NCBI GenBank assembly: GCA_964652255.1
Contig: CAZZBM010000001.1
Location: forward strand, 235,908-299,907
Direction: 5' to 3'
Length of the DNA stretch: 64,000 nucleotides
Source of the DNA: an uncultured bacterium
GTDB taxonomy: Bacteria; Bdellovibrionota; Bacteriovoracia; Bacteriovoracales; CAZZBM01
Below, piece after piece: positions 1 to 64,000 of this stretch. Position 1 is the first letter of the stretch; the number at the start of each line of letters is the position of its first letter. The position numbers were made by a program, and so were the translations under genes. Below the pieces are notes generated by a model. The model was not told the DNA's origin and did not search any database. It was given only the letters and a program-made list of their open reading frames with translations.

Positions 1-9
1 AGAAGATGT

Positions 10-702
10 TTAATCATCAAATTCTTCTGCTAAATACTCCTTAGTAAAAGGAATATCCTCACTTTCTTCTTCTAAGGACTCTTCTATGACATCAATATCA
101 GCTATATGAAAATCTCTTAAGAGTTGAAAAAAACTTTTTTCATCTTGAAAATTTTTTAATAAAAATTCAATAGCTTCTTCAGGATAGATCGTGAATAAAA
201 TTTCAATAGCTTTTTGTAATTTTCCTTCACTTATAATTTGTCTTTTAGATTTTATCTTCTTATTATTTTTAAAATAATGTAAACGACAATAACCTAGGCT
301 TGTACTTGGTTGATCACAATTTTTTTCTTGGCATTCTTCTTCTTTTTTATAGAAATATTCTAAAGTTTTTAATTCTTCTCCAAAAATCTTCCAATCAAAA
401 AAATTTTTAGGAAGAATAATTTCTTTATCAAAATTTTGTTCTTCAACTTGAACAACAGTAGCTTTTTTAGGAGCTTCTTCTTTTTTTTTAGGAAGGGGAG
501 CTTTTTTGTACCCCTCTTCTTTTTTCTTGGAAAGAGGGTTTTTTTTTATAGGTTCTACTCTTTTTTTAGGAAGAGAAATTTTTTTAACAGGAGCTTTTTT
601 TTTCAGCGCAACAACTGTTTTTTTCTTTTGAATAGGAGTTTTTTTAGCTATTTTTTTTTTAGGTAGAGGTTTTTTTTTGGTAATCTTTTTCTTTTTCACC
701 AT
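10..702 (-). CDS. hypothetical protein with Lys/Pro-rich basic repeat N-terminus, CCCH-type Cys/His motif and acidic C-terminus
   Basis: 230-aa ORF. Residues ~1-85 are KKK/PLPKKK-type repeats. Contains motif CQEKNC-x9-CRLH (C-x4-C-x9-C-x2-H). The last ~35 aa are rich in E/D. Confidence 0.6.
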   Translation of the reverse strand: MVKKKKITKKKPLPKKKIAKKTPIQKKKTVVALKKKAPVKKISLPKKRVEPIKKNPLSKKKEEGYKKAPLPKKKEEAPKKATVVQVEEQNFDKEIILPKNFFDWKIFGEELKTLEYFYKKEEECQEKNCDQPSTSLGYCRLHYFKNNKKIKSKRQIISEGKLQKAIEILFTIYPEEAIEFLLKNFQDEKSFFQLLRDFHIADIDVIEESLEEESEDIPFTKEYLAEEFDD

Positions 703-953
703 GAATCACTCTTGTACAACTGTTCTATATCTTTTGCAAGATCATAATCTTTTTGAGTAATCATTTTTTGATCATGAGTTTTAAGAAAAAAAGTTATTTT
801 TTGATAAGTGGCATAAAAATCAGGGTGATGATTTCTGGCTTCTGCTAAAAGGGCTACTTTTTCTATAAAAACGATCATTTTCATGTAGGAAGTGAATTTT
901 AAATCCTCTAGGACTAAAAATCCTTCTTTTTCTATCCAATTTAAAGTTTTCAT
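696..953 (-). CDS. pterin-4-alpha-carbinolamine dehydratase (PCD/DCoH family)
   Basis: 85 aa. Family signature is readable: E-x3-HHP-x5-Y-x9-H-x8-D (ARNHHPDFYATYQKITFFLKTHDQKMITQKD). Overlaps the downstream ORF by 7 nt. Confidence 0.8.
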   Translation of the reverse strand: MKTLNWIEKEGFLVLEDLKFTSYMKMIVFIEKVALLAEARNHHPDFYATYQKITFFLKTHDQKMITQKDYDLAKDIEQLYKSDSW

Positions 954-1003
954 TGCTAAGATATGGCTTTTATGCTAAGGAAATTGTTTAAAGGAGTCAA
1001 TCT

Positions 1004-1276
1004 ATGGCTAATCATAAATCTGCAAAAAAAAGAGCAAAACAAAATGAAAAAAAATCTTTAGTTAATCAAATGAGATTATCTAAGATGAAAACAGAAATCA
1101 AAAAATTTAATGCTCTGATTCGTGATAAGAAATTTCCAGAAGCGAATGCTTTTATTAGAAAAGTTGAATCTTTAATTGCTAAAACAGCTAAAACAGGTGC
1201 ATTAGCAAGAAATAGTGCCTCTAGAAAGATCTCTACTTTAACAAAAAAGCTCGTTGATCTTTCCGGCAAAAAATAA
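1004..1276 (+). CDS. rpsT: 30S ribosomal protein S20
   Basis: 90 aa and basic. Starts MANHKSAKKRAKQNEKK, typical of bS20. AAGGAG Shine-Dalgarno lies 7 nt upstream of the ATG. Confidence 0.95.
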   Translation: MANHKSAKKRAKQNEKKSLVNQMRLSKMKTEIKKFNALIRDKKFPEANAFIRKVESLIAKTAKTGALARNSASRKISTLTKKLVDLSGKK

Positions 1277-1315
1277 CTTTTAAGCTCTTTTCTAGCTTTA
1301 TTTTAAAATAAAGGC

Positions 1316-2071
1316 ATGGAAGAAAAGTGGTATTATGTTCAAGAGGGTGAAAGAAAAGGTCCTCTGAATTTAGAAGAACTTAAGATTTTAATTCAAATCA
1401 AAACCCTTACAGCTGAATCTTATGTTTGGACCAAGGGTTTAAAAGAATGGAAGCAACTCAAATTTTTTCCTCATCTTTTAAAGCCAGAAGATGTAGCACA
1501 TGATTTCCAGATAGAAAAAAATTTTATTTTCAATAAAGAAGAAATTCAAGAACAAATTCAGGTTCATGATTTTCAAAATGTTTTTTATCTTAGAACTGGA
1601 CTAGATAGATCGCAAGGAGAGGGGTCTTTATATGGTCCCTATCATTTACAAAAATTAAAAGAACTTTATCTTCAAAGAAGAATTAATGGACATACTTTAG
1701 TTTTTTTTCCAGGGCTCAAAGACTGGGTTTTTCTAGCAGATTTGGATAATTTTAGAGAAATTTTTCAAGAATCTCCTCCTGAAATATCTTTAAAGCTTAG
1801 AGAATTAAAAAAAAACCATCCTCTTTTATCTCTCACTTTAACCCTTCCCACGGAAGAAGACCTTCACGGTATAGGTTTTCATCTTTCTTTAGGTGGGGTT
1901 CAGTGCCTTTTACCTAAACATCCTTCTTTAAGAAAAAATTTACCTGTAAAAATAACCCTTAAGGATCAATTTCAATGTGAAGGTATTTTAAGAGAAACTT
2001 CCCCAGATCTTTTTCTTCATTTTAAAAAACTAACTCCTCAACAAGAAGATTTATTAAAAAGGTTTTTATGA
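1316..2071 (+). CDS. GYF_2 (DUF4339) domain protein, two copies, with degenerate PilZ-like C-terminus
   Basis: WYYVQEGERKGPLNLEELKILIQ...YVWTKGLKEWKQL and LYGPYHLQKLKELY...LVFFPGLKDWVFLADL look like two GYF_2 repeats. The C-terminus RELKK-x23-HLSLGG resembles a degenerate RxxxR...D/NxSxxG PilZ motif. Confidence 0.55.
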   Translation: MEEKWYYVQEGERKGPLNLEELKILIQIKTLTAESYVWTKGLKEWKQLKFFPHLLKPEDVAHDFQIEKNFIFNKEEIQEQIQVHDFQNVFYLRTGLDRSQGEGSLYGPYHLQKLKELYLQRRINGHTLVFFPGLKDWVFLADLDNFREIFQESPPEISLKLRELKKNHPLLSLTLTLPTEEDLHGIGFHLSLGGVQCLLPKHPSLRKNLPVKITLKDQFQCEGILRETSPDLFLHFKKLTPQQEDLLKRFL

Positions 2072-2535
2072 GAATTATTTTTTTATTATTTTTTTCTTGC
2101 ACACAAGCTTCAAATTTTATCTTAAAAAAAGAATCTTCTTTTTTTCTTGATGGACAAAAACAAAAACTTAAAAGAATTTCTTGGTACAGCAATTTAAATT
2201 TAGTAGAAGATCTTTATTACGTTTCTGTTGATGATACCCTGAATCAATACTTAGACCCTATTCAAGAACATCTTTTTGCCCCTTGTTTAGAAAAAATTCT
2301 TATTTTTATCTATAGCACTAGTCATCTTATAGGAGAGAAATCTTTTTTAGAGAGAAATTTAAAAAACTCAGGAGGACAAATCTTCAAACTAGGAAGTCTG
2401 GTCTCTGTTTTTAAAAATCAAGTTTTTTATGAAGAACTTAATCTTTTTCGTTATCAAATTTTTGGTTTTTGCTCTTCAATTCAATTAAAAAATATTATTA
2501 TTGGGTTGCCTGACTTTAAACCAACTTCTTTTTAG
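2068..2535 (+). CDS. hypothetical lipoprotein
   Basis: 155 aa. N-terminus MRIIFLLFFSC is a signal peptide plus lipobox Cys. ATGA overlap with the upstream gene. Confidence 0.5.
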   Translation: MRIIFLLFFSCTQASNFILKKESSFFLDGQKQKLKRISWYSNLNLVEDLYYVSVDDTLNQYLDPIQEHLFAPCLEKILIFIYSTSHLIGEKSFLERNLKNSGGQIFKLGSLVSVFKNQVFYEELNLFRYQIFGFCSSIQLKNIIIGLPDFKPTSF

Positions 2536-2971
2536 GATAGGGATCTAAATTAAGAATAATTTGTTCTGTTAAAATTTCTTGTAAAGAACAGGTTTTCTTT
2601 TTATCAAAAAGATAGACTTCTCTAAGTCCCTCATATTCTAATTCTACTTCTGAAAAATCATCTAAAACAATAAATTTAAAAGATCCATGAAGAGTTTCTT
2701 CAAAAGGATCAAGACTTAATACACAGGTTCTACACACACCTAGAGTATATTTAACTTCTCCTAATAAGCACTCTCCATATCTTACTAATTTTTTTTTCTC
2801 AACAAAGCCTTCAACTTTAAGTCTTTGTCCCACTCCTAACTCACCAAAAGTTGTCAAAATTTCTCTAACCCAAGTTACATTGTCACTAAGATTAAATTCA
2901 TATTTCTCATCAGTATGACATTCAACTAGTTGAAGTTGTCCTTTTTTTTCTATTGAAAGAAGCGTTCTCAT
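2516..2971 (-). CDS. DUF177 / YceD-like protein (short form)
   Basis: 151 aa and acidic. CRTCVLSLDPFEE resembles the C-R-C-L-x-P motif. The C-terminal EQIILNLDPYPKK resembles the YceD ending. No rpmF gene lies next to it. Confidence 0.45.
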   Translation of the reverse strand: MRTLLSIEKKGQLQLVECHTDEKYEFNLSDNVTWVREILTTFGELGVGQRLKVEGFVEKKKLVRYGECLLGEVKYTLGVCRTCVLSLDPFEETLHGSFKFIVLDDFSEVELEYEGLREVYLFDKKKTCSLQEILTEQIILNLDPYPKKKLV

Positions 2972-2988
2972 TGATTACCCTTTAATAT

Positions 2989-3759
2989 ATGCTCAAAGAA
3001 GCTTTCATTTATTCACACAAACAATATCTCAAGCCTTTGGTAGAGTGTTTAAGACAGGTTGGGTATTGTTTATACTACATAGATTTTAAAAATCTTTCTG
3101 AAAAAATTCCTTGGGTTATTGTTGATAGCACAACTTACTTTGAAATAAAAGATCTTGAGTTAAAAACGGTTCTTTTTTATAAAAGAGGAGATCAAAACCT
3201 AGATAAAGCCTTAAAATTTCAACATTTATATCTTCTTAATGAAGAGCTTGATTTGTACTTTCAAATTAAAAATCTTCTCCCTTTCTTAAGAGATCTTAAT
3301 CAAAGTATTTCTGAAAATTTTCAACAAAGCCTTCAATCCCTTCTCTCTATTCAAGGATTAAGATCCAAAAAAGATTTTTTTCAAAAACTTATTGATATTT
3401 TTGAACAAGAACCTTCTATTCGCTCCTATGGTTTTTACTGGAAAAAAACAAGTAAAGTACTAGGTTCTCCTTTTCTTTCAGGTTTAAAATTAAAGCATTT
3501 ACCTGATATTTTTTCTGAAGATTTTCATCCTCACCGCATTACCTACTCTCTTTTAGAAAAGGCTAGATCTCAAGTTAAGGATTACTTTATCAATCCTTTT
3601 ATTATTTCTTTAAAAGGTCAGGAAGAGGTTGAAATTCTTTGTTTTTTAGAAATTGATGAATCTTTTTCTCAGAAAGCTCTTTTTCTTGACAGTGCTTTGA
3701 ATGATTTTTATAAAAACTTTGTTTTAAAAAATCCTCATGAGTTCTTATTTAGAAATTAA
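2989..3759 (+). CDS. hypothetical protein
   Basis: 256-aa ORF with no recognisable motif. Overlaps the alr start by 23 nt, so it is probably co-transcribed. Confidence 0.5.
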   Translation: MLKEAFIYSHKQYLKPLVECLRQVGYCLYYIDFKNLSEKIPWVIVDSTTYFEIKDLELKTVLFYKRGDQNLDKALKFQHLYLLNEELDLYFQIKNLLPFLRDLNQSISENFQQSLQSLLSIQGLRSKKDFFQKLIDIFEQEPSIRSYGFYWKKTSKVLGSPFLSGLKLKHLPDIFSEDFHPHRITYSLLEKARSQVKDYFINPFIISLKGQEEVEILCFLEIDESFSQKALFLDSALNDFYKNFVLKNPHEFLFRN

Positions 3760-4813
3760 TCTCAATCATCTTAAAGAAAACTATTTATTTTTAAAGAAAA
3801 AATATTCTCAAAAAATCATTTTTGTTATTAAAGCCAATGCTTATGGTTTTGGATCCAAGTTTATTTGTCCTTTTATTTATCAAGAATTAGGAATTAAAGA
3901 TTTTGCTTGTGCAAGAAAAGAAGAAGCTTATGAAATTTTAAATTCTATTGAAAATTTCAAAGGAAGAATTTTTATTCTTTCAGATCTTGATCTTATTCAT
4001 GATGATCAATGTTATTCAAACATTTTTTCTTTTCATCAACTTCAATACGAACTTCCAAAAAATTTTTCTCTAAAATTAGATATTGGTCTTAATAGACTAG
4101 GTTTTTCTCTGGAAGAACTTCCTAGATTAATTCCTCTTTTAAAAGAAAAAAATATTACAATAATTCCTCATCTCATGGGACACTATAGTGCTAAAAAGCC
4201 CATAGTTTTTAAGGAAGAGGAAGAAGAGCTTCTTCTTCAAAGAAAAAGATTTAATCAGGCTTATGAAATACTTTCAGATCATTTCAAGATCATAGAAACA
4301 AGTTTAGCCAAATCCTCAGCTAGTTTTTTTTCTCCTCTTTATGAAAACACTCATTATTTAAGATTAGGTCTTTCTTTTTATGGTCTTTATTTCCCTGAGG
4401 GTAAGCTTCCTTTAAATATTCAGGCTCAGATTATAAAGAAAAAATTTGTAAAAAAGAACACTCCTGTAGGTTATCAGCAAAATAAAACTGAAAAAGAAGG
4501 TTATCTTTATACTCTTTCTCTGGGGTATGCTGATGGACTAAGTCCATTTTTAGCTCATAAAAAATATCAAAATTTTACCTTTCAGGGCTCTATTAGCATG
4601 GACTTAACCACTATTTTTAGTGAAAACAATTTAGGAGAAGAAGGTTCTTATTTTCCTCTATGGAACAACGAAGAAGAATTCTTGCAATTTCAAGAACTTA
4701 ATCAAATCAAACCTCATGCTTTTTTTTGTGGTTTAGGTCATAGACTTCAAAAAAAATACCTTTATAATAATAAAGAGTATTATTATGAAGCAAGCTCTAA
4801 ATACCTTAGGTGA
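3737..4813 (+). CDS. alr: alanine racemase
   Basis: 358 aa. PLP-lysine motif VIKANAYGFG lies near the N-terminus. GYADG motif (LSLGYADGLS) is in the C-terminal domain. Confidence 0.85.
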   Translation: MSSYLEINLNHLKENYLFLKKKYSQKIIFVIKANAYGFGSKFICPFIYQELGIKDFACARKEEAYEILNSIENFKGRIFILSDLDLIHDDQCYSNIFSFHQLQYELPKNFSLKLDIGLNRLGFSLEELPRLIPLLKEKNITIIPHLMGHYSAKKPIVFKEEEEELLLQRKRFNQAYEILSDHFKIIETSLAKSSASFFSPLYENTHYLRLGLSFYGLYFPEGKLPLNIQAQIIKKKFVKKNTPVGYQQNKTEKEGYLYTLSLGYADGLSPFLAHKKYQNFTFQGSISMDLTTIFSENNLGEEGSYFPLWNNEEEFLQFQELNQIKPHAFFCGLGHRLQKKYLYNNKEYYYEASSKYLR

Positions 4814-5531
4814 TTTTACTCTTTATTCTTTTAAAACTCTTAAAGAGACCTTCTCTCATTTTCGCTTTGATCTTTTAAGTGAACAAATTATTTTTGTAGG
4901 TAATAAAAGCCTAGGGCTTATAACTCTAACTTCTTTATTTACAGGAATGGTTTTATGTTTTCAGTCTTATGAAGGACTTAAAATTGTAGGTGGATATTTT
5001 TTAGTGGGACCACTAGTCACTTTGTCTTTAGCTAAAGAAATTGCACCTGTTTTTTCTTCTATTATCGTTGCGGGTCGTTGTTGTTCCGCCATGACAGCAC
5101 AATTATCAAGCATGAAAGTTTCTGAACAAGTGGATGCCCTAGAAGTTATGGGAATTAGTCCAGAGTATTACCTGTCAGCACCAAGACTTCTAGCAACTAT
5201 TCTTATCTTGCCTTGTTTGAGTCTTATTTTTATGTTCATTGCTAATTTTGGTTCTTGGGTCATAGGAACTCAACTTTTAGGAATTAGTACAGATATTTTT
5301 TTTCTTAAGCTTACACAATTTGTCACCATGACTAATGTTTTAGAGGGTCTCATTAAAGCTATGCTTTTTGGTCTTCTTTTAGGATTAATTGCTACTTATC
5401 AAGGACTAAGATCTTATGGTGGAGCTGAGGGAGTAGGACTGGCAACAAACAGATCTGTCGTTTGGAGTATGAGTACAATTTTTATTTTTGATTTTGTTCT
5501 TACCAGTGTCTTAGTGAATCTTCTTTATTAA
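4785..5531 (+). CDS. mlaE: MlaE-type ABC transporter permease
   Basis: 248 aa and polytopic. Permease pattern typical of MlaE/YrbE family (GNKSLGLITLTSLFTGMVLCFQ, EQVDALEVMGISP). Confidence 0.85.
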   Translation: MKQALNTLGDFTLYSFKTLKETFSHFRFDLLSEQIIFVGNKSLGLITLTSLFTGMVLCFQSYEGLKIVGGYFLVGPLVTLSLAKEIAPVFSSIIVAGRCCSAMTAQLSSMKVSEQVDALEVMGISPEYYLSAPRLLATILILPCLSLIFMFIANFGSWVIGTQLLGISTDIFFLKLTQFVTMTNVLEGLIKAMLFGLLLGLIATYQGLRSYGGAEGVGLATNRSVVWSMSTIFIFDFVLTSVLVNLLY

Positions 5532-5532
5532 A

Positions 5533-6246
5533 ATGATAAAATTTGATCATGTTCATTTTTCTTATTCTGAACAAAAACTTTTTAAAGACTTATGTTTAGA
5601 ATTTGAAGAAGGAAAAATTACTTGTATTTTTGGTTTTTCTGGTTCTGGAAAGTCTAGTTTATTAAAATTAATTTTAAAATTTTTTACTCCCCAGCAAGGA
5701 GACATCCAAGTTTTCAATCAATCTATTTTACATTTAAAAAATATTTCTAGTTTTCGTAGAAATTTTGGAGTAATTTTTCAATATGGAGCTCTTTTTGATT
5801 CTTTAAGTGTCTTTGATAATATTGCTTTTCCTTTAAAAGAAGTTTCAAAAATGAATCACAAAGAACTTTTACCTATTGTTGAAGAATTAACAATAGAAGT
5901 AGGACTCAGTTTAGATGACTTAAAAAAATCCATTCATGCTCTTTCTGGAGGTATGAGACGTAGAGTCGCTATTGCTAGAGCTCTTGCTTTAAGGCCAAAA
6001 ATTCTTTTAGCAGATGAAGCTACCACTGGCTTAGACCCTATTAGTACTAGGCAAATTTTTCAACTTATCGCTGAAAGAACAAAAAAATATAAATTAACTA
6101 CTTTAGTCATCTCTCATGATATTAGAGAGGCTCTTCATATTGCTGAAGATGTTTTGTTTTTAGAGAAAGGAGAAATAGTAGAATTTACCTCCAAAGAAAA
6201 ATTTATACAGACCAAAAATACCACCCTAAGACAATTCATGCAATGA
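5533..6246 (+). CDS. mlaF: MlaF-type ABC transporter ATP-binding protein
   Basis: Walker A GFSGSGKSS, ABC signature LSGGMRRRVAIARAL and Walker B LLADEATTGLD. Lies directly after the permease. Confidence 0.88.
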   Translation: MIKFDHVHFSYSEQKLFKDLCLEFEEGKITCIFGFSGSGKSSLLKLILKFFTPQQGDIQVFNQSILHLKNISSFRRNFGVIFQYGALFDSLSVFDNIAFPLKEVSKMNHKELLPIVEELTIEVGLSLDDLKKSIHALSGGMRRRVAIARALALRPKILLADEATTGLDPISTRQIFQLIAERTKKYKLTTLVISHDIREALHIAEDVLFLEKGEIVEFTSKEKFIQTKNTTLRQFMQ

Positions 6247-6271
6247 TTTTATACTTTTATATAGTATTGTT

Positions 6272-7600
6272 ATGAAAACACTACAAGTTGGTTTTTTTGC
6301 TTTTCTCACTCTTAGTGTTTTCTTTATTCTTTCTTTAGCCTTAACCCAAAAAACTTCTATCTTTGAAAGTTATAATGAATACTATACCGAACTTGCTGAT
6401 GCTGTTGGTCTCATTGAAAAAGCTCCTGTTAAAATTGCTGGTCTTAATGTTGGTCGTATTGAAAAAATGAGCTTACAAGGTAAAAAAGCAAAGCTAATTT
6501 TAAAAATTCAAAAAAAGATAAAATTACCACAAGATAGTGTTGTTCAGATTAAAAACTCTGGTGCACTTGGAGACAAGTACTTAGAAATCATTCCAGGAGA
6601 TGATATTCATTTTTTATCTTCTAAAAGTTTTATTGCAACTACTAATATTAGTGGAGACCTTTATGGTGCCAGTGAAGGTTTGGCTATGGACCTACAAGAT
6701 ATAGTTAAACATATAAAAAAACAATTTATTGGACAAGATGGTTCTACTTTAAAAGAAATCACAGATTCTTTAAGAGATATTTTATCTCAAATAAAAAAAA
6801 CAACAAAAGTTTTTGCCAATATTACTACTCAAAATGAAAATCGTTTACAAGTTTTAGTAGAAAATCTTTCAAAATTTGGAGAAAAACTTTCAAAGCTTGA
6901 TCTTAATGCTTTAGAAGATTTTAGTAAAAACATGGCTCTTATCTCTAAAAATCTTACTGAAGGAAAAGGAACCTTAGGAAAACTTTTAACAGATGATGAA
7001 TTAATTAATAAAACCACAGAAACTATGGAGTCTTTAAGACAACTAACACAGAAATTTAACACTACAAGAACTGAAATTGATATTTATAGTACCTATAATA
7101 ATGATGCAGGAGGTTATGCTTCTTTTCATTTAGATATTATCCCTTCTCCTGAAAAAATTTTAAGGCTTGGACTCTCTTCATCTGACTTTGGACCAAAAAC
7201 AACAGAGAGAAAAGAAACAATTAAAACAACGGGAAGTTTAACCACAAATACCTATAAAACTGTTCATACTGAACCTATTTACAGAATTAATGCTCAAGTT
7301 GGAAGAAAATTTTCTGATTTTGCTCTTAGAATTGGTCTTATTGAGTCTTCTGGTGGGATTGGACTTGATTACTATTTTCCTAAGCTAGGAATTAAAACAA
7401 GCTTAGACGCTTTTGATTGGAATAGGTATAAAACAAAGCCAACATTAAGGCTTTCAGGAGAAATAAGACTTTGGAATGTCATCTATATCAAAGGTGTGGG
7501 AGAGGATCTCTTTCATTTAAAACAAAAAGGTATTAGTTACGGAGCTGGACTAAGACTAAATGATAATAATGTTTCTAGCTTATTAAGTTTTATTAAATGA
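6272..7600 (+). CDS. mlaD: MCE-domain (MlaD-like) protein with long helical and beta-rich C-terminal extension
   Basis: N-terminal TM helix followed by an MCE-like segment (VGLIEKAPVKIAGLNVGRIEKMSL). At 442 aa it is much longer than a minimal MlaD. Confidence 0.75.
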   Translation: MKTLQVGFFAFLTLSVFFILSLALTQKTSIFESYNEYYTELADAVGLIEKAPVKIAGLNVGRIEKMSLQGKKAKLILKIQKKIKLPQDSVVQIKNSGALGDKYLEIIPGDDIHFLSSKSFIATTNISGDLYGASEGLAMDLQDIVKHIKKQFIGQDGSTLKEITDSLRDILSQIKKTTKVFANITTQNENRLQVLVENLSKFGEKLSKLDLNALEDFSKNMALISKNLTEGKGTLGKLLTDDELINKTTETMESLRQLTQKFNTTRTEIDIYSTYNNDAGGYASFHLDIIPSPEKILRLGLSSSDFGPKTTERKETIKTTGSLTTNTYKTVHTEPIYRINAQVGRKFSDFALRIGLIESSGGIGLDYYFPKLGIKTSLDAFDWNRYKTKPTLRLSGEIRLWNVIYIKGVGEDLFHLKQKGISYGAGLRLNDNNVSSLLSFIK

Positions 7601-7866
7601 AAAAGCTACCTATTTATCTTTATAAAAATCGTTCCCAACATATTCAAGGTCCGATGGAGGAACTTGAATTAAAAAAACTTTACTTAGAAAATCAAATTCA
7701 TTTAGATGATTCTATCTATAAAGAAGGAAATCACTGGAGATTAGTCAGGGATGATTTAGAACTTTTTCATAAAACACCTGAGGTTTCTTTTTTTCAAAAA
7801 AAATCTTTTCTTTATCTTGTCCTCTTCATTTTTTTCTTCTCACTTCTTTACCTAGCTCTTTCTTGA
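7597..7866 (+). CDS. small GYF_2-like domain protein with C-terminal TM helix
   Basis: 89 aa. IYLYKNRSQHIQGPMEELELKKLYLENQIHLDDSIYKEGNHWRLV resembles GYF_2. C-terminal hydrophobic helix present. ATGA overlap with the mlaD-like gene. Confidence 0.5.
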   Translation: MKKLPIYLYKNRSQHIQGPMEELELKKLYLENQIHLDDSIYKEGNHWRLVRDDLELFHKTPEVSFFQKKSFLYLVLFIFFFSLLYLALS

Positions 7867-7914
7867 CAGTCATTCACTAATCTAGTTATATTTCTTCCCT
7901 ACAAAAGGAGATTT

Positions 7915-8757
7915 ATGTTGTTAATTTTATCTATTTTATTTGCTGAAACAGCACCAGGATTTAATCAAGTTCAAAATGATCTTATTGATCCAAGATTTGC
8001 TCAAGAGCCAGGAATCACCCTTCCTCAAGCAAGTTTTGTTTACAGTAAAAGATTTTCAGGACCAAGCTTAACTAACCTTGATTGGTTTGCTCCAGATGAC
8101 GGTACAGGGGAGTTAAAAGATCCTCTAAGTACACAACATTCTTTTGTCTTTAGAACCCCTTTAACTTTTGCCCCAAAGATTCAATTTAGTATTAAACCTG
8201 GATTTATGCTTAATTTTAAAAATACAGATAAAGAAGGTGCTACTGTTCAAAAAATAGATCCTTTAAATACAGTTTTTGATCTTTCTAGAGAGCTCTTTGA
8301 TAATAATAAGATTTCTTATTCAGGCAAAGTTGGAATTTTAGTCCCAACATCAGTTTCAGCCTTATCAAACAGACAATATATTTCACCTATTCTTGGGCAT
8401 TCTTTAACTATCAAAGCTTTATCTAAATTTATTTTTAATATTGAAAACTCTTTTACAGCAAACTTTTTTCATGAAAAAAGTACTAAAAAACATTTTCTTT
8501 CTACAGTTTTAGAACTAAATACAACCATTCAATTCTTTGAAAAATTAGCCTTCAAAGCAACCTATGATACAAAATTCACTAGTGATACTAAAGATAACTT
8601 TTTTAGTATTACTAACAATATTAAGCATTTAATTCACCTAGGTCTTGTTGTGACTTATTTTAAAGATCTTACAATCTATCCTCACATTACTCTTAATGCT
8701 AAGAATAACTTTAAAAATCCTTCTATTAATTGGGTTGTTACAAAAAAATTCTTTTAA
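7915..8757 (+). CDS. putative outer-membrane beta-barrel protein
   Basis: 280 aa. Short signal peptide, alternating-hydrophobicity strands, and a C-terminal ...VVTKKFF ending in Phe. AAGGAG lies upstream of the ATG. Confidence 0.45.
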   Translation: MLLILSILFAETAPGFNQVQNDLIDPRFAQEPGITLPQASFVYSKRFSGPSLTNLDWFAPDDGTGELKDPLSTQHSFVFRTPLTFAPKIQFSIKPGFMLNFKNTDKEGATVQKIDPLNTVFDLSRELFDNNKISYSGKVGILVPTSVSALSNRQYISPILGHSLTIKALSKFIFNIENSFTANFFHEKSTKKHFLSTVLELNTTIQFFEKLAFKATYDTKFTSDTKDNFFSITNNIKHLIHLGLVVTYFKDLTIYPHITLNAKNNFKNPSINWVVTKKFF

Positions 8758-8764
8758 TTTCTTT

Positions 8765-8797
8765 TAAGAGCTCATAGAATAACTCTATGAGCTCTTA
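8765..8797 (+). promoter_or_regulatory. perfect 13-bp-stem hairpin enclosing the start codon of the next gene
   Basis: tAAGAGCTCATAG-aataact-CTATGAGCTCTTa. The ATG of the 8787 ORF and an upstream AAGAG sit in opposite arms. No T-run follows. Confidence 0.4.
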
Positions 8798-9164
8798 TGA
8801 CGACTCAGACTTATTTCTTTTTAAAAAAAGATTAAAAAAAAGAAAATTAAAAAAGATTTTTCTTGATAGTCTTATTTTCTTAATTTCCTTTATTTTTATC
8901 GTGAGATTTTTATTTTCTGAAGGAGCTTTTTTAGATTATCTAAGATCAAAAAAAAATTTAAATAACAAAATTAAAGAACTTTCTGATCTTAAATTAGAAA
9001 TTGCTTCCTTAGAAGAAGATATTAATATTTTTAAAAATAAGTTTCATCAACAAAATATTCTAAAAAAAAAACTTGGTTTAATTAAAAAAGATGAACACAT
9101 TCTTATTCTTTCAAAGAACATCAATAGGCATAATGAAGGTACAATAAAGAGTAATGAGAAATAG
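8787..9164 (+). CDS. FtsB/DivIC-like septum-formation initiator (TM helix plus coiled coil)
   Basis: 125 aa. Basic N-terminus, one TM helix, then a heptad-like segment NKIKELSDLKLEIASLEEDINIFKNK. Assignment is by architecture only. Confidence 0.4.
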   Translation: MSSYDDSDLFLFKKRLKKRKLKKIFLDSLIFLISFIFIVRFLFSEGAFLDYLRSKKNLNNKIKELSDLKLEIASLEEDINIFKNKFHQQNILKKKLGLIKKDEHILILSKNINRHNEGTIKSNEK

Positions 9165-11577
9165 GAATTCTTAAAGGTAAGCCTCCAAAAGGTTGTGGAT
9201 TCAAAAATGGGTTAGGATTTTTAATCGGAAAAACATGACTTTTACTCAATAAAAAATTACTTTCATGTTTTAGAATACTGATAGGTAAAAAGGTAAAACT
9301 CTGAAGAGAAATTACTTGTGGCATTTTTTCTTCAACTTGAAAAGTTAGAGTTTTTTTAGTGGGAGTTTCTTCTTCTAGTGCATTTTTTAAAAAACCCATA
9401 AAGGAATATCCCTCTTGTTGATAGAAAGATTCTTTAATAAATTCATTTTGAGGATCAAGAAGGGTTAAATTTTTAAAATCATGATGTTTAAAACTTAAAT
9501 AAGAATATTTTATATTTTCATTCATAGGATTTAAAAAATTATGACTAGGGTCTAAAATAGATCCTGGTAAAAAATCTATGTTTGTTGAATTATTGACAAT
9601 ATATTGGGTATCAAATATTTTAAAGTTTAAAGGTAGACAAGAATCTAAAATTGGTTCTTGAGATTTAAAAACATTACAAAAAGAATCATTTTCTGTAAAT
9701 TGATAGCTTTTAGCAAAAGTTCTTATAGGTAAAAAATAATTTGTATTTTGAAAATTTTCATTTTCTATAAGTTCTTTTTTAGCAGTTTTTAAAAGATTTT
9801 CTTGATAATTTGACATAGAATCATAAAAATTTGCTTCATGAAATAAAGCAAATAAAGGATGTAGTGAATTTTTAATTTTATAAGAAATAGCATCTTGAAT
9901 ATTTTGCTTTTCTTCAAATTCCTGTAAATACCCTTCTAATCTAATTCGATTTTTTAATCTTAAGTTTACAGCATCAAATTGCAATCCAGAATGTATATGA
10001 ATAATAGGATTTTCATTGTTATTAGTGATTAAACCTGTAACATCAGCCAAGTTATAAGTAGTAAAGCCTACCTGCATTTTAGCCCAAGAATCTTTATTAA
10101 ATGGATCAGCCAATGGAGCAATATAACTTTGCATAGAACAAAGTAGCTCACCGGCACCAGCACCCACTCCTGGTGATCCATAAAGAGATAAGAATGTTGT
10201 ATCAATGCCTAATCCGATTAAATATTCATACATCATTCTCTGTCTAAAAATTCTAAATTCATACTGAGTTTGACTTCCTTGTACAGTATTGTAATAACCC
10301 ACATTAAAATCATTAAAACATAAGTCATTCAAGGATCTGTTAATAAAAGGTAAAATATTAAAAAAATTTCCATAATAATTACTAAGTCCATTAAAAATTT
10401 CTGTATCATTACTTATAATTTCTGTTAAACTTAAATCAGTATCATAAATACCACTTAAGGGTTTAGTGAAAGACCATTCATTATATTTTATTTGTGAAAG
10501 AACATCTTCATAAATAGGATAATCTGGTTCATCTTCATCATATTCATTGCTATAAGGAAATTTACTTTCATCAGTTACATTCATAAGCTCTGAAATGAAC
10601 CCATTATCATTATTAAATGTATTAGGTAGATTTTTAAAATTAATTCCATCTACACCAACAACATTAACAACTTTAGGAAGAACAAGATCTTCACTATAAA
10701 TATCTTGATTATTTTCTAAATAGGTAAATTTAAAGCAAATTTCACGAGCAGCACTTTCTCCTTTACTAATAGCAATACTATTATTTGTTCCATCATTAAA
10801 AATATATCCCTTTGTTTTAGCCAAAGCCTTTTTATTAAAAACAAAAGAAAAAGTATCGGTTCTTTGATCCCAAAAGAATTTATAAGGATTTCCCTCAATA
10901 TAGTTATTAGGATTAAAATCACTATCTACAATAACTTCAGGATACTTAAAGTAATAAGAGTCAAAATCTGATGTTGTTACATAAGCGAAGAGATCATAAA
11001 AAACAGTGTAGAGAGAAGTATCTAAAATACTGCCATTACATAAACCAAGCTCAACCTTAAGAGCTGTTTCTTCATGAGGAGTTGTTCTAAATTTTAAATT
11101 AATCTTAAAATGAACATTATTATTTAAAGAAGAAAAAGTTCTATTTTGAACTTCATATTCTTGGTATCCCCCATTAAAAGGTTCAAAACTTAAATCAAAA
11201 GCATTAGAGTCAAGTTGGTAAGACAAAGATAAATTAGCACTTTGATTACAACTATTAGGTAAATTCAAAGAAAGGCTAGCTTGTTCTCCACTATACGGGG
11301 TAAAAATTTCTACATATTGTTCAAGACCATGCCAATAAATATTTTTAATTTCACAATTCGTACAAGTAAAATCATTTTCATTTAAAATATCATTACATCC
11401 TTTTATAGCCACAAGATGTTTTGAAGCTTGATGATTTATTTCACTAGAGCTACTTTTTAAAATCATACCAAAAGCTTCAAGATAATTGTTGTTATTGCTA
11501 TTTAACAATTCATTTTCTTTTTCTTGCAAAGCTAAAGAACAACTTGTTAAAAATAACAATATAATTTTAATAAGCAT
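9121..11577 (-). CDS. large paralogous Cys-rich lipoprotein, family member 3 of 3 (unknown function)
   Basis: 818 aa. Lipobox LFLTSC followed by SLALQEK. Shares co-linear blocks with the two upstream genes (FTCTNCEI, PHEETALKV, C-terminal ...YLHYAY). Confidence 0.85.
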   Translation of the reverse strand: MLIKIILLFLTSCSLALQEKENELLNSNNNNYLEAFGMILKSSSSEINHQASKHLVAIKGCNDILNENDFTCTNCEIKNIYWHGLEQYVEIFTPYSGEQASLSLNLPNSCNQSANLSLSYQLDSNAFDLSFEPFNGGYQEYEVQNRTFSSLNNNVHFKINLKFRTTPHEETALKVELGLCNGSILDTSLYTVFYDLFAYVTTSDFDSYYFKYPEVIVDSDFNPNNYIEGNPYKFFWDQRTDTFSFVFNKKALAKTKGYIFNDGTNNSIAISKGESAAREICFKFTYLENNQDIYSEDLVLPKVVNVVGVDGINFKNLPNTFNNDNGFISELMNVTDESKFPYSNEYDEDEPDYPIYEDVLSQIKYNEWSFTKPLSGIYDTDLSLTEIISNDTEIFNGLSNYYGNFFNILPFINRSLNDLCFNDFNVGYYNTVQGSQTQYEFRIFRQRMMYEYLIGLGIDTTFLSLYGSPGVGAGAGELLCSMQSYIAPLADPFNKDSWAKMQVGFTTYNLADVTGLITNNNENPIIHIHSGLQFDAVNLRLKNRIRLEGYLQEFEEKQNIQDAISYKIKNSLHPLFALFHEANFYDSMSNYQENLLKTAKKELIENENFQNTNYFLPIRTFAKSYQFTENDSFCNVFKSQEPILDSCLPLNFKIFDTQYIVNNSTNIDFLPGSILDPSHNFLNPMNENIKYSYLSFKHHDFKNLTLLDPQNEFIKESFYQQEGYSFMGFLKNALEEETPTKKTLTFQVEEKMPQVISLQSFTFLPISILKHESNFLLSKSHVFPIKNPNPFLNPQPFGGLPLRIPISHYSLLYLHYAY

Positions 11578-13900
11578 AATCCACCATCACCGAACCATAG
11601 TTAATAAAAGGCATCATAATAGGTCTATAGAGCATAGGAATACCTAAAATGTTCCCAGAAGAATCACTATTTTCGCTTGAAAAAACAGGTCCTAAATTTT
11701 CAAAATTGGTCGTTCCATTATTCCACCACCAAAAAAGACCTCGAATCCAAAGAGGCAATTGAGTATGAATAAGTAATATTTTTCTTTCAAATTTTTTATG
11801 CTCAGATAAATCAAATATAGTTTTAAATTTTTTTTCTTTTTTGTGTAAATCAACTAAATGAGTGTTAAATTCATGATTATAAATTGTTTTTCTATTTAAA
11901 TTATTTTTTACTGTTACATTGACATTTTTTGGTGGATCTATAAAAGGAGAAAAAGGTTTTTCATTACCAACATCTATTGGATCATAATAAGAATAAGTTG
12001 TTTTTAACAATTGATGTGTACTAGGAGAACAATTATCTATATAAGGTTTTTCATCATTAAAAACATTACAATAAGAATCACCATCTAAGATCACTGCACT
12101 CACAAGAAGATCTTGTTCATGACTAACTAATTGATAAGATTTTTTTTTATCGTGATCTATGCTATAAAAATTTTGAACAAATTGATTTCTTGAAGCTACA
12201 CTTGCTGATTCTAGAAGAGTGTTACCATAGATTAAAAAATCTTCATCATAAACAATGTCATTATTATTATAATTTTGTTTTTTTTCAATTTCTACTTTAG
12301 TAGATAAGATTAATTCACCAGATCCTGAATAAAAAATAAGTCCATTTCTTAAGCTTGAAAATTCATTCATATTTTCTTGTATTTTATTGTGACTAGCTGT
12401 CACTTCAGCAAAAGAACTCTTGTAAGCCAATTGAGCTTTAATAAAAGAACTTTTTAAGTTTCCATAATCTGAATGATTTAAAAAAGAAGATGTTTTACAA
12501 AAAACACTTTCATTAGCTCCAGTAGAAAAAAAATTAGGAGCTAAAGTGCTGTAAAAACTACCATTATGATGATAATCATCAATATAACCAGTATTAATAT
12601 GTTTTTTAATAAAACGTGCTTTAAATTGATTAAAATCAATTTGATCTGTATGAAAATAGTCTGTATTCCATGAATCGCAAAAATTTAAAATTCCATTATC
12701 AAAAAATTCTTTGTAATCAATGGGAATAGTGCTAAAAATATCACCATAAAAATAACTATACCAATTACTAATACTATTTTGATAAGAAAGATCAAAATCA
12801 GTATTATCTTCTTGTAAAGTATTTAAGTCCCATTCAATATATTTAGGAGAAAAATTTTCATCAAAATCATTAACAAGATCTTTATTCTTCTTGCAATGAG
12901 AATGAGGATAATGATTTTGATCAGTAATTGCTGCCATGGTAATAAAATATTCATCGGGACAATCTTGAGAGGAATTAAAATTAATCATCTCAGTCCCTAC
13001 AATATTAAGAACTTTTCTTAATTCTATTTTTTGAGTTTTTAAATCTTGTTGATTTTCTCTATAAAAAAAGAGTATACAGTATTCTAAAGGTTTTTCATTG
13101 TCATTAGTATAAATTTTTTTAAATGTTCTATTAGTTTCTTGAGCTATTTTATATTTATCAAATAAAAAACTTAGCTTTCTTTCTTGTCTGTCCCAATGAA
13201 CCAAACCACTATCATAATCTTTTAAAGATTCATTAAAATCAAAGGGGCTTCCTGCCCCAGTTATAGTATCCTTAACCGGTAGTGTTGTCGTTATTTTTTC
13301 TTTTACAAATTCATAAAGATCAAAAATAGCTTCATACCTTATGATATCATCATCATTTTCTTTGCCACAGGTTCCAAATTGAACCTTAAGCTCAGTTCCT
13401 TCATGAGGAATATAATCAAAATTTAAATCAACCTGAAAATAAACTCTCGTATTTATATTAGTATAAGTTTCATCATGTAAATTTTTTCCTTGAATTCTAT
13501 CTTGTAAAGTTACTCCTGCCTGAAAATCATTGGCTCTATCTTTAAACTTATAGGAATCTCCCGAAGCAGACGCACAAGAACTATTCACGTCAAAATTTAG
13601 ATTCACTAATTGTCCTGTATAAAGTGGTAAAATCTCTACATTAAACTCTTGATCTCCATAAGGAGTGATACTTTTTATTTCACAATTAGTACAAATTAAA
13701 TCATTTAAAGTTAAATCTGGACATTTAACAGAGAAATTTCTTCTTCCTTCATCGCTAGTTCCAGAAGTGATACTGTTCATTAAATGAATTCCTATTCCCA
13801 AATCATGATCAGGATTATTGTTTGAATTAGTTGATTTAATTGTTTTTTCCTGAAGAGCTAAAGAGCAAGATGTGATAAAAAGAAATAAATACTTTTTCAT
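11567..13900 (-). CDS. large paralogous Cys-rich lipoprotein, family member 2 of 3 (unknown function)
   Basis: The track ORF starts at 13918. The ATG at 13900 gives MKKYLFLFITSC-SLALQEK, matching the paralogues. Shared blocks include LICTNCEI and PHEGTELKV. The C-terminus is ...VDYAY. Confidence 0.85.
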   Translation of the reverse strand: MKKYLFLFITSCSLALQEKTIKSTNSNNNPDHDLGIGIHLMNSITSGTSDEGRRNFSVKCPDLTLNDLICTNCEIKSITPYGDQEFNVEILPLYTGQLVNLNFDVNSSCASASGDSYKFKDRANDFQAGVTLQDRIQGKNLHDETYTNINTRVYFQVDLNFDYIPHEGTELKVQFGTCGKENDDDIIRYEAIFDLYEFVKEKITTTLPVKDTITGAGSPFDFNESLKDYDSGLVHWDRQERKLSFLFDKYKIAQETNRTFKKIYTNDNEKPLEYCILFFYRENQQDLKTQKIELRKVLNIVGTEMINFNSSQDCPDEYFITMAAITDQNHYPHSHCKKNKDLVNDFDENFSPKYIEWDLNTLQEDNTDFDLSYQNSISNWYSYFYGDIFSTIPIDYKEFFDNGILNFCDSWNTDYFHTDQIDFNQFKARFIKKHINTGYIDDYHHNGSFYSTLAPNFFSTGANESVFCKTSSFLNHSDYGNLKSSFIKAQLAYKSSFAEVTASHNKIQENMNEFSSLRNGLIFYSGSGELILSTKVEIEKKQNYNNNDIVYDEDFLIYGNTLLESASVASRNQFVQNFYSIDHDKKKSYQLVSHEQDLLVSAVILDGDSYCNVFNDEKPYIDNCSPSTHQLLKTTYSYYDPIDVGNEKPFSPFIDPPKNVNVTVKNNLNRKTIYNHEFNTHLVDLHKKEKKFKTIFDLSEHKKFERKILLIHTQLPLWIRGLFWWWNNGTTNFENLGPVFSSENSDSSGNILGIPMLYRPIMMPFINYGSVMVDYAY

Positions 13901-13901
13901 G

Positions 13902-16217
13902 TTAATAACCATAATCAATAATTAAATAAGAATAATTTACAAGAGGCATTTTAACGTATTGATGATAAAAAGGAGTTAGGCTTTGAGGATCAAAAATAAA
14001 AGGAGAATGTTCAACACCATTTTTCATCGTAGGAAATAAATCCATAGTGTGATAAATTCCTATAGTTAATGGATAAGAGGAATTCTTGAGTGAAAAAAGA
14101 GTTTCACTAATTCTTTTTTGTTTATACTCTTCAGTTAAATTATACTCAGCATTTTCATTGTCATCTAAAAAAATTTCTACAACTTTAGTAATAAAAATTT
14201 TTCCTAAATAAGATATTGCAGAGCCATTAGTTTGAATAAAACTTATTAAATCTTCTTTAAAGTTTCGATCAACATCTATAACAAATTTCCAATAAGAATC
14301 AGGTGGATTGTCTTCGTATTGAATTTTTAAAGGATAAAAATTATCTCCCTGATAATTTGTAGATGAACTTATAGTATGAACATGTGTTCTAATTGTAGGT
14401 TCATCATTAAGTAACTGTCTTAAGACATCTGTATTAAATAGTTCTTCAGTGTTTCTAAAAAGAGGACCTACTTCTAAAATATAAGCATAACCCCCTGTGA
14501 ATTTTTTATTACTCTCTCTAAAAAGATCTCTATCTCCAGATAAATTATGAGAGCCTGGTCCAATTTCAGCTGGATTTTCTAAATCGTTAATTTTAACAAC
14601 AGAACCCTTTAATCTTGCACGAACATCAAGTGTTTCACTAGCACTATAAAAATCAATACTTGCTTCTAAAGAAAAATAATCCTGACCATCTTGATGTTGA
14701 TCTTTTATTCTATTGTGAATCATTGTAAGTTCTGGCAAAAAATTATTGTTAAAAGGTAATTGATTCTTAAACCAAGTTCCATCTGTTTTTAAAGGAGATA
14801 AAAGATCAACATCACTTAGAACATGACTTTGATTTCGACAAAGAGTATTTTCAAAAATAAAACCTTGAGTTAATCCCTGCCAAAGACTTCTGACCTCAAA
14901 TTGATTTAAAGAGTTGTTATTTTGATAGACTCCCAAAAGAGGAGGACAAGTAAAGTTTGTGTCTTTTAAGGGCATAAAGCTAAGATAACTTCCAAAATAA
15001 TTATTAAACCAACTAGTAAAATTATTAAAAGATGCTACTTCACTTAAATCTTTTAAGGGCTCAATCTCAGCAAAATCTAAATATTTTGTTTCAAAAAATG
15101 ATGGTTTTTTAGCAATTTTAGCACTTTGGCAATTTGAGTTTGGAAATTTAAATCCTTCTTCATGAACAGCCCCTAAGGAATAATAAGTTTGATGTTGTCC
15201 TATACTATCAGGACAAGTAGTATGTTCAGAAGTATTAAATAAAGCAGTTCCTACAACAACTGGTATTTTCTTTTGATAAGTTTTAGAAGTACTTACTAAA
15301 TTACTATTATTAACATTAACAACAGTATCACCTTCTTCATAATAAGAAGCTTCTAAACAATAATTTTTTGCTGCTGTTTTAAGTCCAGGATCAGGTGTAA
15401 CGTTGTTATATTCATCAGCATATACATGATTATTAGCAAAAGCTACTTTTTTTTTATCTAAATAAAAAGAAAGTTTTTTCTCTTGTTCATTCCATTGCCA
15501 AATAAAAGAACTCTCTGGATTTAGAGTTAAAGCATGATCAATAAATCTAAAGTTATGTGAATTACTACTTTCATAAATGACTGATGTATTAACTGTTTGA
15601 GGAGATTTTATTTGATCATATAGATCAATAACAATCTCGTAGCTATCTCCTACAATGTTAAAATCTTGATTACACACTCCATAACTAATTTTTAAATAAG
15701 TATGTTCATGTGGTGGATACTTAAAATAAAGATCATGTTTAAAAAAAATTTTATTATTAATACTTTTATAGTTAGAGCCTTCAATATTTTTAATTAAAAA
15801 ATTTCCGTCTTCAACAGTTGTTTTAAAATCAACAATAGCATTAGGTGATTCTTTGAAAAAATATTTTCCATAAGTAGGAATATTTCCAGAATAACAAGAA
15901 CTTAATGGGTTAAAAAATAGACTTACTTCGTGTCCAGTTTTATGAGCTAAAATAGTCACATAATGTTCATAATTTCCATGAGGATTAATTTCTAAAATAC
16001 GACAATTATTACATTCTAAGTCATTAAAATTAAGATTAGGACAATTTTTAACAGAAACAACCTGCTTGGATTCTTTATTATAAGAATCATAAGAAGTGCT
16101 TATAAGAGTAAGAGCTGGTTCAAAATTGTTATTAGGATCATTAGAAGTAGTAGAGGATAAACTATTTTCTTTTAAAGCTAAGGAACAGGAGAAAAAAAAG
16201 AGTAACAAAAGCCTCAT
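13902..16217 (-). CDS. large paralogous Cys-rich lipoprotein, family member 1 of 3 (unknown function)
   Basis: 771 aa. N-terminus MRLLLLFFFSC-SLALKEN. Shared blocks include LECNNCRI and PHEHTYLKI. The C-terminus is ...IDYGY. Confidence 0.85.
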   Translation of the reverse strand: MRLLLLFFFSCSLALKENSLSSTTSNDPNNNFEPALTLISTSYDSYNKESKQVVSVKNCPNLNFNDLECNNCRILEINPHGNYEHYVTILAHKTGHEVSLFFNPLSSCYSGNIPTYGKYFFKESPNAIVDFKTTVEDGNFLIKNIEGSNYKSINNKIFFKHDLYFKYPPHEHTYLKISYGVCNQDFNIVGDSYEIVIDLYDQIKSPQTVNTSVIYESSNSHNFRFIDHALTLNPESSFIWQWNEQEKKLSFYLDKKKVAFANNHVYADEYNNVTPDPGLKTAAKNYCLEASYYEEGDTVVNVNNSNLVSTSKTYQKKIPVVVGTALFNTSEHTTCPDSIGQHQTYYSLGAVHEEGFKFPNSNCQSAKIAKKPSFFETKYLDFAEIEPLKDLSEVASFNNFTSWFNNYFGSYLSFMPLKDTNFTCPPLLGVYQNNNSLNQFEVRSLWQGLTQGFIFENTLCRNQSHVLSDVDLLSPLKTDGTWFKNQLPFNNNFLPELTMIHNRIKDQHQDGQDYFSLEASIDFYSASETLDVRARLKGSVVKINDLENPAEIGPGSHNLSGDRDLFRESNKKFTGGYAYILEVGPLFRNTEELFNTDVLRQLLNDEPTIRTHVHTISSSTNYQGDNFYPLKIQYEDNPPDSYWKFVIDVDRNFKEDLISFIQTNGSAISYLGKIFITKVVEIFLDDNENAEYNLTEEYKQKRISETLFSLKNSSYPLTIGIYHTMDLFPTMKNGVEHSPFIFDPQSLTPFYHQYVKMPLVNYSYLIIDYGY

Positions 16218-16283
16218 ATGTTCTTATTTTATCGTTTTTTTTCTCTTTTCAGAGAATGGTAAAAGTTGTATAAAAAAGCCTTC

Positions 16284-17897
16284 ATGAAAGATTTCTTTAT
16301 CTATGACAAAGAACTAAAAAACATTGATCAATCAGATCTAGGCAAAAAATTCACTCTGTGTGGTTTTGTTTCTCAGGTGAGAGATCTTGGTCATCTTGTT
16401 TTTATTGATTTAAGACAAGAAAATTATTTTTTACAACTCAACATTGCCAAGGAATTTTATCAAAAAGCTTCCCTTGAAAGTGTTATTCAAGTCGAAGGTA
16501 TTCTTTCCAAAAAAGAAGAAAATAATGAAAAAATTAAAAATGGTGATTTAGAACTTATTGTTGAATCTATGATTATTCTTTCCCTAGCTCAAACTCCTCC
16601 TTTTCTTCCTAATAAAGAAGCTAAAGAAGAATTAAAATTAAAATATAGATACCTAGAGTTAAGAAACAAACAATCTTTTTTAAAATTTAGAAGCGATCTT
16701 TCCTTAAAAATAAGACAATTTTTTCATCAAGAACATTTTACTGAAATTGAAACACCTTTACTTTATAAAAGCACCCCTGAAGGATCTCGTGATTATGTTG
16801 TTCCTAGTAGAATTCATCCAGGGCATTTTTATGCTCTTCCACAATCTCCTCAAACCTTAAAACAATTATTAATGATCAGTGATTTTTCTAAATACTTTCA
16901 AATTTGTAAGTGTTTTAGAGATGAAGATTTAAGATCTGACAGACAACCAGAATTCACTCAAATTGATTTTGAAGTTTCTTATCCAGAAGTTTCTTTTTTT
17001 AAAAAATTTAATGAAAAACTTTTTTCTTTTCTTCTTAATCAAGATATTACCTTTGAAGAACTTAGTTATGATGATGCTATAAAATTTTATGGTTCAGATA
17101 AGCCTGATTTAAGATTTGATTTAAAGTTTCAAGATCTTCCTTCTCATGATTTTGATCAAATCAAACCCTTATCTCGTTGTTTGTTTTTAGATTCATCTTA
17201 TTCTCTTTCTAGAAAAGAAATTGATGATCTTTGTGGTAAGAAAATCTACTGGTTTAAAGTTGAGAACAAGTTATTATCAGGTGGGATAGCTAAGTTTATT
17301 AAAGGACAAGAATTAAAATCAGGTTTATACTTTATAGGAGAAGCTCAGGATCTTCATTCTCTTAGAAAATTTTTTGCACATAAATTCAATCTTTATAAAA
17401 GAGATTATTCATTTCTTTGGATTTATGACTTTCCTCTTTTTGAAGAAGGAGAAGAAGGAATTCAAGCTAAACATCATCCTTTTACAAGAGTTCAAAGAGA
17501 TCAGTTAGACGATTTTTTTGAAAATAAAAATTTATTAAACCTAAAGGCTGATGCTTATGATCTTGTTTGTAATGGTTACGAATTAGGGGGTGGTTCTTTA
17601 AGAATATTTTCTGAACAAGAACAATATCACCTTTTTAAGATTTTAAAACTTTCTGATGAAAATATTAAAAATCAATTTGGATTTTTTCTAGAAGCTTTTA
17701 AATACGGAGTTCCTCCACATGGAGGAATGGCTTTAGGATTTGATAGAATTTGTATGATTCTACAACAAACAGATAACATCCGAGATGTTATTGCTTTTCC
17801 AAAAACTACAAGTGCAACAGATCTTATGAGTGAAACACCTAGTAAAATCTCTTCTGAACAATTAAAAACAGTGCATCTCTCACTTGACATTAAATAA
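16284..17897 (+). CDS. aspS: aspartate--tRNA ligase
   Basis: Class IIb motifs are present: FRDEDLRSDRQPEFTQID, GGGSLRI and PPHGGMALGFDRI. The track ORF begins at TTG 16266; ATG 16284 (MKDFFIY...) is preferred. The insertion (GAD) region looks shortened. Confidence 0.9.
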   Translation: MKDFFIYDKELKNIDQSDLGKKFTLCGFVSQVRDLGHLVFIDLRQENYFLQLNIAKEFYQKASLESVIQVEGILSKKEENNEKIKNGDLELIVESMIILSLAQTPPFLPNKEAKEELKLKYRYLELRNKQSFLKFRSDLSLKIRQFFHQEHFTEIETPLLYKSTPEGSRDYVVPSRIHPGHFYALPQSPQTLKQLLMISDFSKYFQICKCFRDEDLRSDRQPEFTQIDFEVSYPEVSFFKKFNEKLFSFLLNQDITFEELSYDDAIKFYGSDKPDLRFDLKFQDLPSHDFDQIKPLSRCLFLDSSYSLSRKEIDDLCGKKIYWFKVENKLLSGGIAKFIKGQELKSGLYFIGEAQDLHSLRKFFAHKFNLYKRDYSFLWIYDFPLFEEGEEGIQAKHHPFTRVQRDQLDDFFENKNLLNLKADAYDLVCNGYELGGGSLRIFSEQEQYHLFKILKLSDENIKNQFGFFLEAFKYGVPPHGGMALGFDRICMILQQTDNIRDVIAFPKTTSATDLMSETPSKISSEQLKTVHLSLDIK

Positions 17898-17924
17898 AAA
17901 TACTCATATCTTTCCATTTCAATA

Positions 17925-18001
17925 GGTCTTGTAGCTCAGTTGGTTAGAGCATCTCACTTTTAATGAGAGGGTCCTGTGTTCGAGTCACAGCAAGATCACC
18001 A
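17925..18001 (+). tRNA. tRNA-Lys (anticodon UUU)
   Basis: Cloverleaf readable: acceptor GGTCTTG/CAAGATC, D-arm GCTCAGTTGGTTAGAGC, anticodon loop CTTTTAA, T-arm CTGTG-TTCGAGT-CACAG, encoded CCA. Confidence 0.92.
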
Positions 18002-18006
18002 AAAGG

Positions 18007-18084
18007 GCTCCCTTCGTCTAGCCCGGTCCAGGACATCGCCTTTTCACGGCGGTAACAGGGGTTCGAATCCCCTAGGGAGTGCCA
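18007..18084 (+). tRNA. tRNA-Glu (anticodon UUC)
   Basis: Very close to the E. coli tRNA-Glu layout: GTCTAG...AGGAC, anticodon stem-loop TCGCC-TTTTCAC-GGCGG, T-arm AGGGG-TTCGAAT-CCCCT, encoded CCA. The 5' end is uncertain by 1 nt (G1-U72 pair). Confidence 0.9.
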
Positions 18085-18121
18085 CTTTACAAGTATCAAA
18101 AAAAGACTTTTAATATTGATC

Positions 18122-18877
18122 ATGATTCTTTTTATTTTTTTGTTTTTTTTCTCTTGCAAAACATCCTCTGAAAATTCTTCCAGTGATAATTTCGAACTCA
18201 ATGAATCCCGTCCCATAGATCCTCAAAAAGAAAAAAAAATCTTCTCTTCTATAAAAAAAATCATTATTCAAAGTGAAGGTAGTCTTATTAAAGTCTTACC
18301 TCACTCACAACGTGATACGGTGATTACTCCTCCTCAGTTTGCTTATGGTTGTTTTTTTTCCATAAAAAGAAGTGGAAAAGAAGTCAGTCTTGAGGTGAGA
18401 AGTGAAATTAATGCAAGTTTAAAAAGTTGTGAAGTTCTTATTCAAACCAATAAAGAACTCTCTTATGATCTTACTTTAGATAAAAATAGTGAAGCTCTTT
18501 TTGACGTCGATAGTGAAGATCTCAACTTAAATATTCAAGGAATTTTTGAACACAAAAAAGAAATTGAAAAACTTACAGGTCAAGCAGAAAAAGCACAAAT
18601 TAAAATTGCTAAAGTAGAAGAAGGTTCTTTTACTCAAATAGAAGGTATTTCTCAGTTTAATTTTCGTCATTTAGAAAAACCTTTTACCTTAAACTTACAA
18701 AAAGGAAAAACATATATTGATATTGATTCACAAATGATTATTGATCCTAAAAGAAAAAAACTACCTGTAGTAGAAAAAAAAGGATTTTTTAAGAAGAAAG
18801 AAATTGTTCCTTTGCTTGAAATTAAAAATAATAAAGGACAAGTTCTTTTAATTCAAAATACAGGAAAATCCTCGTAG
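18122..18877 (+). CDS. hypothetical lipoprotein
   Basis: N-terminus MILFIFLFFFSC-KTSS is a signal peptide plus lipobox. The track start is TTG 18116. No known motif. Confidence 0.55.
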   Translation: MILFIFLFFFSCKTSSENSSSDNFELNESRPIDPQKEKKIFSSIKKIIIQSEGSLIKVLPHSQRDTVITPPQFAYGCFFSIKRSGKEVSLEVRSEINASLKSCEVLIQTNKELSYDLTLDKNSEALFDVDSEDLNLNIQGIFEHKKEIEKLTGQAEKAQIKIAKVEEGSFTQIEGISQFNFRHLEKPFTLNLQKGKTYIDIDSQMIIDPKRKKLPVVEKKGFFKKKEIVPLLEIKNNKGQVLLIQNTGKSS

Positions 18878-18889
18878 ATCTTCCTGTAT
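18858..18889. terminator. hairpin between convergent genes (possible bidirectional terminator)
   Basis: ATACAGGAA-14 nt-TTCCTGTAT is a 9-bp perfect stem, flanked by a T-run on the + strand (TTTT) and TTTGAATT on the - strand. The TAG stop of the 18122 gene lies in the loop. Confidence 0.4.
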
Positions 18890-18911
18890 TTTAAAACGTG
18901 ATGAGCCTTAG

Positions 18912-20846
18912 TTAAAAGGCTTGATTTTCTGAACTAAAATTAAAACTCTTATCAAAAGCAGCTGAACCACCACCTTTTGGTTCTGGAAAGTTAATTGATC
19001 TTAATACATTAGAGATACAAGCTCTTCCAGCTTGACTCCATTGATTACCCTCAACCTTAACTCCACTCACACTAGCTCCAGGGTTAATAATAAAAGAAAC
19101 TTTAACCACTCCCCTTAATTGACTATTTTTAACAAGTTCTTGTTGATAGCAATATTGAAACTGAGATTTAGCTTCATTTAATAAACGATCTACTAGTTCT
19201 GGATCAATACTTCCTTTTAAAACTGTTCTTGTACCACCTTTGGCTGTATCAAGAGATCCTCTTTCAGCAAGTCCTCCAGCTCCATAACCAGCCTTTGAAA
19301 CAGCTCCGGAATAATCTGAACCTACTCCACCCACAGCTCCAACTCCAGCTCTAAGTGATCCACCCGTGTTATCAGAGTTAACGACAACCTGACCACTTTT
19401 TACTCCTTCTAAGCTGTTTGACTGAGCAGCAGTCACTGATCCACCATAAGCTTTTTGACTTGATCCCATAAGATTAGCAAAAGACCCTTGGCTTTTCACA
19501 CCACCAAAGGTTTTTGCTGGTGCTGGAGCTGGAGGAGGTGCTGATTGTGGAGTTGTAGGTGCTGGCTGAGATCCACGAGTACTTTGTCGTTTTTCATCCA
19601 TAGAAATTTTTGGGATAGCAGCTTTTTTTGTAATTTTAGGAGACTCTGTTTTAGGAGATTTCATGCCTTCATGAGCCACTTGTTTTTTAGGCTTAGAAAC
19701 AGATCCTACTTTTTCTTGAGCAGCCGGAGCTAATTGTTTTTTTGTATTTGCTGCATTTTTTTCTTCTTTAAGAGTTTTATCTTTCACTCCTTTTTGCACC
19801 TCTTCAGGTTTCTTTTTAGCTTTTGGTTCAGGGGGAGTTTCAGTTTTTAAAACTTCAGGTTCTTTCTTAACAACTTTTTCTTTAGGAGGAGTATAGATAA
19901 CAGCAAGTTTTTTCACTTCTTCTTTTTTAATAAAAAGAGAAGGGTCTACTAAAAGTAAGATTAAAAAAGGAAGTGCTAAAGGTAAAAAAATAAGAAGAGC
20001 TTGCATTAAAAAAGCTCTTTCTCTGGCAAAAGGTGATAAAGGTAAAATTTTTGGAGGTTGATCTGAAATTTTTAAAACAACATGCTGAGTTTTATAAGTG
20101 CAAATAATTTCATCATCAGTTGTTACATCATAAAGTTCTTGCTGGATAATTTCTTGATTTTTCTTTTTAGAAAATACTTTTAAATCTTTTTGTGGATAAA
20201 GTTGAACTCTACCACCACTCACTTGAAGAAAAGAAGATTTAACCAACAAAGAATCCATTAAAAGAGTGTCTTTATCCTCTTCTGGTCCAATATACCAAGT
20301 TTTATTTTCATGAATATTAAGATAATGAATATCTAAGATAATATCTTTCTCTGTGACAAAAATTTCTAAACTTTGACCTGGATTATCTTGAATAATAGGA
20401 AAAATTTCTTCACTAGATTCTAAATCTACATATTGATCAGCTACTGGCTCTATTTTAGATAGAGGTGATACTCTTAAAGATGAAAAGTCCTGTTCAAAAT
20501 GTAGATAACAATATTCATCTTCTATTAATACAGGTTTTTGTTTTAATTGTAGATTTGGAACAAAAGATTGTTCTATTTTTTGAAAGATCAAAGAAAAAAC
20601 TTGATCTTCAACCTCTAAATAACAAGAATCTTTGGTAATAAATTCTTGATACACTTGACCATGAATTTTAAAGGATCCTTGCAAGGCTTTAATTTCAACA
20701 AAATCTTCACCTACATTAAGACTAAGAAGGGTATTTTTAAGTCCATTACTTGCATCAATAGTTTGAAGACCTAAGTAAAGATCTTTTAAACCTTGATCAG
20801 ATTTTAACTGAAAAAAACTTGGGACAATTTTTTTTGCTTCACTCAT
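18912..20846 (-). CDS. AgmX/PglI C-terminal-domain protein (GltG/GltJ-like, TonB-like architecture)
   Basis: 644 aa. Cytoplasmic N-domain, one TM helix (LLIFLPLALPFLILLLV) and a Lys/Pro/Ala-rich spacer. The C-terminal domain reads QFQYCYQQEL...RGVVKVSFIINPGASVSGVKVEG...CISNVLRSINFPEPKGGG. Confidence 0.7.
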   Translation of the reverse strand: MSEAKKIVPSFFQLKSDQGLKDLYLGLQTIDASNGLKNTLLSLNVGEDFVEIKALQGSFKIHGQVYQEFITKDSCYLEVEDQVFSLIFQKIEQSFVPNLQLKQKPVLIEDEYCYLHFEQDFSSLRVSPLSKIEPVADQYVDLESSEEIFPIIQDNPGQSLEIFVTEKDIILDIHYLNIHENKTWYIGPEEDKDTLLMDSLLVKSSFLQVSGGRVQLYPQKDLKVFSKKKNQEIIQQELYDVTTDDEIICTYKTQHVVLKISDQPPKILPLSPFARERAFLMQALLIFLPLALPFLILLLVDPSLFIKKEEVKKLAVIYTPPKEKVVKKEPEVLKTETPPEPKAKKKPEEVQKGVKDKTLKEEKNAANTKKQLAPAAQEKVGSVSKPKKQVAHEGMKSPKTESPKITKKAAIPKISMDEKRQSTRGSQPAPTTPQSAPPPAPAPAKTFGGVKSQGSFANLMGSSQKAYGGSVTAAQSNSLEGVKSGQVVVNSDNTGGSLRAGVGAVGGVGSDYSGAVSKAGYGAGGLAERGSLDTAKGGTRTVLKGSIDPELVDRLLNEAKSQFQYCYQQELVKNSQLRGVVKVSFIINPGASVSGVKVEGNQWSQAGRACISNVLRSINFPEPKGGGSAAFDKSFNFSSENQAF

Positions 20847-21628
20847 TTTTTTAAACCCTCATTAATCCTACGTTCTAAAGATAGTGTTGTATCTGTGGGA
20901 TCTTTAATATATTTCAAAATTTTTCTAGCTTCTTTTAACTGATTGTTTTCGATTAAAGCTTCTGTATACTCTATAATATAATCTTCACTGATTTTTAAAT
21001 CTTTTGAACTCATCATAGAAAAATATTTAACAGCTTCTGGATAATTTTTATTTTTTTTATAAGATAAAGCTAAAGAAGATAATATAGAAGGATCTTTTTG
21101 ATTGATTTGATAAAGTTTTTCAAAAGATTCTATGGCTTTTTGAAAATAACCATATTCTAAATAAATTTGTCCCAAGTTATAGACAGGAGTCACCAAATTA
21201 GGGTTTTCCTTCTGAACTTTTTGAAAAATATCAAAAGCAGCTTTTATATTTTTTTGTCCAAGATAAATAATTCCTATATTATTTAAAGCAGCTGGATAAG
21301 AAACTTTATTTTTTTTAGCTGTTTCAAGAGAATAGTTATAATAAAATTTTGCTTTTAATAAATTATTATTTAAAAAATAACAATTTCCTACTTGATTCCA
21401 ATATTCAGGATCATTTTTTCTTGTTTTTACTTCTTGTTTTAAATGATCTAATCCTTCTTGAAATTTTCCTTCATGACAAAGTGCAACACCTTTTAAGTCT
21501 GAATTTTTCTTTTCTATTTCACCTAATGTTTTTTTATTATATTTAATTAAAGACTCATTAGCAAAAATATTTTTTTCTTGAGAATCAGTTTGACAAGCAA
21601 TAAGTAATAAAAAAATTATTTTTTTCAT
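20843..21628 (-). CDS. TPR-repeat lipoprotein
   Basis: N-terminus MKKIIFLLLIAC-QTD (lipobox). Repeated 34-aa TPR-like units follow (WNQVGNCYFLNNNLLKAKFYY, LNNIGIIYLGQKNIKAAFDIF, etc.). ATGA overlaps on both sides. Confidence 0.65.
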   Translation of the reverse strand: MKKIIFLLLIACQTDSQEKNIFANESLIKYNKKTLGEIEKKNSDLKGVALCHEGKFQEGLDHLKQEVKTRKNDPEYWNQVGNCYFLNNNLLKAKFYYNYSLETAKKNKVSYPAALNNIGIIYLGQKNIKAAFDIFQKVQKENPNLVTPVYNLGQIYLEYGYFQKAIESFEKLYQINQKDPSILSSLALSYKKNKNYPEAVKYFSMMSSKDLKISEDYIIEYTEALIENNQLKEARKILKYIKDPTDTTLSLERRINEGLKK

Positions 21629-24546
21629 TTTTTACCTTTTAAATTTATTCCTTTTTGAGTATCTGTTGGTGCAATCATTTTTTTATTTCTAGTTTCTCTT
21701 GCACCTTTTAATTCTAAATTCTTTTTAGTAAAAATCATGTTATTTTCACTAGCTTTTAAAGCTATTTGATTAAAATCCTTCGCTTTTTTTCTAAGATCAT
21801 TCACAATAGGCTTCATAGCTTGTTTAAAAGTTTTAACATACTCTGGACCTTCATTTTCAGGGTTTATAGCATCAATATCATTAGCCACTTTTTCATAACC
21901 AAGACTCAAAGATTTATATATATCCAAAGTAATTTGAGGAAAACCTAATTTTAATTTAATGTTAGCTTCATCTGTATAAGCAGTTAAAGATTTAAAAGCT
22001 TTATCTAAATCAGCTTGAAAAATCTCCTCTTTAAAGGGATTGTTAGGTCTAAAATAATTGAAAGATTCTTTTTTTATCTTATCCACAAAAGCTTGAGAAT
22101 TAAACACATCTCCCACTTTTTTATTAGAAGAAGCTAATGGACCTAAAACAGATCTAATTTGTTTGACTTTTTCTAACTCATTATATTCTTGAGCATACCA
22201 GTACATACTCATATAAGCATCTATGAAATAGATTTCATAATTTTTGTTTTTTCCATAAATATTATAATATTTATTTAAATAATCTATGTTCTGAATATCA
22301 GCTATTTCTTTAATATTTTGTAAAACAACTTCATTATGTTTTTTAGGATTTACCCCACAAGATTCACCAAGTTTTAGCATATTTAAAGATTGATCTACTT
22401 TGCCATCTATTAAATAAATATAAGCAGAGTTAGAAAAGAATTCTTCTTTTTCTTTAAAATTTTCCTTACAATATCTTTCTAACATCATTTTAGATAAATC
22501 TGCTGATAAAGTAAGTTCTTGATAAGTATAATATTGTCTCACAATAAGAAGTATTTTATCTCTTAAAGAAAAAACTTCTTGATTAGACTGCATTTTAAAA
22601 CTAGCACTTAAATATTCATAAGATTTTTTAAACTGATCTAGCTCTAAAAAAAGACCAGAAGCATTAAAAGAAGCTTTTGATTTTATTTTATTACCAAAAT
22701 TATTATTAGCATAAATTTTTAAATATTCATTCGCAGCTTCTTCTTTTTTATTAGCTTTTTCAAGAACTTCAATTTTTTCAAAATACAATGAAGCAACTGA
22801 AGCTTCTAAGTTATCTTTAAATTTTTCATCAAAACCTAGATAACCTGTTTTTGTTTTATTAAACCAGTATAAAACTCTCTCTAAATTTTTCTTTTTTAAA
22901 TCTTCACTCACAATAACATTAATCATACCTTTTTGTATGGTTTGATTTTCAGGAAAATTTGCAACAAAAGGTTCAATTAAACCATTAGCTTCATCATATT
23001 TATTATGTTTAACATAAAGGTTAAACAACTTAGGATAAATACTTTCACTAACTTTATCTTTCGGCCATAAAGTAAGATAAGATCTATAAGAGTAGACAGA
23101 GTAATCATAAGTCATTTTTTCATCTAGAACATTTTCACCTAAAATAGATAACATACTATTAAGACATTTCTTTTTTAGATCCATTTTATCTTTAGGATTC
23201 ATCTTTAAAGAAAACTCTAAAGTATTTCTATAAGAAACCATCGCTCTAACATATTCTAAAGCTCCGTAAAGAGTTTCTGATTGGAAAAATGTATATTCAT
23301 CAATTTTAACTGGATTTAAAATTTTTAAAGCATCAAAATACTTTAATGTGACTTCTAGATTTTGAGGACTATATTTTGATCCTCTTTTTTTATTATCACG
23401 ATCAACTGATTCAATGACTCTTTTTTGAAACAAACCTGCAATATCAGTAATTTCACTAATAGCATTTTTTTTATCATCTTCACTAAATTCTTTATAATCT
23501 TTAACCTTAATAATAAAAGGTAAAGTTTTAAAATGTTCGTTTAAATCATTATTTTTTCTATAAATATCTAGCATAGCCATATAAGTTTTAACTTCACCTG
23601 CTAAATCTTTTTTTTCTATAGTACTTTTTCTAGAATTATCTAAAATATATTTAGTTTTTTTAACATCACCTATTTCAAGATTTTTATAAGCATACGCTAC
23701 TAAAAATTCTCCTGGATTAGGAGCATTTTTAGAAATAAAATCAACACCTTCTTCTATTCTTTTAGTAGAGAGAAAAAAATAAGGCGAAGCATATAAAATT
23801 TGTTCTGATAAATCAGCATAAATTTTTTTTCCATCTTTTCTATACTTTGAAAGCTGAAAAGATGTCTTTAGGGTGGTCAAAGCTTCTTCTAATTTTCCAA
23901 CCTTACTTAAAGACCAAGCATAGTTAAAAAGATGCTTAGTTAACCATTCACTGTTTTTATCTTTAATAATCTCTTGATAGTAATTAACAGCTTGTTTAAA
24001 ATCTTTTTTATTATAAAAATGTTCAGCCAAAGCAACTTGAACATTATAAATAAGAGGACTTTTTGAAGGAGTTTTTCTTAAAGCTTCAAATAGAAACTGT
24101 TCTGATTTTTTCATATCAGCACCAAAGTCTCTTGCATTAAGTCCTAATGTTAAATAAATTTCTCCAATTCTTATATAATTAGGATTTTTATTAACAATAT
24201 TAACACCAAAACTTTCTATTTTTTTATATTCGGATAAACTTTTTTGAAAATAAGGTTCTTTTTTTAAATTTTTATTTTTTTTTACATCTGTTATATATCT
24301 AGCATTTTCTTCATCTCTAATAACCTTAAGTCTTTCGGTATAAAGTTCTAGTAATCTAAATTGTAATTCAGGTCCAACAGTTCTATTTTTAATGATTTCA
24401 TTTATTTCTGAATTAATCAAAAACAAATTCCTTGCTCTTCTTTCTCTTTCACTAATAGCTTTAACAGCATCTTTGTCAGATTTAATCACAGTGTTAAAAT
24501 CTTTTTTATTTTGAGTTTTTGCTATAAGAAAAAAAAGAAGCATCAT
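21625..24546 (-). CDS. very large TPR/helical-repeat protein (GltD/AgmU-like by size and context)
   Basis: 973 aa. N-terminal hydrophobic segment, then helical-repeat composition throughout. Lies in the operon with the TolQR-type genes. Confidence 0.5.
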   Translation of the reverse strand: MMLLFFLIAKTQNKKDFNTVIKSDKDAVKAISERERRARNLFLINSEINEIIKNRTVGPELQFRLLELYTERLKVIRDEENARYITDVKKNKNLKKEPYFQKSLSEYKKIESFGVNIVNKNPNYIRIGEIYLTLGLNARDFGADMKKSEQFLFEALRKTPSKSPLIYNVQVALAEHFYNKKDFKQAVNYYQEIIKDKNSEWLTKHLFNYAWSLSKVGKLEEALTTLKTSFQLSKYRKDGKKIYADLSEQILYASPYFFLSTKRIEEGVDFISKNAPNPGEFLVAYAYKNLEIGDVKKTKYILDNSRKSTIEKKDLAGEVKTYMAMLDIYRKNNDLNEHFKTLPFIIKVKDYKEFSEDDKKNAISEITDIAGLFQKRVIESVDRDNKKRGSKYSPQNLEVTLKYFDALKILNPVKIDEYTFFQSETLYGALEYVRAMVSYRNTLEFSLKMNPKDKMDLKKKCLNSMLSILGENVLDEKMTYDYSVYSYRSYLTLWPKDKVSESIYPKLFNLYVKHNKYDEANGLIEPFVANFPENQTIQKGMINVIVSEDLKKKNLERVLYWFNKTKTGYLGFDEKFKDNLEASVASLYFEKIEVLEKANKKEEAANEYLKIYANNNFGNKIKSKASFNASGLFLELDQFKKSYEYLSASFKMQSNQEVFSLRDKILLIVRQYYTYQELTLSADLSKMMLERYCKENFKEKEEFFSNSAYIYLIDGKVDQSLNMLKLGESCGVNPKKHNEVVLQNIKEIADIQNIDYLNKYYNIYGKNKNYEIYFIDAYMSMYWYAQEYNELEKVKQIRSVLGPLASSNKKVGDVFNSQAFVDKIKKESFNYFRPNNPFKEEIFQADLDKAFKSLTAYTDEANIKLKLGFPQITLDIYKSLSLGYEKVANDIDAINPENEGPEYVKTFKQAMKPIVNDLRKKAKDFNQIALKASENNMIFTKKNLELKGARETRNKKMIAPTDTQKGINLKGKK

Positions 24547-24549
24547 TTT

Positions 24550-25065
24550 TCAAACCTCATTTGTCACAATCAATCTATATTTTGGAAATCCAGCAGCAGC
24601 TGTCGTAGTAAAAATTTTTTTTAAATTTTTATAAGGAACAGTCTTATCAATAACTAGATTAATATGTTGATAAATTTCTTCTCCAGAAAAACCCATAGTA
24701 AGAACGTCTAATTGTTTTTGACCACTTTGCACTAATTGATTAAATTTTTCTTCTAATAATTCTTTCTCAACTTTTAATTTATCAAAAAGTTCTGGAATCA
24801 CCATTACTTGATCATCTTTAATGCTACCTATAAGTTCATCTTTAAGATAGATATTTCCATCAGAAGCTAACTGAACAATAATTTCATTACGACCCATTTG
24901 TTCAGATAAAGATGTTACCATTTCTAAATTTTTTGCTAATTTTATTTGAACATCAGATGCTGTATAAGCTGTTAACAAAAACACCACTATAATAGTCACA
25001 ATATCCATTAAAGCTGTGATATCTTGCTCTAAAACTTCTTTTTGTTCTCTTTTTTTTCTAAACAT
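24550..25065 (-). CDS. ExbD/TolR-family protein
   Basis: 171 aa. N-terminal pattern DITALMDIVTIIVVFLL is a single TM helix typical of ExbD/TolR. Confidence 0.8.
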   Translation of the reverse strand: MFRKKREQKEVLEQDITALMDIVTIIVVFLLTAYTASDVQIKLAKNLEMVTSLSEQMGRNEIIVQLASDGNIYLKDELIGSIKDDQVMVIPELFDKLKVEKELLEEKFNQLVQSGQKQLDVLTMGFSGEEIYQHINLVIDKTVPYKNLKKIFTTTAAAGFPKYRLIVTNEV

Positions 25066-25073
25066 AATTTATC

Positions 25074-25592
25074 CTATTGAAACATGACCATTTCAAATAA
25101 ATTTCTTGTTTGTTTCAAATTTCCCTGTTCATCTTTTATTGTAATAATAGGCGTTGAATGATTTTTAGCTATCATTTGACCACGATCAACAACTTTAACA
25201 ATAGAATCATATTCAACGTTTGCTTCAGAAACGATAATTAAAGAGTTTTCATAAGGAAATTCAACCTTTGTTTGGATAAAAACATCTTGTAATTTAGATA
25301 AAAAATCCTGATCACTAAATTTCAAACTAGCAATTGTTCTTTTTTCTGACCCAATTCCTCTTTGAATTCTAACATTTTCTAATCCTATAAAAGCAGTCAG
25401 GTTTAAAGGTTTTTTATCTGTTTTTGTATTATTCAATTCTGAAAAAACAGGAGCTTCTGAAATAATATGTCTAATTTCAATAAAATTAGCATTCATCAAA
25501 AGGAAAAAAGTAATAATAAACATAATATCCATAATGGACACAATGCTTCCTTGTTTCATGGATAAAGATTTAATATTTCTTTTTTTATACAT
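25074..25592 (-). CDS. ExbD/TolR-family protein (second copy)
   Basis: 172 aa. SIVSIMDIMFIITFFLL TM segment, same architecture as the neighbouring copy. Confidence 0.78.
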   Translation of the reverse strand: MYKKRNIKSLSMKQGSIVSIMDIMFIITFFLLMNANFIEIRHIISEAPVFSELNNTKTDKKPLNLTAFIGLENVRIQRGIGSEKRTIASLKFSDQDFLSKLQDVFIQTKVEFPYENSLIIVSEANVEYDSIVKVVDRGQMIAKNHSTPIITIKDEQGNLKQTRNLFEMVMFQ

Positions 25593-26290
25593 TAGGCTGC
25601 CTCATCTAAAGCATGATTTGCTTTCGTTGTTAATAAATCTACTAATTTGACTGAACTTTGATCAATATCTGAGATCATTTTTTGAGCTTGAGAACTTAAA
25701 TAAGTATGTAAAACTAATAAAGTGATAGCAGATACCAGACCAAAAGCAGTTGTATTCATAGCTACTGATATACCTTTTGCTAAGAGTTGTTGTTTTAAAT
25801 TAGCTTCTGCTGTTGCCACAGCTGAAAAAGACTGAATAAGACCTTGAATCGTTCCTAAAAGTCCAAGAAGAGTACTCATGTTAGAAAGAAGAGCTATATA
25901 ATTAAATCTTTGCTCTATTTTTGGAATCACTTCAAGCATAGATGCTTCCATAGAATCTTGAATTTGAACCTTAGATTGATTAGCTCTTTTTAAACCATTC
26001 TTTAAAACAGTAGCTAAACCTGATTGAGACCCAGCACAAATCTGAATAGCACCTTGAACATTATTTGAAATAACCATTCTTTTGATTTGACTAAAAAAAC
26101 TTGGACCATCAACTGTCACTTTTTTTAAATAATTCCATCTATCAATCACTAGAATGATCCCAGATATCCAAACAAAAGAGATGACGAACATAAAAACGCC
26201 ACCTTCTGTCATAAATCTAGCAAACCATTGTAAAATATTTTCATTTGTTGTTACTGCCATTGCAGCTTCATTCATTACTTGTGTTTCCAT
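25592..26290 (-). CDS. MotA/TolQ/ExbB-family proton channel protein
   Basis: 232 aa with three TM helices. Conserved C-terminal region LSNMSTLLGLLGTIQGLIQSF...GISVAMNTTAFGLV. Confidence 0.85.
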   Translation of the reverse strand: METQVMNEAAMAVTTNENILQWFARFMTEGGVFMFVISFVWISGIILVIDRWNYLKKVTVDGPSFFSQIKRMVISNNVQGAIQICAGSQSGLATVLKNGLKRANQSKVQIQDSMEASMLEVIPKIEQRFNYIALLSNMSTLLGLLGTIQGLIQSFSAVATAEANLKQQLLAKGISVAMNTTAFGLVSAITLLVLHTYLSSQAQKMISDIDQSSVKLVDLLTTKANHALDEAA

Positions 26291-26301
26291 TTTTTCTCCT
26301 T

Positions 26302-26535
26302 TTATCTAATCATCATCACATCTTTTATTGTTCTATCTTTCAAACTTTTCCTATTGGGAATTGTTCTTTGAAAGTTTTGTCTCGATCTTTCTAAAACAGT
26401 AAAATCTCCAGGTACAAAATTAGAACCACCAACATCTAAACTATTTAAATTAAATGATTCAAATTTTTTATATTTGACAATCACTTTATCTGTTGGTTCC
26501 TTTGCCATAATAAAAAACAATATAAATGGCATCAT
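26302..26535 (-). CDS. small membrane-anchored protein (GltF-size)
   Basis: 77 aa. Hydrophobic N-terminus MMPFILFFIM. Overlaps the upstream TPR gene by 4 nt. No motif. Confidence 0.45.
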   Translation of the reverse strand: MMPFILFFIMAKEPTDKVIVKYKKFESFNLNSLDVGGSNFVPGDFTVLERSRQNFQRTIPNRKSLKDRTIKDVMMIR

Positions 26536-28004
26536 TTTTTACCTCTTTTCTTAGAAGTTTTAGTGTTTTTTAAATCATTTTTATTTGAATTTTCTTCAAT
26601 GTTAACAGTAGCTTCTTTTTCAGTTTCTCTTTTTACAACTGAACACTTAGATTCAAGTGCAAAAACATAATCACCAAGTTCATCCGCCCAAAATTCTTGT
26701 TTGAATTTCCAGTACATTTCATCAGATTCTTTATCTACTTTTGACGAACCTCTAGATCTATCTGTTACAAGAGCTTCATTTTTATATTCAAGACCTCTTT
26801 GCATCGTTAAAATATTAAGTTTTAAGTTAAACATTTGATAAGAGAGAGAATTTGTTTCATTAATAAAATCATAAAAATATTTTTTTACAAAAAAGTTCAC
26901 TGTTGACTTTAAAACAGCCATATCTACTTCTAAGTTTTTAATAAGATTATCTACAAAAGCTGTTCTTTTGCTTTTTCTAAGAGCTTCTAATTCTTTCATG
27001 GCTCTTAGGTATGCATTTAAATCTAAATTAAATTTAGTTCTTTTTTGTATTTGAGTTAAAAGATTTTTCATGAAGGGATCTGTATTTCCCTTTTTTTGCA
27101 TATGTTCTAAGATCAATCTAAAAAAGTAATCATCAGATTGAATATTTATTTTTAAAATATTTTTAATATTTTCAGATCTAGCTTTATAAACTTCGGTGTA
27201 TCTATCAATAATTTTTAAAGCATCACCCCATAGACATAATTTGAAGTAACTTAAAGCTTTTAGAAGTTCAACTTCTGGTTGAAAATAAGTATCTAAACTT
27301 GGAGCATTATATGTCGCTAATAATCCTAATGTTCTATTATAAATTCCTAGATGATAATTTGCCCAAGCTTTTTCCAATAATCCATATGGCCACAAATAAG
27401 ATTGTTTTGTAACCTTATAAAATTCTTTTAAAGATTCTTTATATTTTCCTTGATCAAAAGCCAAACGACCAATATTCATTTGGCAACTATCTTTGATCAT
27501 TGAATAATATCTTTGAACTTTAGAATCACTTTTATCTGCTTGAACAGAAAAAGCTTGATCATAGCATTTTTTAAAAGCCGTTAGAGCTAAATCATTTTTA
27601 TTTTGAGACATATACATAGTTCCAATGGTGAGTTGAGCTTCAGGATAATGTCTGTGTTTTTCAGGAATAATAGTAAGATATTTCATCGCTTCATCATATT
27701 GTTTATTCATGAAAAACTTTTTTGCTATTAATAAATAAACAGACTGAACACCAAGTTTTTTCAAAACTTCATTTTTAGTTCTTGAAAGAAGCTCAGTCCC
27801 AGTTTTTGATATAAGCTCTTCTAAATATTTTTTAAATTCAGGATCTAAAGTTGAAACACTATTAGCATGTTCAATAGCATAAGTAAGAGCAGAGAAGTAA
27901 AGCTTTCTTTTATAAAGCAACACTGAAACTTCTTTTAATGAAAGTTGTTTCTGAACAGCTGCTGCTGAAGAAAAGCTAAAATAAGATAAAAATAAAATCC
28001 ACAT
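26532..28004 (-). CDS. secreted TPR-repeat protein (GltE/AglT-like by size and context)
   Basis: 490 aa. Signal peptide MWILFLSYFSFSSAAA. TPR-like repeats (YDEAMKYLTIIPEKHRHYPEAQLTIGTMY...). Basic C-terminal tail. Confidence 0.5.
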   Translation of the reverse strand: MWILFLSYFSFSSAAAVQKQLSLKEVSVLLYKRKLYFSALTYAIEHANSVSTLDPEFKKYLEELISKTGTELLSRTKNEVLKKLGVQSVYLLIAKKFFMNKQYDEAMKYLTIIPEKHRHYPEAQLTIGTMYMSQNKNDLALTAFKKCYDQAFSVQADKSDSKVQRYYSMIKDSCQMNIGRLAFDQGKYKESLKEFYKVTKQSYLWPYGLLEKAWANYHLGIYNRTLGLLATYNAPSLDTYFQPEVELLKALSYFKLCLWGDALKIIDRYTEVYKARSENIKNILKINIQSDDYFFRLILEHMQKKGNTDPFMKNLLTQIQKRTKFNLDLNAYLRAMKELEALRKSKRTAFVDNLIKNLEVDMAVLKSTVNFFVKKYFYDFINETNSLSYQMFNLKLNILTMQRGLEYKNEALVTDRSRGSSKVDKESDEMYWKFKQEFWADELGDYVFALESKCSVVKRETEKEATVNIEENSNKNDLKNTKTSKKRGKK

Positions 28005-28017
28005 TTTCCTTCCTTCC

Positions 28018-28755
28018 TTAGAAAGACACTCCTAGTTTTAAAATCACATCACTTTCATTATAAAAACCTTTCTTTTCTTCTTTATTTTCACTAATTAAAT
28101 TAGCTCTATAAATTCTATGAAGGTAATCAACTCCAAGACTAAAATTTTTATTAAGATAAAATTTAAGAGCAACTTTAATATCACCTGAATAATAGGTTTC
28201 TTCTTCCATTTGAGTAGCTTTGTCTTTTCCACCGGAATTATCTATAATTTTTTTATAATTTGATTCACCTTTAATGTAAGAAGCGCCTAAACCAAAATAA
28301 AGATCAAAATAAATAATTTGATTAAAAGTATTAATTTTACCATAAAAAGGAGCAAACAAAATCATTCCTCCTACATCCCATTTATAGTTAATAATATAAG
28401 GTAATAAATTTTTTATTGTATCATTTGTTTCAGCAATAATTTTATTCACAATGTTGGTATAGGTGTTATTATCTCTATTAAAATAATAACCTCCTCTAAC
28501 TTCTATCCCAATCTGTTCTGTGAAGAAAAAATCTAAGTTTCCTTGAACACCAAAAGTTGTTTGATAGGGGTTACTAAATCTATAAAGCCCACCTGCATCA
28601 AAAAAGACTCTCATTTTTTTTGGAAAGAGTTTTTTTTGTAAAACGTAAACTTTTTTATCTTGATCTAGCCAAAGAAATTTATATAAATTATCCTCAGCTG
28701 CGAAAAGATGATTAGCAAAAAATAGACTTAATAAAACAAGTATTGTCTTTTTCAT
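28018..28755 (-). CDS. outer-membrane beta-barrel protein
   Basis: Preferred start is ATG 28755 (MKKTILVLLSLFFANHLFAAED), with GAGGAAA 8 nt upstream; the track ORF starts at 28815. Alternating strands, and the C-terminus ...ILKLGVSF ends in Phe. Confidence 0.6.
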   Translation of the reverse strand: MKKTILVLLSLFFANHLFAAEDNLYKFLWLDQDKKVYVLQKKLFPKKMRVFFDAGGLYRFSNPYQTTFGVQGNLDFFFTEQIGIEVRGGYYFNRDNNTYTNIVNKIIAETNDTIKNLLPYIINYKWDVGGMILFAPFYGKINTFNQIIYFDLYFGLGASYIKGESNYKKIIDNSGGKDKATQMEEETYYSGDIKVALKFYLNKNFSLGVDYLHRIYRANLISENKEEKKGFYNESDVILKLGVSF

Positions 28756-28843
28756 GATTTTATTTTCCTCTAAAATTTCAATTCGTGTTTTTAGGTAAAA
28801 AGCTTTACTTGACAAAGAATTGAAAGAGATTTACTAGGCAAAA

Positions 28844-29332
28844 ATGACTTGGCAAGAATACTTTATGTCTCAAGCTTTACTTTGTTCTCTAAAAAGCAAG
28901 GATCCTAATACAAAAGTAGGCTGTGTTATTGTCAATGATCAACAAAGACAAGTTGCTTTAGGTTATAATGGTTTTGTTGCTGGTATCAATGAAAAAGAAC
29001 TTCCTCTTTCAAGAGATAGGTCACTCCCACTTTATGAACAAAAATATGCTTATATAGTTCATGCTGAGGCTAATGCTATTTTATATGCTCAAAGATCTCT
29101 TCAAGGATGTACTTTATATACAACTCTTTTTCCCTGTCATGAATGTGCCAAAATGATTGCCAGTGTTCAAATTAAAAAAATTTACTATTATTCTGATCTT
29201 TATCAAGGTAGTCCTGAGGATATTAGTGCTAAAAAAATGCTTGATTTAGCAGGAATTCACTATGAACAGTTGATTTTTTCTCCTGAAACTTTATCTACTA
29301 TTAGTAATTTTTTTACTCATCTTAAAGTTTAA
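28844..29332 (+). CDS. deoxycytidylate (dCMP) deaminase, ComEB-type
   Basis: 162 aa. Zinc motifs HAEANAI and PCHECAKMI, with spacing typical of dCMP deaminases. Confidence 0.8.
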   Translation: MTWQEYFMSQALLCSLKSKDPNTKVGCVIVNDQQRQVALGYNGFVAGINEKELPLSRDRSLPLYEQKYAYIVHAEANAILYAQRSLQGCTLYTTLFPCHECAKMIASVQIKKIYYYSDLYQGSPEDISAKKMLDLAGIHYEQLIFSPETLSTISNFFTHLKV

Positions 29333-29359
29333 ATTTCATCTTACCGAAATAAAGCCTAT

Positions 29360-29854
29360 ATGAAGAAAATCATTTTTCTTGCTTTATTCTCTTGTCAACC
29401 AAAAAATCAAAATTCTCCTAGTGATTCTTTTAATAATGAAGTTTTAAATGCTGCTATTCCCACAATAAAATTTCAAGAAGAAGAAAACAAAGTATTTTCT
29501 ACCCCTAATTATGATGAGGATTTTGAAATTTCTATTACCCTAATCACTTCTAATGGTTTGTTTGGAGATTTAAATTCTTTAAAAGATAAAGTAATTTGTA
29601 CAAATTGTACTATAAAAAGTTTATCTTCAGCTGAAAGTACAATGAGTGAAACAAAGTATGAAATAATTCTAACAGCTAATCCAGGTGTTTTTAATCTTTT
29701 TATTAAAAATAATACTTTGCCCTACCAAAATGAAAAGTTTTATCCTCAAGACTTAAGTTCAAATTATCAATTTATTACCACTGGCGGAGTAACACCTTCT
29801 GATGAGTCTTTACCTGAACCTATTGCAGAGTTAGATGAAGAAGATTATTCTTAA
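29360..29854 (+). CDS. small lipoprotein carrying the CTNC domain of the large lipoprotein family
   Basis: N-terminus MKKIIFLALFSC-QPK (lipobox). KVICTNCTIKSLSS...YEIILTANPGVFNLFI parallels DLICTNCEIKSITP...FNVEILPLYTGQLVNLNF of the 11567 gene. Confidence 0.6.
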   Translation: MKKIIFLALFSCQPKNQNSPSDSFNNEVLNAAIPTIKFQEEENKVFSTPNYDEDFEISITLITSNGLFGDLNSLKDKVICTNCTIKSLSSAESTMSETKYEIILTANPGVFNLFIKNNTLPYQNEKFYPQDLSSNYQFITTGGVTPSDESLPEPIAELDEEDYS

Positions 29855-29858
29855 ATAA

Positions 29859-30098
29859 GTGAAGATTATTTCAAAAGAAATTTTTATTCAGAAACTTTTA
29901 CAACCAGGAATTTTTTCTCTTATTGATTGTTCTAGAAATCCATTAAATTTAAAAAATACTCAAATATATTCAAAAAGTCATCAATATGATGAGGAGAGAA
30001 CAATTTTTTTTTCTTTTGACGAGAAACTCAATCTTCAAAAAGGATATTTTTTTTATTCTTTAGAAAAAGATTTTTTTAAAAAAAATTTCTCAGCTTAA
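29859..30098 (+). CDS. hypothetical protein (weak call)
   Basis: 79-aa ORF with a GTG start and no motif. Overlaps the convergent ABC exporter stop by 9 nt. Confidence 0.3.
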   Translation: MKIISKEIFIQKLLQPGIFSLIDCSRNPLNLKNTQIYSKSHQYDEERTIFFSFDEKLNLQKGYFFYSLEKDFFKKNFSA

Positions 30099-31835
30099 GA
30101 GAAAGCCTCCTACTTGCGCATCCCAAAGACTTTTATAATAGGGTCCATTTTTTAATAAGTATTCATGAGACCCTTCTTCTATAATTTTTCCTTCTTTAAA
30201 AACAAGAATTCTATCCATTTTCATGAGGGTTGAGAGCCTATGGGCAATGACAATAACAGTTTTATCTTTTAAAAAAGACCAAAGATTTTTATTCATAGAT
30301 TCTTCTGTAAGAGAATCTAGTTGAGAAGTTGCTTCATCAAGAATAAAAATAGGAGCATTTTTTAAAATTGCTCTTGCAATAGCTAATCTTTGTTTTTGCC
30401 CTCCTGAAAGTTTAAATCCTTTTTCTCCTACAAGAGTTTCATATTGTTTAGGAGTTTTCATGATAAAATCATGAGCTTCAGCTTTTTTAGCAGCTTCCAT
30501 AACTTCTTCTAAAGAGAACTTATCATAAGCAATATTATCAAAGATAGTTCTATTAAAAACAGAAGGTTCTTGTGGAATAAAGCTAATAGACTTTTTTAAA
30601 AATTCTTCTTTTAAATCACTAATACTTTGATCATCAATGAGAATTTTACCTTCTTTGAGATTAAAAAATCTTAAAATAAGATGAACAAAAGTTGTTTTTC
30701 CACTACCAGAATGACCTACCAATCCAACTTTTTCGCCACCTTTAATAAAAACATTTTTTCCTTGAAATAAATTCATTTGATCATAGGAAAAATTCACATT
30801 ATTAAAGGCAATAGATCCTTTTTTTATTTTTAAAGAGCTTTTTCCATCAATAATTTCTAGAGGCTTATAAAAAAGAGATACTGAAGCTTTAATCATACCA
30901 TAAGCATCTGTAAATCTAATAATATCTCGACTAAAATGCCATAAAATATTATTAAAATTTTGATTTAAAGTGAGAACAAAAATAATATCACCCAAGGTAA
31001 CTTCTTTTTCATAATAACCTTTAATAAGGAAGTATAGACAAAGAAATTGATAAGTAAAAAAAACTATTTGTTGAAAATTAGTTAAAATCAGCTGTTGAAA
31101 AAAACCTTTTTTATAAACTTTTTTTTGATAATCACTAAAGATTTCTTGGAGTGAAGAAACTTCTCTTTTTTCCATGGTAAAGAGTTTAATAGTGAAGATA
31201 TTTTGAAAAATATCCACAAGATATCCCATAATTTTTGATCTAGATCTTGAAACTTCTTCATTAAGTTGAGCCAAATGTTTTGCTGAAAGAAGCATAGATA
31301 AAATAAAGATAAAAATCCAAAAAAACATCATATAAGAGAAAAAGGGTTTTACTGTTTTTAAAGTACTGAAAGCAACAATAAAGGAGATAAAAATAGGTAA
31401 TATATCGTTAATAGTAATATTAATAAGATCAGCTACTCCGGACATACTTTCTCTAATTCTATTGGTCATAGATCCAGAAAATTGATTTTGAAAAAAACCA
31501 TAAGAGTGTTTAAAAGATTGTTCTAGAAGATTTTTTACTACAGATTTTCTTAGCTGTGGATCCACTTTAAACCCTAAGTAGTCATGAATTCTATAAAGAA
31601 TTAAAAGAACAAAATAGGAAAGAAGAAAAATAGTGACTAATAAAATTAACTTCGATGTTAAGAAGGTTGTAGAACCAATTTCATCAAAAATTTTTTTCAA
31701 TAAAAAAGGTCTTATACTCAGATCTAAAGCCCATAAAAGAGAGATTAAGCCTTGAATAAAAAGAGTCTTTTTAAACTCTTTTGCTGACATTAAAAGAAAT
31801 TTAAAAACACTCATAAATTGAACTTTTTTTATCAT
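30090..31835 (-). CDS. ABC exporter, fused permease/ATPase (MsbA/MdlB-like half transporter)
   Basis: 581 aa. Six-TM N-terminal half. Walker A GHSGSGKTT, signature LSGGQKQRLAIARA, Walker B FILDEATS. Confidence 0.85.
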   Translation of the reverse strand: MIKKVQFMSVFKFLLMSAKEFKKTLFIQGLISLLWALDLSIRPFLLKKIFDEIGSTTFLTSKLILLVTIFLLSYFVLLILYRIHDYLGFKVDPQLRKSVVKNLLEQSFKHSYGFFQNQFSGSMTNRIRESMSGVADLINITINDILPIFISFIVAFSTLKTVKPFFSYMMFFWIFIFILSMLLSAKHLAQLNEEVSRSRSKIMGYLVDIFQNIFTIKLFTMEKREVSSLQEIFSDYQKKVYKKGFFQQLILTNFQQIVFFTYQFLCLYFLIKGYYEKEVTLGDIIFVLTLNQNFNNILWHFSRDIIRFTDAYGMIKASVSLFYKPLEIIDGKSSLKIKKGSIAFNNVNFSYDQMNLFQGKNVFIKGGEKVGLVGHSGSGKTTFVHLILRFFNLKEGKILIDDQSISDLKEEFLKKSISFIPQEPSVFNRTIFDNIAYDKFSLEEVMEAAKKAEAHDFIMKTPKQYETLVGEKGFKLSGGQKQRLAIARAILKNAPIFILDEATSQLDSLTEESMNKNLWSFLKDKTVIVIAHRLSTLMKMDRILVFKEGKIIEEGSHEYLLKNGPYYKSLWDAQVGGFLLS

Positions 31836-31847
31836 AAAAAAGGTTAC

Positions 31848-31876
31848 TTGCCAAAGACTCTATGTCATGTTAATCA
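31848..31876 (+). promoter_or_regulatory. candidate sigma70-type promoter for the cold-shock gene
   Basis: TTGCCA-17 nt-TAATCA lies about 37 nt upstream of the csp ATG. By-eye match only. Confidence 0.3.
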
Positions 31877-31912
31877 ATGATCTTAATAAAAAACATAAAG
31901 GAAATATACTTA

Positions 31913-32116
31913 ATGAAAACAGGTAAAGTAAAATGGTTTAATAACGAAAAAGGTTATGGGTTTATTCTAAGTGATGATGATGGTAAGGATGTTTTTGTTC
32001 ATAAAACAGCTTTACAAGAAGCGAATCTGTCTCATCTTAATGATGGTCAAAAGATTTCTTTTGATCTCTCAGAAAGAAATGGTCGAGTTTCAGCTATCAA
32101 TTTAAAGTTAATCTAA
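31913..32116 (+). CDS. cold-shock domain protein (CspA family)
   Basis: MKTGKVKWFNNEKGYGFI (RNP1 KGYGFI) and VFVHKTAL (RNP2-like). 67 aa from the internal ATG; the track ORF adds 12 unlikely N-terminal residues. Confidence 0.9.
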   Translation: MKTGKVKWFNNEKGYGFILSDDDGKDVFVHKTALQEANLSHLNDGQKISFDLSERNGRVSAINLKLI

Positions 32117-32451
32117 CCTTTAAATTTTTTCTTTTCTTCTTGTTGAGCTTTTTGTTGCTCTTCTTTTTGAAAAGAAAGAATTTTAGCTTCTTTACTAGCT
32201 TCTTTTTTTCTTTGTTTCAAAGCAAAATAAGCTAGTAAAGATAAGGCTATAGCACCCATAGTTCCAAGAAGATAAAGAGTTGTTGTATTTGCTACTTCTA
32301 TTGAAGATTCTTGAACAACAAATCCATTTGCTTGTAATTGGTTTTTAAGTTGAGCTCTTTGCTCTGCTGTTTGACTGGGACTATAATCAAGAATAATTTT
32401 TTTCTCTACAGCTGGTTCTCTTTCAATTGACCATAAAATCCATAAGATCAT
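32113..32451 (-). CDS. hypothetical membrane protein with Lys/Glu-rich tail
   Basis: 112 aa with one TM helix (LLGTMGAIALSLLAYFAL) and no motif. Confidence 0.45.
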   Translation of the reverse strand: MILWILWSIEREPAVEKKIILDYSPSQTAEQRAQLKNQLQANGFVVQESSIEVANTTTLYLLGTMGAIALSLLAYFALKQRKKEASKEAKILSFQKEEQQKAQQEEKKKFKG

Positions 32452-32493
32452 AGAGATATTATACCTAATGTTTTATTATTTTACAAAAAGCTT

Positions 32494-32943
32494 ATGATGA
32501 ACTTATTAGAAGATTTTTTATGGAGAATAAAAAGAATTAAAAACGAACCGGATTTACCTATTTTTGCAGCTATTTATAAAGATAATAAGCTTTTAAGCTT
32601 AGCGAGCAATTTCAAGGAAAGGGGTCAAGTTTCTTTTTATCATGCTGAGATCCTAGCCATTAAAGAAGCTTCTTTAAAATTACAAAATTGGAGATTATCA
32701 AAATGTACTCTTATCACCAATCTTTGTCCCTGTGACTTGTGTTTAGAGGCTATTGAAGAGTCTAGAATTGAAAAAGTTTATTTTTTAGCCTATAGAAAGA
32801 AGAAGATTACTAAAAAATACTCTTTTAGTTTAATGGGTGGATTTTTTCATTTAGAACAAGAAGAGCGTTTAAAAAAGTTTTTTAAAGATTTAAGGGAAAG
32901 TTGTCCGAGTGGTTTAAGGAGCACGCTTGGAAAGCGTGTATAG
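32494..32943 (+). CDS. tadA: tRNA-specific adenosine deaminase
   Basis: Zinc motifs HAEILAIKEA and CPCDLCLEAI. 149 aa. The last 49 nt of the ORF, including the stop, lie inside the tRNA-Ser gene. Confidence 0.8.
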   Translation: MMNLLEDFLWRIKRIKNEPDLPIFAAIYKDNKLLSLASNFKERGQVSFYHAEILAIKEASLKLQNWRLSKCTLITNLCPCDLCLEAIEESRIEKVYFLAYRKKKITKKYSFSLMGGFFHLEQEERLKKFFKDLRESCPSGLRSTLGKRV

Positions 32944-32985
32944 GTTTATAGCCTATCGAGGGTTCGAATCCCTCACTTTCCGCCA
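32895..32985 (+). tRNA. tRNA-Ser (anticodon GGA)
   Basis: Acceptor GGAAAGT/ACTTTCC, anticodon stem-loop CACGC-TTGGAAA-GCGTG, long variable arm (ATAGG...CCTAT), T-arm GAGGG-TTCGAAT-CCCTC, encoded CCA. Confidence 0.9.
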
Positions 32986-33073
32986 GAGAGATAGCTATGA
33001 GCTGCTCATGCATCATTGCAGTTTTTAGTTATGGTCAAAGAGGAAAAAATTTTAAAAAAAGCTTTAAGTTTTC

Positions 33074-35020
33074 TTAATCTCTTTTATTCAAACTTTGAAT
33101 AAAAGCATTAACTGTGTATTCTTCATCTAAAAAGTTGTTAACAAGATCATTAGGATCTTCATTATTACCTTGAGAAAAAATAGTCTCTTTAAGTTTTTTT
33201 CCCATATTAGAATCTAAATAATTATCTTTAAACCTTTCATGTAGAGCTTCAACAATAATTTCAGACCAAAGATAAGAATAGTAAGCTGCAGAATAACCTC
33301 CAAAAAGATGACCAAAGGTATAAAGAGTTGTAAGATCTTTTTCTTTTACAGGAAGAACTTCATTGTTAAGATCTTGGAAAAGTTTTTGAGGATCATTAGC
33401 TCCTTTTCCTTGAAATAATTTTAAATCTGCTTCTGCCATTTTAATCTGTTTTAAGTATTTAAAAGATTTTAAAAAATTTAAAGATTTATGTAATTTATTA
33501 AATAAATCTTCTGATAAAACTTCTTTAGTTTTATAGTGTATAGCAAAACTTTTTACTAGATCATAATTTTGAAGCCATCTTTCTAAAAGTTGAGAGGGAA
33601 CTTCAACAAAATCTCTTTTAACCTGAGTCCCAGAAAGAGCATAATATTGAGTTTTAGAAAAAAGAGTATGTAATGCGTGTCCAAGTTCATGAAAAAGAGT
33701 ATTGACTTGATCAAAAGAAAGAAGAGAGGGTTCATTTTCTGAACTTCTTTGAAAATTTCCAACAATAGCACAGTAAGCAGGAGAATGTTCTTGTTGATTT
33801 CTTCTGCTGTGTTTTAGAGTGAACTGAGCAAAATGTCCGTATTTTTCATTAGCTGGTCTTGGAAATAAATCTAGATAAAGAGAACCTAAAAAAAGACCAT
33901 TTTCATCTTGATCATAAAATTTTACCTCATAAACAAGATCTGTTGTCCAAGAAGATTTTATTTCTTTAAATTCATAGCGATAATTAAACAGTTGAGAAAA
34001 AATTTTCAACATTCCTTCTAAACTTGTTTTCATTTCAAAATATTTTCTGATCTCTAAAGGATCCACTTGATAATGTTTTTCATTATAAAGTCTTTTATAA
34101 TAGGCAATATCCCATATATTGATATCACTTAAGTTAAATTCTTTTTTTAGTGCATTTAATTCTTGTTGAAATTTTTCTTTTAATTGATTAAAAATTTTAT
34201 CTTGTTGCTCAATGACATTTTCAGGATTTTTAGCCATGTTATTTTTTAAGTTATAAGCAGTATAATTTTCATGTCCTAAAGCCTGAGCATATTTTTGTTG
34301 TTCTTTTAAAAAAAGAATAAAATTATCTTTATTGCTCATTCCTCTTTTATTAGCTGCCAAGTAAAAGGCTTTTCTTTCTTTTTGATTTTGAGCAAAATCC
34401 ATAACTCCTTGAGTATCAGTCATAAAAGCAGGATTTAAACCTGTTTTATTTTTTTCTTTTAAATGAGGTGGTAAGCCTGTATCATCTTGAAGTTTATGAG
34501 TTAAAGTATTAGACTGAGCTAATCCTTGATCAAGTTTATCTGAAAGATCTTTAATCGTTAAAGATATTGTTTGTATATCTGGATAATTATTTAAATGAAG
34601 ACCTCTTTCTTCTAAAGATTTCTTGCTTTCTTGAACATATCTTTGTGTTGTTAGATCTAAATTTTGAACTTGAGAAGCTCTTAAAAAAAAATCATAGAAT
34701 TGTTTGGTTTGAATTTTTTCTACATAAAATTTGAAAAGATCTTGTTCAAAGACTAATCCTTTTTCTCTAATCTTTTTATCATCATGGACTGATTTTAAAA
34801 AATAAGCATAATTCATCTGAGAAGAAAAATCTTCTAAAGTTTCATCTAGTAATTTAAGAGATTCTTTAGAAATATCTTGAGAATAAATTTCTTGTAAGAT
34901 TTTTTCTGTTTTTGTTTTAATATCATGAGCTTGGTCTAAAAAAGATAAATCATGGATATTCATAGTTTTTTTTATAGAATAACTAGCACAACCTGTCATG
35001 AGTAAAAAAAATAATTTCAT
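33074..35020 (-). CDS. M3-family zinc oligopeptidase (Dcp / oligopeptidase A-like), lipoprotein
   Basis: 648 aa. HELGHALH zinc motif in a FHELGH context typical of M3. N-terminus MKLFFLLMTGC (lipobox). Confidence 0.8.
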   Translation of the reverse strand: MKLFFLLMTGCASYSIKKTMNIHDLSFLDQAHDIKTKTEKILQEIYSQDISKESLKLLDETLEDFSSQMNYAYFLKSVHDDKKIREKGLVFEQDLFKFYVEKIQTKQFYDFFLRASQVQNLDLTTQRYVQESKKSLEERGLHLNNYPDIQTISLTIKDLSDKLDQGLAQSNTLTHKLQDDTGLPPHLKEKNKTGLNPAFMTDTQGVMDFAQNQKERKAFYLAANKRGMSNKDNFILFLKEQQKYAQALGHENYTAYNLKNNMAKNPENVIEQQDKIFNQLKEKFQQELNALKKEFNLSDINIWDIAYYKRLYNEKHYQVDPLEIRKYFEMKTSLEGMLKIFSQLFNYRYEFKEIKSSWTTDLVYEVKFYDQDENGLFLGSLYLDLFPRPANEKYGHFAQFTLKHSRRNQQEHSPAYCAIVGNFQRSSENEPSLLSFDQVNTLFHELGHALHTLFSKTQYYALSGTQVKRDFVEVPSQLLERWLQNYDLVKSFAIHYKTKEVLSEDLFNKLHKSLNFLKSFKYLKQIKMAEADLKLFQGKGANDPQKLFQDLNNEVLPVKEKDLTTLYTFGHLFGGYSAAYYSYLWSEIIVEALHERFKDNYLDSNMGKKLKETIFSQGNNEDPNDLVNNFLDEEYTVNAFIQSLNKRD

Positions 35021-35061
35021 GAAAAGTTTTATAGCAAAAAAAAAAACTCTTTGCCTAGAAT

Positions 35062-35589
35062 TTAAATGGCATCAGATTCAGATTCTATGTAAGCTAGAGG
35101 ATCAACGACTTCTTCATTTTTTCTCATTTCAAAGTGAAGATGAGGTCCAGTAGATCTTCCTGTGCTTCCCATGTAGGCAATCTTATCGCCTTGATAAACA
35201 TGATCACCTTTTTTCACTAAGTTCAATGAATTATGTGCATAAATTGTGATAAAAGAATCAAAATGTTTGACTATAACTATTTTACCATAGCCATTCATTC
35301 TACCAGAAAAAATAACAACACCATCTTTAGCAGCAACAATAGGAGTTTTTCTAGGATCTAAACCATTTTTATTAGGTCCAATATCAAGACCTTTATGAAT
35401 TCTAATTTTTTTTCCAAATTTTCTTTTAGCATTAAAGTGTGAAGTGACTCGGCGAGACTCTGGTACCGGCCATATAAAACCAGCTTTATTAAGCTCTTGT
35501 TCTTCTTGAGAGAGAGGGAGATCATCTTTTGTAATAGTTTTATTTCTAACAGAGAAACAAGAGAAGAAAAGAAGAAATAAAAACTTCAT
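35062..35589 (-). CDS. M23-family (LytM-type) peptidoglycan endopeptidase, lipoprotein
   Basis: HKGLDI and GSTGRSTGPHLHFE motifs. ATG 35589 gives MKFLFLLFFSC; the track ORF starts at TTG 35607. Confidence 0.85.
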   Translation of the reverse strand: MKFLFLLFFSCFSVRNKTITKDDLPLSQEEQELNKAGFIWPVPESRRVTSHFNAKRKFGKKIRIHKGLDIGPNKNGLDPRKTPIVAAKDGVVIFSGRMNGYGKIVIVKHFDSFITIYAHNSLNLVKKGDHVYQGDKIAYMGSTGRSTGPHLHFEMRKNEEVVDPLAYIESESDAI

Positions 35590-35616
35590 AGATTCATTAA
35601 AGTACAAAAAAAATTT

Positions 35617-36450
35617 TTAGTCAAATTTAGAAGAAAAGAATTCAAAAGAGTATGTTAAAAATTTTTTTAAATTTTTTCTTTCAACAATTTTATCAATCAA
35701 TCCTTTTTCTAGTAAAAATTCACTTCTTTGAAATCCTTCTGGTAGTTTTTGTTTTAAGCTTTGTTCAATCACTCTTGGTCCAGCAAATCCAATCAAAGCT
35801 TTTGGTTCAGCAATAATAAGATCTCCTTGAAAAGCAAAGCTTGCTGCGACACCTCCTGTTGTTGGATGTGTTAAAAGTGAAAGATAAAAAATTTTTTCTT
35901 GTCTGAGTTGAGATCTTACTACTGAAATTTTTCCCATTTGCATAAGAGAAAATAATCCTTCTTGCATTCTTGCTCCACCTGAAGCATTCAAAATAAAAGC
36001 AGGAATTTTTTCTTTGAGAGAAAGTTCAAAAGTTCTTGCAATTTTTTCTCCCATGATAGTTCCCATAGATCCTCCTAAATAAGAAAAATCTAGACAACAA
36101 GCGCTAATTCTTTGATTGCCAATTCTACCTATACCTCTAACAGCAGAGTCAAATCTTTTAAATTTTTCATAGGATTGATTGAGCCGTAGATCATAATCGA
36201 TAAAACTTAAGGGATTTGATGTTTTAAGATCTTGATCTTTTTCTTCAAAATCATCAAACAGATTTTTAATTCTTTCCTGAAGAGGCATTAGATGGTAAAA
36301 ATCACAATGATAGCAAACATAAAGATGATTTTGAAATTTTTCTTTATCTAGAATTTTTTGGCAATTTTTACAAAAAGTAGCTTTTACTTTATTTCTTTTA
36401 TCTTCCAAATAAATGTTTCTTTTATTAGGCAAGTAGGCAATATAGGACAT
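35617..36450 (-). CDS. accD: acetyl-CoA carboxylase carboxyltransferase beta subunit
   Basis: N-terminal zinc ribbon CKNCQKIL...CYHCDFY. Carboxyltransferase motifs GGSMG and SGGARMQEG. ATG 36450 is preferred over the TTG at 36486. Confidence 0.88.
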   Translation of the reverse strand: MSYIAYLPNKRNIYLEDKRNKVKATFCKNCQKILDKEKFQNHLYVCYHCDFYHLMPLQERIKNLFDDFEEKDQDLKTSNPLSFIDYDLRLNQSYEKFKRFDSAVRGIGRIGNQRISACCLDFSYLGGSMGTIMGEKIARTFELSLKEKIPAFILNASGGARMQEGLFSLMQMGKISVVRSQLRQEKIFYLSLLTHPTTGGVAASFAFQGDLIIAEPKALIGFAGPRVIEQSLKQKLPEGFQRSEFLLEKGLIDKIVERKNLKKFLTYSFEFFSSKFD

Positions 36451-36551
36451 AAAGAAGAACTTATAAAAAGCTTCTTTATAAATCAATAGGTCTTTTTCTA
36501 GAATTTTTTACCTTTTAACTCTCTTTTAGAAGATGGTTTTAAACTTATTCT

Positions 36552-36866
36552 ATGAGTCTTTCTACAAAGATTTTTCAGGAAAATCGTTTCTTAGTCGTAA
36601 AGTTAATTGGTCAACTTAATTATTCCTTTGCTATACCTTTAAGAAAATCTCTTTTAGAAGCTGTGACAAATTCTAATTTTGAAAAAATTTATTTAGATCT
36701 TTCAGAGGTAGAGTTTGTCGGTTCTTCTGGAATTTTACATTTTGTAGAGACCATTAAGACAATTTTTACCATTGCACCTAAAAAAATAGGTATTAAAAAG
36801 ATCCAACCAGAATTTGTTCAGATATTTAAAATCTATAATTTACACCTTGTAGAAGAAAAAGATTAG
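36552..36866 (+). CDS. STAS-domain protein (anti-sigma-factor antagonist-like)
   Basis: 104 aa. LDLSEVEFVGSSGI is the typical STAS core with the phosphorylatable Ser position. No partner kinase or phosphatase is adjacent. Confidence 0.6.
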   Translation: MSLSTKIFQENRFLVVKLIGQLNYSFAIPLRKSLLEAVTNSNFEKIYLDLSEVEFVGSSGILHFVETIKTIFTIAPKKIGIKKIQPEFVQIFKIYNLHLVEEKD

Positions 36867-36918
36867 AGAAAATTTTTCTTTTTTCTGTAAAAAAAATCTT
36901 TTCTATAAAATAAAAAAG

Positions 36919-37794
36919 ATGCAAAGACTTTTTTTTCTTATTTTAATTTCTTGCGGAATAGGATCTATGGATCCAGCTTCAAGTGTTGCAATTATTAATA
37001 ATGCAAAAGATTTTGAATTTAATTTTTATTTTGATACAGATACACTCAAAAATCAGTATGAAGAATCTTTAAAAAAAATTCAAAGTATTGATATGATCTC
37101 TGATGAAAATTCAGAAAATAACTCAGATAATATTAATATAAATAACTCTGAACCTACATACATAGAAAAAAAAGTAAAAGAGTATATTCTTTATCAGCTG
37201 GGTAAATTTTATAATCCTTTTTCTCATCTTAATCTCCAAAACATTGTTTTTAAATTGAATAGATTTAATCATTCCAAGCAAACAATATCAGATAATGATC
37301 TTTCTGATTTTGTGAAATCTGTAAATAAAAATTCTTCTTTTACCGCACCTACATTTGAAATAAATATTTTTGTTTTAGAAAAAATAACATTTCATAATAA
37401 TGGTGATAAAGTTTTAGGACGATCTAAACTTTATCAAAATTCTATGTTTTTATTTGAAGCAGTTCTTCAAAATCATAGAAATGCTCAGAATTTAAATCTA
37501 TCTGAAGATTATAAACAAGCTTTATTTTTTCTTTTGCCTTCTATTCAAACAATTTTACATGAATTTGGTCATTTAATTGGAACTTTAAGTTGTTCCGAAG
37601 AAGCTAGTAGTGATAAAGAATTTCATTGTACAACTAATAATTGTTTAATGAATAAAAGTAATAATGGAATGGGTGCAAATAATCTTTATTCAAATCTTAT
37701 AGACAATATTCTATCTTCTGATTTTTCTAAAATCGAATCTCATTTTTGTAAACACTGTCAGTCTTGTTTGTTAAAAAAAGTTTTAGCTCAATGA
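36919..37794 (+). CDS. zinc metalloprotease-like lipoprotein with archaemetzincin-like Cys motifs
   Basis: N-terminus MQRLFFLILISC (lipobox). HEFGHLIGTLSC matches HExxHxxGx3C. Followed by CTTNNCLM (Cx4CxM) and CKHC (CxxC). Confidence 0.55.
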   Translation: MQRLFFLILISCGIGSMDPASSVAIINNAKDFEFNFYFDTDTLKNQYEESLKKIQSIDMISDENSENNSDNININNSEPTYIEKKVKEYILYQLGKFYNPFSHLNLQNIVFKLNRFNHSKQTISDNDLSDFVKSVNKNSSFTAPTFEINIFVLEKITFHNNGDKVLGRSKLYQNSMFLFEAVLQNHRNAQNLNLSEDYKQALFFLLPSIQTILHEFGHLIGTLSCSEEASSDKEFHCTTNNCLMNKSNNGMGANNLYSNLIDNILSSDFSKIESHFCKHCQSCLLKKVLAQ

Positions 37795-38397
37795 AAATTC
37801 AAAATTTTTAGAAACAAAATCCCAAGAACAGATTTTCCAAAAATCTTTTAAGTACTGAGCTCTATCACTTTGATAGGTGAGATAGTAGGCGTGTTCCCAG
37901 ACGTCTATAGCAAGAAGAATTTGGCATGATTGTTCCATAAGAGGATTATTTTGATTTGGAGTAGAGATAATTTTAAGACCTTCTTTGTTTTTAATAAGCC
38001 AAACAAAGCCTGAACCAAACTGAGCTTTTCCTGCATTTTCCATGAGTTCTTGAAACTTTTCAAAAGAAGAAAAGGTTTTCTCAATTTCTTCTTTTAGCTG
38101 AGAGCTAGGTATTTGAACTTCTTCAATAGGTTTTAAGCAGTTCCAAAAGAAACAATGATTAAAATGACCACCTGCTTGGTTTTTTAAACCTTGGGCTAGG
38201 GCAGGGGGGTAAGTATTCAAGGTTAAAAAAAAATCTGACCATTCTTTATTAATATCTATATGATTTTGTTCCACTAGATTTTTAAAGTTATTAATATAGG
38301 TTTGATGGTGTTTTGAGTGATGAACTTTCATTGTTTCAGGGGAAATTACAGGGGAATAACCTTCATAAGAAATTTCTGGTAGTTGAAAATGAACCAT
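37783..38397 (-). CDS. sodA: superoxide dismutase, Fe/Mn family, Mn-type signature
   Basis: DVWEHAYYL motif. GGHFNH and STPNQ resemble the Mn-type (SodA) pattern rather than the Fe type. 204 aa. Confidence 0.88.
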   Translation of the reverse strand: MVHFQLPEISYEGYSPVISPETMKVHHSKHHQTYINNFKNLVEQNHIDINKEWSDFFLTLNTYPPALAQGLKNQAGGHFNHCFFWNCLKPIEEVQIPSSQLKEEIEKTFSSFEKFQELMENAGKAQFGSGFVWLIKNKEGLKIISTPNQNNPLMEQSCQILLAIDVWEHAYYLTYQSDRAQYLKDFWKICSWDFVSKNFEFSLS

Positions 38398-38419
38398 AGG
38401 ACTTTGCTCCTTTTCTCTC

Positions 38420-38448
38420 TTGACGAAAGATGCTTAATAGTAATAAAT
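38420..38448 (+). promoter_or_regulatory. candidate sigma70-type promoter for rpsD
   Basis: TTGACG-17 nt-ATAAAT lies 30 nt upstream of the rpsD ATG. A GAGGAG Shine-Dalgarno follows. Confidence 0.4.
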
Positions 38449-38477
38449 AGAGCTTCTTAGAGTCAAGAGGAGAATAG

Positions 38478-39107
38478 ATGGCTAAAGCAATAATGGGAAA
38501 ATCAAGTTTTAAGATTCAGCGTCGTTTAGGGGTAGAATTACCTGGTTTAGGAAAAGCAGGGGCTTTATCTAGAAGACCTTATGGTCCTGGTCAACATGGA
38601 ATGAAAAGAAAGAAACTTTCTGATTATATGGTTCGACTCATGGAAAAACAAAAACTTCTTTTTCACTATGGATTAAGAGAAAAATATCTAGTTAATCAAG
38701 TGAAAAAAGCAAAAAAAGACAAGTCCCACTCTTGGGTTGATACTTTAGTAACAACCTTAGAAAGGAGATTAGATAATGTTGTTTTTAGAGCTGGTTGGGC
38801 TCCAAGTTTATCTGCAGCAAAACAAATGGTCACACATGGTCATGTTTTAGTAAATGGTAAAAAAGTAAACATTCCTTCCTATGTTGTCTCTGTTGGGAGT
38901 GAAGTTCAGTTAAAAGAAACAGCTCTTCAAAATGGATCTTACTTACAAGCAAAGGCAAGACCAAGATTAAGTACTTTACCTGCTTATTTAGAAAAATTAG
39001 GAGCTTCACATAAGGAGCTTGTTACTTTAAAAAGCTCACCTTTACCTGAAGATATTCCATTTCCTTTTGAAAAACGTCTTGTCATTGAGTATTACTGGAA
39101 AGTTTAA
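38478..39107 (+). CDS. rpsD: 30S ribosomal protein S4
   Basis: 209 aa. S4 RNA-binding domain RLDNVVFRAGWAPSLSAAKQMVTHGHVLVNGKKVNIPSY. Confidence 0.93.
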   Translation: MAKAIMGKSSFKIQRRLGVELPGLGKAGALSRRPYGPGQHGMKRKKLSDYMVRLMEKQKLLFHYGLREKYLVNQVKKAKKDKSHSWVDTLVTTLERRLDNVVFRAGWAPSLSAAKQMVTHGHVLVNGKKVNIPSYVVSVGSEVQLKETALQNGSYLQAKARPRLSTLPAYLEKLGASHKELVTLKSSPLPEDIPFPFEKRLVIEYYWKV

Positions 39108-39132
39108 TTAGAATCTTTTATACTATCAATAA

Positions 39133-39603
39133 GTGGAAAAACGTTTACTTGTTCTTATTTTTTATTCACTCCTCCTTTTATTTTTCTTTTCTTTAAAATC
39201 ATATCAAAAACATTTTAAAGACGATTTTTCTTTTGCATCTTTCTTTTTACCTAAGAAAGATGTTGTGCAAGAAAAAAAAGAGGAGCCTTTATTTGAATTA
39301 CCTCTTACAACAGAAAAATTACAAAGAGGTTATAAGATCTATCATGAAAAGGGAGAATGTCTTCTTTGTCATGGAGCTTATGGTGAAGGCAATCCTGAGA
39401 GAGAAGGACCAATTTTAGCTCATCAATATGAGTGGTATTTAAGAGAACAGTTAGATTTATTTAAAGAAAAAAAAAGAAACAATCCAGAGATGTATCCTTA
39501 TCTTTTAAAATTAACAAAAGAAGACTTTGATGATGTAGCTCATTATGTTTCACATTTAAGAATTGTTTCTAGACAATTAAAAGAAAAACCTATAAAAAAC
39601 TAA
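39133..39603 (+). CDS. membrane-anchored class I c-type cytochrome
   Basis: N-terminal TM helix. A single heme-binding CLLCHG (CxxCH). 156 aa, GTG start. Confidence 0.7.
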   Translation: MEKRLLVLIFYSLLLLFFFSLKSYQKHFKDDFSFASFFLPKKDVVQEKKEEPLFELPLTTEKLQRGYKIYHEKGECLLCHGAYGEGNPEREGPILAHQYEWYLREQLDLFKEKKRNNPEMYPYLLKLTKEDFDDVAHYVSHLRIVSRQLKEKPIKN

Positions 39604-39611
39604 TTCTAAAA

Positions 39612-39688
39612 GGGATCATAGCTCAGTTGGTTAGAGCTACCGGCTCATAACCGGTTGGTCCAAGGTTCGAGTCCTTGTGATCCCACCA
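39612..39688 (+). tRNA. tRNA with CAU anticodon (elongator Met or lysidine-modified Ile2; not initiator)
   Basis: Acceptor GGGATCA/TGATCCC (G1-C72 paired, so not the initiator). Anticodon stem-loop ACCGG-CTCATAA-CCGGT, T-arm CAAGG-TTCGAGT-CCTTG, encoded CCA. Confidence 0.88.
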
Positions 39689-39699
39689 ATTTTAAAATC

Positions 39700-40077
39700 A
39701 TGAATAAAGCTAGTGTTGTTGTTTTTTGTACTTTAAAGGAAGAATTTATTTTATTTCCTAGAAAAGGTAGCTTTTTACTAGAGAGCCCTGGGGGAAAATT
39801 AGAACCCAATGAAACCCTTATTGAGTGTGCTATTAGAGAAATTCATGAAGAGGTGAATGTTGTTTTAACTAAAAATGATCTTATTTTTTTTAATACTATG
39901 CTTCATAAAAAACCTACAGAAAGTACTCTTATCTATACTTATTTATGTTTAAACAAAGAACCTTTTGGAACAAAAATTCCTTATAGTAAGTTGCAAGATT
40001 ACCCCTTAGCTTTCAAAGAAGATATTCTTGGTCTTTATTTGAATATCATTACCTTTTTAAAACAGTGCTCTTTCTAA
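39700..40077 (+). CDS. NUDIX hydrolase
   Basis: Nudix box GGKLEPNETLIECAIREIHEEVNV (Gx5Ex7REUxEExGU). The ATG at 39700 is used because the track ORF start lies inside the tRNA. Confidence 0.8.
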   Translation: MNKASVVVFCTLKEEFILFPRKGSFLLESPGGKLEPNETLIECAIREIHEEVNVVLTKNDLIFFNTMLHKKPTESTLIYTYLCLNKEPFGTKIPYSKLQDYPLAFKEDILGLYLNIITFLKQCSF

Positions 40078-40119
40078 AATTAAAAATATTTCAAAAGAAT
40101 ACCGTAATAGTTAGTTAAG

Positions 40120-40827
40120 ATGTTTCTATTTTTTATTCAAGCTTATACTTTTATAAGTTCAACTGAGGTACAAATTGAACCTGGATATAAGTCGAGTACT
40201 TCTTCTTGTTTTTTAAAATCCCCCACTCTCCTTCAAAAAGATCCTAGAAAGCCTTGTACTTTAGTAAAAGGGGAGCAAAAATTAATAATTCCAGCAACAG
40301 AATTTTCTTTACAACTTTTAGGTTCTCCTAGAGAAAATCCCATTAAACTTCAAAGTTCTATTGCTTTAGATAAAAATGAATTAGCTAAAAAAATCAAGGG
40401 TTGTACTATTGTGAATATAGAAAATTTATCTTCTCAAACATTTTTAATTACAGTGGCTGAATCTTGTATTTTTAAACTTGAAAGAAATTCTTTGATAGTT
40501 GAAGGGATGGTGAATCAGGAATTTATTAAAAATATCTTTATTAATAAATCTTTAGCTTCGCAACCCATAGAAGATAGTCCAAGAAGAGCTTTAGCGAGTA
40601 AAAAATCTAGTATCAAAGAATCTTTAATGGAAGAACCCTCTAGAGAGGTTACTAATCTTGAAGAGGTTAAATCTAGCACTAAGAGTCCTTCTGTTGAGCG
40701 TAAAATTAATTCTATAGATCAGCAACAACTTCCTAAAGAGGAAGAGTCTCCTTCTTTTCAGCCATGGAATGAACCTTTTGAATCAGAAAAACTCATAGAT
40801 TTCTCACAAGAAGAAAATACTTTCTAG
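40120..40827 (+). CDS. hypothetical secreted protein with low-complexity acidic/Ser-rich C-terminus
   Basis: 235 aa. Hydrophobic N-terminus, conserved-looking Cys pairs, no known motif. First gene of the TadC-like/FHA cluster. Confidence 0.5.
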   Translation: MFLFFIQAYTFISSTEVQIEPGYKSSTSSCFLKSPTLLQKDPRKPCTLVKGEQKLIIPATEFSLQLLGSPRENPIKLQSSIALDKNELAKKIKGCTIVNIENLSSQTFLITVAESCIFKLERNSLIVEGMVNQEFIKNIFINKSLASQPIEDSPRRALASKKSSIKESLMEEPSREVTNLEEVKSSTKSPSVERKINSIDQQQLPKEEESPSFQPWNEPFESEKLIDFSQEENTF

Positions 40828-40877
40828 GAAAAAAGACTCTCACTAAATATTTTTCTCTCTTTCTTTTAAAATAAGAG

Positions 40878-42158
40878 GTGTGGTTTTTATTTTACCTGAA
40901 AGCTTCTTGTGAAAATTTCAAAGATTTTGATTTTTCTTGTGCTCAAAATCAAGTTTCTAAGTTAAAAACCTTAGAAATAAAAATAGAAACTTTATCTTCT
41001 AAAAAAATTCTTGTTCAAGATGATAAGGGTTATCTACATTTATTTAAGGTTAGTGATTTAATTAATTCTCAAACCACTTGTGCTCTTTATTTTCATCATA
41101 AAAGCTTTAAGAATAATGCTTTTACTTCTACCTCTTTAAGAACTGATTTAAATTATGGAGCTTGGTCGAGTGCTCAACTAGAGGGTTTATTTTCTTTAAA
41201 AAAATCAGGTAAAGACTGTCTTCTTTCTATTGATAGAGGACTTATCTTAGAAAAAGATCTTGAAAAAAAAGAAGAAAATTTATGGGTTATTATTCTTTCT
41301 TTAACTCTTTTAGGGCTCAGTGTTTTTCTCATTGCCAGAAATCTTTTTCAAGAAGAAGAGCAACTTCAAGCTAGCCAAGGACTTGAAGAGAGTTCTAGTG
41401 AAGGTCAATCTTCTTTTTTATTAAAATTAAAACCTCTTTTAAAGCAATATCTTGTTCCTCTTTTAAGTCAAAGAAAAAAACAACTCCAAGAAGATTACAA
41501 AAGATCCTTGGCTATGGCAGGTTTAACCAAGAGTTTAACTCCAGAAGAATTTTTTTCTCTAAAGCTTATTCTTATTTTAATTTTTCCTCTTTTATTTCTT
41601 ATTTTTAGATTTTTACTAGAAGCTCAGTGGAATGTTTTTTATGCTTTACCTGTAGGTCTTTTAGGTTTTTATTATCCTAATATTTGGATCAAAGGTTTAA
41701 TTGAAAAAAGACAGGAAGATCTTAATTTACAAATGCCTTTTGTTGTAGATATGTTAGCTCTTTCTGTTGAAGCAGGATTAGATTTTTCAGCTGCCATAGC
41801 TAGAATTATTGACAAGGCTCCAAAAGGTCCTCTAGTAGAAGAGTTCTCTATTTTTTTAAAAGAAGTTCAGGTAGGTTCTTCTCGAGCTGATGCTCTTAGA
41901 AATCTTAGCTGGAGAGTGAATACTATTACCATTGCCTCTTTTACTTCTACTTTAATTGCAGCTGATTCAGTAGGAGCTTCTATTGGTGGAATCTTGAAAG
42001 AACTCTCAAGAGAGTTAAGACAAAAAAGAAGTACTTTAATAGAGAAAAAAGGAGCTCAAGCTTCTACCAAGATGATGTTTCCGATGATGTTATTTATTTT
42101 ACCTGCTATTTTTATTATCATTGCTGCCCCCTTTGTGATACAATTTTTCAATACATGA
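40878..42158 (+). CDS. T2SS-F-domain protein (TadB/TadC-like pilus platform protein) with ~140-aa N-terminal extra domain
   Basis: The C-terminal ~250 aa has the T2SSF pattern (LQMPFVVDMLALSVEAGLDFSAAIARII...ADALRNLSWRV) flanked by TM helices. Single T2SSF domain. The GTG start is uncertain. Confidence 0.65.
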   Translation: MWFLFYLKASCENFKDFDFSCAQNQVSKLKTLEIKIETLSSKKILVQDDKGYLHLFKVSDLINSQTTCALYFHHKSFKNNAFTSTSLRTDLNYGAWSSAQLEGLFSLKKSGKDCLLSIDRGLILEKDLEKKEENLWVIILSLTLLGLSVFLIARNLFQEEEQLQASQGLEESSSEGQSSFLLKLKPLLKQYLVPLLSQRKKQLQEDYKRSLAMAGLTKSLTPEEFFSLKLILILIFPLLFLIFRFLLEAQWNVFYALPVGLLGFYYPNIWIKGLIEKRQEDLNLQMPFVVDMLALSVEAGLDFSAAIARIIDKAPKGPLVEEFSIFLKEVQVGSSRADALRNLSWRVNTITIASFTSTLIAADSVGASIGGILKELSRELRQKRSTLIEKKGAQASTKMMFPMMLFILPAIFIIIAAPFVIQFFNT

Positions 42159-42499
42159 TTTCTTTAGATGGAATTTTAGTTGAAGATTCTTTTGTAGCTC
42201 AAAATATTTTCACTTCCACTTTAGGTTACATGTTTAGAAAAGAACCTCATTATTCTATGATTTATTTTCCTAAATCTTTTTTAAGATTGAATTTATCTTT
42301 TCATACTTTTTTTTGTTCTTTTCCTTTAAACTTTTATTTTTTCAACAAACATCAAGAGGTCATTGGTTTGTTACTTCAAATAGAGCCTTGGGGTTATTTT
42401 TCTATGAGATCTCAACATTATGAATCTCTTTTAGAAGTTCCCACTTCTTCTTCCTGGAATCAATCTCTACGTTTAGGAACAAAATTATGTATAAATTAG
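42155..42499 (+). CDS. DUF192-like protein
   Basis: 114 aa. LGYMFRKEP, FHTFFCSFPLNFYFFNK...VIGLLLQIEPW and SLLEVPTSS...LRLGTKL parallel the DUF192 (COG1430) blocks. ATGA overlap upstream. Confidence 0.5.
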   Translation: MISLDGILVEDSFVAQNIFTSTLGYMFRKEPHYSMIYFPKSFLRLNLSFHTFFCSFPLNFYFFNKHQEVIGLLLQIEPWGYFSMRSQHYESLLEVPTSSSWNQSLRLGTKLCIN

Positions 42500-43971
42500 T
42501 TGTTGTTGGTGGCAAAAAAAGAGGTTTAGAGTATGTTTTAAAAGAAGGAGAAAACATTTTAGGTTCTGATAGCACTCTTGATATTGTTTTAACCCATAAT
42601 AGTCTTTCCAAAAAACATTGTAAAATTACTTTAGATAATAATTCTTTATTTTTAGAAGATTTAGGTTCTACCAATGGAACAATTCTTAACGGGAGTCTTA
42701 TTTTACAAAAAAAACTAGAAGAAAATGATCTTATTGCTATTCCTGGGTATATTTTTAAAATTATTTATAAAAAAGATCCTATTCTTACAGAAGAAGAGAA
42801 GAAGCTTTCCTTGCAAGAAAAAATTCTTCTTCTTTTTAAGAAAAATATTTTACCTCTTTTACTCACACTTAATAAAGACTATGAATGGAGATTTTTGTGG
42901 GTTAGTTTTTTAGTAATTTTTACTTTTTTAGGAACTCTATTTTCTTTTATTCCAGTTTTTAATGATCAAAATTTTTATCTAGAAAAAGAATCTTTAGATA
43001 AAGCTGAACAATTTATTCAAGAAGCCATCAGAAAGAATACCCTTTTTTTAGCTAATAAAAGATATGAGGAAGTTCAGATTGATTTTTTAGATAATAAAGA
43101 CGGAGTTTTATTTTATGAACTTATGGATAAAGAAGGAAGGATTTTAAGACCAAGTTATAAAATGAATACTTTTAGTGCGGATTCTTTCTCTCTTGAAACT
43201 CTTTCTTTTTTTGGAAAAAATTCTGAAGAAAAAAAGTTCTTTTCAAAGAAGATTCAATCTAATGAATATGGAGTCGGTAAAGTTATTAAAGCTTTTAATG
43301 AGAAAGCTGGTCGAGAAGAAACTGTAGGTTATCTTACTTTAAAAATTCTACCTACTAATTTACTTCTCATGCAATCAAAGGAGGGAATTCAACTTATTAA
43401 AAGTTTTTTCATTCTTTTATTTTTTGCTCTTCTTTCTTATTTTATTGTTTATTATTTAACAAAATTTCATTTAACAACACTGCAGGAAAAAGCTGAAGAG
43501 GTTTTAAAAACTCCTGATCAAGAGTTAAAATATGACTACAAAGTAGAAGAATTTTATCCTCTTATTAGTCTTTTTAATAGTTTATTAACCAAAATCAAGA
43601 GTTATGAAGGAGTTTCCCCTACAGAAGAAGATGCTCAGTCTTATTTAGATTTAGCTGATTATTTTCATCAGCTAGCATCAACCCCTTGTGTTCTTCTTAA
43701 CGGGGAAAAACTTGTCTATAAAATAAATTCTTCAGCAGAGGAACTTCTTGGCTTAAGACAAAGTTCAACTCTGAATCAAAGTTTTTTAGAGCTCATTAGA
43801 GATCCTGGTCTTTCCAGTCAATTACTTAATCTTATAGATCAGTGTCAGTTTTCAACATTATCTAGCAATAATTATGAAATAGGAGGCAGAAACTACGCTC
43901 TTTCTGTTTTATTACTAAAGGGAAAAGATCTCAACCCAAAAGCTTATTTTTTACAATTTAAATCTGAATAA
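42487..43971 (+). CDS. FHA-domain membrane protein with two TM helices and PAS-like C-terminus
   Basis: N-terminal FHA (ILGSDSTLDIVL...SKKHCKI...LEDLGSTNGTILNG). TM helices near residues 140 and 300. The C-terminus LLNGEKLVYKINSSAEELLGLRQS is PAS-like. No output domain. Confidence 0.7.
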   Translation: MYKLVVVGGKKRGLEYVLKEGENILGSDSTLDIVLTHNSLSKKHCKITLDNNSLFLEDLGSTNGTILNGSLILQKKLEENDLIAIPGYIFKIIYKKDPILTEEEKKLSLQEKILLLFKKNILPLLLTLNKDYEWRFLWVSFLVIFTFLGTLFSFIPVFNDQNFYLEKESLDKAEQFIQEAIRKNTLFLANKRYEEVQIDFLDNKDGVLFYELMDKEGRILRPSYKMNTFSADSFSLETLSFFGKNSEEKKFFSKKIQSNEYGVGKVIKAFNEKAGREETVGYLTLKILPTNLLLMQSKEGIQLIKSFFILLFFALLSYFIVYYLTKFHLTTLQEKAEEVLKTPDQELKYDYKVEEFYPLISLFNSLLTKIKSYEGVSPTEEDAQSYLDLADYFHQLASTPCVLLNGEKLVYKINSSAEELLGLRQSSTLNQSFLELIRDPGLSSQLLNLIDQCQFSTLSSNNYEIGGRNYALSVLLLKGKDLNPKAYFLQFKSE

Positions 43972-44015
43972 TTTCAAGAAATTAACCGACATAAGAACAG
44001 GAGAGAATTGTTTTT

Positions 44016-44885
44016 ATGTTAAGTTACCGAGTTTTAAAATTAAAAAACTTTGAAAAACCTCCCTTAAAAGGTGCTTATCATCGCTTAGTGTGTTTAAAAG
44101 GAGAATTTGAAGGTTCCATTCTTTATCTTATAGGGGAAAAAGTGACCCTAGGTAGAGATGTTCATCATGATATTCATGCTCAAGATCTTTATCTTTCTAA
44201 GAATCATTTAGAATTTTATCAAAAAGGCTCTAAGCTTTTTATTACAGATCTTAAAACAACCAACGGTACTTTTGTTAATAATGAAAGAATTTCTCAAAAA
44301 GAACTTCAAGAAGAAGATATTATCTCTATTGGAGGTCTTCTTTTTAAATATGAGTATGAAAAATTAAATGCATCTTCTTTAAAAATTTCTAAAAGGTTTT
44401 TATATTTAAGCCTTATTGCTCTTTTACTTCTTTATCTTCAAAAAAAACCTTCATCTTCTGCTCCTATAAAAATTTTACCTAAAGAAAATATTATTATTGA
44501 TGAGGAGCCTATAGAGAAGAAACATTTCATAGATGAAGAATTAGAAAAATTTTATAAAAGAGGATTAAGGGAATTATCTCACAAAAATTATTTAAGAGCT
44601 GAAGAAGAATTTAAACAAGCCTTAGCACTATACCCAAAAGATTCTTATGCTTCTTTTTATTTACAAAAAGCACAAGATTACTATCAAAAACACTTAGAAC
44701 ATATTCTTCTTTCTGCTGAGAGAGCCGAAGGAAAAAAACAATATAAACTTGCGCTTAATTACTATTGTTCTCTTGTACCTTCTTTAAAAAAGAAAAATAA
44801 AAAAGATCTTTTAGAAAAGATCAGTCAAAAAGTGAAAGAATTAAAAATCAATTCAAAGGATTATCATGAAGATCACTGTTTATGA
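44016..44885 (+). CDS. FHA-domain membrane protein with TPR-like C-terminus
   Basis: FHA motifs TLGRD...SKNHLEF...DLKTTNGTFVNN. One TM helix (LYLSLIALLLLYL). TPR-like NYLRAEEEFKQALALYPKDSYASFYL. Confidence 0.72.
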   Translation: MLSYRVLKLKNFEKPPLKGAYHRLVCLKGEFEGSILYLIGEKVTLGRDVHHDIHAQDLYLSKNHLEFYQKGSKLFITDLKTTNGTFVNNERISQKELQEEDIISIGGLLFKYEYEKLNASSLKISKRFLYLSLIALLLLYLQKKPSSSAPIKILPKENIIIDEEPIEKKHFIDEELEKFYKRGLRELSHKNYLRAEEEFKQALALYPKDSYASFYLQKAQDYYQKHLEHILLSAERAEGKKQYKLALNYYCSLVPSLKKKNKKDLLEKISQKVKELKINSKDYHEDHCL

Positions 44886-56969: not shown

Positions 56970-57578
56970 TTATAATCTAAAATTCCAACTATATTGATCA
57001 TAATCTATGTAAAATTTAATATCTTGTTCATTTTTTGAGTTTAACTCTGATTCAAGAGAATAAGCTGGATAATGAAGCTCTAGAGTATAAGGAAGAGATG
57101 GACTAGAAACATTAGTCCAAGGATTTCCATGAGGACCTGTAACAGAGACAAAATAAGTATACTTTTTATTTCCTACTGGTCCAATTAAACTTCCGCCATA
57201 AACACTCACCAAACATCCCTTTTGAAGGCATTGATTCCCTAGAAGTACTACTAAATCTGTTGAATCTTGAAGAGCTTCATTAGTCTTTACTTTAATATGA
57301 GCAGTAGAATAATTTGTAAATTTTGTATCTTTCTCTAAAATAATTTCTAAGGGGTTAGTTTCAGATTGAGGTTTTACTGTCTGAACAAAAGGAGTTAACT
57401 GATTTTGAATGGTAGAAACTGGAGTGTTTTGATCAGACTTAATTCCTGAGCTTTTTCCAGCGATTTCAACGTCATTTTCTTTTTCAGATATATCCTCATT
57501 AAGAGATGAGTTTTTTCTTTCTTGATGAGGATTAGATAATTCTAAACAAGAAAATAATATTAAAAATAATAATTTCAT
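56970..57578 (-). CDS. small paralogous lipoprotein, array member 2 of 5
   Basis: N-terminus MKLLFLILFSC. Family blocks TAHIKVKT, CLQKGCLVSV, TGPHGNPW, SPSLPY and YSWNFRL. Confidence 0.7.
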   Translation of the reverse strand: MKLLFLILFSCLELSNPHQERKNSSLNEDISEKENDVEIAGKSSGIKSDQNTPVSTIQNQLTPFVQTVKPQSETNPLEIILEKDTKFTNYSTAHIKVKTNEALQDSTDLVVLLGNQCLQKGCLVSVYGGSLIGPVGNKKYTYFVSVTGPHGNPWTNVSSPSLPYTLELHYPAYSLESELNSKNEQDIKFYIDYDQYSWNFRL

Positions 57579-58090
57579 TAATTACCCTCCTGAAAGGATA
57601 CTGTGATTTTTTCTTCTTTATTCCAAAGATTATTAGAATTATTTAGAGCTTGAAAAGTTTTAGGTAAAAAAATAAATTCTAAATTTTTAGGCAAATTATC
57701 TTTATTAGTAATTTTTATTTCATATTGATATTCATATCCATCATTATTATTGATTTTTGTTACTTTAGGGTAAGAAGTTGTACATTTTTTTTTACAAGTA
57801 AATTTTAAAAAAGCAGATAACACCAGAGCAGGACAAATAAAAGAATTGCTAAGCATATTAACAATAACATGATCATTCATTACATTATAAATTTTTTGAG
57901 GAAATAAAATTTGAATATTAGAATTATTGTTTGGATCTATTGGTTCTATGTTTTGATCAGAATCTTCTAAAGAATAATCTTCAGGACTATAGCTATTGAT
58001 AATATTGTTAATATTCTCTTGAGTTGAAGATGAACTCTCTGATTTTTTATTTTCTCTACAAGAAAACAATACTAAAAACAATACAAACAT
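57578..58090 (-). CDS. small lipoprotein, array member 1 of 5 (most divergent)
   Basis: N-terminus MFVLFLVLFSC. Similar size, position and C-terminal ITVSFQEGN. 1-nt start/stop overlap with the next gene. Paralogy to the other four is weak. Confidence 0.6.
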   Translation of the reverse strand: MFVLFLVLFSCRENKKSESSSSTQENINNIINSYSPEDYSLEDSDQNIEPIDPNNNSNIQILFPQKIYNVMNDHVIVNMLSNSFICPALVLSAFLKFTCKKKCTTSYPKVTKINNNDGYEYQYEIKITNKDNLPKNLEFIFLPKTFQALNNSNNLWNKEEKITVSFQEGN

Positions 58091-58123
58091 TTCAATAATG
58101 TATCGTCTTATTTGTAAAAAATC

Positions 58124-59152
58124 TTAATTCAAAGTGACTCCAAAAATTTTTCCAATAAAAAAAGTTCCAAGTCCAGCTATTAAACCAAAAACAAGCTGCC
58201 TAAAACCTGAGTATATTGGTGATTTATTGGTAAAAAGAGTAATTAAGGCTCCTAAAATAAAGAGTCCTAATAAACTCCAAAAACTTGACCAAAAAAGAGT
58301 CCACTTAGTAATGAAAAAAAAAGGAATAAGAGGGATAAAACCACTGACCATAAAAAGAATAAAAGAAGCCAAAGCAGCCTCTAGAGGTGAATCTTGTATT
58401 TCTTCATTTCTTAGATTTGATTCTTCAAGTTGAAGGAACTCTTCTTTTTTCTTTTCATCTTTTATAAGATTTTCTAGTTCTTTTTCTAATCCCTGAGTTT
58501 TTAAAATTAAAAACAACTCTTCTTTTTCTACATTTTTATTTTCACTTATTTCTTCTTCATGAAGGACAAGAGAGTGTTCATAAAGCTCTCGTGAACTTTT
58601 TACTGAAATCCACTCTCCCATAGCCATAGATAAAGCTCCTGCTAATAATCCAGCAAAGCCTGACAAAAGAATTTCTTTTTGTCCCATAGTTGCACCTGCA
58701 ACACCAGCTACTAATATAAAGATAGATAAAAGACCATCATTAGCTCCAAGAACAGCCGCTCTTAAAGCATTAGCAGCTCCAGGTCTATATTTTTTTTCAA
58801 AAGAAACAAGATAATTATGTTTGAAAAAATCTTTATTCCATAAATTATTAAGAATGATAGCGTGAGCTGTATCTGAAACTTTTCTTTTTTGACGTAATTT
58901 TTTTCTAAGAGATAAAACAGCTAAAGAGTAACTTTTTTCTTCTTCTAACAATAAACTCTCTACATAATGAAAGCCAAATAGTTGACCTAATAATTTTAAA
59001 AGATGAACTCTTAAAGAAGGTTTCAGATCTTGTTTGGCTAGTTTTCTTTCTATTTTAGCAAGAGAAGCATAAATCTCTCTGGATAAAGCATCCTTTGCTT
59101 TTTTAGATAAAACTTCATAAAGAAAAGCTGTATCAATATGTTTTTGATTCAT
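58124..59152 (-). CDS. VIT1/CCC1-family iron/manganese transporter with N-terminal helical (ferritin-like?) domain
   Basis: GANDGLLSIFILVAGVAG and MGEWISV motifs of the VIT family. Acidic loop between the TM halves. 342 aa. Confidence 0.75.
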   Translation of the reverse strand: MNQKHIDTAFLYEVLSKKAKDALSREIYASLAKIERKLAKQDLKPSLRVHLLKLLGQLFGFHYVESLLLEEEKSYSLAVLSLRKKLRQKRKVSDTAHAIILNNLWNKDFFKHNYLVSFEKKYRPGAANALRAAVLGANDGLLSIFILVAGVAGATMGQKEILLSGFAGLLAGALSMAMGEWISVKSSRELYEHSLVLHEEEISENKNVEKEELFLILKTQGLEKELENLIKDEKKKEEFLQLEESNLRNEEIQDSPLEAALASFILFMVSGFIPLIPFFFITKWTLFWSSFWSLLGLFILGALITLFTNKSPIYSGFRQLVFGLIAGLGTFFIGKIFGVTLN

Positions 59153-59274
59153 GCTTTATATTGACAAAAAAATTATTATTTTAGAATTCTTTATTTTTTT
59201 TCCATGTTAGTCCTAATACCGTTCAAAATATTTGAATTTTGTCTGTTTGAAAATTCTAATCTCTCTGATAAGCA

Positions 59275-59504
59275 TTATGCCTTATCCACAAAGCTTGATA
59301 AAAGTTCCATATGCTTGCTATCAAAAAGAGGCAAGGTACTTTTTACCAACTCCACAGCTTTATTACAATTTTTAATGGCGCCATCTAGTATATCTAAGTA
59401 TCCTTCTAATATTTTTATTAGATCATCTACAGATATGTTTGATTGAGGCAGGTTTTCTATAATTTTTTTTTTTTAATTTCTACTACCTTTAATGTATCTT
59501 CTGC
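59275..59504 (-). pseudogene. eroded ORF fragments interrupted at an A12/T12 homopolymer
   Basis: On the minus strand, the frame AEDTLKVVEIKKKK runs into a 12-nt A tract (59463-59474) and stops. The next frame continues IIENLPQSNISVDDLIKILEGYLDILDGAIKNCNKAVELVKSTLPLFDSKHMELLSSFVDKA*. One extra A would fuse the two. There is no start codon, and further stop-riddled fragments lie upstream to ~59640. Confidence 0.3.
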
Positions 59505-59747
59505 TTATTTCAAACAAAAAAAGCTTGATCAAAAGCTGCACTAAAATTCTCTGCTAATAAAGAATTCATTTCTACTGATTGCTTTACTTGTTGTTTTAAG
59601 CAATTTATTTATTTTTCTAAATTTAAAGCTAAAAACAAGAGGAATGATTTAAGTGACATATAACATATATGTCCTTTTAAAATTATTATATCTTTAGTAA
59701 ATTACGTCTAAAAGGTCAACACTTAAGAAATACAATAGTTAATAGTT

Positions 59748-59781
59748 ATTGGATTTAAGTTTTTTTAAACTTAAATCCAAT
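59748..59781. terminator. perfect 15-bp AT-rich hairpin followed by TTTT
   Basis: ATTGGATTTAAGTTT-tttt-AAACTTAAATCCAAT then TTTC. Lies 54 nt downstream of the 59835 gene stop, in the largest non-coding gap of the window. Confidence 0.4.
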
Positions 59782-59834
59782 TTTCATCAATCAATTATAA
59801 TCAACGATAATCTCTATCTATTTTTAATTCTGCT

Positions 59835-60494
59835 TTAATTCTTTAACATATAATCCCCGAATGCTTCAATATAAGGCCACGTTCTTTTGTTCAAAGACTT
59901 AAATATTTCATCTATCCAGAGGGTACCCTCATTAATTTTTTTTAAAATAGCACTTTTTTTTGTGTTTAAAGAATCTTTTGTTTCATGAGGCAAATTACTA
60001 GCATCTATGCGACGTTCTATTTTTTCTAGTTCTTCTCGATATTGAGATAATTTCTCCAATAATTCTATTGCAAATTTCATTATTTTATTTGATTCCTCTA
60101 TTGCTTCCGAGGGAGTCAGGCTAAATTTTGCTGTATATTCTACGAAAACAAAATATTTCACCTTTAATTCTTCAATACCTAAAGATATTTTTTCAAGTTT
60201 TTCATTTATAGCACCTATTGATTTTTTTAGATCTCCCTCAAGATCTGGACCAGTAACATTATCATCTGAACCCACAGAACTAAGAGTAGAAGATGTTTCA
60301 ACCACATTAGCTACAGGTTTTTCATTATAAACAACAGCAGGCTGTGGTGCTACAACATTTTCAGAAACATGGACAACTCCTTTTTGTGGCTTTGGACTTG
60401 GTGGTAGAGCAGATGAAGGTACCCCTGTGTCTAAACACCCTGTAGAAGGTAAAACAGCAGTAAGTAAAACAAAAAATATTGATCTCACTAACAT
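59835..60494 (-). CDS. hypothetical lipoprotein with Pro/Val-rich linker and helical C-terminal domain
   Basis: N-terminus MLVRSIFFVLLTAVLPSTGC. This lipobox flavour differs from the FFSC type used elsewhere. The 5' half is visibly GC-richer (~38-43% in 60-nt lines) than its surroundings. Confidence 0.6.
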   Translation of the reverse strand: MLVRSIFFVLLTAVLPSTGCLDTGVPSSALPPSPKPQKGVVHVSENVVAPQPAVVYNEKPVANVVETSSTLSSVGSDDNVTGPDLEGDLKKSIGAINEKLEKISLGIEELKVKYFVFVEYTAKFSLTPSEAIEESNKIMKFAIELLEKLSQYREELEKIERRIDASNLPHETKDSLNTKKSAILKKINEGTLWIDEIFKSLNKRTWPYIEAFGDYMLKN

Positions 60495-60648
60495 AAAATA
60501 ACTCCTTATTTTTTTTATTTCAGTATTCTAGTGAACATACTTTATTGAAAAATAAAAATCAATCAAGATCGCCCTATTAACAACAAAGACATTTTTCCCT
60601 TCCACTTTCTTTTCTTTTTCTCCTGTGTTATTTCCTAAGATGTCTTTT

Positions 60649-60935
60649 GAGAGGATTGGGTTATTGCTGATGTCAGAGGAAAGTCCGGACACCACAAAGC
60701 ATCCTAGCGGGTAACGCCCGTCCATCGCAAGATGAGGACTAGTGCAACAGAAAGAATGTACGCTTCTTTGAAGGCTGTAGTGAAATCAGGTAAACTCTAG
60801 GAGGTGCAAGTTCAAATAGGCTAACATTGTTTGCTTTGACAAAAAAGTTAGCGGGTAGAACGCAAAGAAATCTTTGGTAACAAAGATTCAAGAGAAATAA
60901 TAACCTTCGACAAAATCCGGCTTATAGATCCTCTC
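60649..60935 (+). ncRNA. rnpB: RNase P RNA, bacterial type A, compact (~287 nt)
   Basis: Conserved P4 strands GAGGAAAGTCCGGAC and ACAAAATCCGGCTTAT. Other conserved elements: ACAGAAA, GGTAAACTC, GGTGCAAG. The P1 stem pairs GAGAGGAT with ATCCTCTC. P3 is reduced to CTGA-tg-TCAG. Confidence 0.85.
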
Positions 60936-62277
60936 AAAAGACAAAAACTTTTTTTATACTCATAGCTAAAAAAGGATCAAGGGATCCTTCTTTAGTATTT
61001 CCACTTGAAAGATTAAAGGCTCCAAAAGGAACATGATCTAAACGATAAGAGGGTCCTTCATTAAGAAGGAGGGTTCCTGTTTTTAAATGCTGAAAAAAAT
61101 ATTTAATTTTTTTTTGATCTTGAGTTAAAAGTCCTGCTTGAAGCATGTATGAACTTCGATGAATTTTATTGAGAACTTCTTCTTCTGTTTTAAAGGAGAA
61201 CAAAGGAAAAACAGGACCAAAGAATTCTTCTTTAAAAAGATTTTCTTCTCCTCTTAAAAGAATAGGATTTAAATAAGCCTTTTTAGGTTTAGTAATCAAG
61301 AGAGGCTTTAAGGAACTAAATTGATCATAAAGATCTTGTGCACTTTTTTCAGTTACTAATGGTGCAAGTACACAATTCTGATCATAAGGAGAAGAAGCTT
61401 CAATGGTTTTTAATTTAGAAAATAATTTTTCTTCAAATTCTTCAATTAAACTTTCATGAATAAAAAATCTTTTAGCAGCAGTACATCTTTGTCCAGAACA
61501 ACCTAATCTATGAGCAAGAGCTAGTTCTATCCCTAAGTTTAAATCAGCATCTTCTAATAAAATTAAAGGATCATTACCACCAAGTTCAAAAAGATGTTTT
61601 TTTCCTAAACTATTTTTTAAAATTAGATCAGCAACTATAGGACCTCCTGTAAAAGAGATCCCTTCAATTTTAGGATGAGAAATTAATTTCAAAAAATCTT
61701 CATTACTAGGATTTATCATTTGAAGATCTTCTTTTGAAAAACCTGCTTCATACAAAAGATCAAGAAAGAAAGAAGCAAATTCATAAGTTTGTGGATGCGG
61801 TTTATACAAAAAATGATTTCCCATAAGATAAGCTGGTACAATTTTATGTAAAGCTAAATTTAAAGGAAAATTAAAAGGAACAATAAGAACTAAACAACCC
61901 AAAGGAAAAAGTTCAGTAAAAACATATTTTTTTTCTTGATTCAGATAAGTATCAGAATAATAAACTTCTCCTTTGATTTGTTGATAACAACTTAAAGCTG
62001 ATTCAAGAGTGATAAGACCTCGATCAACTTCTATTAAACTTTCTTTCAAACTCTTTCCCATGGTTTTGGTAATAAGGTGAGCTAATTGTTCTTTTTCTTT
62101 CTCTAAAAGAGAGGCAAGTTTTTTAATCACTTGTGTTTTTTCTCTTGAACTCTTTTCATTAGGTTTTAATATCTCTAATTTTTTCCAAGGTTCATGATCA
62201 AGAGGACTTTTTAGGGGAGATTCATCAATAGGACTTCTCATGAAATTCTTTGTACAAAAAATATTAAAAAAAGACAA
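60934..62277 (-). CDS. NAD(P)-dependent aldehyde dehydrogenase family protein
   Basis: FELGGNDP (ELGGK-type Glu motif) and GCSGQRCTAAKR (catalytic Cys). 447 aa. Substrate not assignable. Confidence 0.8.
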   Translation of the reverse strand: MSFFNIFCTKNFMRSPIDESPLKSPLDHEPWKKLEILKPNEKSSREKTQVIKKLASLLEKEKEQLAHLITKTMGKSLKESLIEVDRGLITLESALSCYQQIKGEVYYSDTYLNQEKKYVFTELFPLGCLVLIVPFNFPLNLALHKIVPAYLMGNHFLYKPHPQTYEFASFFLDLLYEAGFSKEDLQMINPSNEDFLKLISHPKIEGISFTGGPIVADLILKNSLGKKHLFELGGNDPLILLEDADLNLGIELALAHRLGCSGQRCTAAKRFFIHESLIEEFEEKLFSKLKTIEASSPYDQNCVLAPLVTEKSAQDLYDQFSSLKPLLITKPKKAYLNPILLRGEENLFKEEFFGPVFPLFSFKTEEEVLNKIHRSSYMLQAGLLTQDQKKIKYFFQHLKTGTLLLNEGPSYRLDHVPFGAFNLSSGNTKEGSLDPFLAMSIKKVFVF

Positions 62278-63988
62278 AGAAGCTTTTAGCTAAAAAAGCT
62301 AAGAAATAACTTAAAAGCAAAGAATAAAAGATAAGAGAAAAAGTCCAAAAAAAACTTTTACTCTCTTTATAAAAAGTCACAAAAGTAGAAAGACATAAAG
62401 GAGCTAGAATAAACCAAAAAAGAAGAGCTATTAAAGTTGATTTTGGATAAGTGAGTAGAAGTGCTTCACTTAAGGAGTATTGATCAGAAGCAAACAGTGT
62501 TCCTAGACTTGATACAATAACCTCTCTCGCAGTTAAAGAAGCTAGTAATGTAGTATTAATTCTCCAATCAAAACCAAGTGGAGAAAAAATAAATTCTATT
62601 TTTTTTCCTATGAAAGCAGCAAAGCTATTTTCTCTACTTTCTGGATAGTGAGATAAAAACCAAATAATAGAAGAAGAAATAATAATTACAGGACCAACTT
62701 TTTTAATAAAAGTGATGAGGCGATAAGCTACTTCTTTAAACAAAAACTGAATCTTTGGCCACTGATAAGTTGGAAATTCTATGATGGAATGTAGGAGAAT
62801 CTTCTTTTTTTTAAAAAATATTTTTAAAAGATAAGCTGTTAAAAAAGAAAAAAATAAGGAAATAAAATAAAGTAAAAAAAGAAAGAGACCTTGATAGAAA
62901 GTATTCTTAACTAGGGTTTTAATGAGAAGAGTGTAGAGGGGCAAACGAGCAGAACAAGTGGTAAGAGGAATGATAAAAAGAGTAACTAGACGCTGAGAAG
63001 GGTGTTCAATGGTTTTAGTACTCAGCATGGCTGGAATAGCACAAGCGTGACCAGCTAAAAGAGCAATAAAGGATCGACCAGAGAGTCCAAGAAATTTCAT
63101 GAGATCACTAAGGAGAAAAGTCATTCTGGTGAGATAACCTGAAATTTCTAAGAATAAGAGAAAAAAGAAGAGAAAAGTTAGGTAAGGTAAAAAAGCAAAA
63201 ATAATTTTTAATCCTTCTAAGATACCTTCAACAAAAAATTCTTTGTAAGGAAGAGAAGATGTAAGAATTATTTTTTGAAAAAATTCAAAAATAAAAGCAA
63301 TGAATTCATCAAAAGGTTTTGCCCAAGAAAATAATATTTGAAAAAAAACAAATAAAATCATCACAAGACTCATAAGTCCCCAAAAAGGATGCAAAATAAA
63401 ACGATCTAAGCTATCTGTCAGTTGATCATTTTCCAAAGGTTTAAGAGTCATCTTTTGAGCAAGATGAAGAGCTTGTTTGAAGGCTTCTTCAAAATCTAAT
63501 AATTCTTGTTTTTCTTCTGGTTTTTTCCACAAAAGAGGAAGATGTTTTTTTATTTCTTCTTTATAAATAACAGGACAATCAAGTTCTTTTTCTAAGCTTT
63601 GAAAGTTTAAAACCTGACCTCTTTTTCTAGCTAGATCGAGCATGGTAGGAACCACTACTACTTGAAATCCTTTTTTTTTAAACTGAAGAAGAAGAGCTAA
63701 ACTTTTTCTTAAATGAGTCACATCTAAAGCAAATAAAAGACTTAACCTATCCTTATCTCTTGTTAAAAAATAGGAAGTCACTTGTTCTTCTGCATTTTGT
63801 GGATTGGAACTTGTAATCCCTGGAAGGTCTATTAAATAAACAGATTCCTTTTCACAAAAACAAAGAGCTTCTTTTTTTTCAAAAGTGACTCCAGAATAAT
63901 TAGCTATTTTTTGTCTTTCTTTAGTAAGTTCATTAAAAAGAGTACTTTTTCCTGAGTTAGGAAGTCCTAAAATAGCATAAGTTTTCAT
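62264..63988 (-). CDS. feoB: ferrous iron transporter FeoB (short form)
   Basis: N-terminal G domain (GLPNSGKSTLFN G1, DLPG G3) followed by a polytopic membrane domain. 574 aa. Any FeoA gene would lie beyond the window end. Confidence 0.85.
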   Translation of the reverse strand: MKTYAILGLPNSGKSTLFNELTKERQKIANYSGVTFEKKEALCFCEKESVYLIDLPGITSSNPQNAEEQVTSYFLTRDKDRLSLLFALDVTHLRKSLALLLQFKKKGFQVVVVPTMLDLARKRGQVLNFQSLEKELDCPVIYKEEIKKHLPLLWKKPEEKQELLDFEEAFKQALHLAQKMTLKPLENDQLTDSLDRFILHPFWGLMSLVMILFVFFQILFSWAKPFDEFIAFIFEFFQKIILTSSLPYKEFFVEGILEGLKIIFAFLPYLTFLFFFLLFLEISGYLTRMTFLLSDLMKFLGLSGRSFIALLAGHACAIPAMLSTKTIEHPSQRLVTLFIIPLTTCSARLPLYTLLIKTLVKNTFYQGLFLFLLYFISLFFSFLTAYLLKIFFKKKKILLHSIIEFPTYQWPKIQFLFKEVAYRLITFIKKVGPVIIISSSIIWFLSHYPESRENSFAAFIGKKIEFIFSPLGFDWRINTTLLASLTAREVIVSSLGTLFASDQYSLSEALLLTYPKSTLIALLFWFILAPLCLSTFVTFYKESKSFFWTFSLIFYSLLLSYFLAFLAKSFFVFF

Positions 63989-64000
63989 TGAAATTTTAAA

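Follow-up and report, generated by a model that had tools for sequence, protein, structure and literature searches.

Three tandem paralogous genes for putative lipoproteins of an orphan family, inserted between ftsB and aspS in an uncultured Bdellovibrionota bacterium

Introduction

Lineage-specific families of paralogous lipoproteins include Mlp, Erp/OspE-F and Vsp/Vlp in Borrelia and, in Mycoplasma, Vlp, Vsa and the multigene families of M. pneumoniae. Lipoproteins also reach the cell surface in Neisseria and Moraxella, where TbpB, LbpB, fHbp and HpuA depend on Slam, while Big/beta-sandwich adhesins are exemplified by Lig of Leptospira, intimin and invasin. Herein we compare with these systems a block of three consecutive genes (A, B and C) located between ftsB and aspS in a 64,000-nt stretch of DNA (hereafter “the window”; contig CAZZBM010000001.1 of assembly GCA_964652255.1, positions 235,908 to 299,907) from an uncultured bacterium of the Bdellovibrionota. 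A first-pass annotation, made from the sequence alone, had described the block as an operon of three paralogous, Cys-rich lipoproteins with no recognisable family and had suggested that they might be diversifying surface proteins.

Results

All three genes are on the minus strand, and the open reading frames (ORFs) that had been reported were found exactly at their coordinates: gene A, the first in the block, at 13902-16217 (771 aa), gene B at 11567-13900 (777 aa, counted from the ATG at 13900) and gene C at 9121-11577 (818 aa). The operon-like packing of three tandem genes also held up, with a 1-nt gap at the A/B junction (TAA-C-ATG) and an 11-nt overlap at the B/C junction (ATGCTTATTAA), where the start codon of gene C lies inside the region coding for the C-terminal tail of B. 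Gene A has no in-frame start further upstream. For gene B, other possible starts are an ATG at 13912 (781 aa) and a TTG at 13918 (783 aa), the former being the choice of the gene caller (P0001), which would make the A/B overlap 11 nt as well. At the opposite end of the block, the 3' end of gene C overlaps that of the convergent ftsB gene by 44 nt.

A, B and C are clear paralogues, with BLASTP E-values of 5e-49 (A-B), 3e-44 (B-C) and 8e-29 (A-C) and pairwise identities of 26-27% in alignments over 570-698 columns. The alignment of the three proteins contains the blocks ND[LF]xC[TN]NC[ER]I, PHExTxLK[VI], GxC, DL[FY] and W...[FL]SF, as well as the SCSLAL[QK]E mature N-terminus and the common C-terminal tail, whilst the KV[VL]N[IV]VG block, also attributed to the whole family, stands in B and C only, A reading IPVVVG at this point. 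The best-conserved N-terminal region spans residues 49-339 of A (15201-16073, minus strand) and contains six family-invariant Cys and the PHExT motif. Its counterparts are residues 51-316 of B (12953-13750, minus strand), the sequence used for the N-terminal structure model, and residues 51-321 of C (10615-11427, minus strand), delimited with the alignment and the Cys map. Positions of Cys, Gly, Pro and Trp as well as the signal peptides have been kept after deep divergence, and PHExT, D198, K176, D390-L391-S392 and K378-Y379 are invariant in all three proteins. Conservation is lowest in the C-terminal half (4-38% identity per 60 columns), and conserved blocks alternate with strongly diverged, Asn-rich stretches. 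The Asn richness that had been remarked upon is real (~10% Asn in A, B and C vs. mostly 2-8% in the other ORFs of the window) and largely tracks the AT bias of the genome. At an amino acid identity of ~26% among the paralogues, synonymous sites are saturated for the purposes of dN/dS, and there are no orthologues that could be used in place of the paralogues. Internal duplication within the proteins was considered and dropped, as hhalign gave no profile-profile signal.

The proposal that the three proteins have no recognisable family was borne out by every sequence method applied. No match for A, B or C was obtained in Pfam and NCBIfam (E <= 1), in the PHROGs and PADLOC scans or in a PDB sequence profile search (E <= 10), and no known adhesin repeat was seen, in agreement with the earlier description (nothing in Pfam/NCBIfam at E <= 1, no internal repeats). 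A word-indexed search of 5.8 billion proteins returned nothing either with full alignment (E <= 1e-3) or with N-terminal alignment (E <= 10), although these negatives are weaker than they seem, given that B and C, which are members of that collection, were also not returned. When 1.84 billion protein representatives were searched exhaustively with a profile, only B and C themselves were retrieved; A was absent, its cluster being represented by an unrelated 31-aa protein, an indication that single proteins can escape the library. No family members came up when contigs from genomes, metagenomes and viruses were scanned from motif seeds, and tblastn against plasmid and phage collections yielded nothing. 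A, B and C are thus a real orphan family with no assigned function, rather than a novel type of system. The lack of homologues in the collections searched would also be expected if the ORFs were decaying remnants or had arisen by chance, a reading to which we attach almost no credence: stops make up 7.9% of random codons in this region, a 770-codon ORF would arise by chance at the local base composition with a probability of ~2e-28, and here there are three intact ORFs of 2.3-2.5 kb, with codon usage typical of the genome and with Cys, Gly, Pro and Trp positions and signal peptides conserved across deep divergence. That the ORFs have remained intact despite ~73% divergence, in DNA where stops are frequent, points to selection for coding.

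Lipoprotein-type N-termini had been assigned to all three tandem paralogues, an assignment that our inspection supports. The signal peptide and lipobox of A (16185-16217, minus strand) read MRLLLLFFFSC, followed by SLALKE, with the Cys at residue 11. In B (13865-13900, minus strand) the sequence is MKKYLFLFITSC, with the lipobox ITSC and the Cys at residue 12, and in C (11539-11577, minus strand) it is MLIKIILLFLTSC, with LTSC and the Cys at residue 13, both followed by SLALQE. The lipobox core [LVI][ASTVI][GAS]-C is matched exactly in B (I-T-S-C) and C (L-T-S-C), while F-F-S-C in A is a relaxed fit, of which the FFSC/LFSC variant is present on at least eight other ORFs of the window. The PROSITE lipoprotein rule places the Cys between residues 15 and 35 and asks for K/R among the first seven; K/R is present in our proteins, but their Cys residues all lie below the canonical range (that of B would be residue 16 or 18 if the upstream starts were used). 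Since the short M-[KR]-hydrophobic-[LFIT]SC pattern occurs on at least 12 other ORFs of the window, such short signals are typical of this genome, and the canonical length criterion may not suit the lineage. No lgt, lspA or lol genes were found among the window proteins scanned.

With Cys making up 1.3-1.7% of residues against a window mean of 0.98%, the label “Cys-rich” was an overstatement. Six Cys are invariant across A, B and C, and extra Cys are found only in pairs: 335/363 in A and B, 408/468 of B aligned with 420/480 of C, and 611/624 of B aligned with 634/647 of C. The numbers of Cys in the mature proteins are all even (10, 12 and 10 for A, B and C, respectively). Paired gain and loss combined with even counts is what disulfide bonds in exported proteins would produce, and the pattern fits such proteins. 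This pairing had been missed in the first-pass annotation.

Structure prediction with AlphaFold and Foldseek, which had been proposed as a check, produced no confident fold match. The full-length AlphaFold2 model of A (pLDDT 33.8) was unusable, containing no barrel and being too poor to exclude one, and the conserved N-terminal region of A itself modelled poorly. Residues 51-316 of B gave an all-beta model (pLDDT 53.9), to which Foldseek matched generic Ig-like sandwiches only (TM 0.2-0.30), and a beta-sandwich in the N-terminal third is accordingly no stronger than a hint.

The conserved C-terminal tails, defined from the alignment, lie at 13905-13973 in A (ending PFYHQYVKMPLVNYSYLIIDYGY), 11570-11638 in B (ending PMLYRPIMMPFINYGSVMVDYAY) and 9124-9192 in C (ending PFGGLPLRIPISHYSLLYLHYAY), all on the minus strand, with ...[DH]Y[GA]Y as the shared C-terminus. 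Conservation rises locally in the tail, to 24-44% identity vs. 10-22% immediately upstream. The beta-signal of outer-membrane proteins (OMPs) has an aromatic residue in last place and hydrophobic ones at -3, -5, -7 and -9; the tails have hydrophobic or aromatic residues at -1, -3, -5 and -7, while position -9 is Ser or Gly. From this resemblance to the classical OMP signature, and from the conservation of the tail, it could be argued that the tail is an outer-membrane-targeting signal and that the proteins are lipidated and carry a C-terminal beta-barrel or barrel-like domain handled by BAM or a Slam-like translocon, which would liken them to the TbpB-type surface lipoproteins of Neisseria. 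We hold this to be improbable, as the likely OMPs of the window end in F and not Y, and similar aromatic-rich ends are found on obviously cytoplasmic proteins of this AT-rich genome (e.g., an aldehyde dehydrogenase ending in ...VFVF). Moreover, the low-confidence model of A predicts helices, and no barrel, at 560-684 and has no predicted structure over its last 90 residues, and no DUF560/Slam gene was detected among the ~47 window proteins scanned with Pfam.

No catalytic motif had been recognised at first pass and none was found here, neither the HExxH of zincin metalloproteases nor GxSxG being present; the only invariant His is that of P-H-E-x-T, with no second conserved His. Lipoproteins face the periplasm by default in most proteobacteria-like envelopes, and A, B and C could on that basis be periplasm-facing lipoproteins, either enzymes of a new hydrolase or lyase family or parts of a trans-envelope machine. 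The invariant PHExT and the Asp, Lys and Ser residues among the other invariant positions (D198, K176, D390-L391-S392 and K378-Y379) could then form an unrecognised active site, and an ExbB/ExbD/TonB-like/TPR cluster is encoded only 2.7 kb from the block. We regard this as rather unlikely: no enzyme family or solved structure was matched, even at E <= 1-10, and the C-terminal half, which would be the likeliest site of an enzyme domain, is the part that is least conserved. Between the cluster and the block lie aspS, two tRNA genes and one further gene.

The block is flanked on the left by an ftsB/DivIC-like gene (8787-9164, plus strand; Pfam DivIC) and on the right by aspS (16266-17897, plus strand), which encodes aspartyl-tRNA synthetase (AspRS) and served as synteny anchor. 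In the two nearest sampled relatives (L003 and L004, AspRS 61-62% identical), ftsB and aspS are spaced by 40 bp and 32 bp, respectively, and the block is absent between them. All 13 of 13 flanking genes have collinear orthologues in L003 (31-71% identity), and a more distant relative keeps the flanking order with only a small DUF192 gene at the ftsB/aspS site. Because these relatives have ftsB beside aspS, the 7.1-kb A-B-C block is, with respect to the nearest of them, a lineage-specific insertion between the two genes, a status that had gone unnoticed. The homology of ftsB to L003 and L004 stops at residue 108-112, and the tail beyond overlaps gene C. The right edge of the insertion is marked by the 48 bp that separate the divergently oriented genes A and aspS (16218-16265), the sole non-coding DNA upstream of the block and the presumed promoter region. 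A promoter scan performed no better than on shuffled sequence and is uninformative in AT-rich DNA, no terminator-like site was found at or between the ends of the three genes (scan at shuffle level), and a predicted 5' hairpin around the A start codon was not significant (z = 0.07) and was dropped.

The codon usage of the block is native (RSCU r = 0.95-0.97 vs. host genes), its GC3 is 0.12-0.14 vs. 0.153 +/- 0.027, and the GC content of the three genes is 26.7-27.7%. As regards marks of mobile elements, we found no mobility genes in the block, no flanking direct repeats and no phage or plasmid matches. The native composition, together with the lack of mobility genes and flanking repeats, speaks against a horizontally acquired island. 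Identity among the paralogues (26-29%) is below that of even the least-conserved flanking orthologues (31-39%), which implies that the duplications may predate the split from the relatives; if so, the block may have been lost or moved in the relatives, and not simply gained in the present lineage.

Strong divergence among the paralogues, greater than in any flanking orthologue pair, also fits fast evolution, and with the alternation of conserved blocks and diverged Asn-rich stretches it could indicate a diversifying surface-antigen family under positive selection, with members varied or switched so as to evade a host, prey or phage. The genome looks reduced (745,960-bp contig, GC 28%, AspRS without the GAD domain), which hints at a host- or prey-dependent lifestyle. 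We nevertheless consider diversifying antigens distinctly unlikely. The Asn richness is mostly a reflection of AT bias, homopolymer tracts are no denser in the block than in the window (1.12 vs. 1.59 per kb), tandem repeats (TRF) are only weak and short, and searches of the block revealed no inverted-repeat-flanked, invertible promoter, no silent cassettes and no long near-identical DNA segments. Recent gene conversion is not visible either, inter-copy DNA repeats being at most 52 nt long at 73-83% identity. The locus was found in only one second sample, at 100% identity and with no polymorphism visible; protein and DNA identical to those of gene A are on Logan contig SRR12404947. Phase-variation repeats were dropped as a candidate, none being enriched in the block.

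Discussion

We favour, with a probability of roughly 0.55, a lineage-specific tandem triplication of one large exported envelope-protein gene, with insertion into the ftsB/aspS site in the ancestor of a low-GC, Bdellovibrionota-related bacterium, and we infer the following mechanism. A single transcript that starts in the 48-bp region upstream of both A and aspS would cover all three genes, with translational coupling via the 1-nt gap and the 11-nt overlap. A very short signal peptide would direct the export of each product, which would be lipidated on the Cys of an [LFI][FT]SC lipobox, and the Ser at +2 suggests a probable sorting to the outer membrane. A Ser/Asn-rich tether would join this anchor to the conserved core, a putative disulfide-stabilised, all-beta N-terminal region, followed by the faster-diverging C-terminal half of ~450 residues that ends in the conserved aromatic tail. 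The proteins would most likely have no enzymatic activity and would serve in binding or as structural components, either at the outer membrane or on the cell surface, and the three diverged copies could represent three specificities or one hetero-oligomer. A, B and C are thus most likely lipoproteins of the outer membrane that are expressed together and act in binding or as structural elements. It is also conceivable, if quite unlikely, that they are a structurally new family, triplicated in one genome-reduced lineage, that forms an attachment apparatus for prey or host, in which CSLAL[QK]E and the [DH]Y[GA]Y tail would be undescribed sorting or assembly signals.

If surface-exposed, the three proteins would be the best candidates in the window for prey or host contact by an uncultured, apparently genome-reduced relative of Bdellovibrio, and the upkeep of 7.1 kb (~1% of the 746-kb contig) for three diverged copies suggests importance to the organism. 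Otherwise, they are another lineage-restricted lipoprotein expansion of the kind that is common in poorly sampled bacteria. The block opens no long-standing question; with a precise insertion point, native codons and no known homologues, it is well suited to testing structure prediction and to research on orphan genes.

Among known systems, the Borrelia and Mycoplasma families share with A, B and C the clustering of paralogues, a common signal peptide, lipobox and N-terminus with diverged bodies, a lack of homologues beyond a narrow lineage and AT-rich, reduced hosts. They differ in that their proteins are mostly 20-60 kDa, usually without disulfide-type Cys patterns, and are plasmid-borne or equipped with switching devices that we did not find in our block (poly-A/poly-TA tracts, silent cassettes, invertible promoters), and they have no sequence similarity to A, B and C. 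The TbpB-type proteins are large surface lipoproteins of diderms with beta-rich lobes and a C-terminal beta export signal, a likeness that on our side comes from predictions. There is no Pfam or PDB similarity between the two, and TbpB-type genes are paired with a gene for a TonB-dependent receptor, whereas the block has no such gene and no adjacent Slam (DUF560), its neighbours being ftsB and aspS. With the Big/beta-sandwich adhesins, the likeness is limited to the predicted all-beta N-terminal third and its weak Ig-like matches, and TM values of 0.2-0.3 on a model of pLDDT 54 are no evidence of membership; A, B and C have no match to Pfam Big or repeat families (E <= 1) and no internal repeats.

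A further comparison comes from the window itself, which contains a second tandem family of small orphan lipoproteins (55382-57578, 157-202 aa), in a genome with many other orphan lipoproteins that the first-pass annotation had overlooked. This family has in common with A, B and C the genome, the lipobox style, the tandem same-strand layout and the lack of a Pfam family, but its members are far smaller and unrelated in sequence. The A-B-C block is less exceptional in the light of these other orphan lipoproteins, and the second family shows that lipoprotein genes have undergone tandem duplication more than once in this organism.

Gene structure and junctions of the block

The block between ftsB and aspS is filled by three minus-strand genes, A (13902-16217, an ORF of 771 aa), B (11567-13900, 777 aa counted from its ATG) and C (9121-11577, an ORF of 818 aa), within a window that is AT-rich throughout (about 25-35% GC). 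Stops make up 7.9% of random codons in DNA of this base composition and the chance of a 770-codon ORF is ~2e-28, and it is very unlikely that these are non-genes. The A/B junction (...GAT TAT GGT TAT TAA C ATG) leaves a 1-nt gap, while at the B/C junction (...GAT TATG CTT ATT AAA) the genes overlap by 11 nt (ATG CTT ATT AA). B has alternative in-frame upstream starts at 13912 (781 aa) and 13918 (783 aa), and since the Tyr-Gly/Ala codons of the common C-terminal tail create an ATG, starting at ATG 13912, as one public gene call (P0001) does, would give A and B the same 11-nt overlap. Upstream of the block, the sole non-coding DNA is the 48 bp that separate A from the divergent aspS. A promoter scan returned only the number of promoter-like matches expected from shuffling, a predicted hairpin spanning the start of A was not significant (z = 0.07), and no terminator-like sites were found at or between the ends of the three genes. 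We propose that A, B and C would be co-transcribed and translationally coupled.

Paralogy and divergence

The three proteins are collinear across 570-698 columns at 26-27% identity (BLASTP E-values 5e-49 for A-B, 3e-44 for B-C and 8e-29 for A-C). The conserved blocks listed in the first-pass annotation reappeared in the multiple alignment apart from KV[VL]N[IV]VG, which is found in B and C and is missing from A. Conservation peaks over the first ~180 columns (25-47%), weakens across the C-terminal half (4-38%) and climbs again over the last ~70 columns. Profile-profile comparison of segments revealed no internal repeats, and there is no further paralogue elsewhere in the window. At the DNA level, no stretch of likeness between copies is longer than 52 nt (73-83% identity), which implies that the duplications are old and that there was no recent gene conversion.

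The same annotation took the heavily diverged, Asn-rich stretches between the conserved blocks to fit a diversifying surface-protein family. However, homopolymer tracts in the block are no denser than in the rest of the window, tandem repeats are trivial, and nothing in the block points to phase or antigenic variation machinery. The sole other sample with the locus (Logan SRR12404947) is 100% identical over 5 kb, with no polymorphism visible. We consider it improbable that A, B and C form a truly diversifying variable antigen family.

Export signals and cysteine pattern

A, B and C all open with Met and a basic residue, then a run of 7-8 hydrophobic residues leading into an [FIL][FT]SC lipobox whose Cys lies unusually early, at residue 11-13; the mature N-terminus directly after the predicted lipobox, SLAL[QK]E, is nearly invariant. 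The same short pattern occurs on at least 12 other ORFs of the window (e.g., MRIIFLLFFSC, MKKIIFLALFSC and MKLLFLILFSC), and thus looks like the organism's normal lipoprotein signal. Export of the three proteins is predicted with high confidence. By the rules of E. coli, Ser at +2 would mean outer-membrane sorting, although these may not transfer to this lineage.

About one quarter of the window ORFs of at least 150 aa carry such an unusually short lipoprotein-type signal (M-[KR], 7-8 hydrophobic residues, Cys at 11-13), examples being those at 2068, 18116, 20843, 29360, 35062, 36919, 53937, 55382, 56970 and 57578. A further tandem family, made up of small orphan lipoproteins paralogous to one another (185, 166, 157 and 202 aa; FFSC/LFSC lipoboxes; mutual BLASTP E-values 1e-5 to 1e-20), occupies 55382-57578 on the minus strand, perhaps extending to 58090, although the adjoining 170-aa lipoprotein at 57578-58090 has no detectable similarity to it. 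No Pfam family was found for this second family, nor for most other lipobox-bearing ORFs of the window, M3 and M23 peptidases excepted, so in this genome orphan lipoproteins are the rule.

The description of A, B and C as Cys-rich was too strong, as Cys makes up 1.3-1.7% of their residues against a window mean of 0.98%. Besides the lipobox Cys, six are invariant, and the others are gained or lost in pairs: 335/363 (314/336 in B numbering) is common to A and B, while 408/468 (420/480 in C) and 611/624 (634/647 in C) are common to B and C. The count per mature protein is always even (10, 12 and 10). Such an arrangement would be expected if the proteins formed disulfide bonds in an oxidising compartment, and the products are probably exported, lipid-anchored, disulfide-bonded envelope proteins.

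A probable insertion between ftsB and aspS

The lineage can be recognised from the product of the adjacent aspS (16266-17897, plus strand), whose contig is 745,960 bp long. This AspRS is 62% and 61% identical to those of its two nearest relatives, both from uncultured samples and 83% identical to each other; the next matches, from Bdellovibrio, Oligoflexia and Bacteriovoracia MAGs, reach 45-51%. In the nearest relative (L003, a 16-kb contig), each of the block's 13 flanking genes has a collinear orthologue (31-71% identity), in the order S20, GYF, ..., Alr, MlaE, MlaF, MlaD, two small genes, ftsB and aspS, the last two on the same strand and 40 bp apart, and no tblastn match to A, B or C turned up on this contig. 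In the second (L004), ftsB also adjoins aspS (32-bp gap). In a more distant relative (L005, AspRS 51%), DivIC and aspS are separated only by a small DUF192 gene on the opposite strand. The simplest explanation is thus that the window's lineage gained the block. The DUF192 gene occupies the gap in more distant Bdellovibrionota relatives (9417-9911 in L005 and 145-639 in L006), so the site took opposite-strand genes more than once.

The 3' end of C overlaps that of the ftsB/DivIC-like gene (8787-9164, plus strand) convergently by 44 nt (9121-9164), and the last 17 residues of FtsB lack a counterpart in relatives (L003, 9620-9961), as if an insertion had displaced the original stop codon. A recent foreign island was ruled out: composition and codon usage are indistinguishable from those of host genes (RSCU r = 0.95-0.97), GC3 is 0.12-0.14 against 0.153 ± 0.027, and neither mobility genes nor flanking repeats were found in or around the block. 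The paralogues share less identity (26-29%) than do even the most diverged of the flanking orthologues (31-39%). This would mean either that the family changes more rapidly than the genes around it, or that it duplicated before the split, with the block lost or relocated afterwards.

The GAD insertion domain (PF02938) is absent from the AspRS of this organism and its two nearest relatives (P0003, P0004, P0005) and present in all other listed bacterial-type matches at 45-51% identity. Taken together, this absence, the 28% GC and the 746-kb contig suggest that the genome is streamlined or reduced. Elsewhere in the window, a minus-strand cluster at 18912-26290 encodes ExbB/TolQ, two ExbD/TolR, 973-aa and 261-aa TPR proteins and a 644-aa Pro/Lys/Ala-rich protein with no Pfam match, which we read as putatively TonB-like; the cluster presumably resembles the Tol/Exb-type motor clusters tied to gliding or envelope functions in Bdellovibrio and myxobacteria. 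A T2SS-F/PilC-like gene (40878-42158) precedes three consecutive genes for FHA-domain proteins of 494, 289 and 696 aa (42487-46956).

Homologue searches and structure models

The earlier statement that the proteins have no recognisable family was borne out. Scans of Pfam and NCBIfam gave no match even at E ≤ 1, PHROGs and PADLOC gave none, and neither did a profile search of all PDB sequences at E ≤ 10, tblastn against plasmids and phages, or motif-seeded scans of GTDB genomes, JGI metagenomes and IMG/VR. A profile HMM run against 1.84 billion protein representatives matched only B and C themselves; A was missed because it is clustered, artefactually, under an unrelated 31-aa representative, MTKAVLYLRSATDSEAQTNQQAEDCREYLHE (P0123, P0124), and such a library can thus hide individual proteins. 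Word-indexed protein searches were also empty, which carries less weight since they missed the self-matches as well.

AlphaFold2, given the three sequences only, performed poorly (full-length A, pLDDT 33.8). The N-terminal region of B was modelled as all-beta with ~14 strands (pLDDT 53.9, pTM 0.42). The endoglin ZP module was the one Foldseek match in the PDB at E ≤ 0.001, the others being antibody and Ig-like domains, all at query-normalised TM-scores of 0.17-0.30 and rmsd of 6-18 Å; the region is probably beta-sandwich-like, and nothing more. The proteins would then combine a conserved beta-rich N-terminal core with a fast-diverging C-terminal half.

Proposed role and comparison with known systems

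The best-supported model, to which we give a probability of roughly 55%, is that the trio serve at the cell surface or outer membrane in a non-enzymatic capacity, as binding or structural components. A role as a periplasmic enzyme or part of a machine is a possible but unlikely alternative; the feature tested for zincins was missing. That the proteins are lipidated with the aromatic tail acting as a BAM or Slam-type signal is doubtful, and the features tested for Slam-type surface lipoproteins were not found. For beta-barrel OMPs the picture is mixed: residues -1, -3, -5 and -7 of the tail suit a beta-signal in all three proteins, position -9 is Ser or Gly, and cytoplasmic proteins of this genome have similar endings. 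The features tested for repeat adhesins, Ig-like or other, and for mobile islands were likewise missing. As a sequence family the trio is new, and nothing points to a new mechanism. A, B and C are comparable in kind to the families of paralogous, lineage-restricted lipoproteins in Borrelia and Mycoplasma; they differ from these in lacking their switching devices, in being much larger and in having a disulfide-type Cys pattern.
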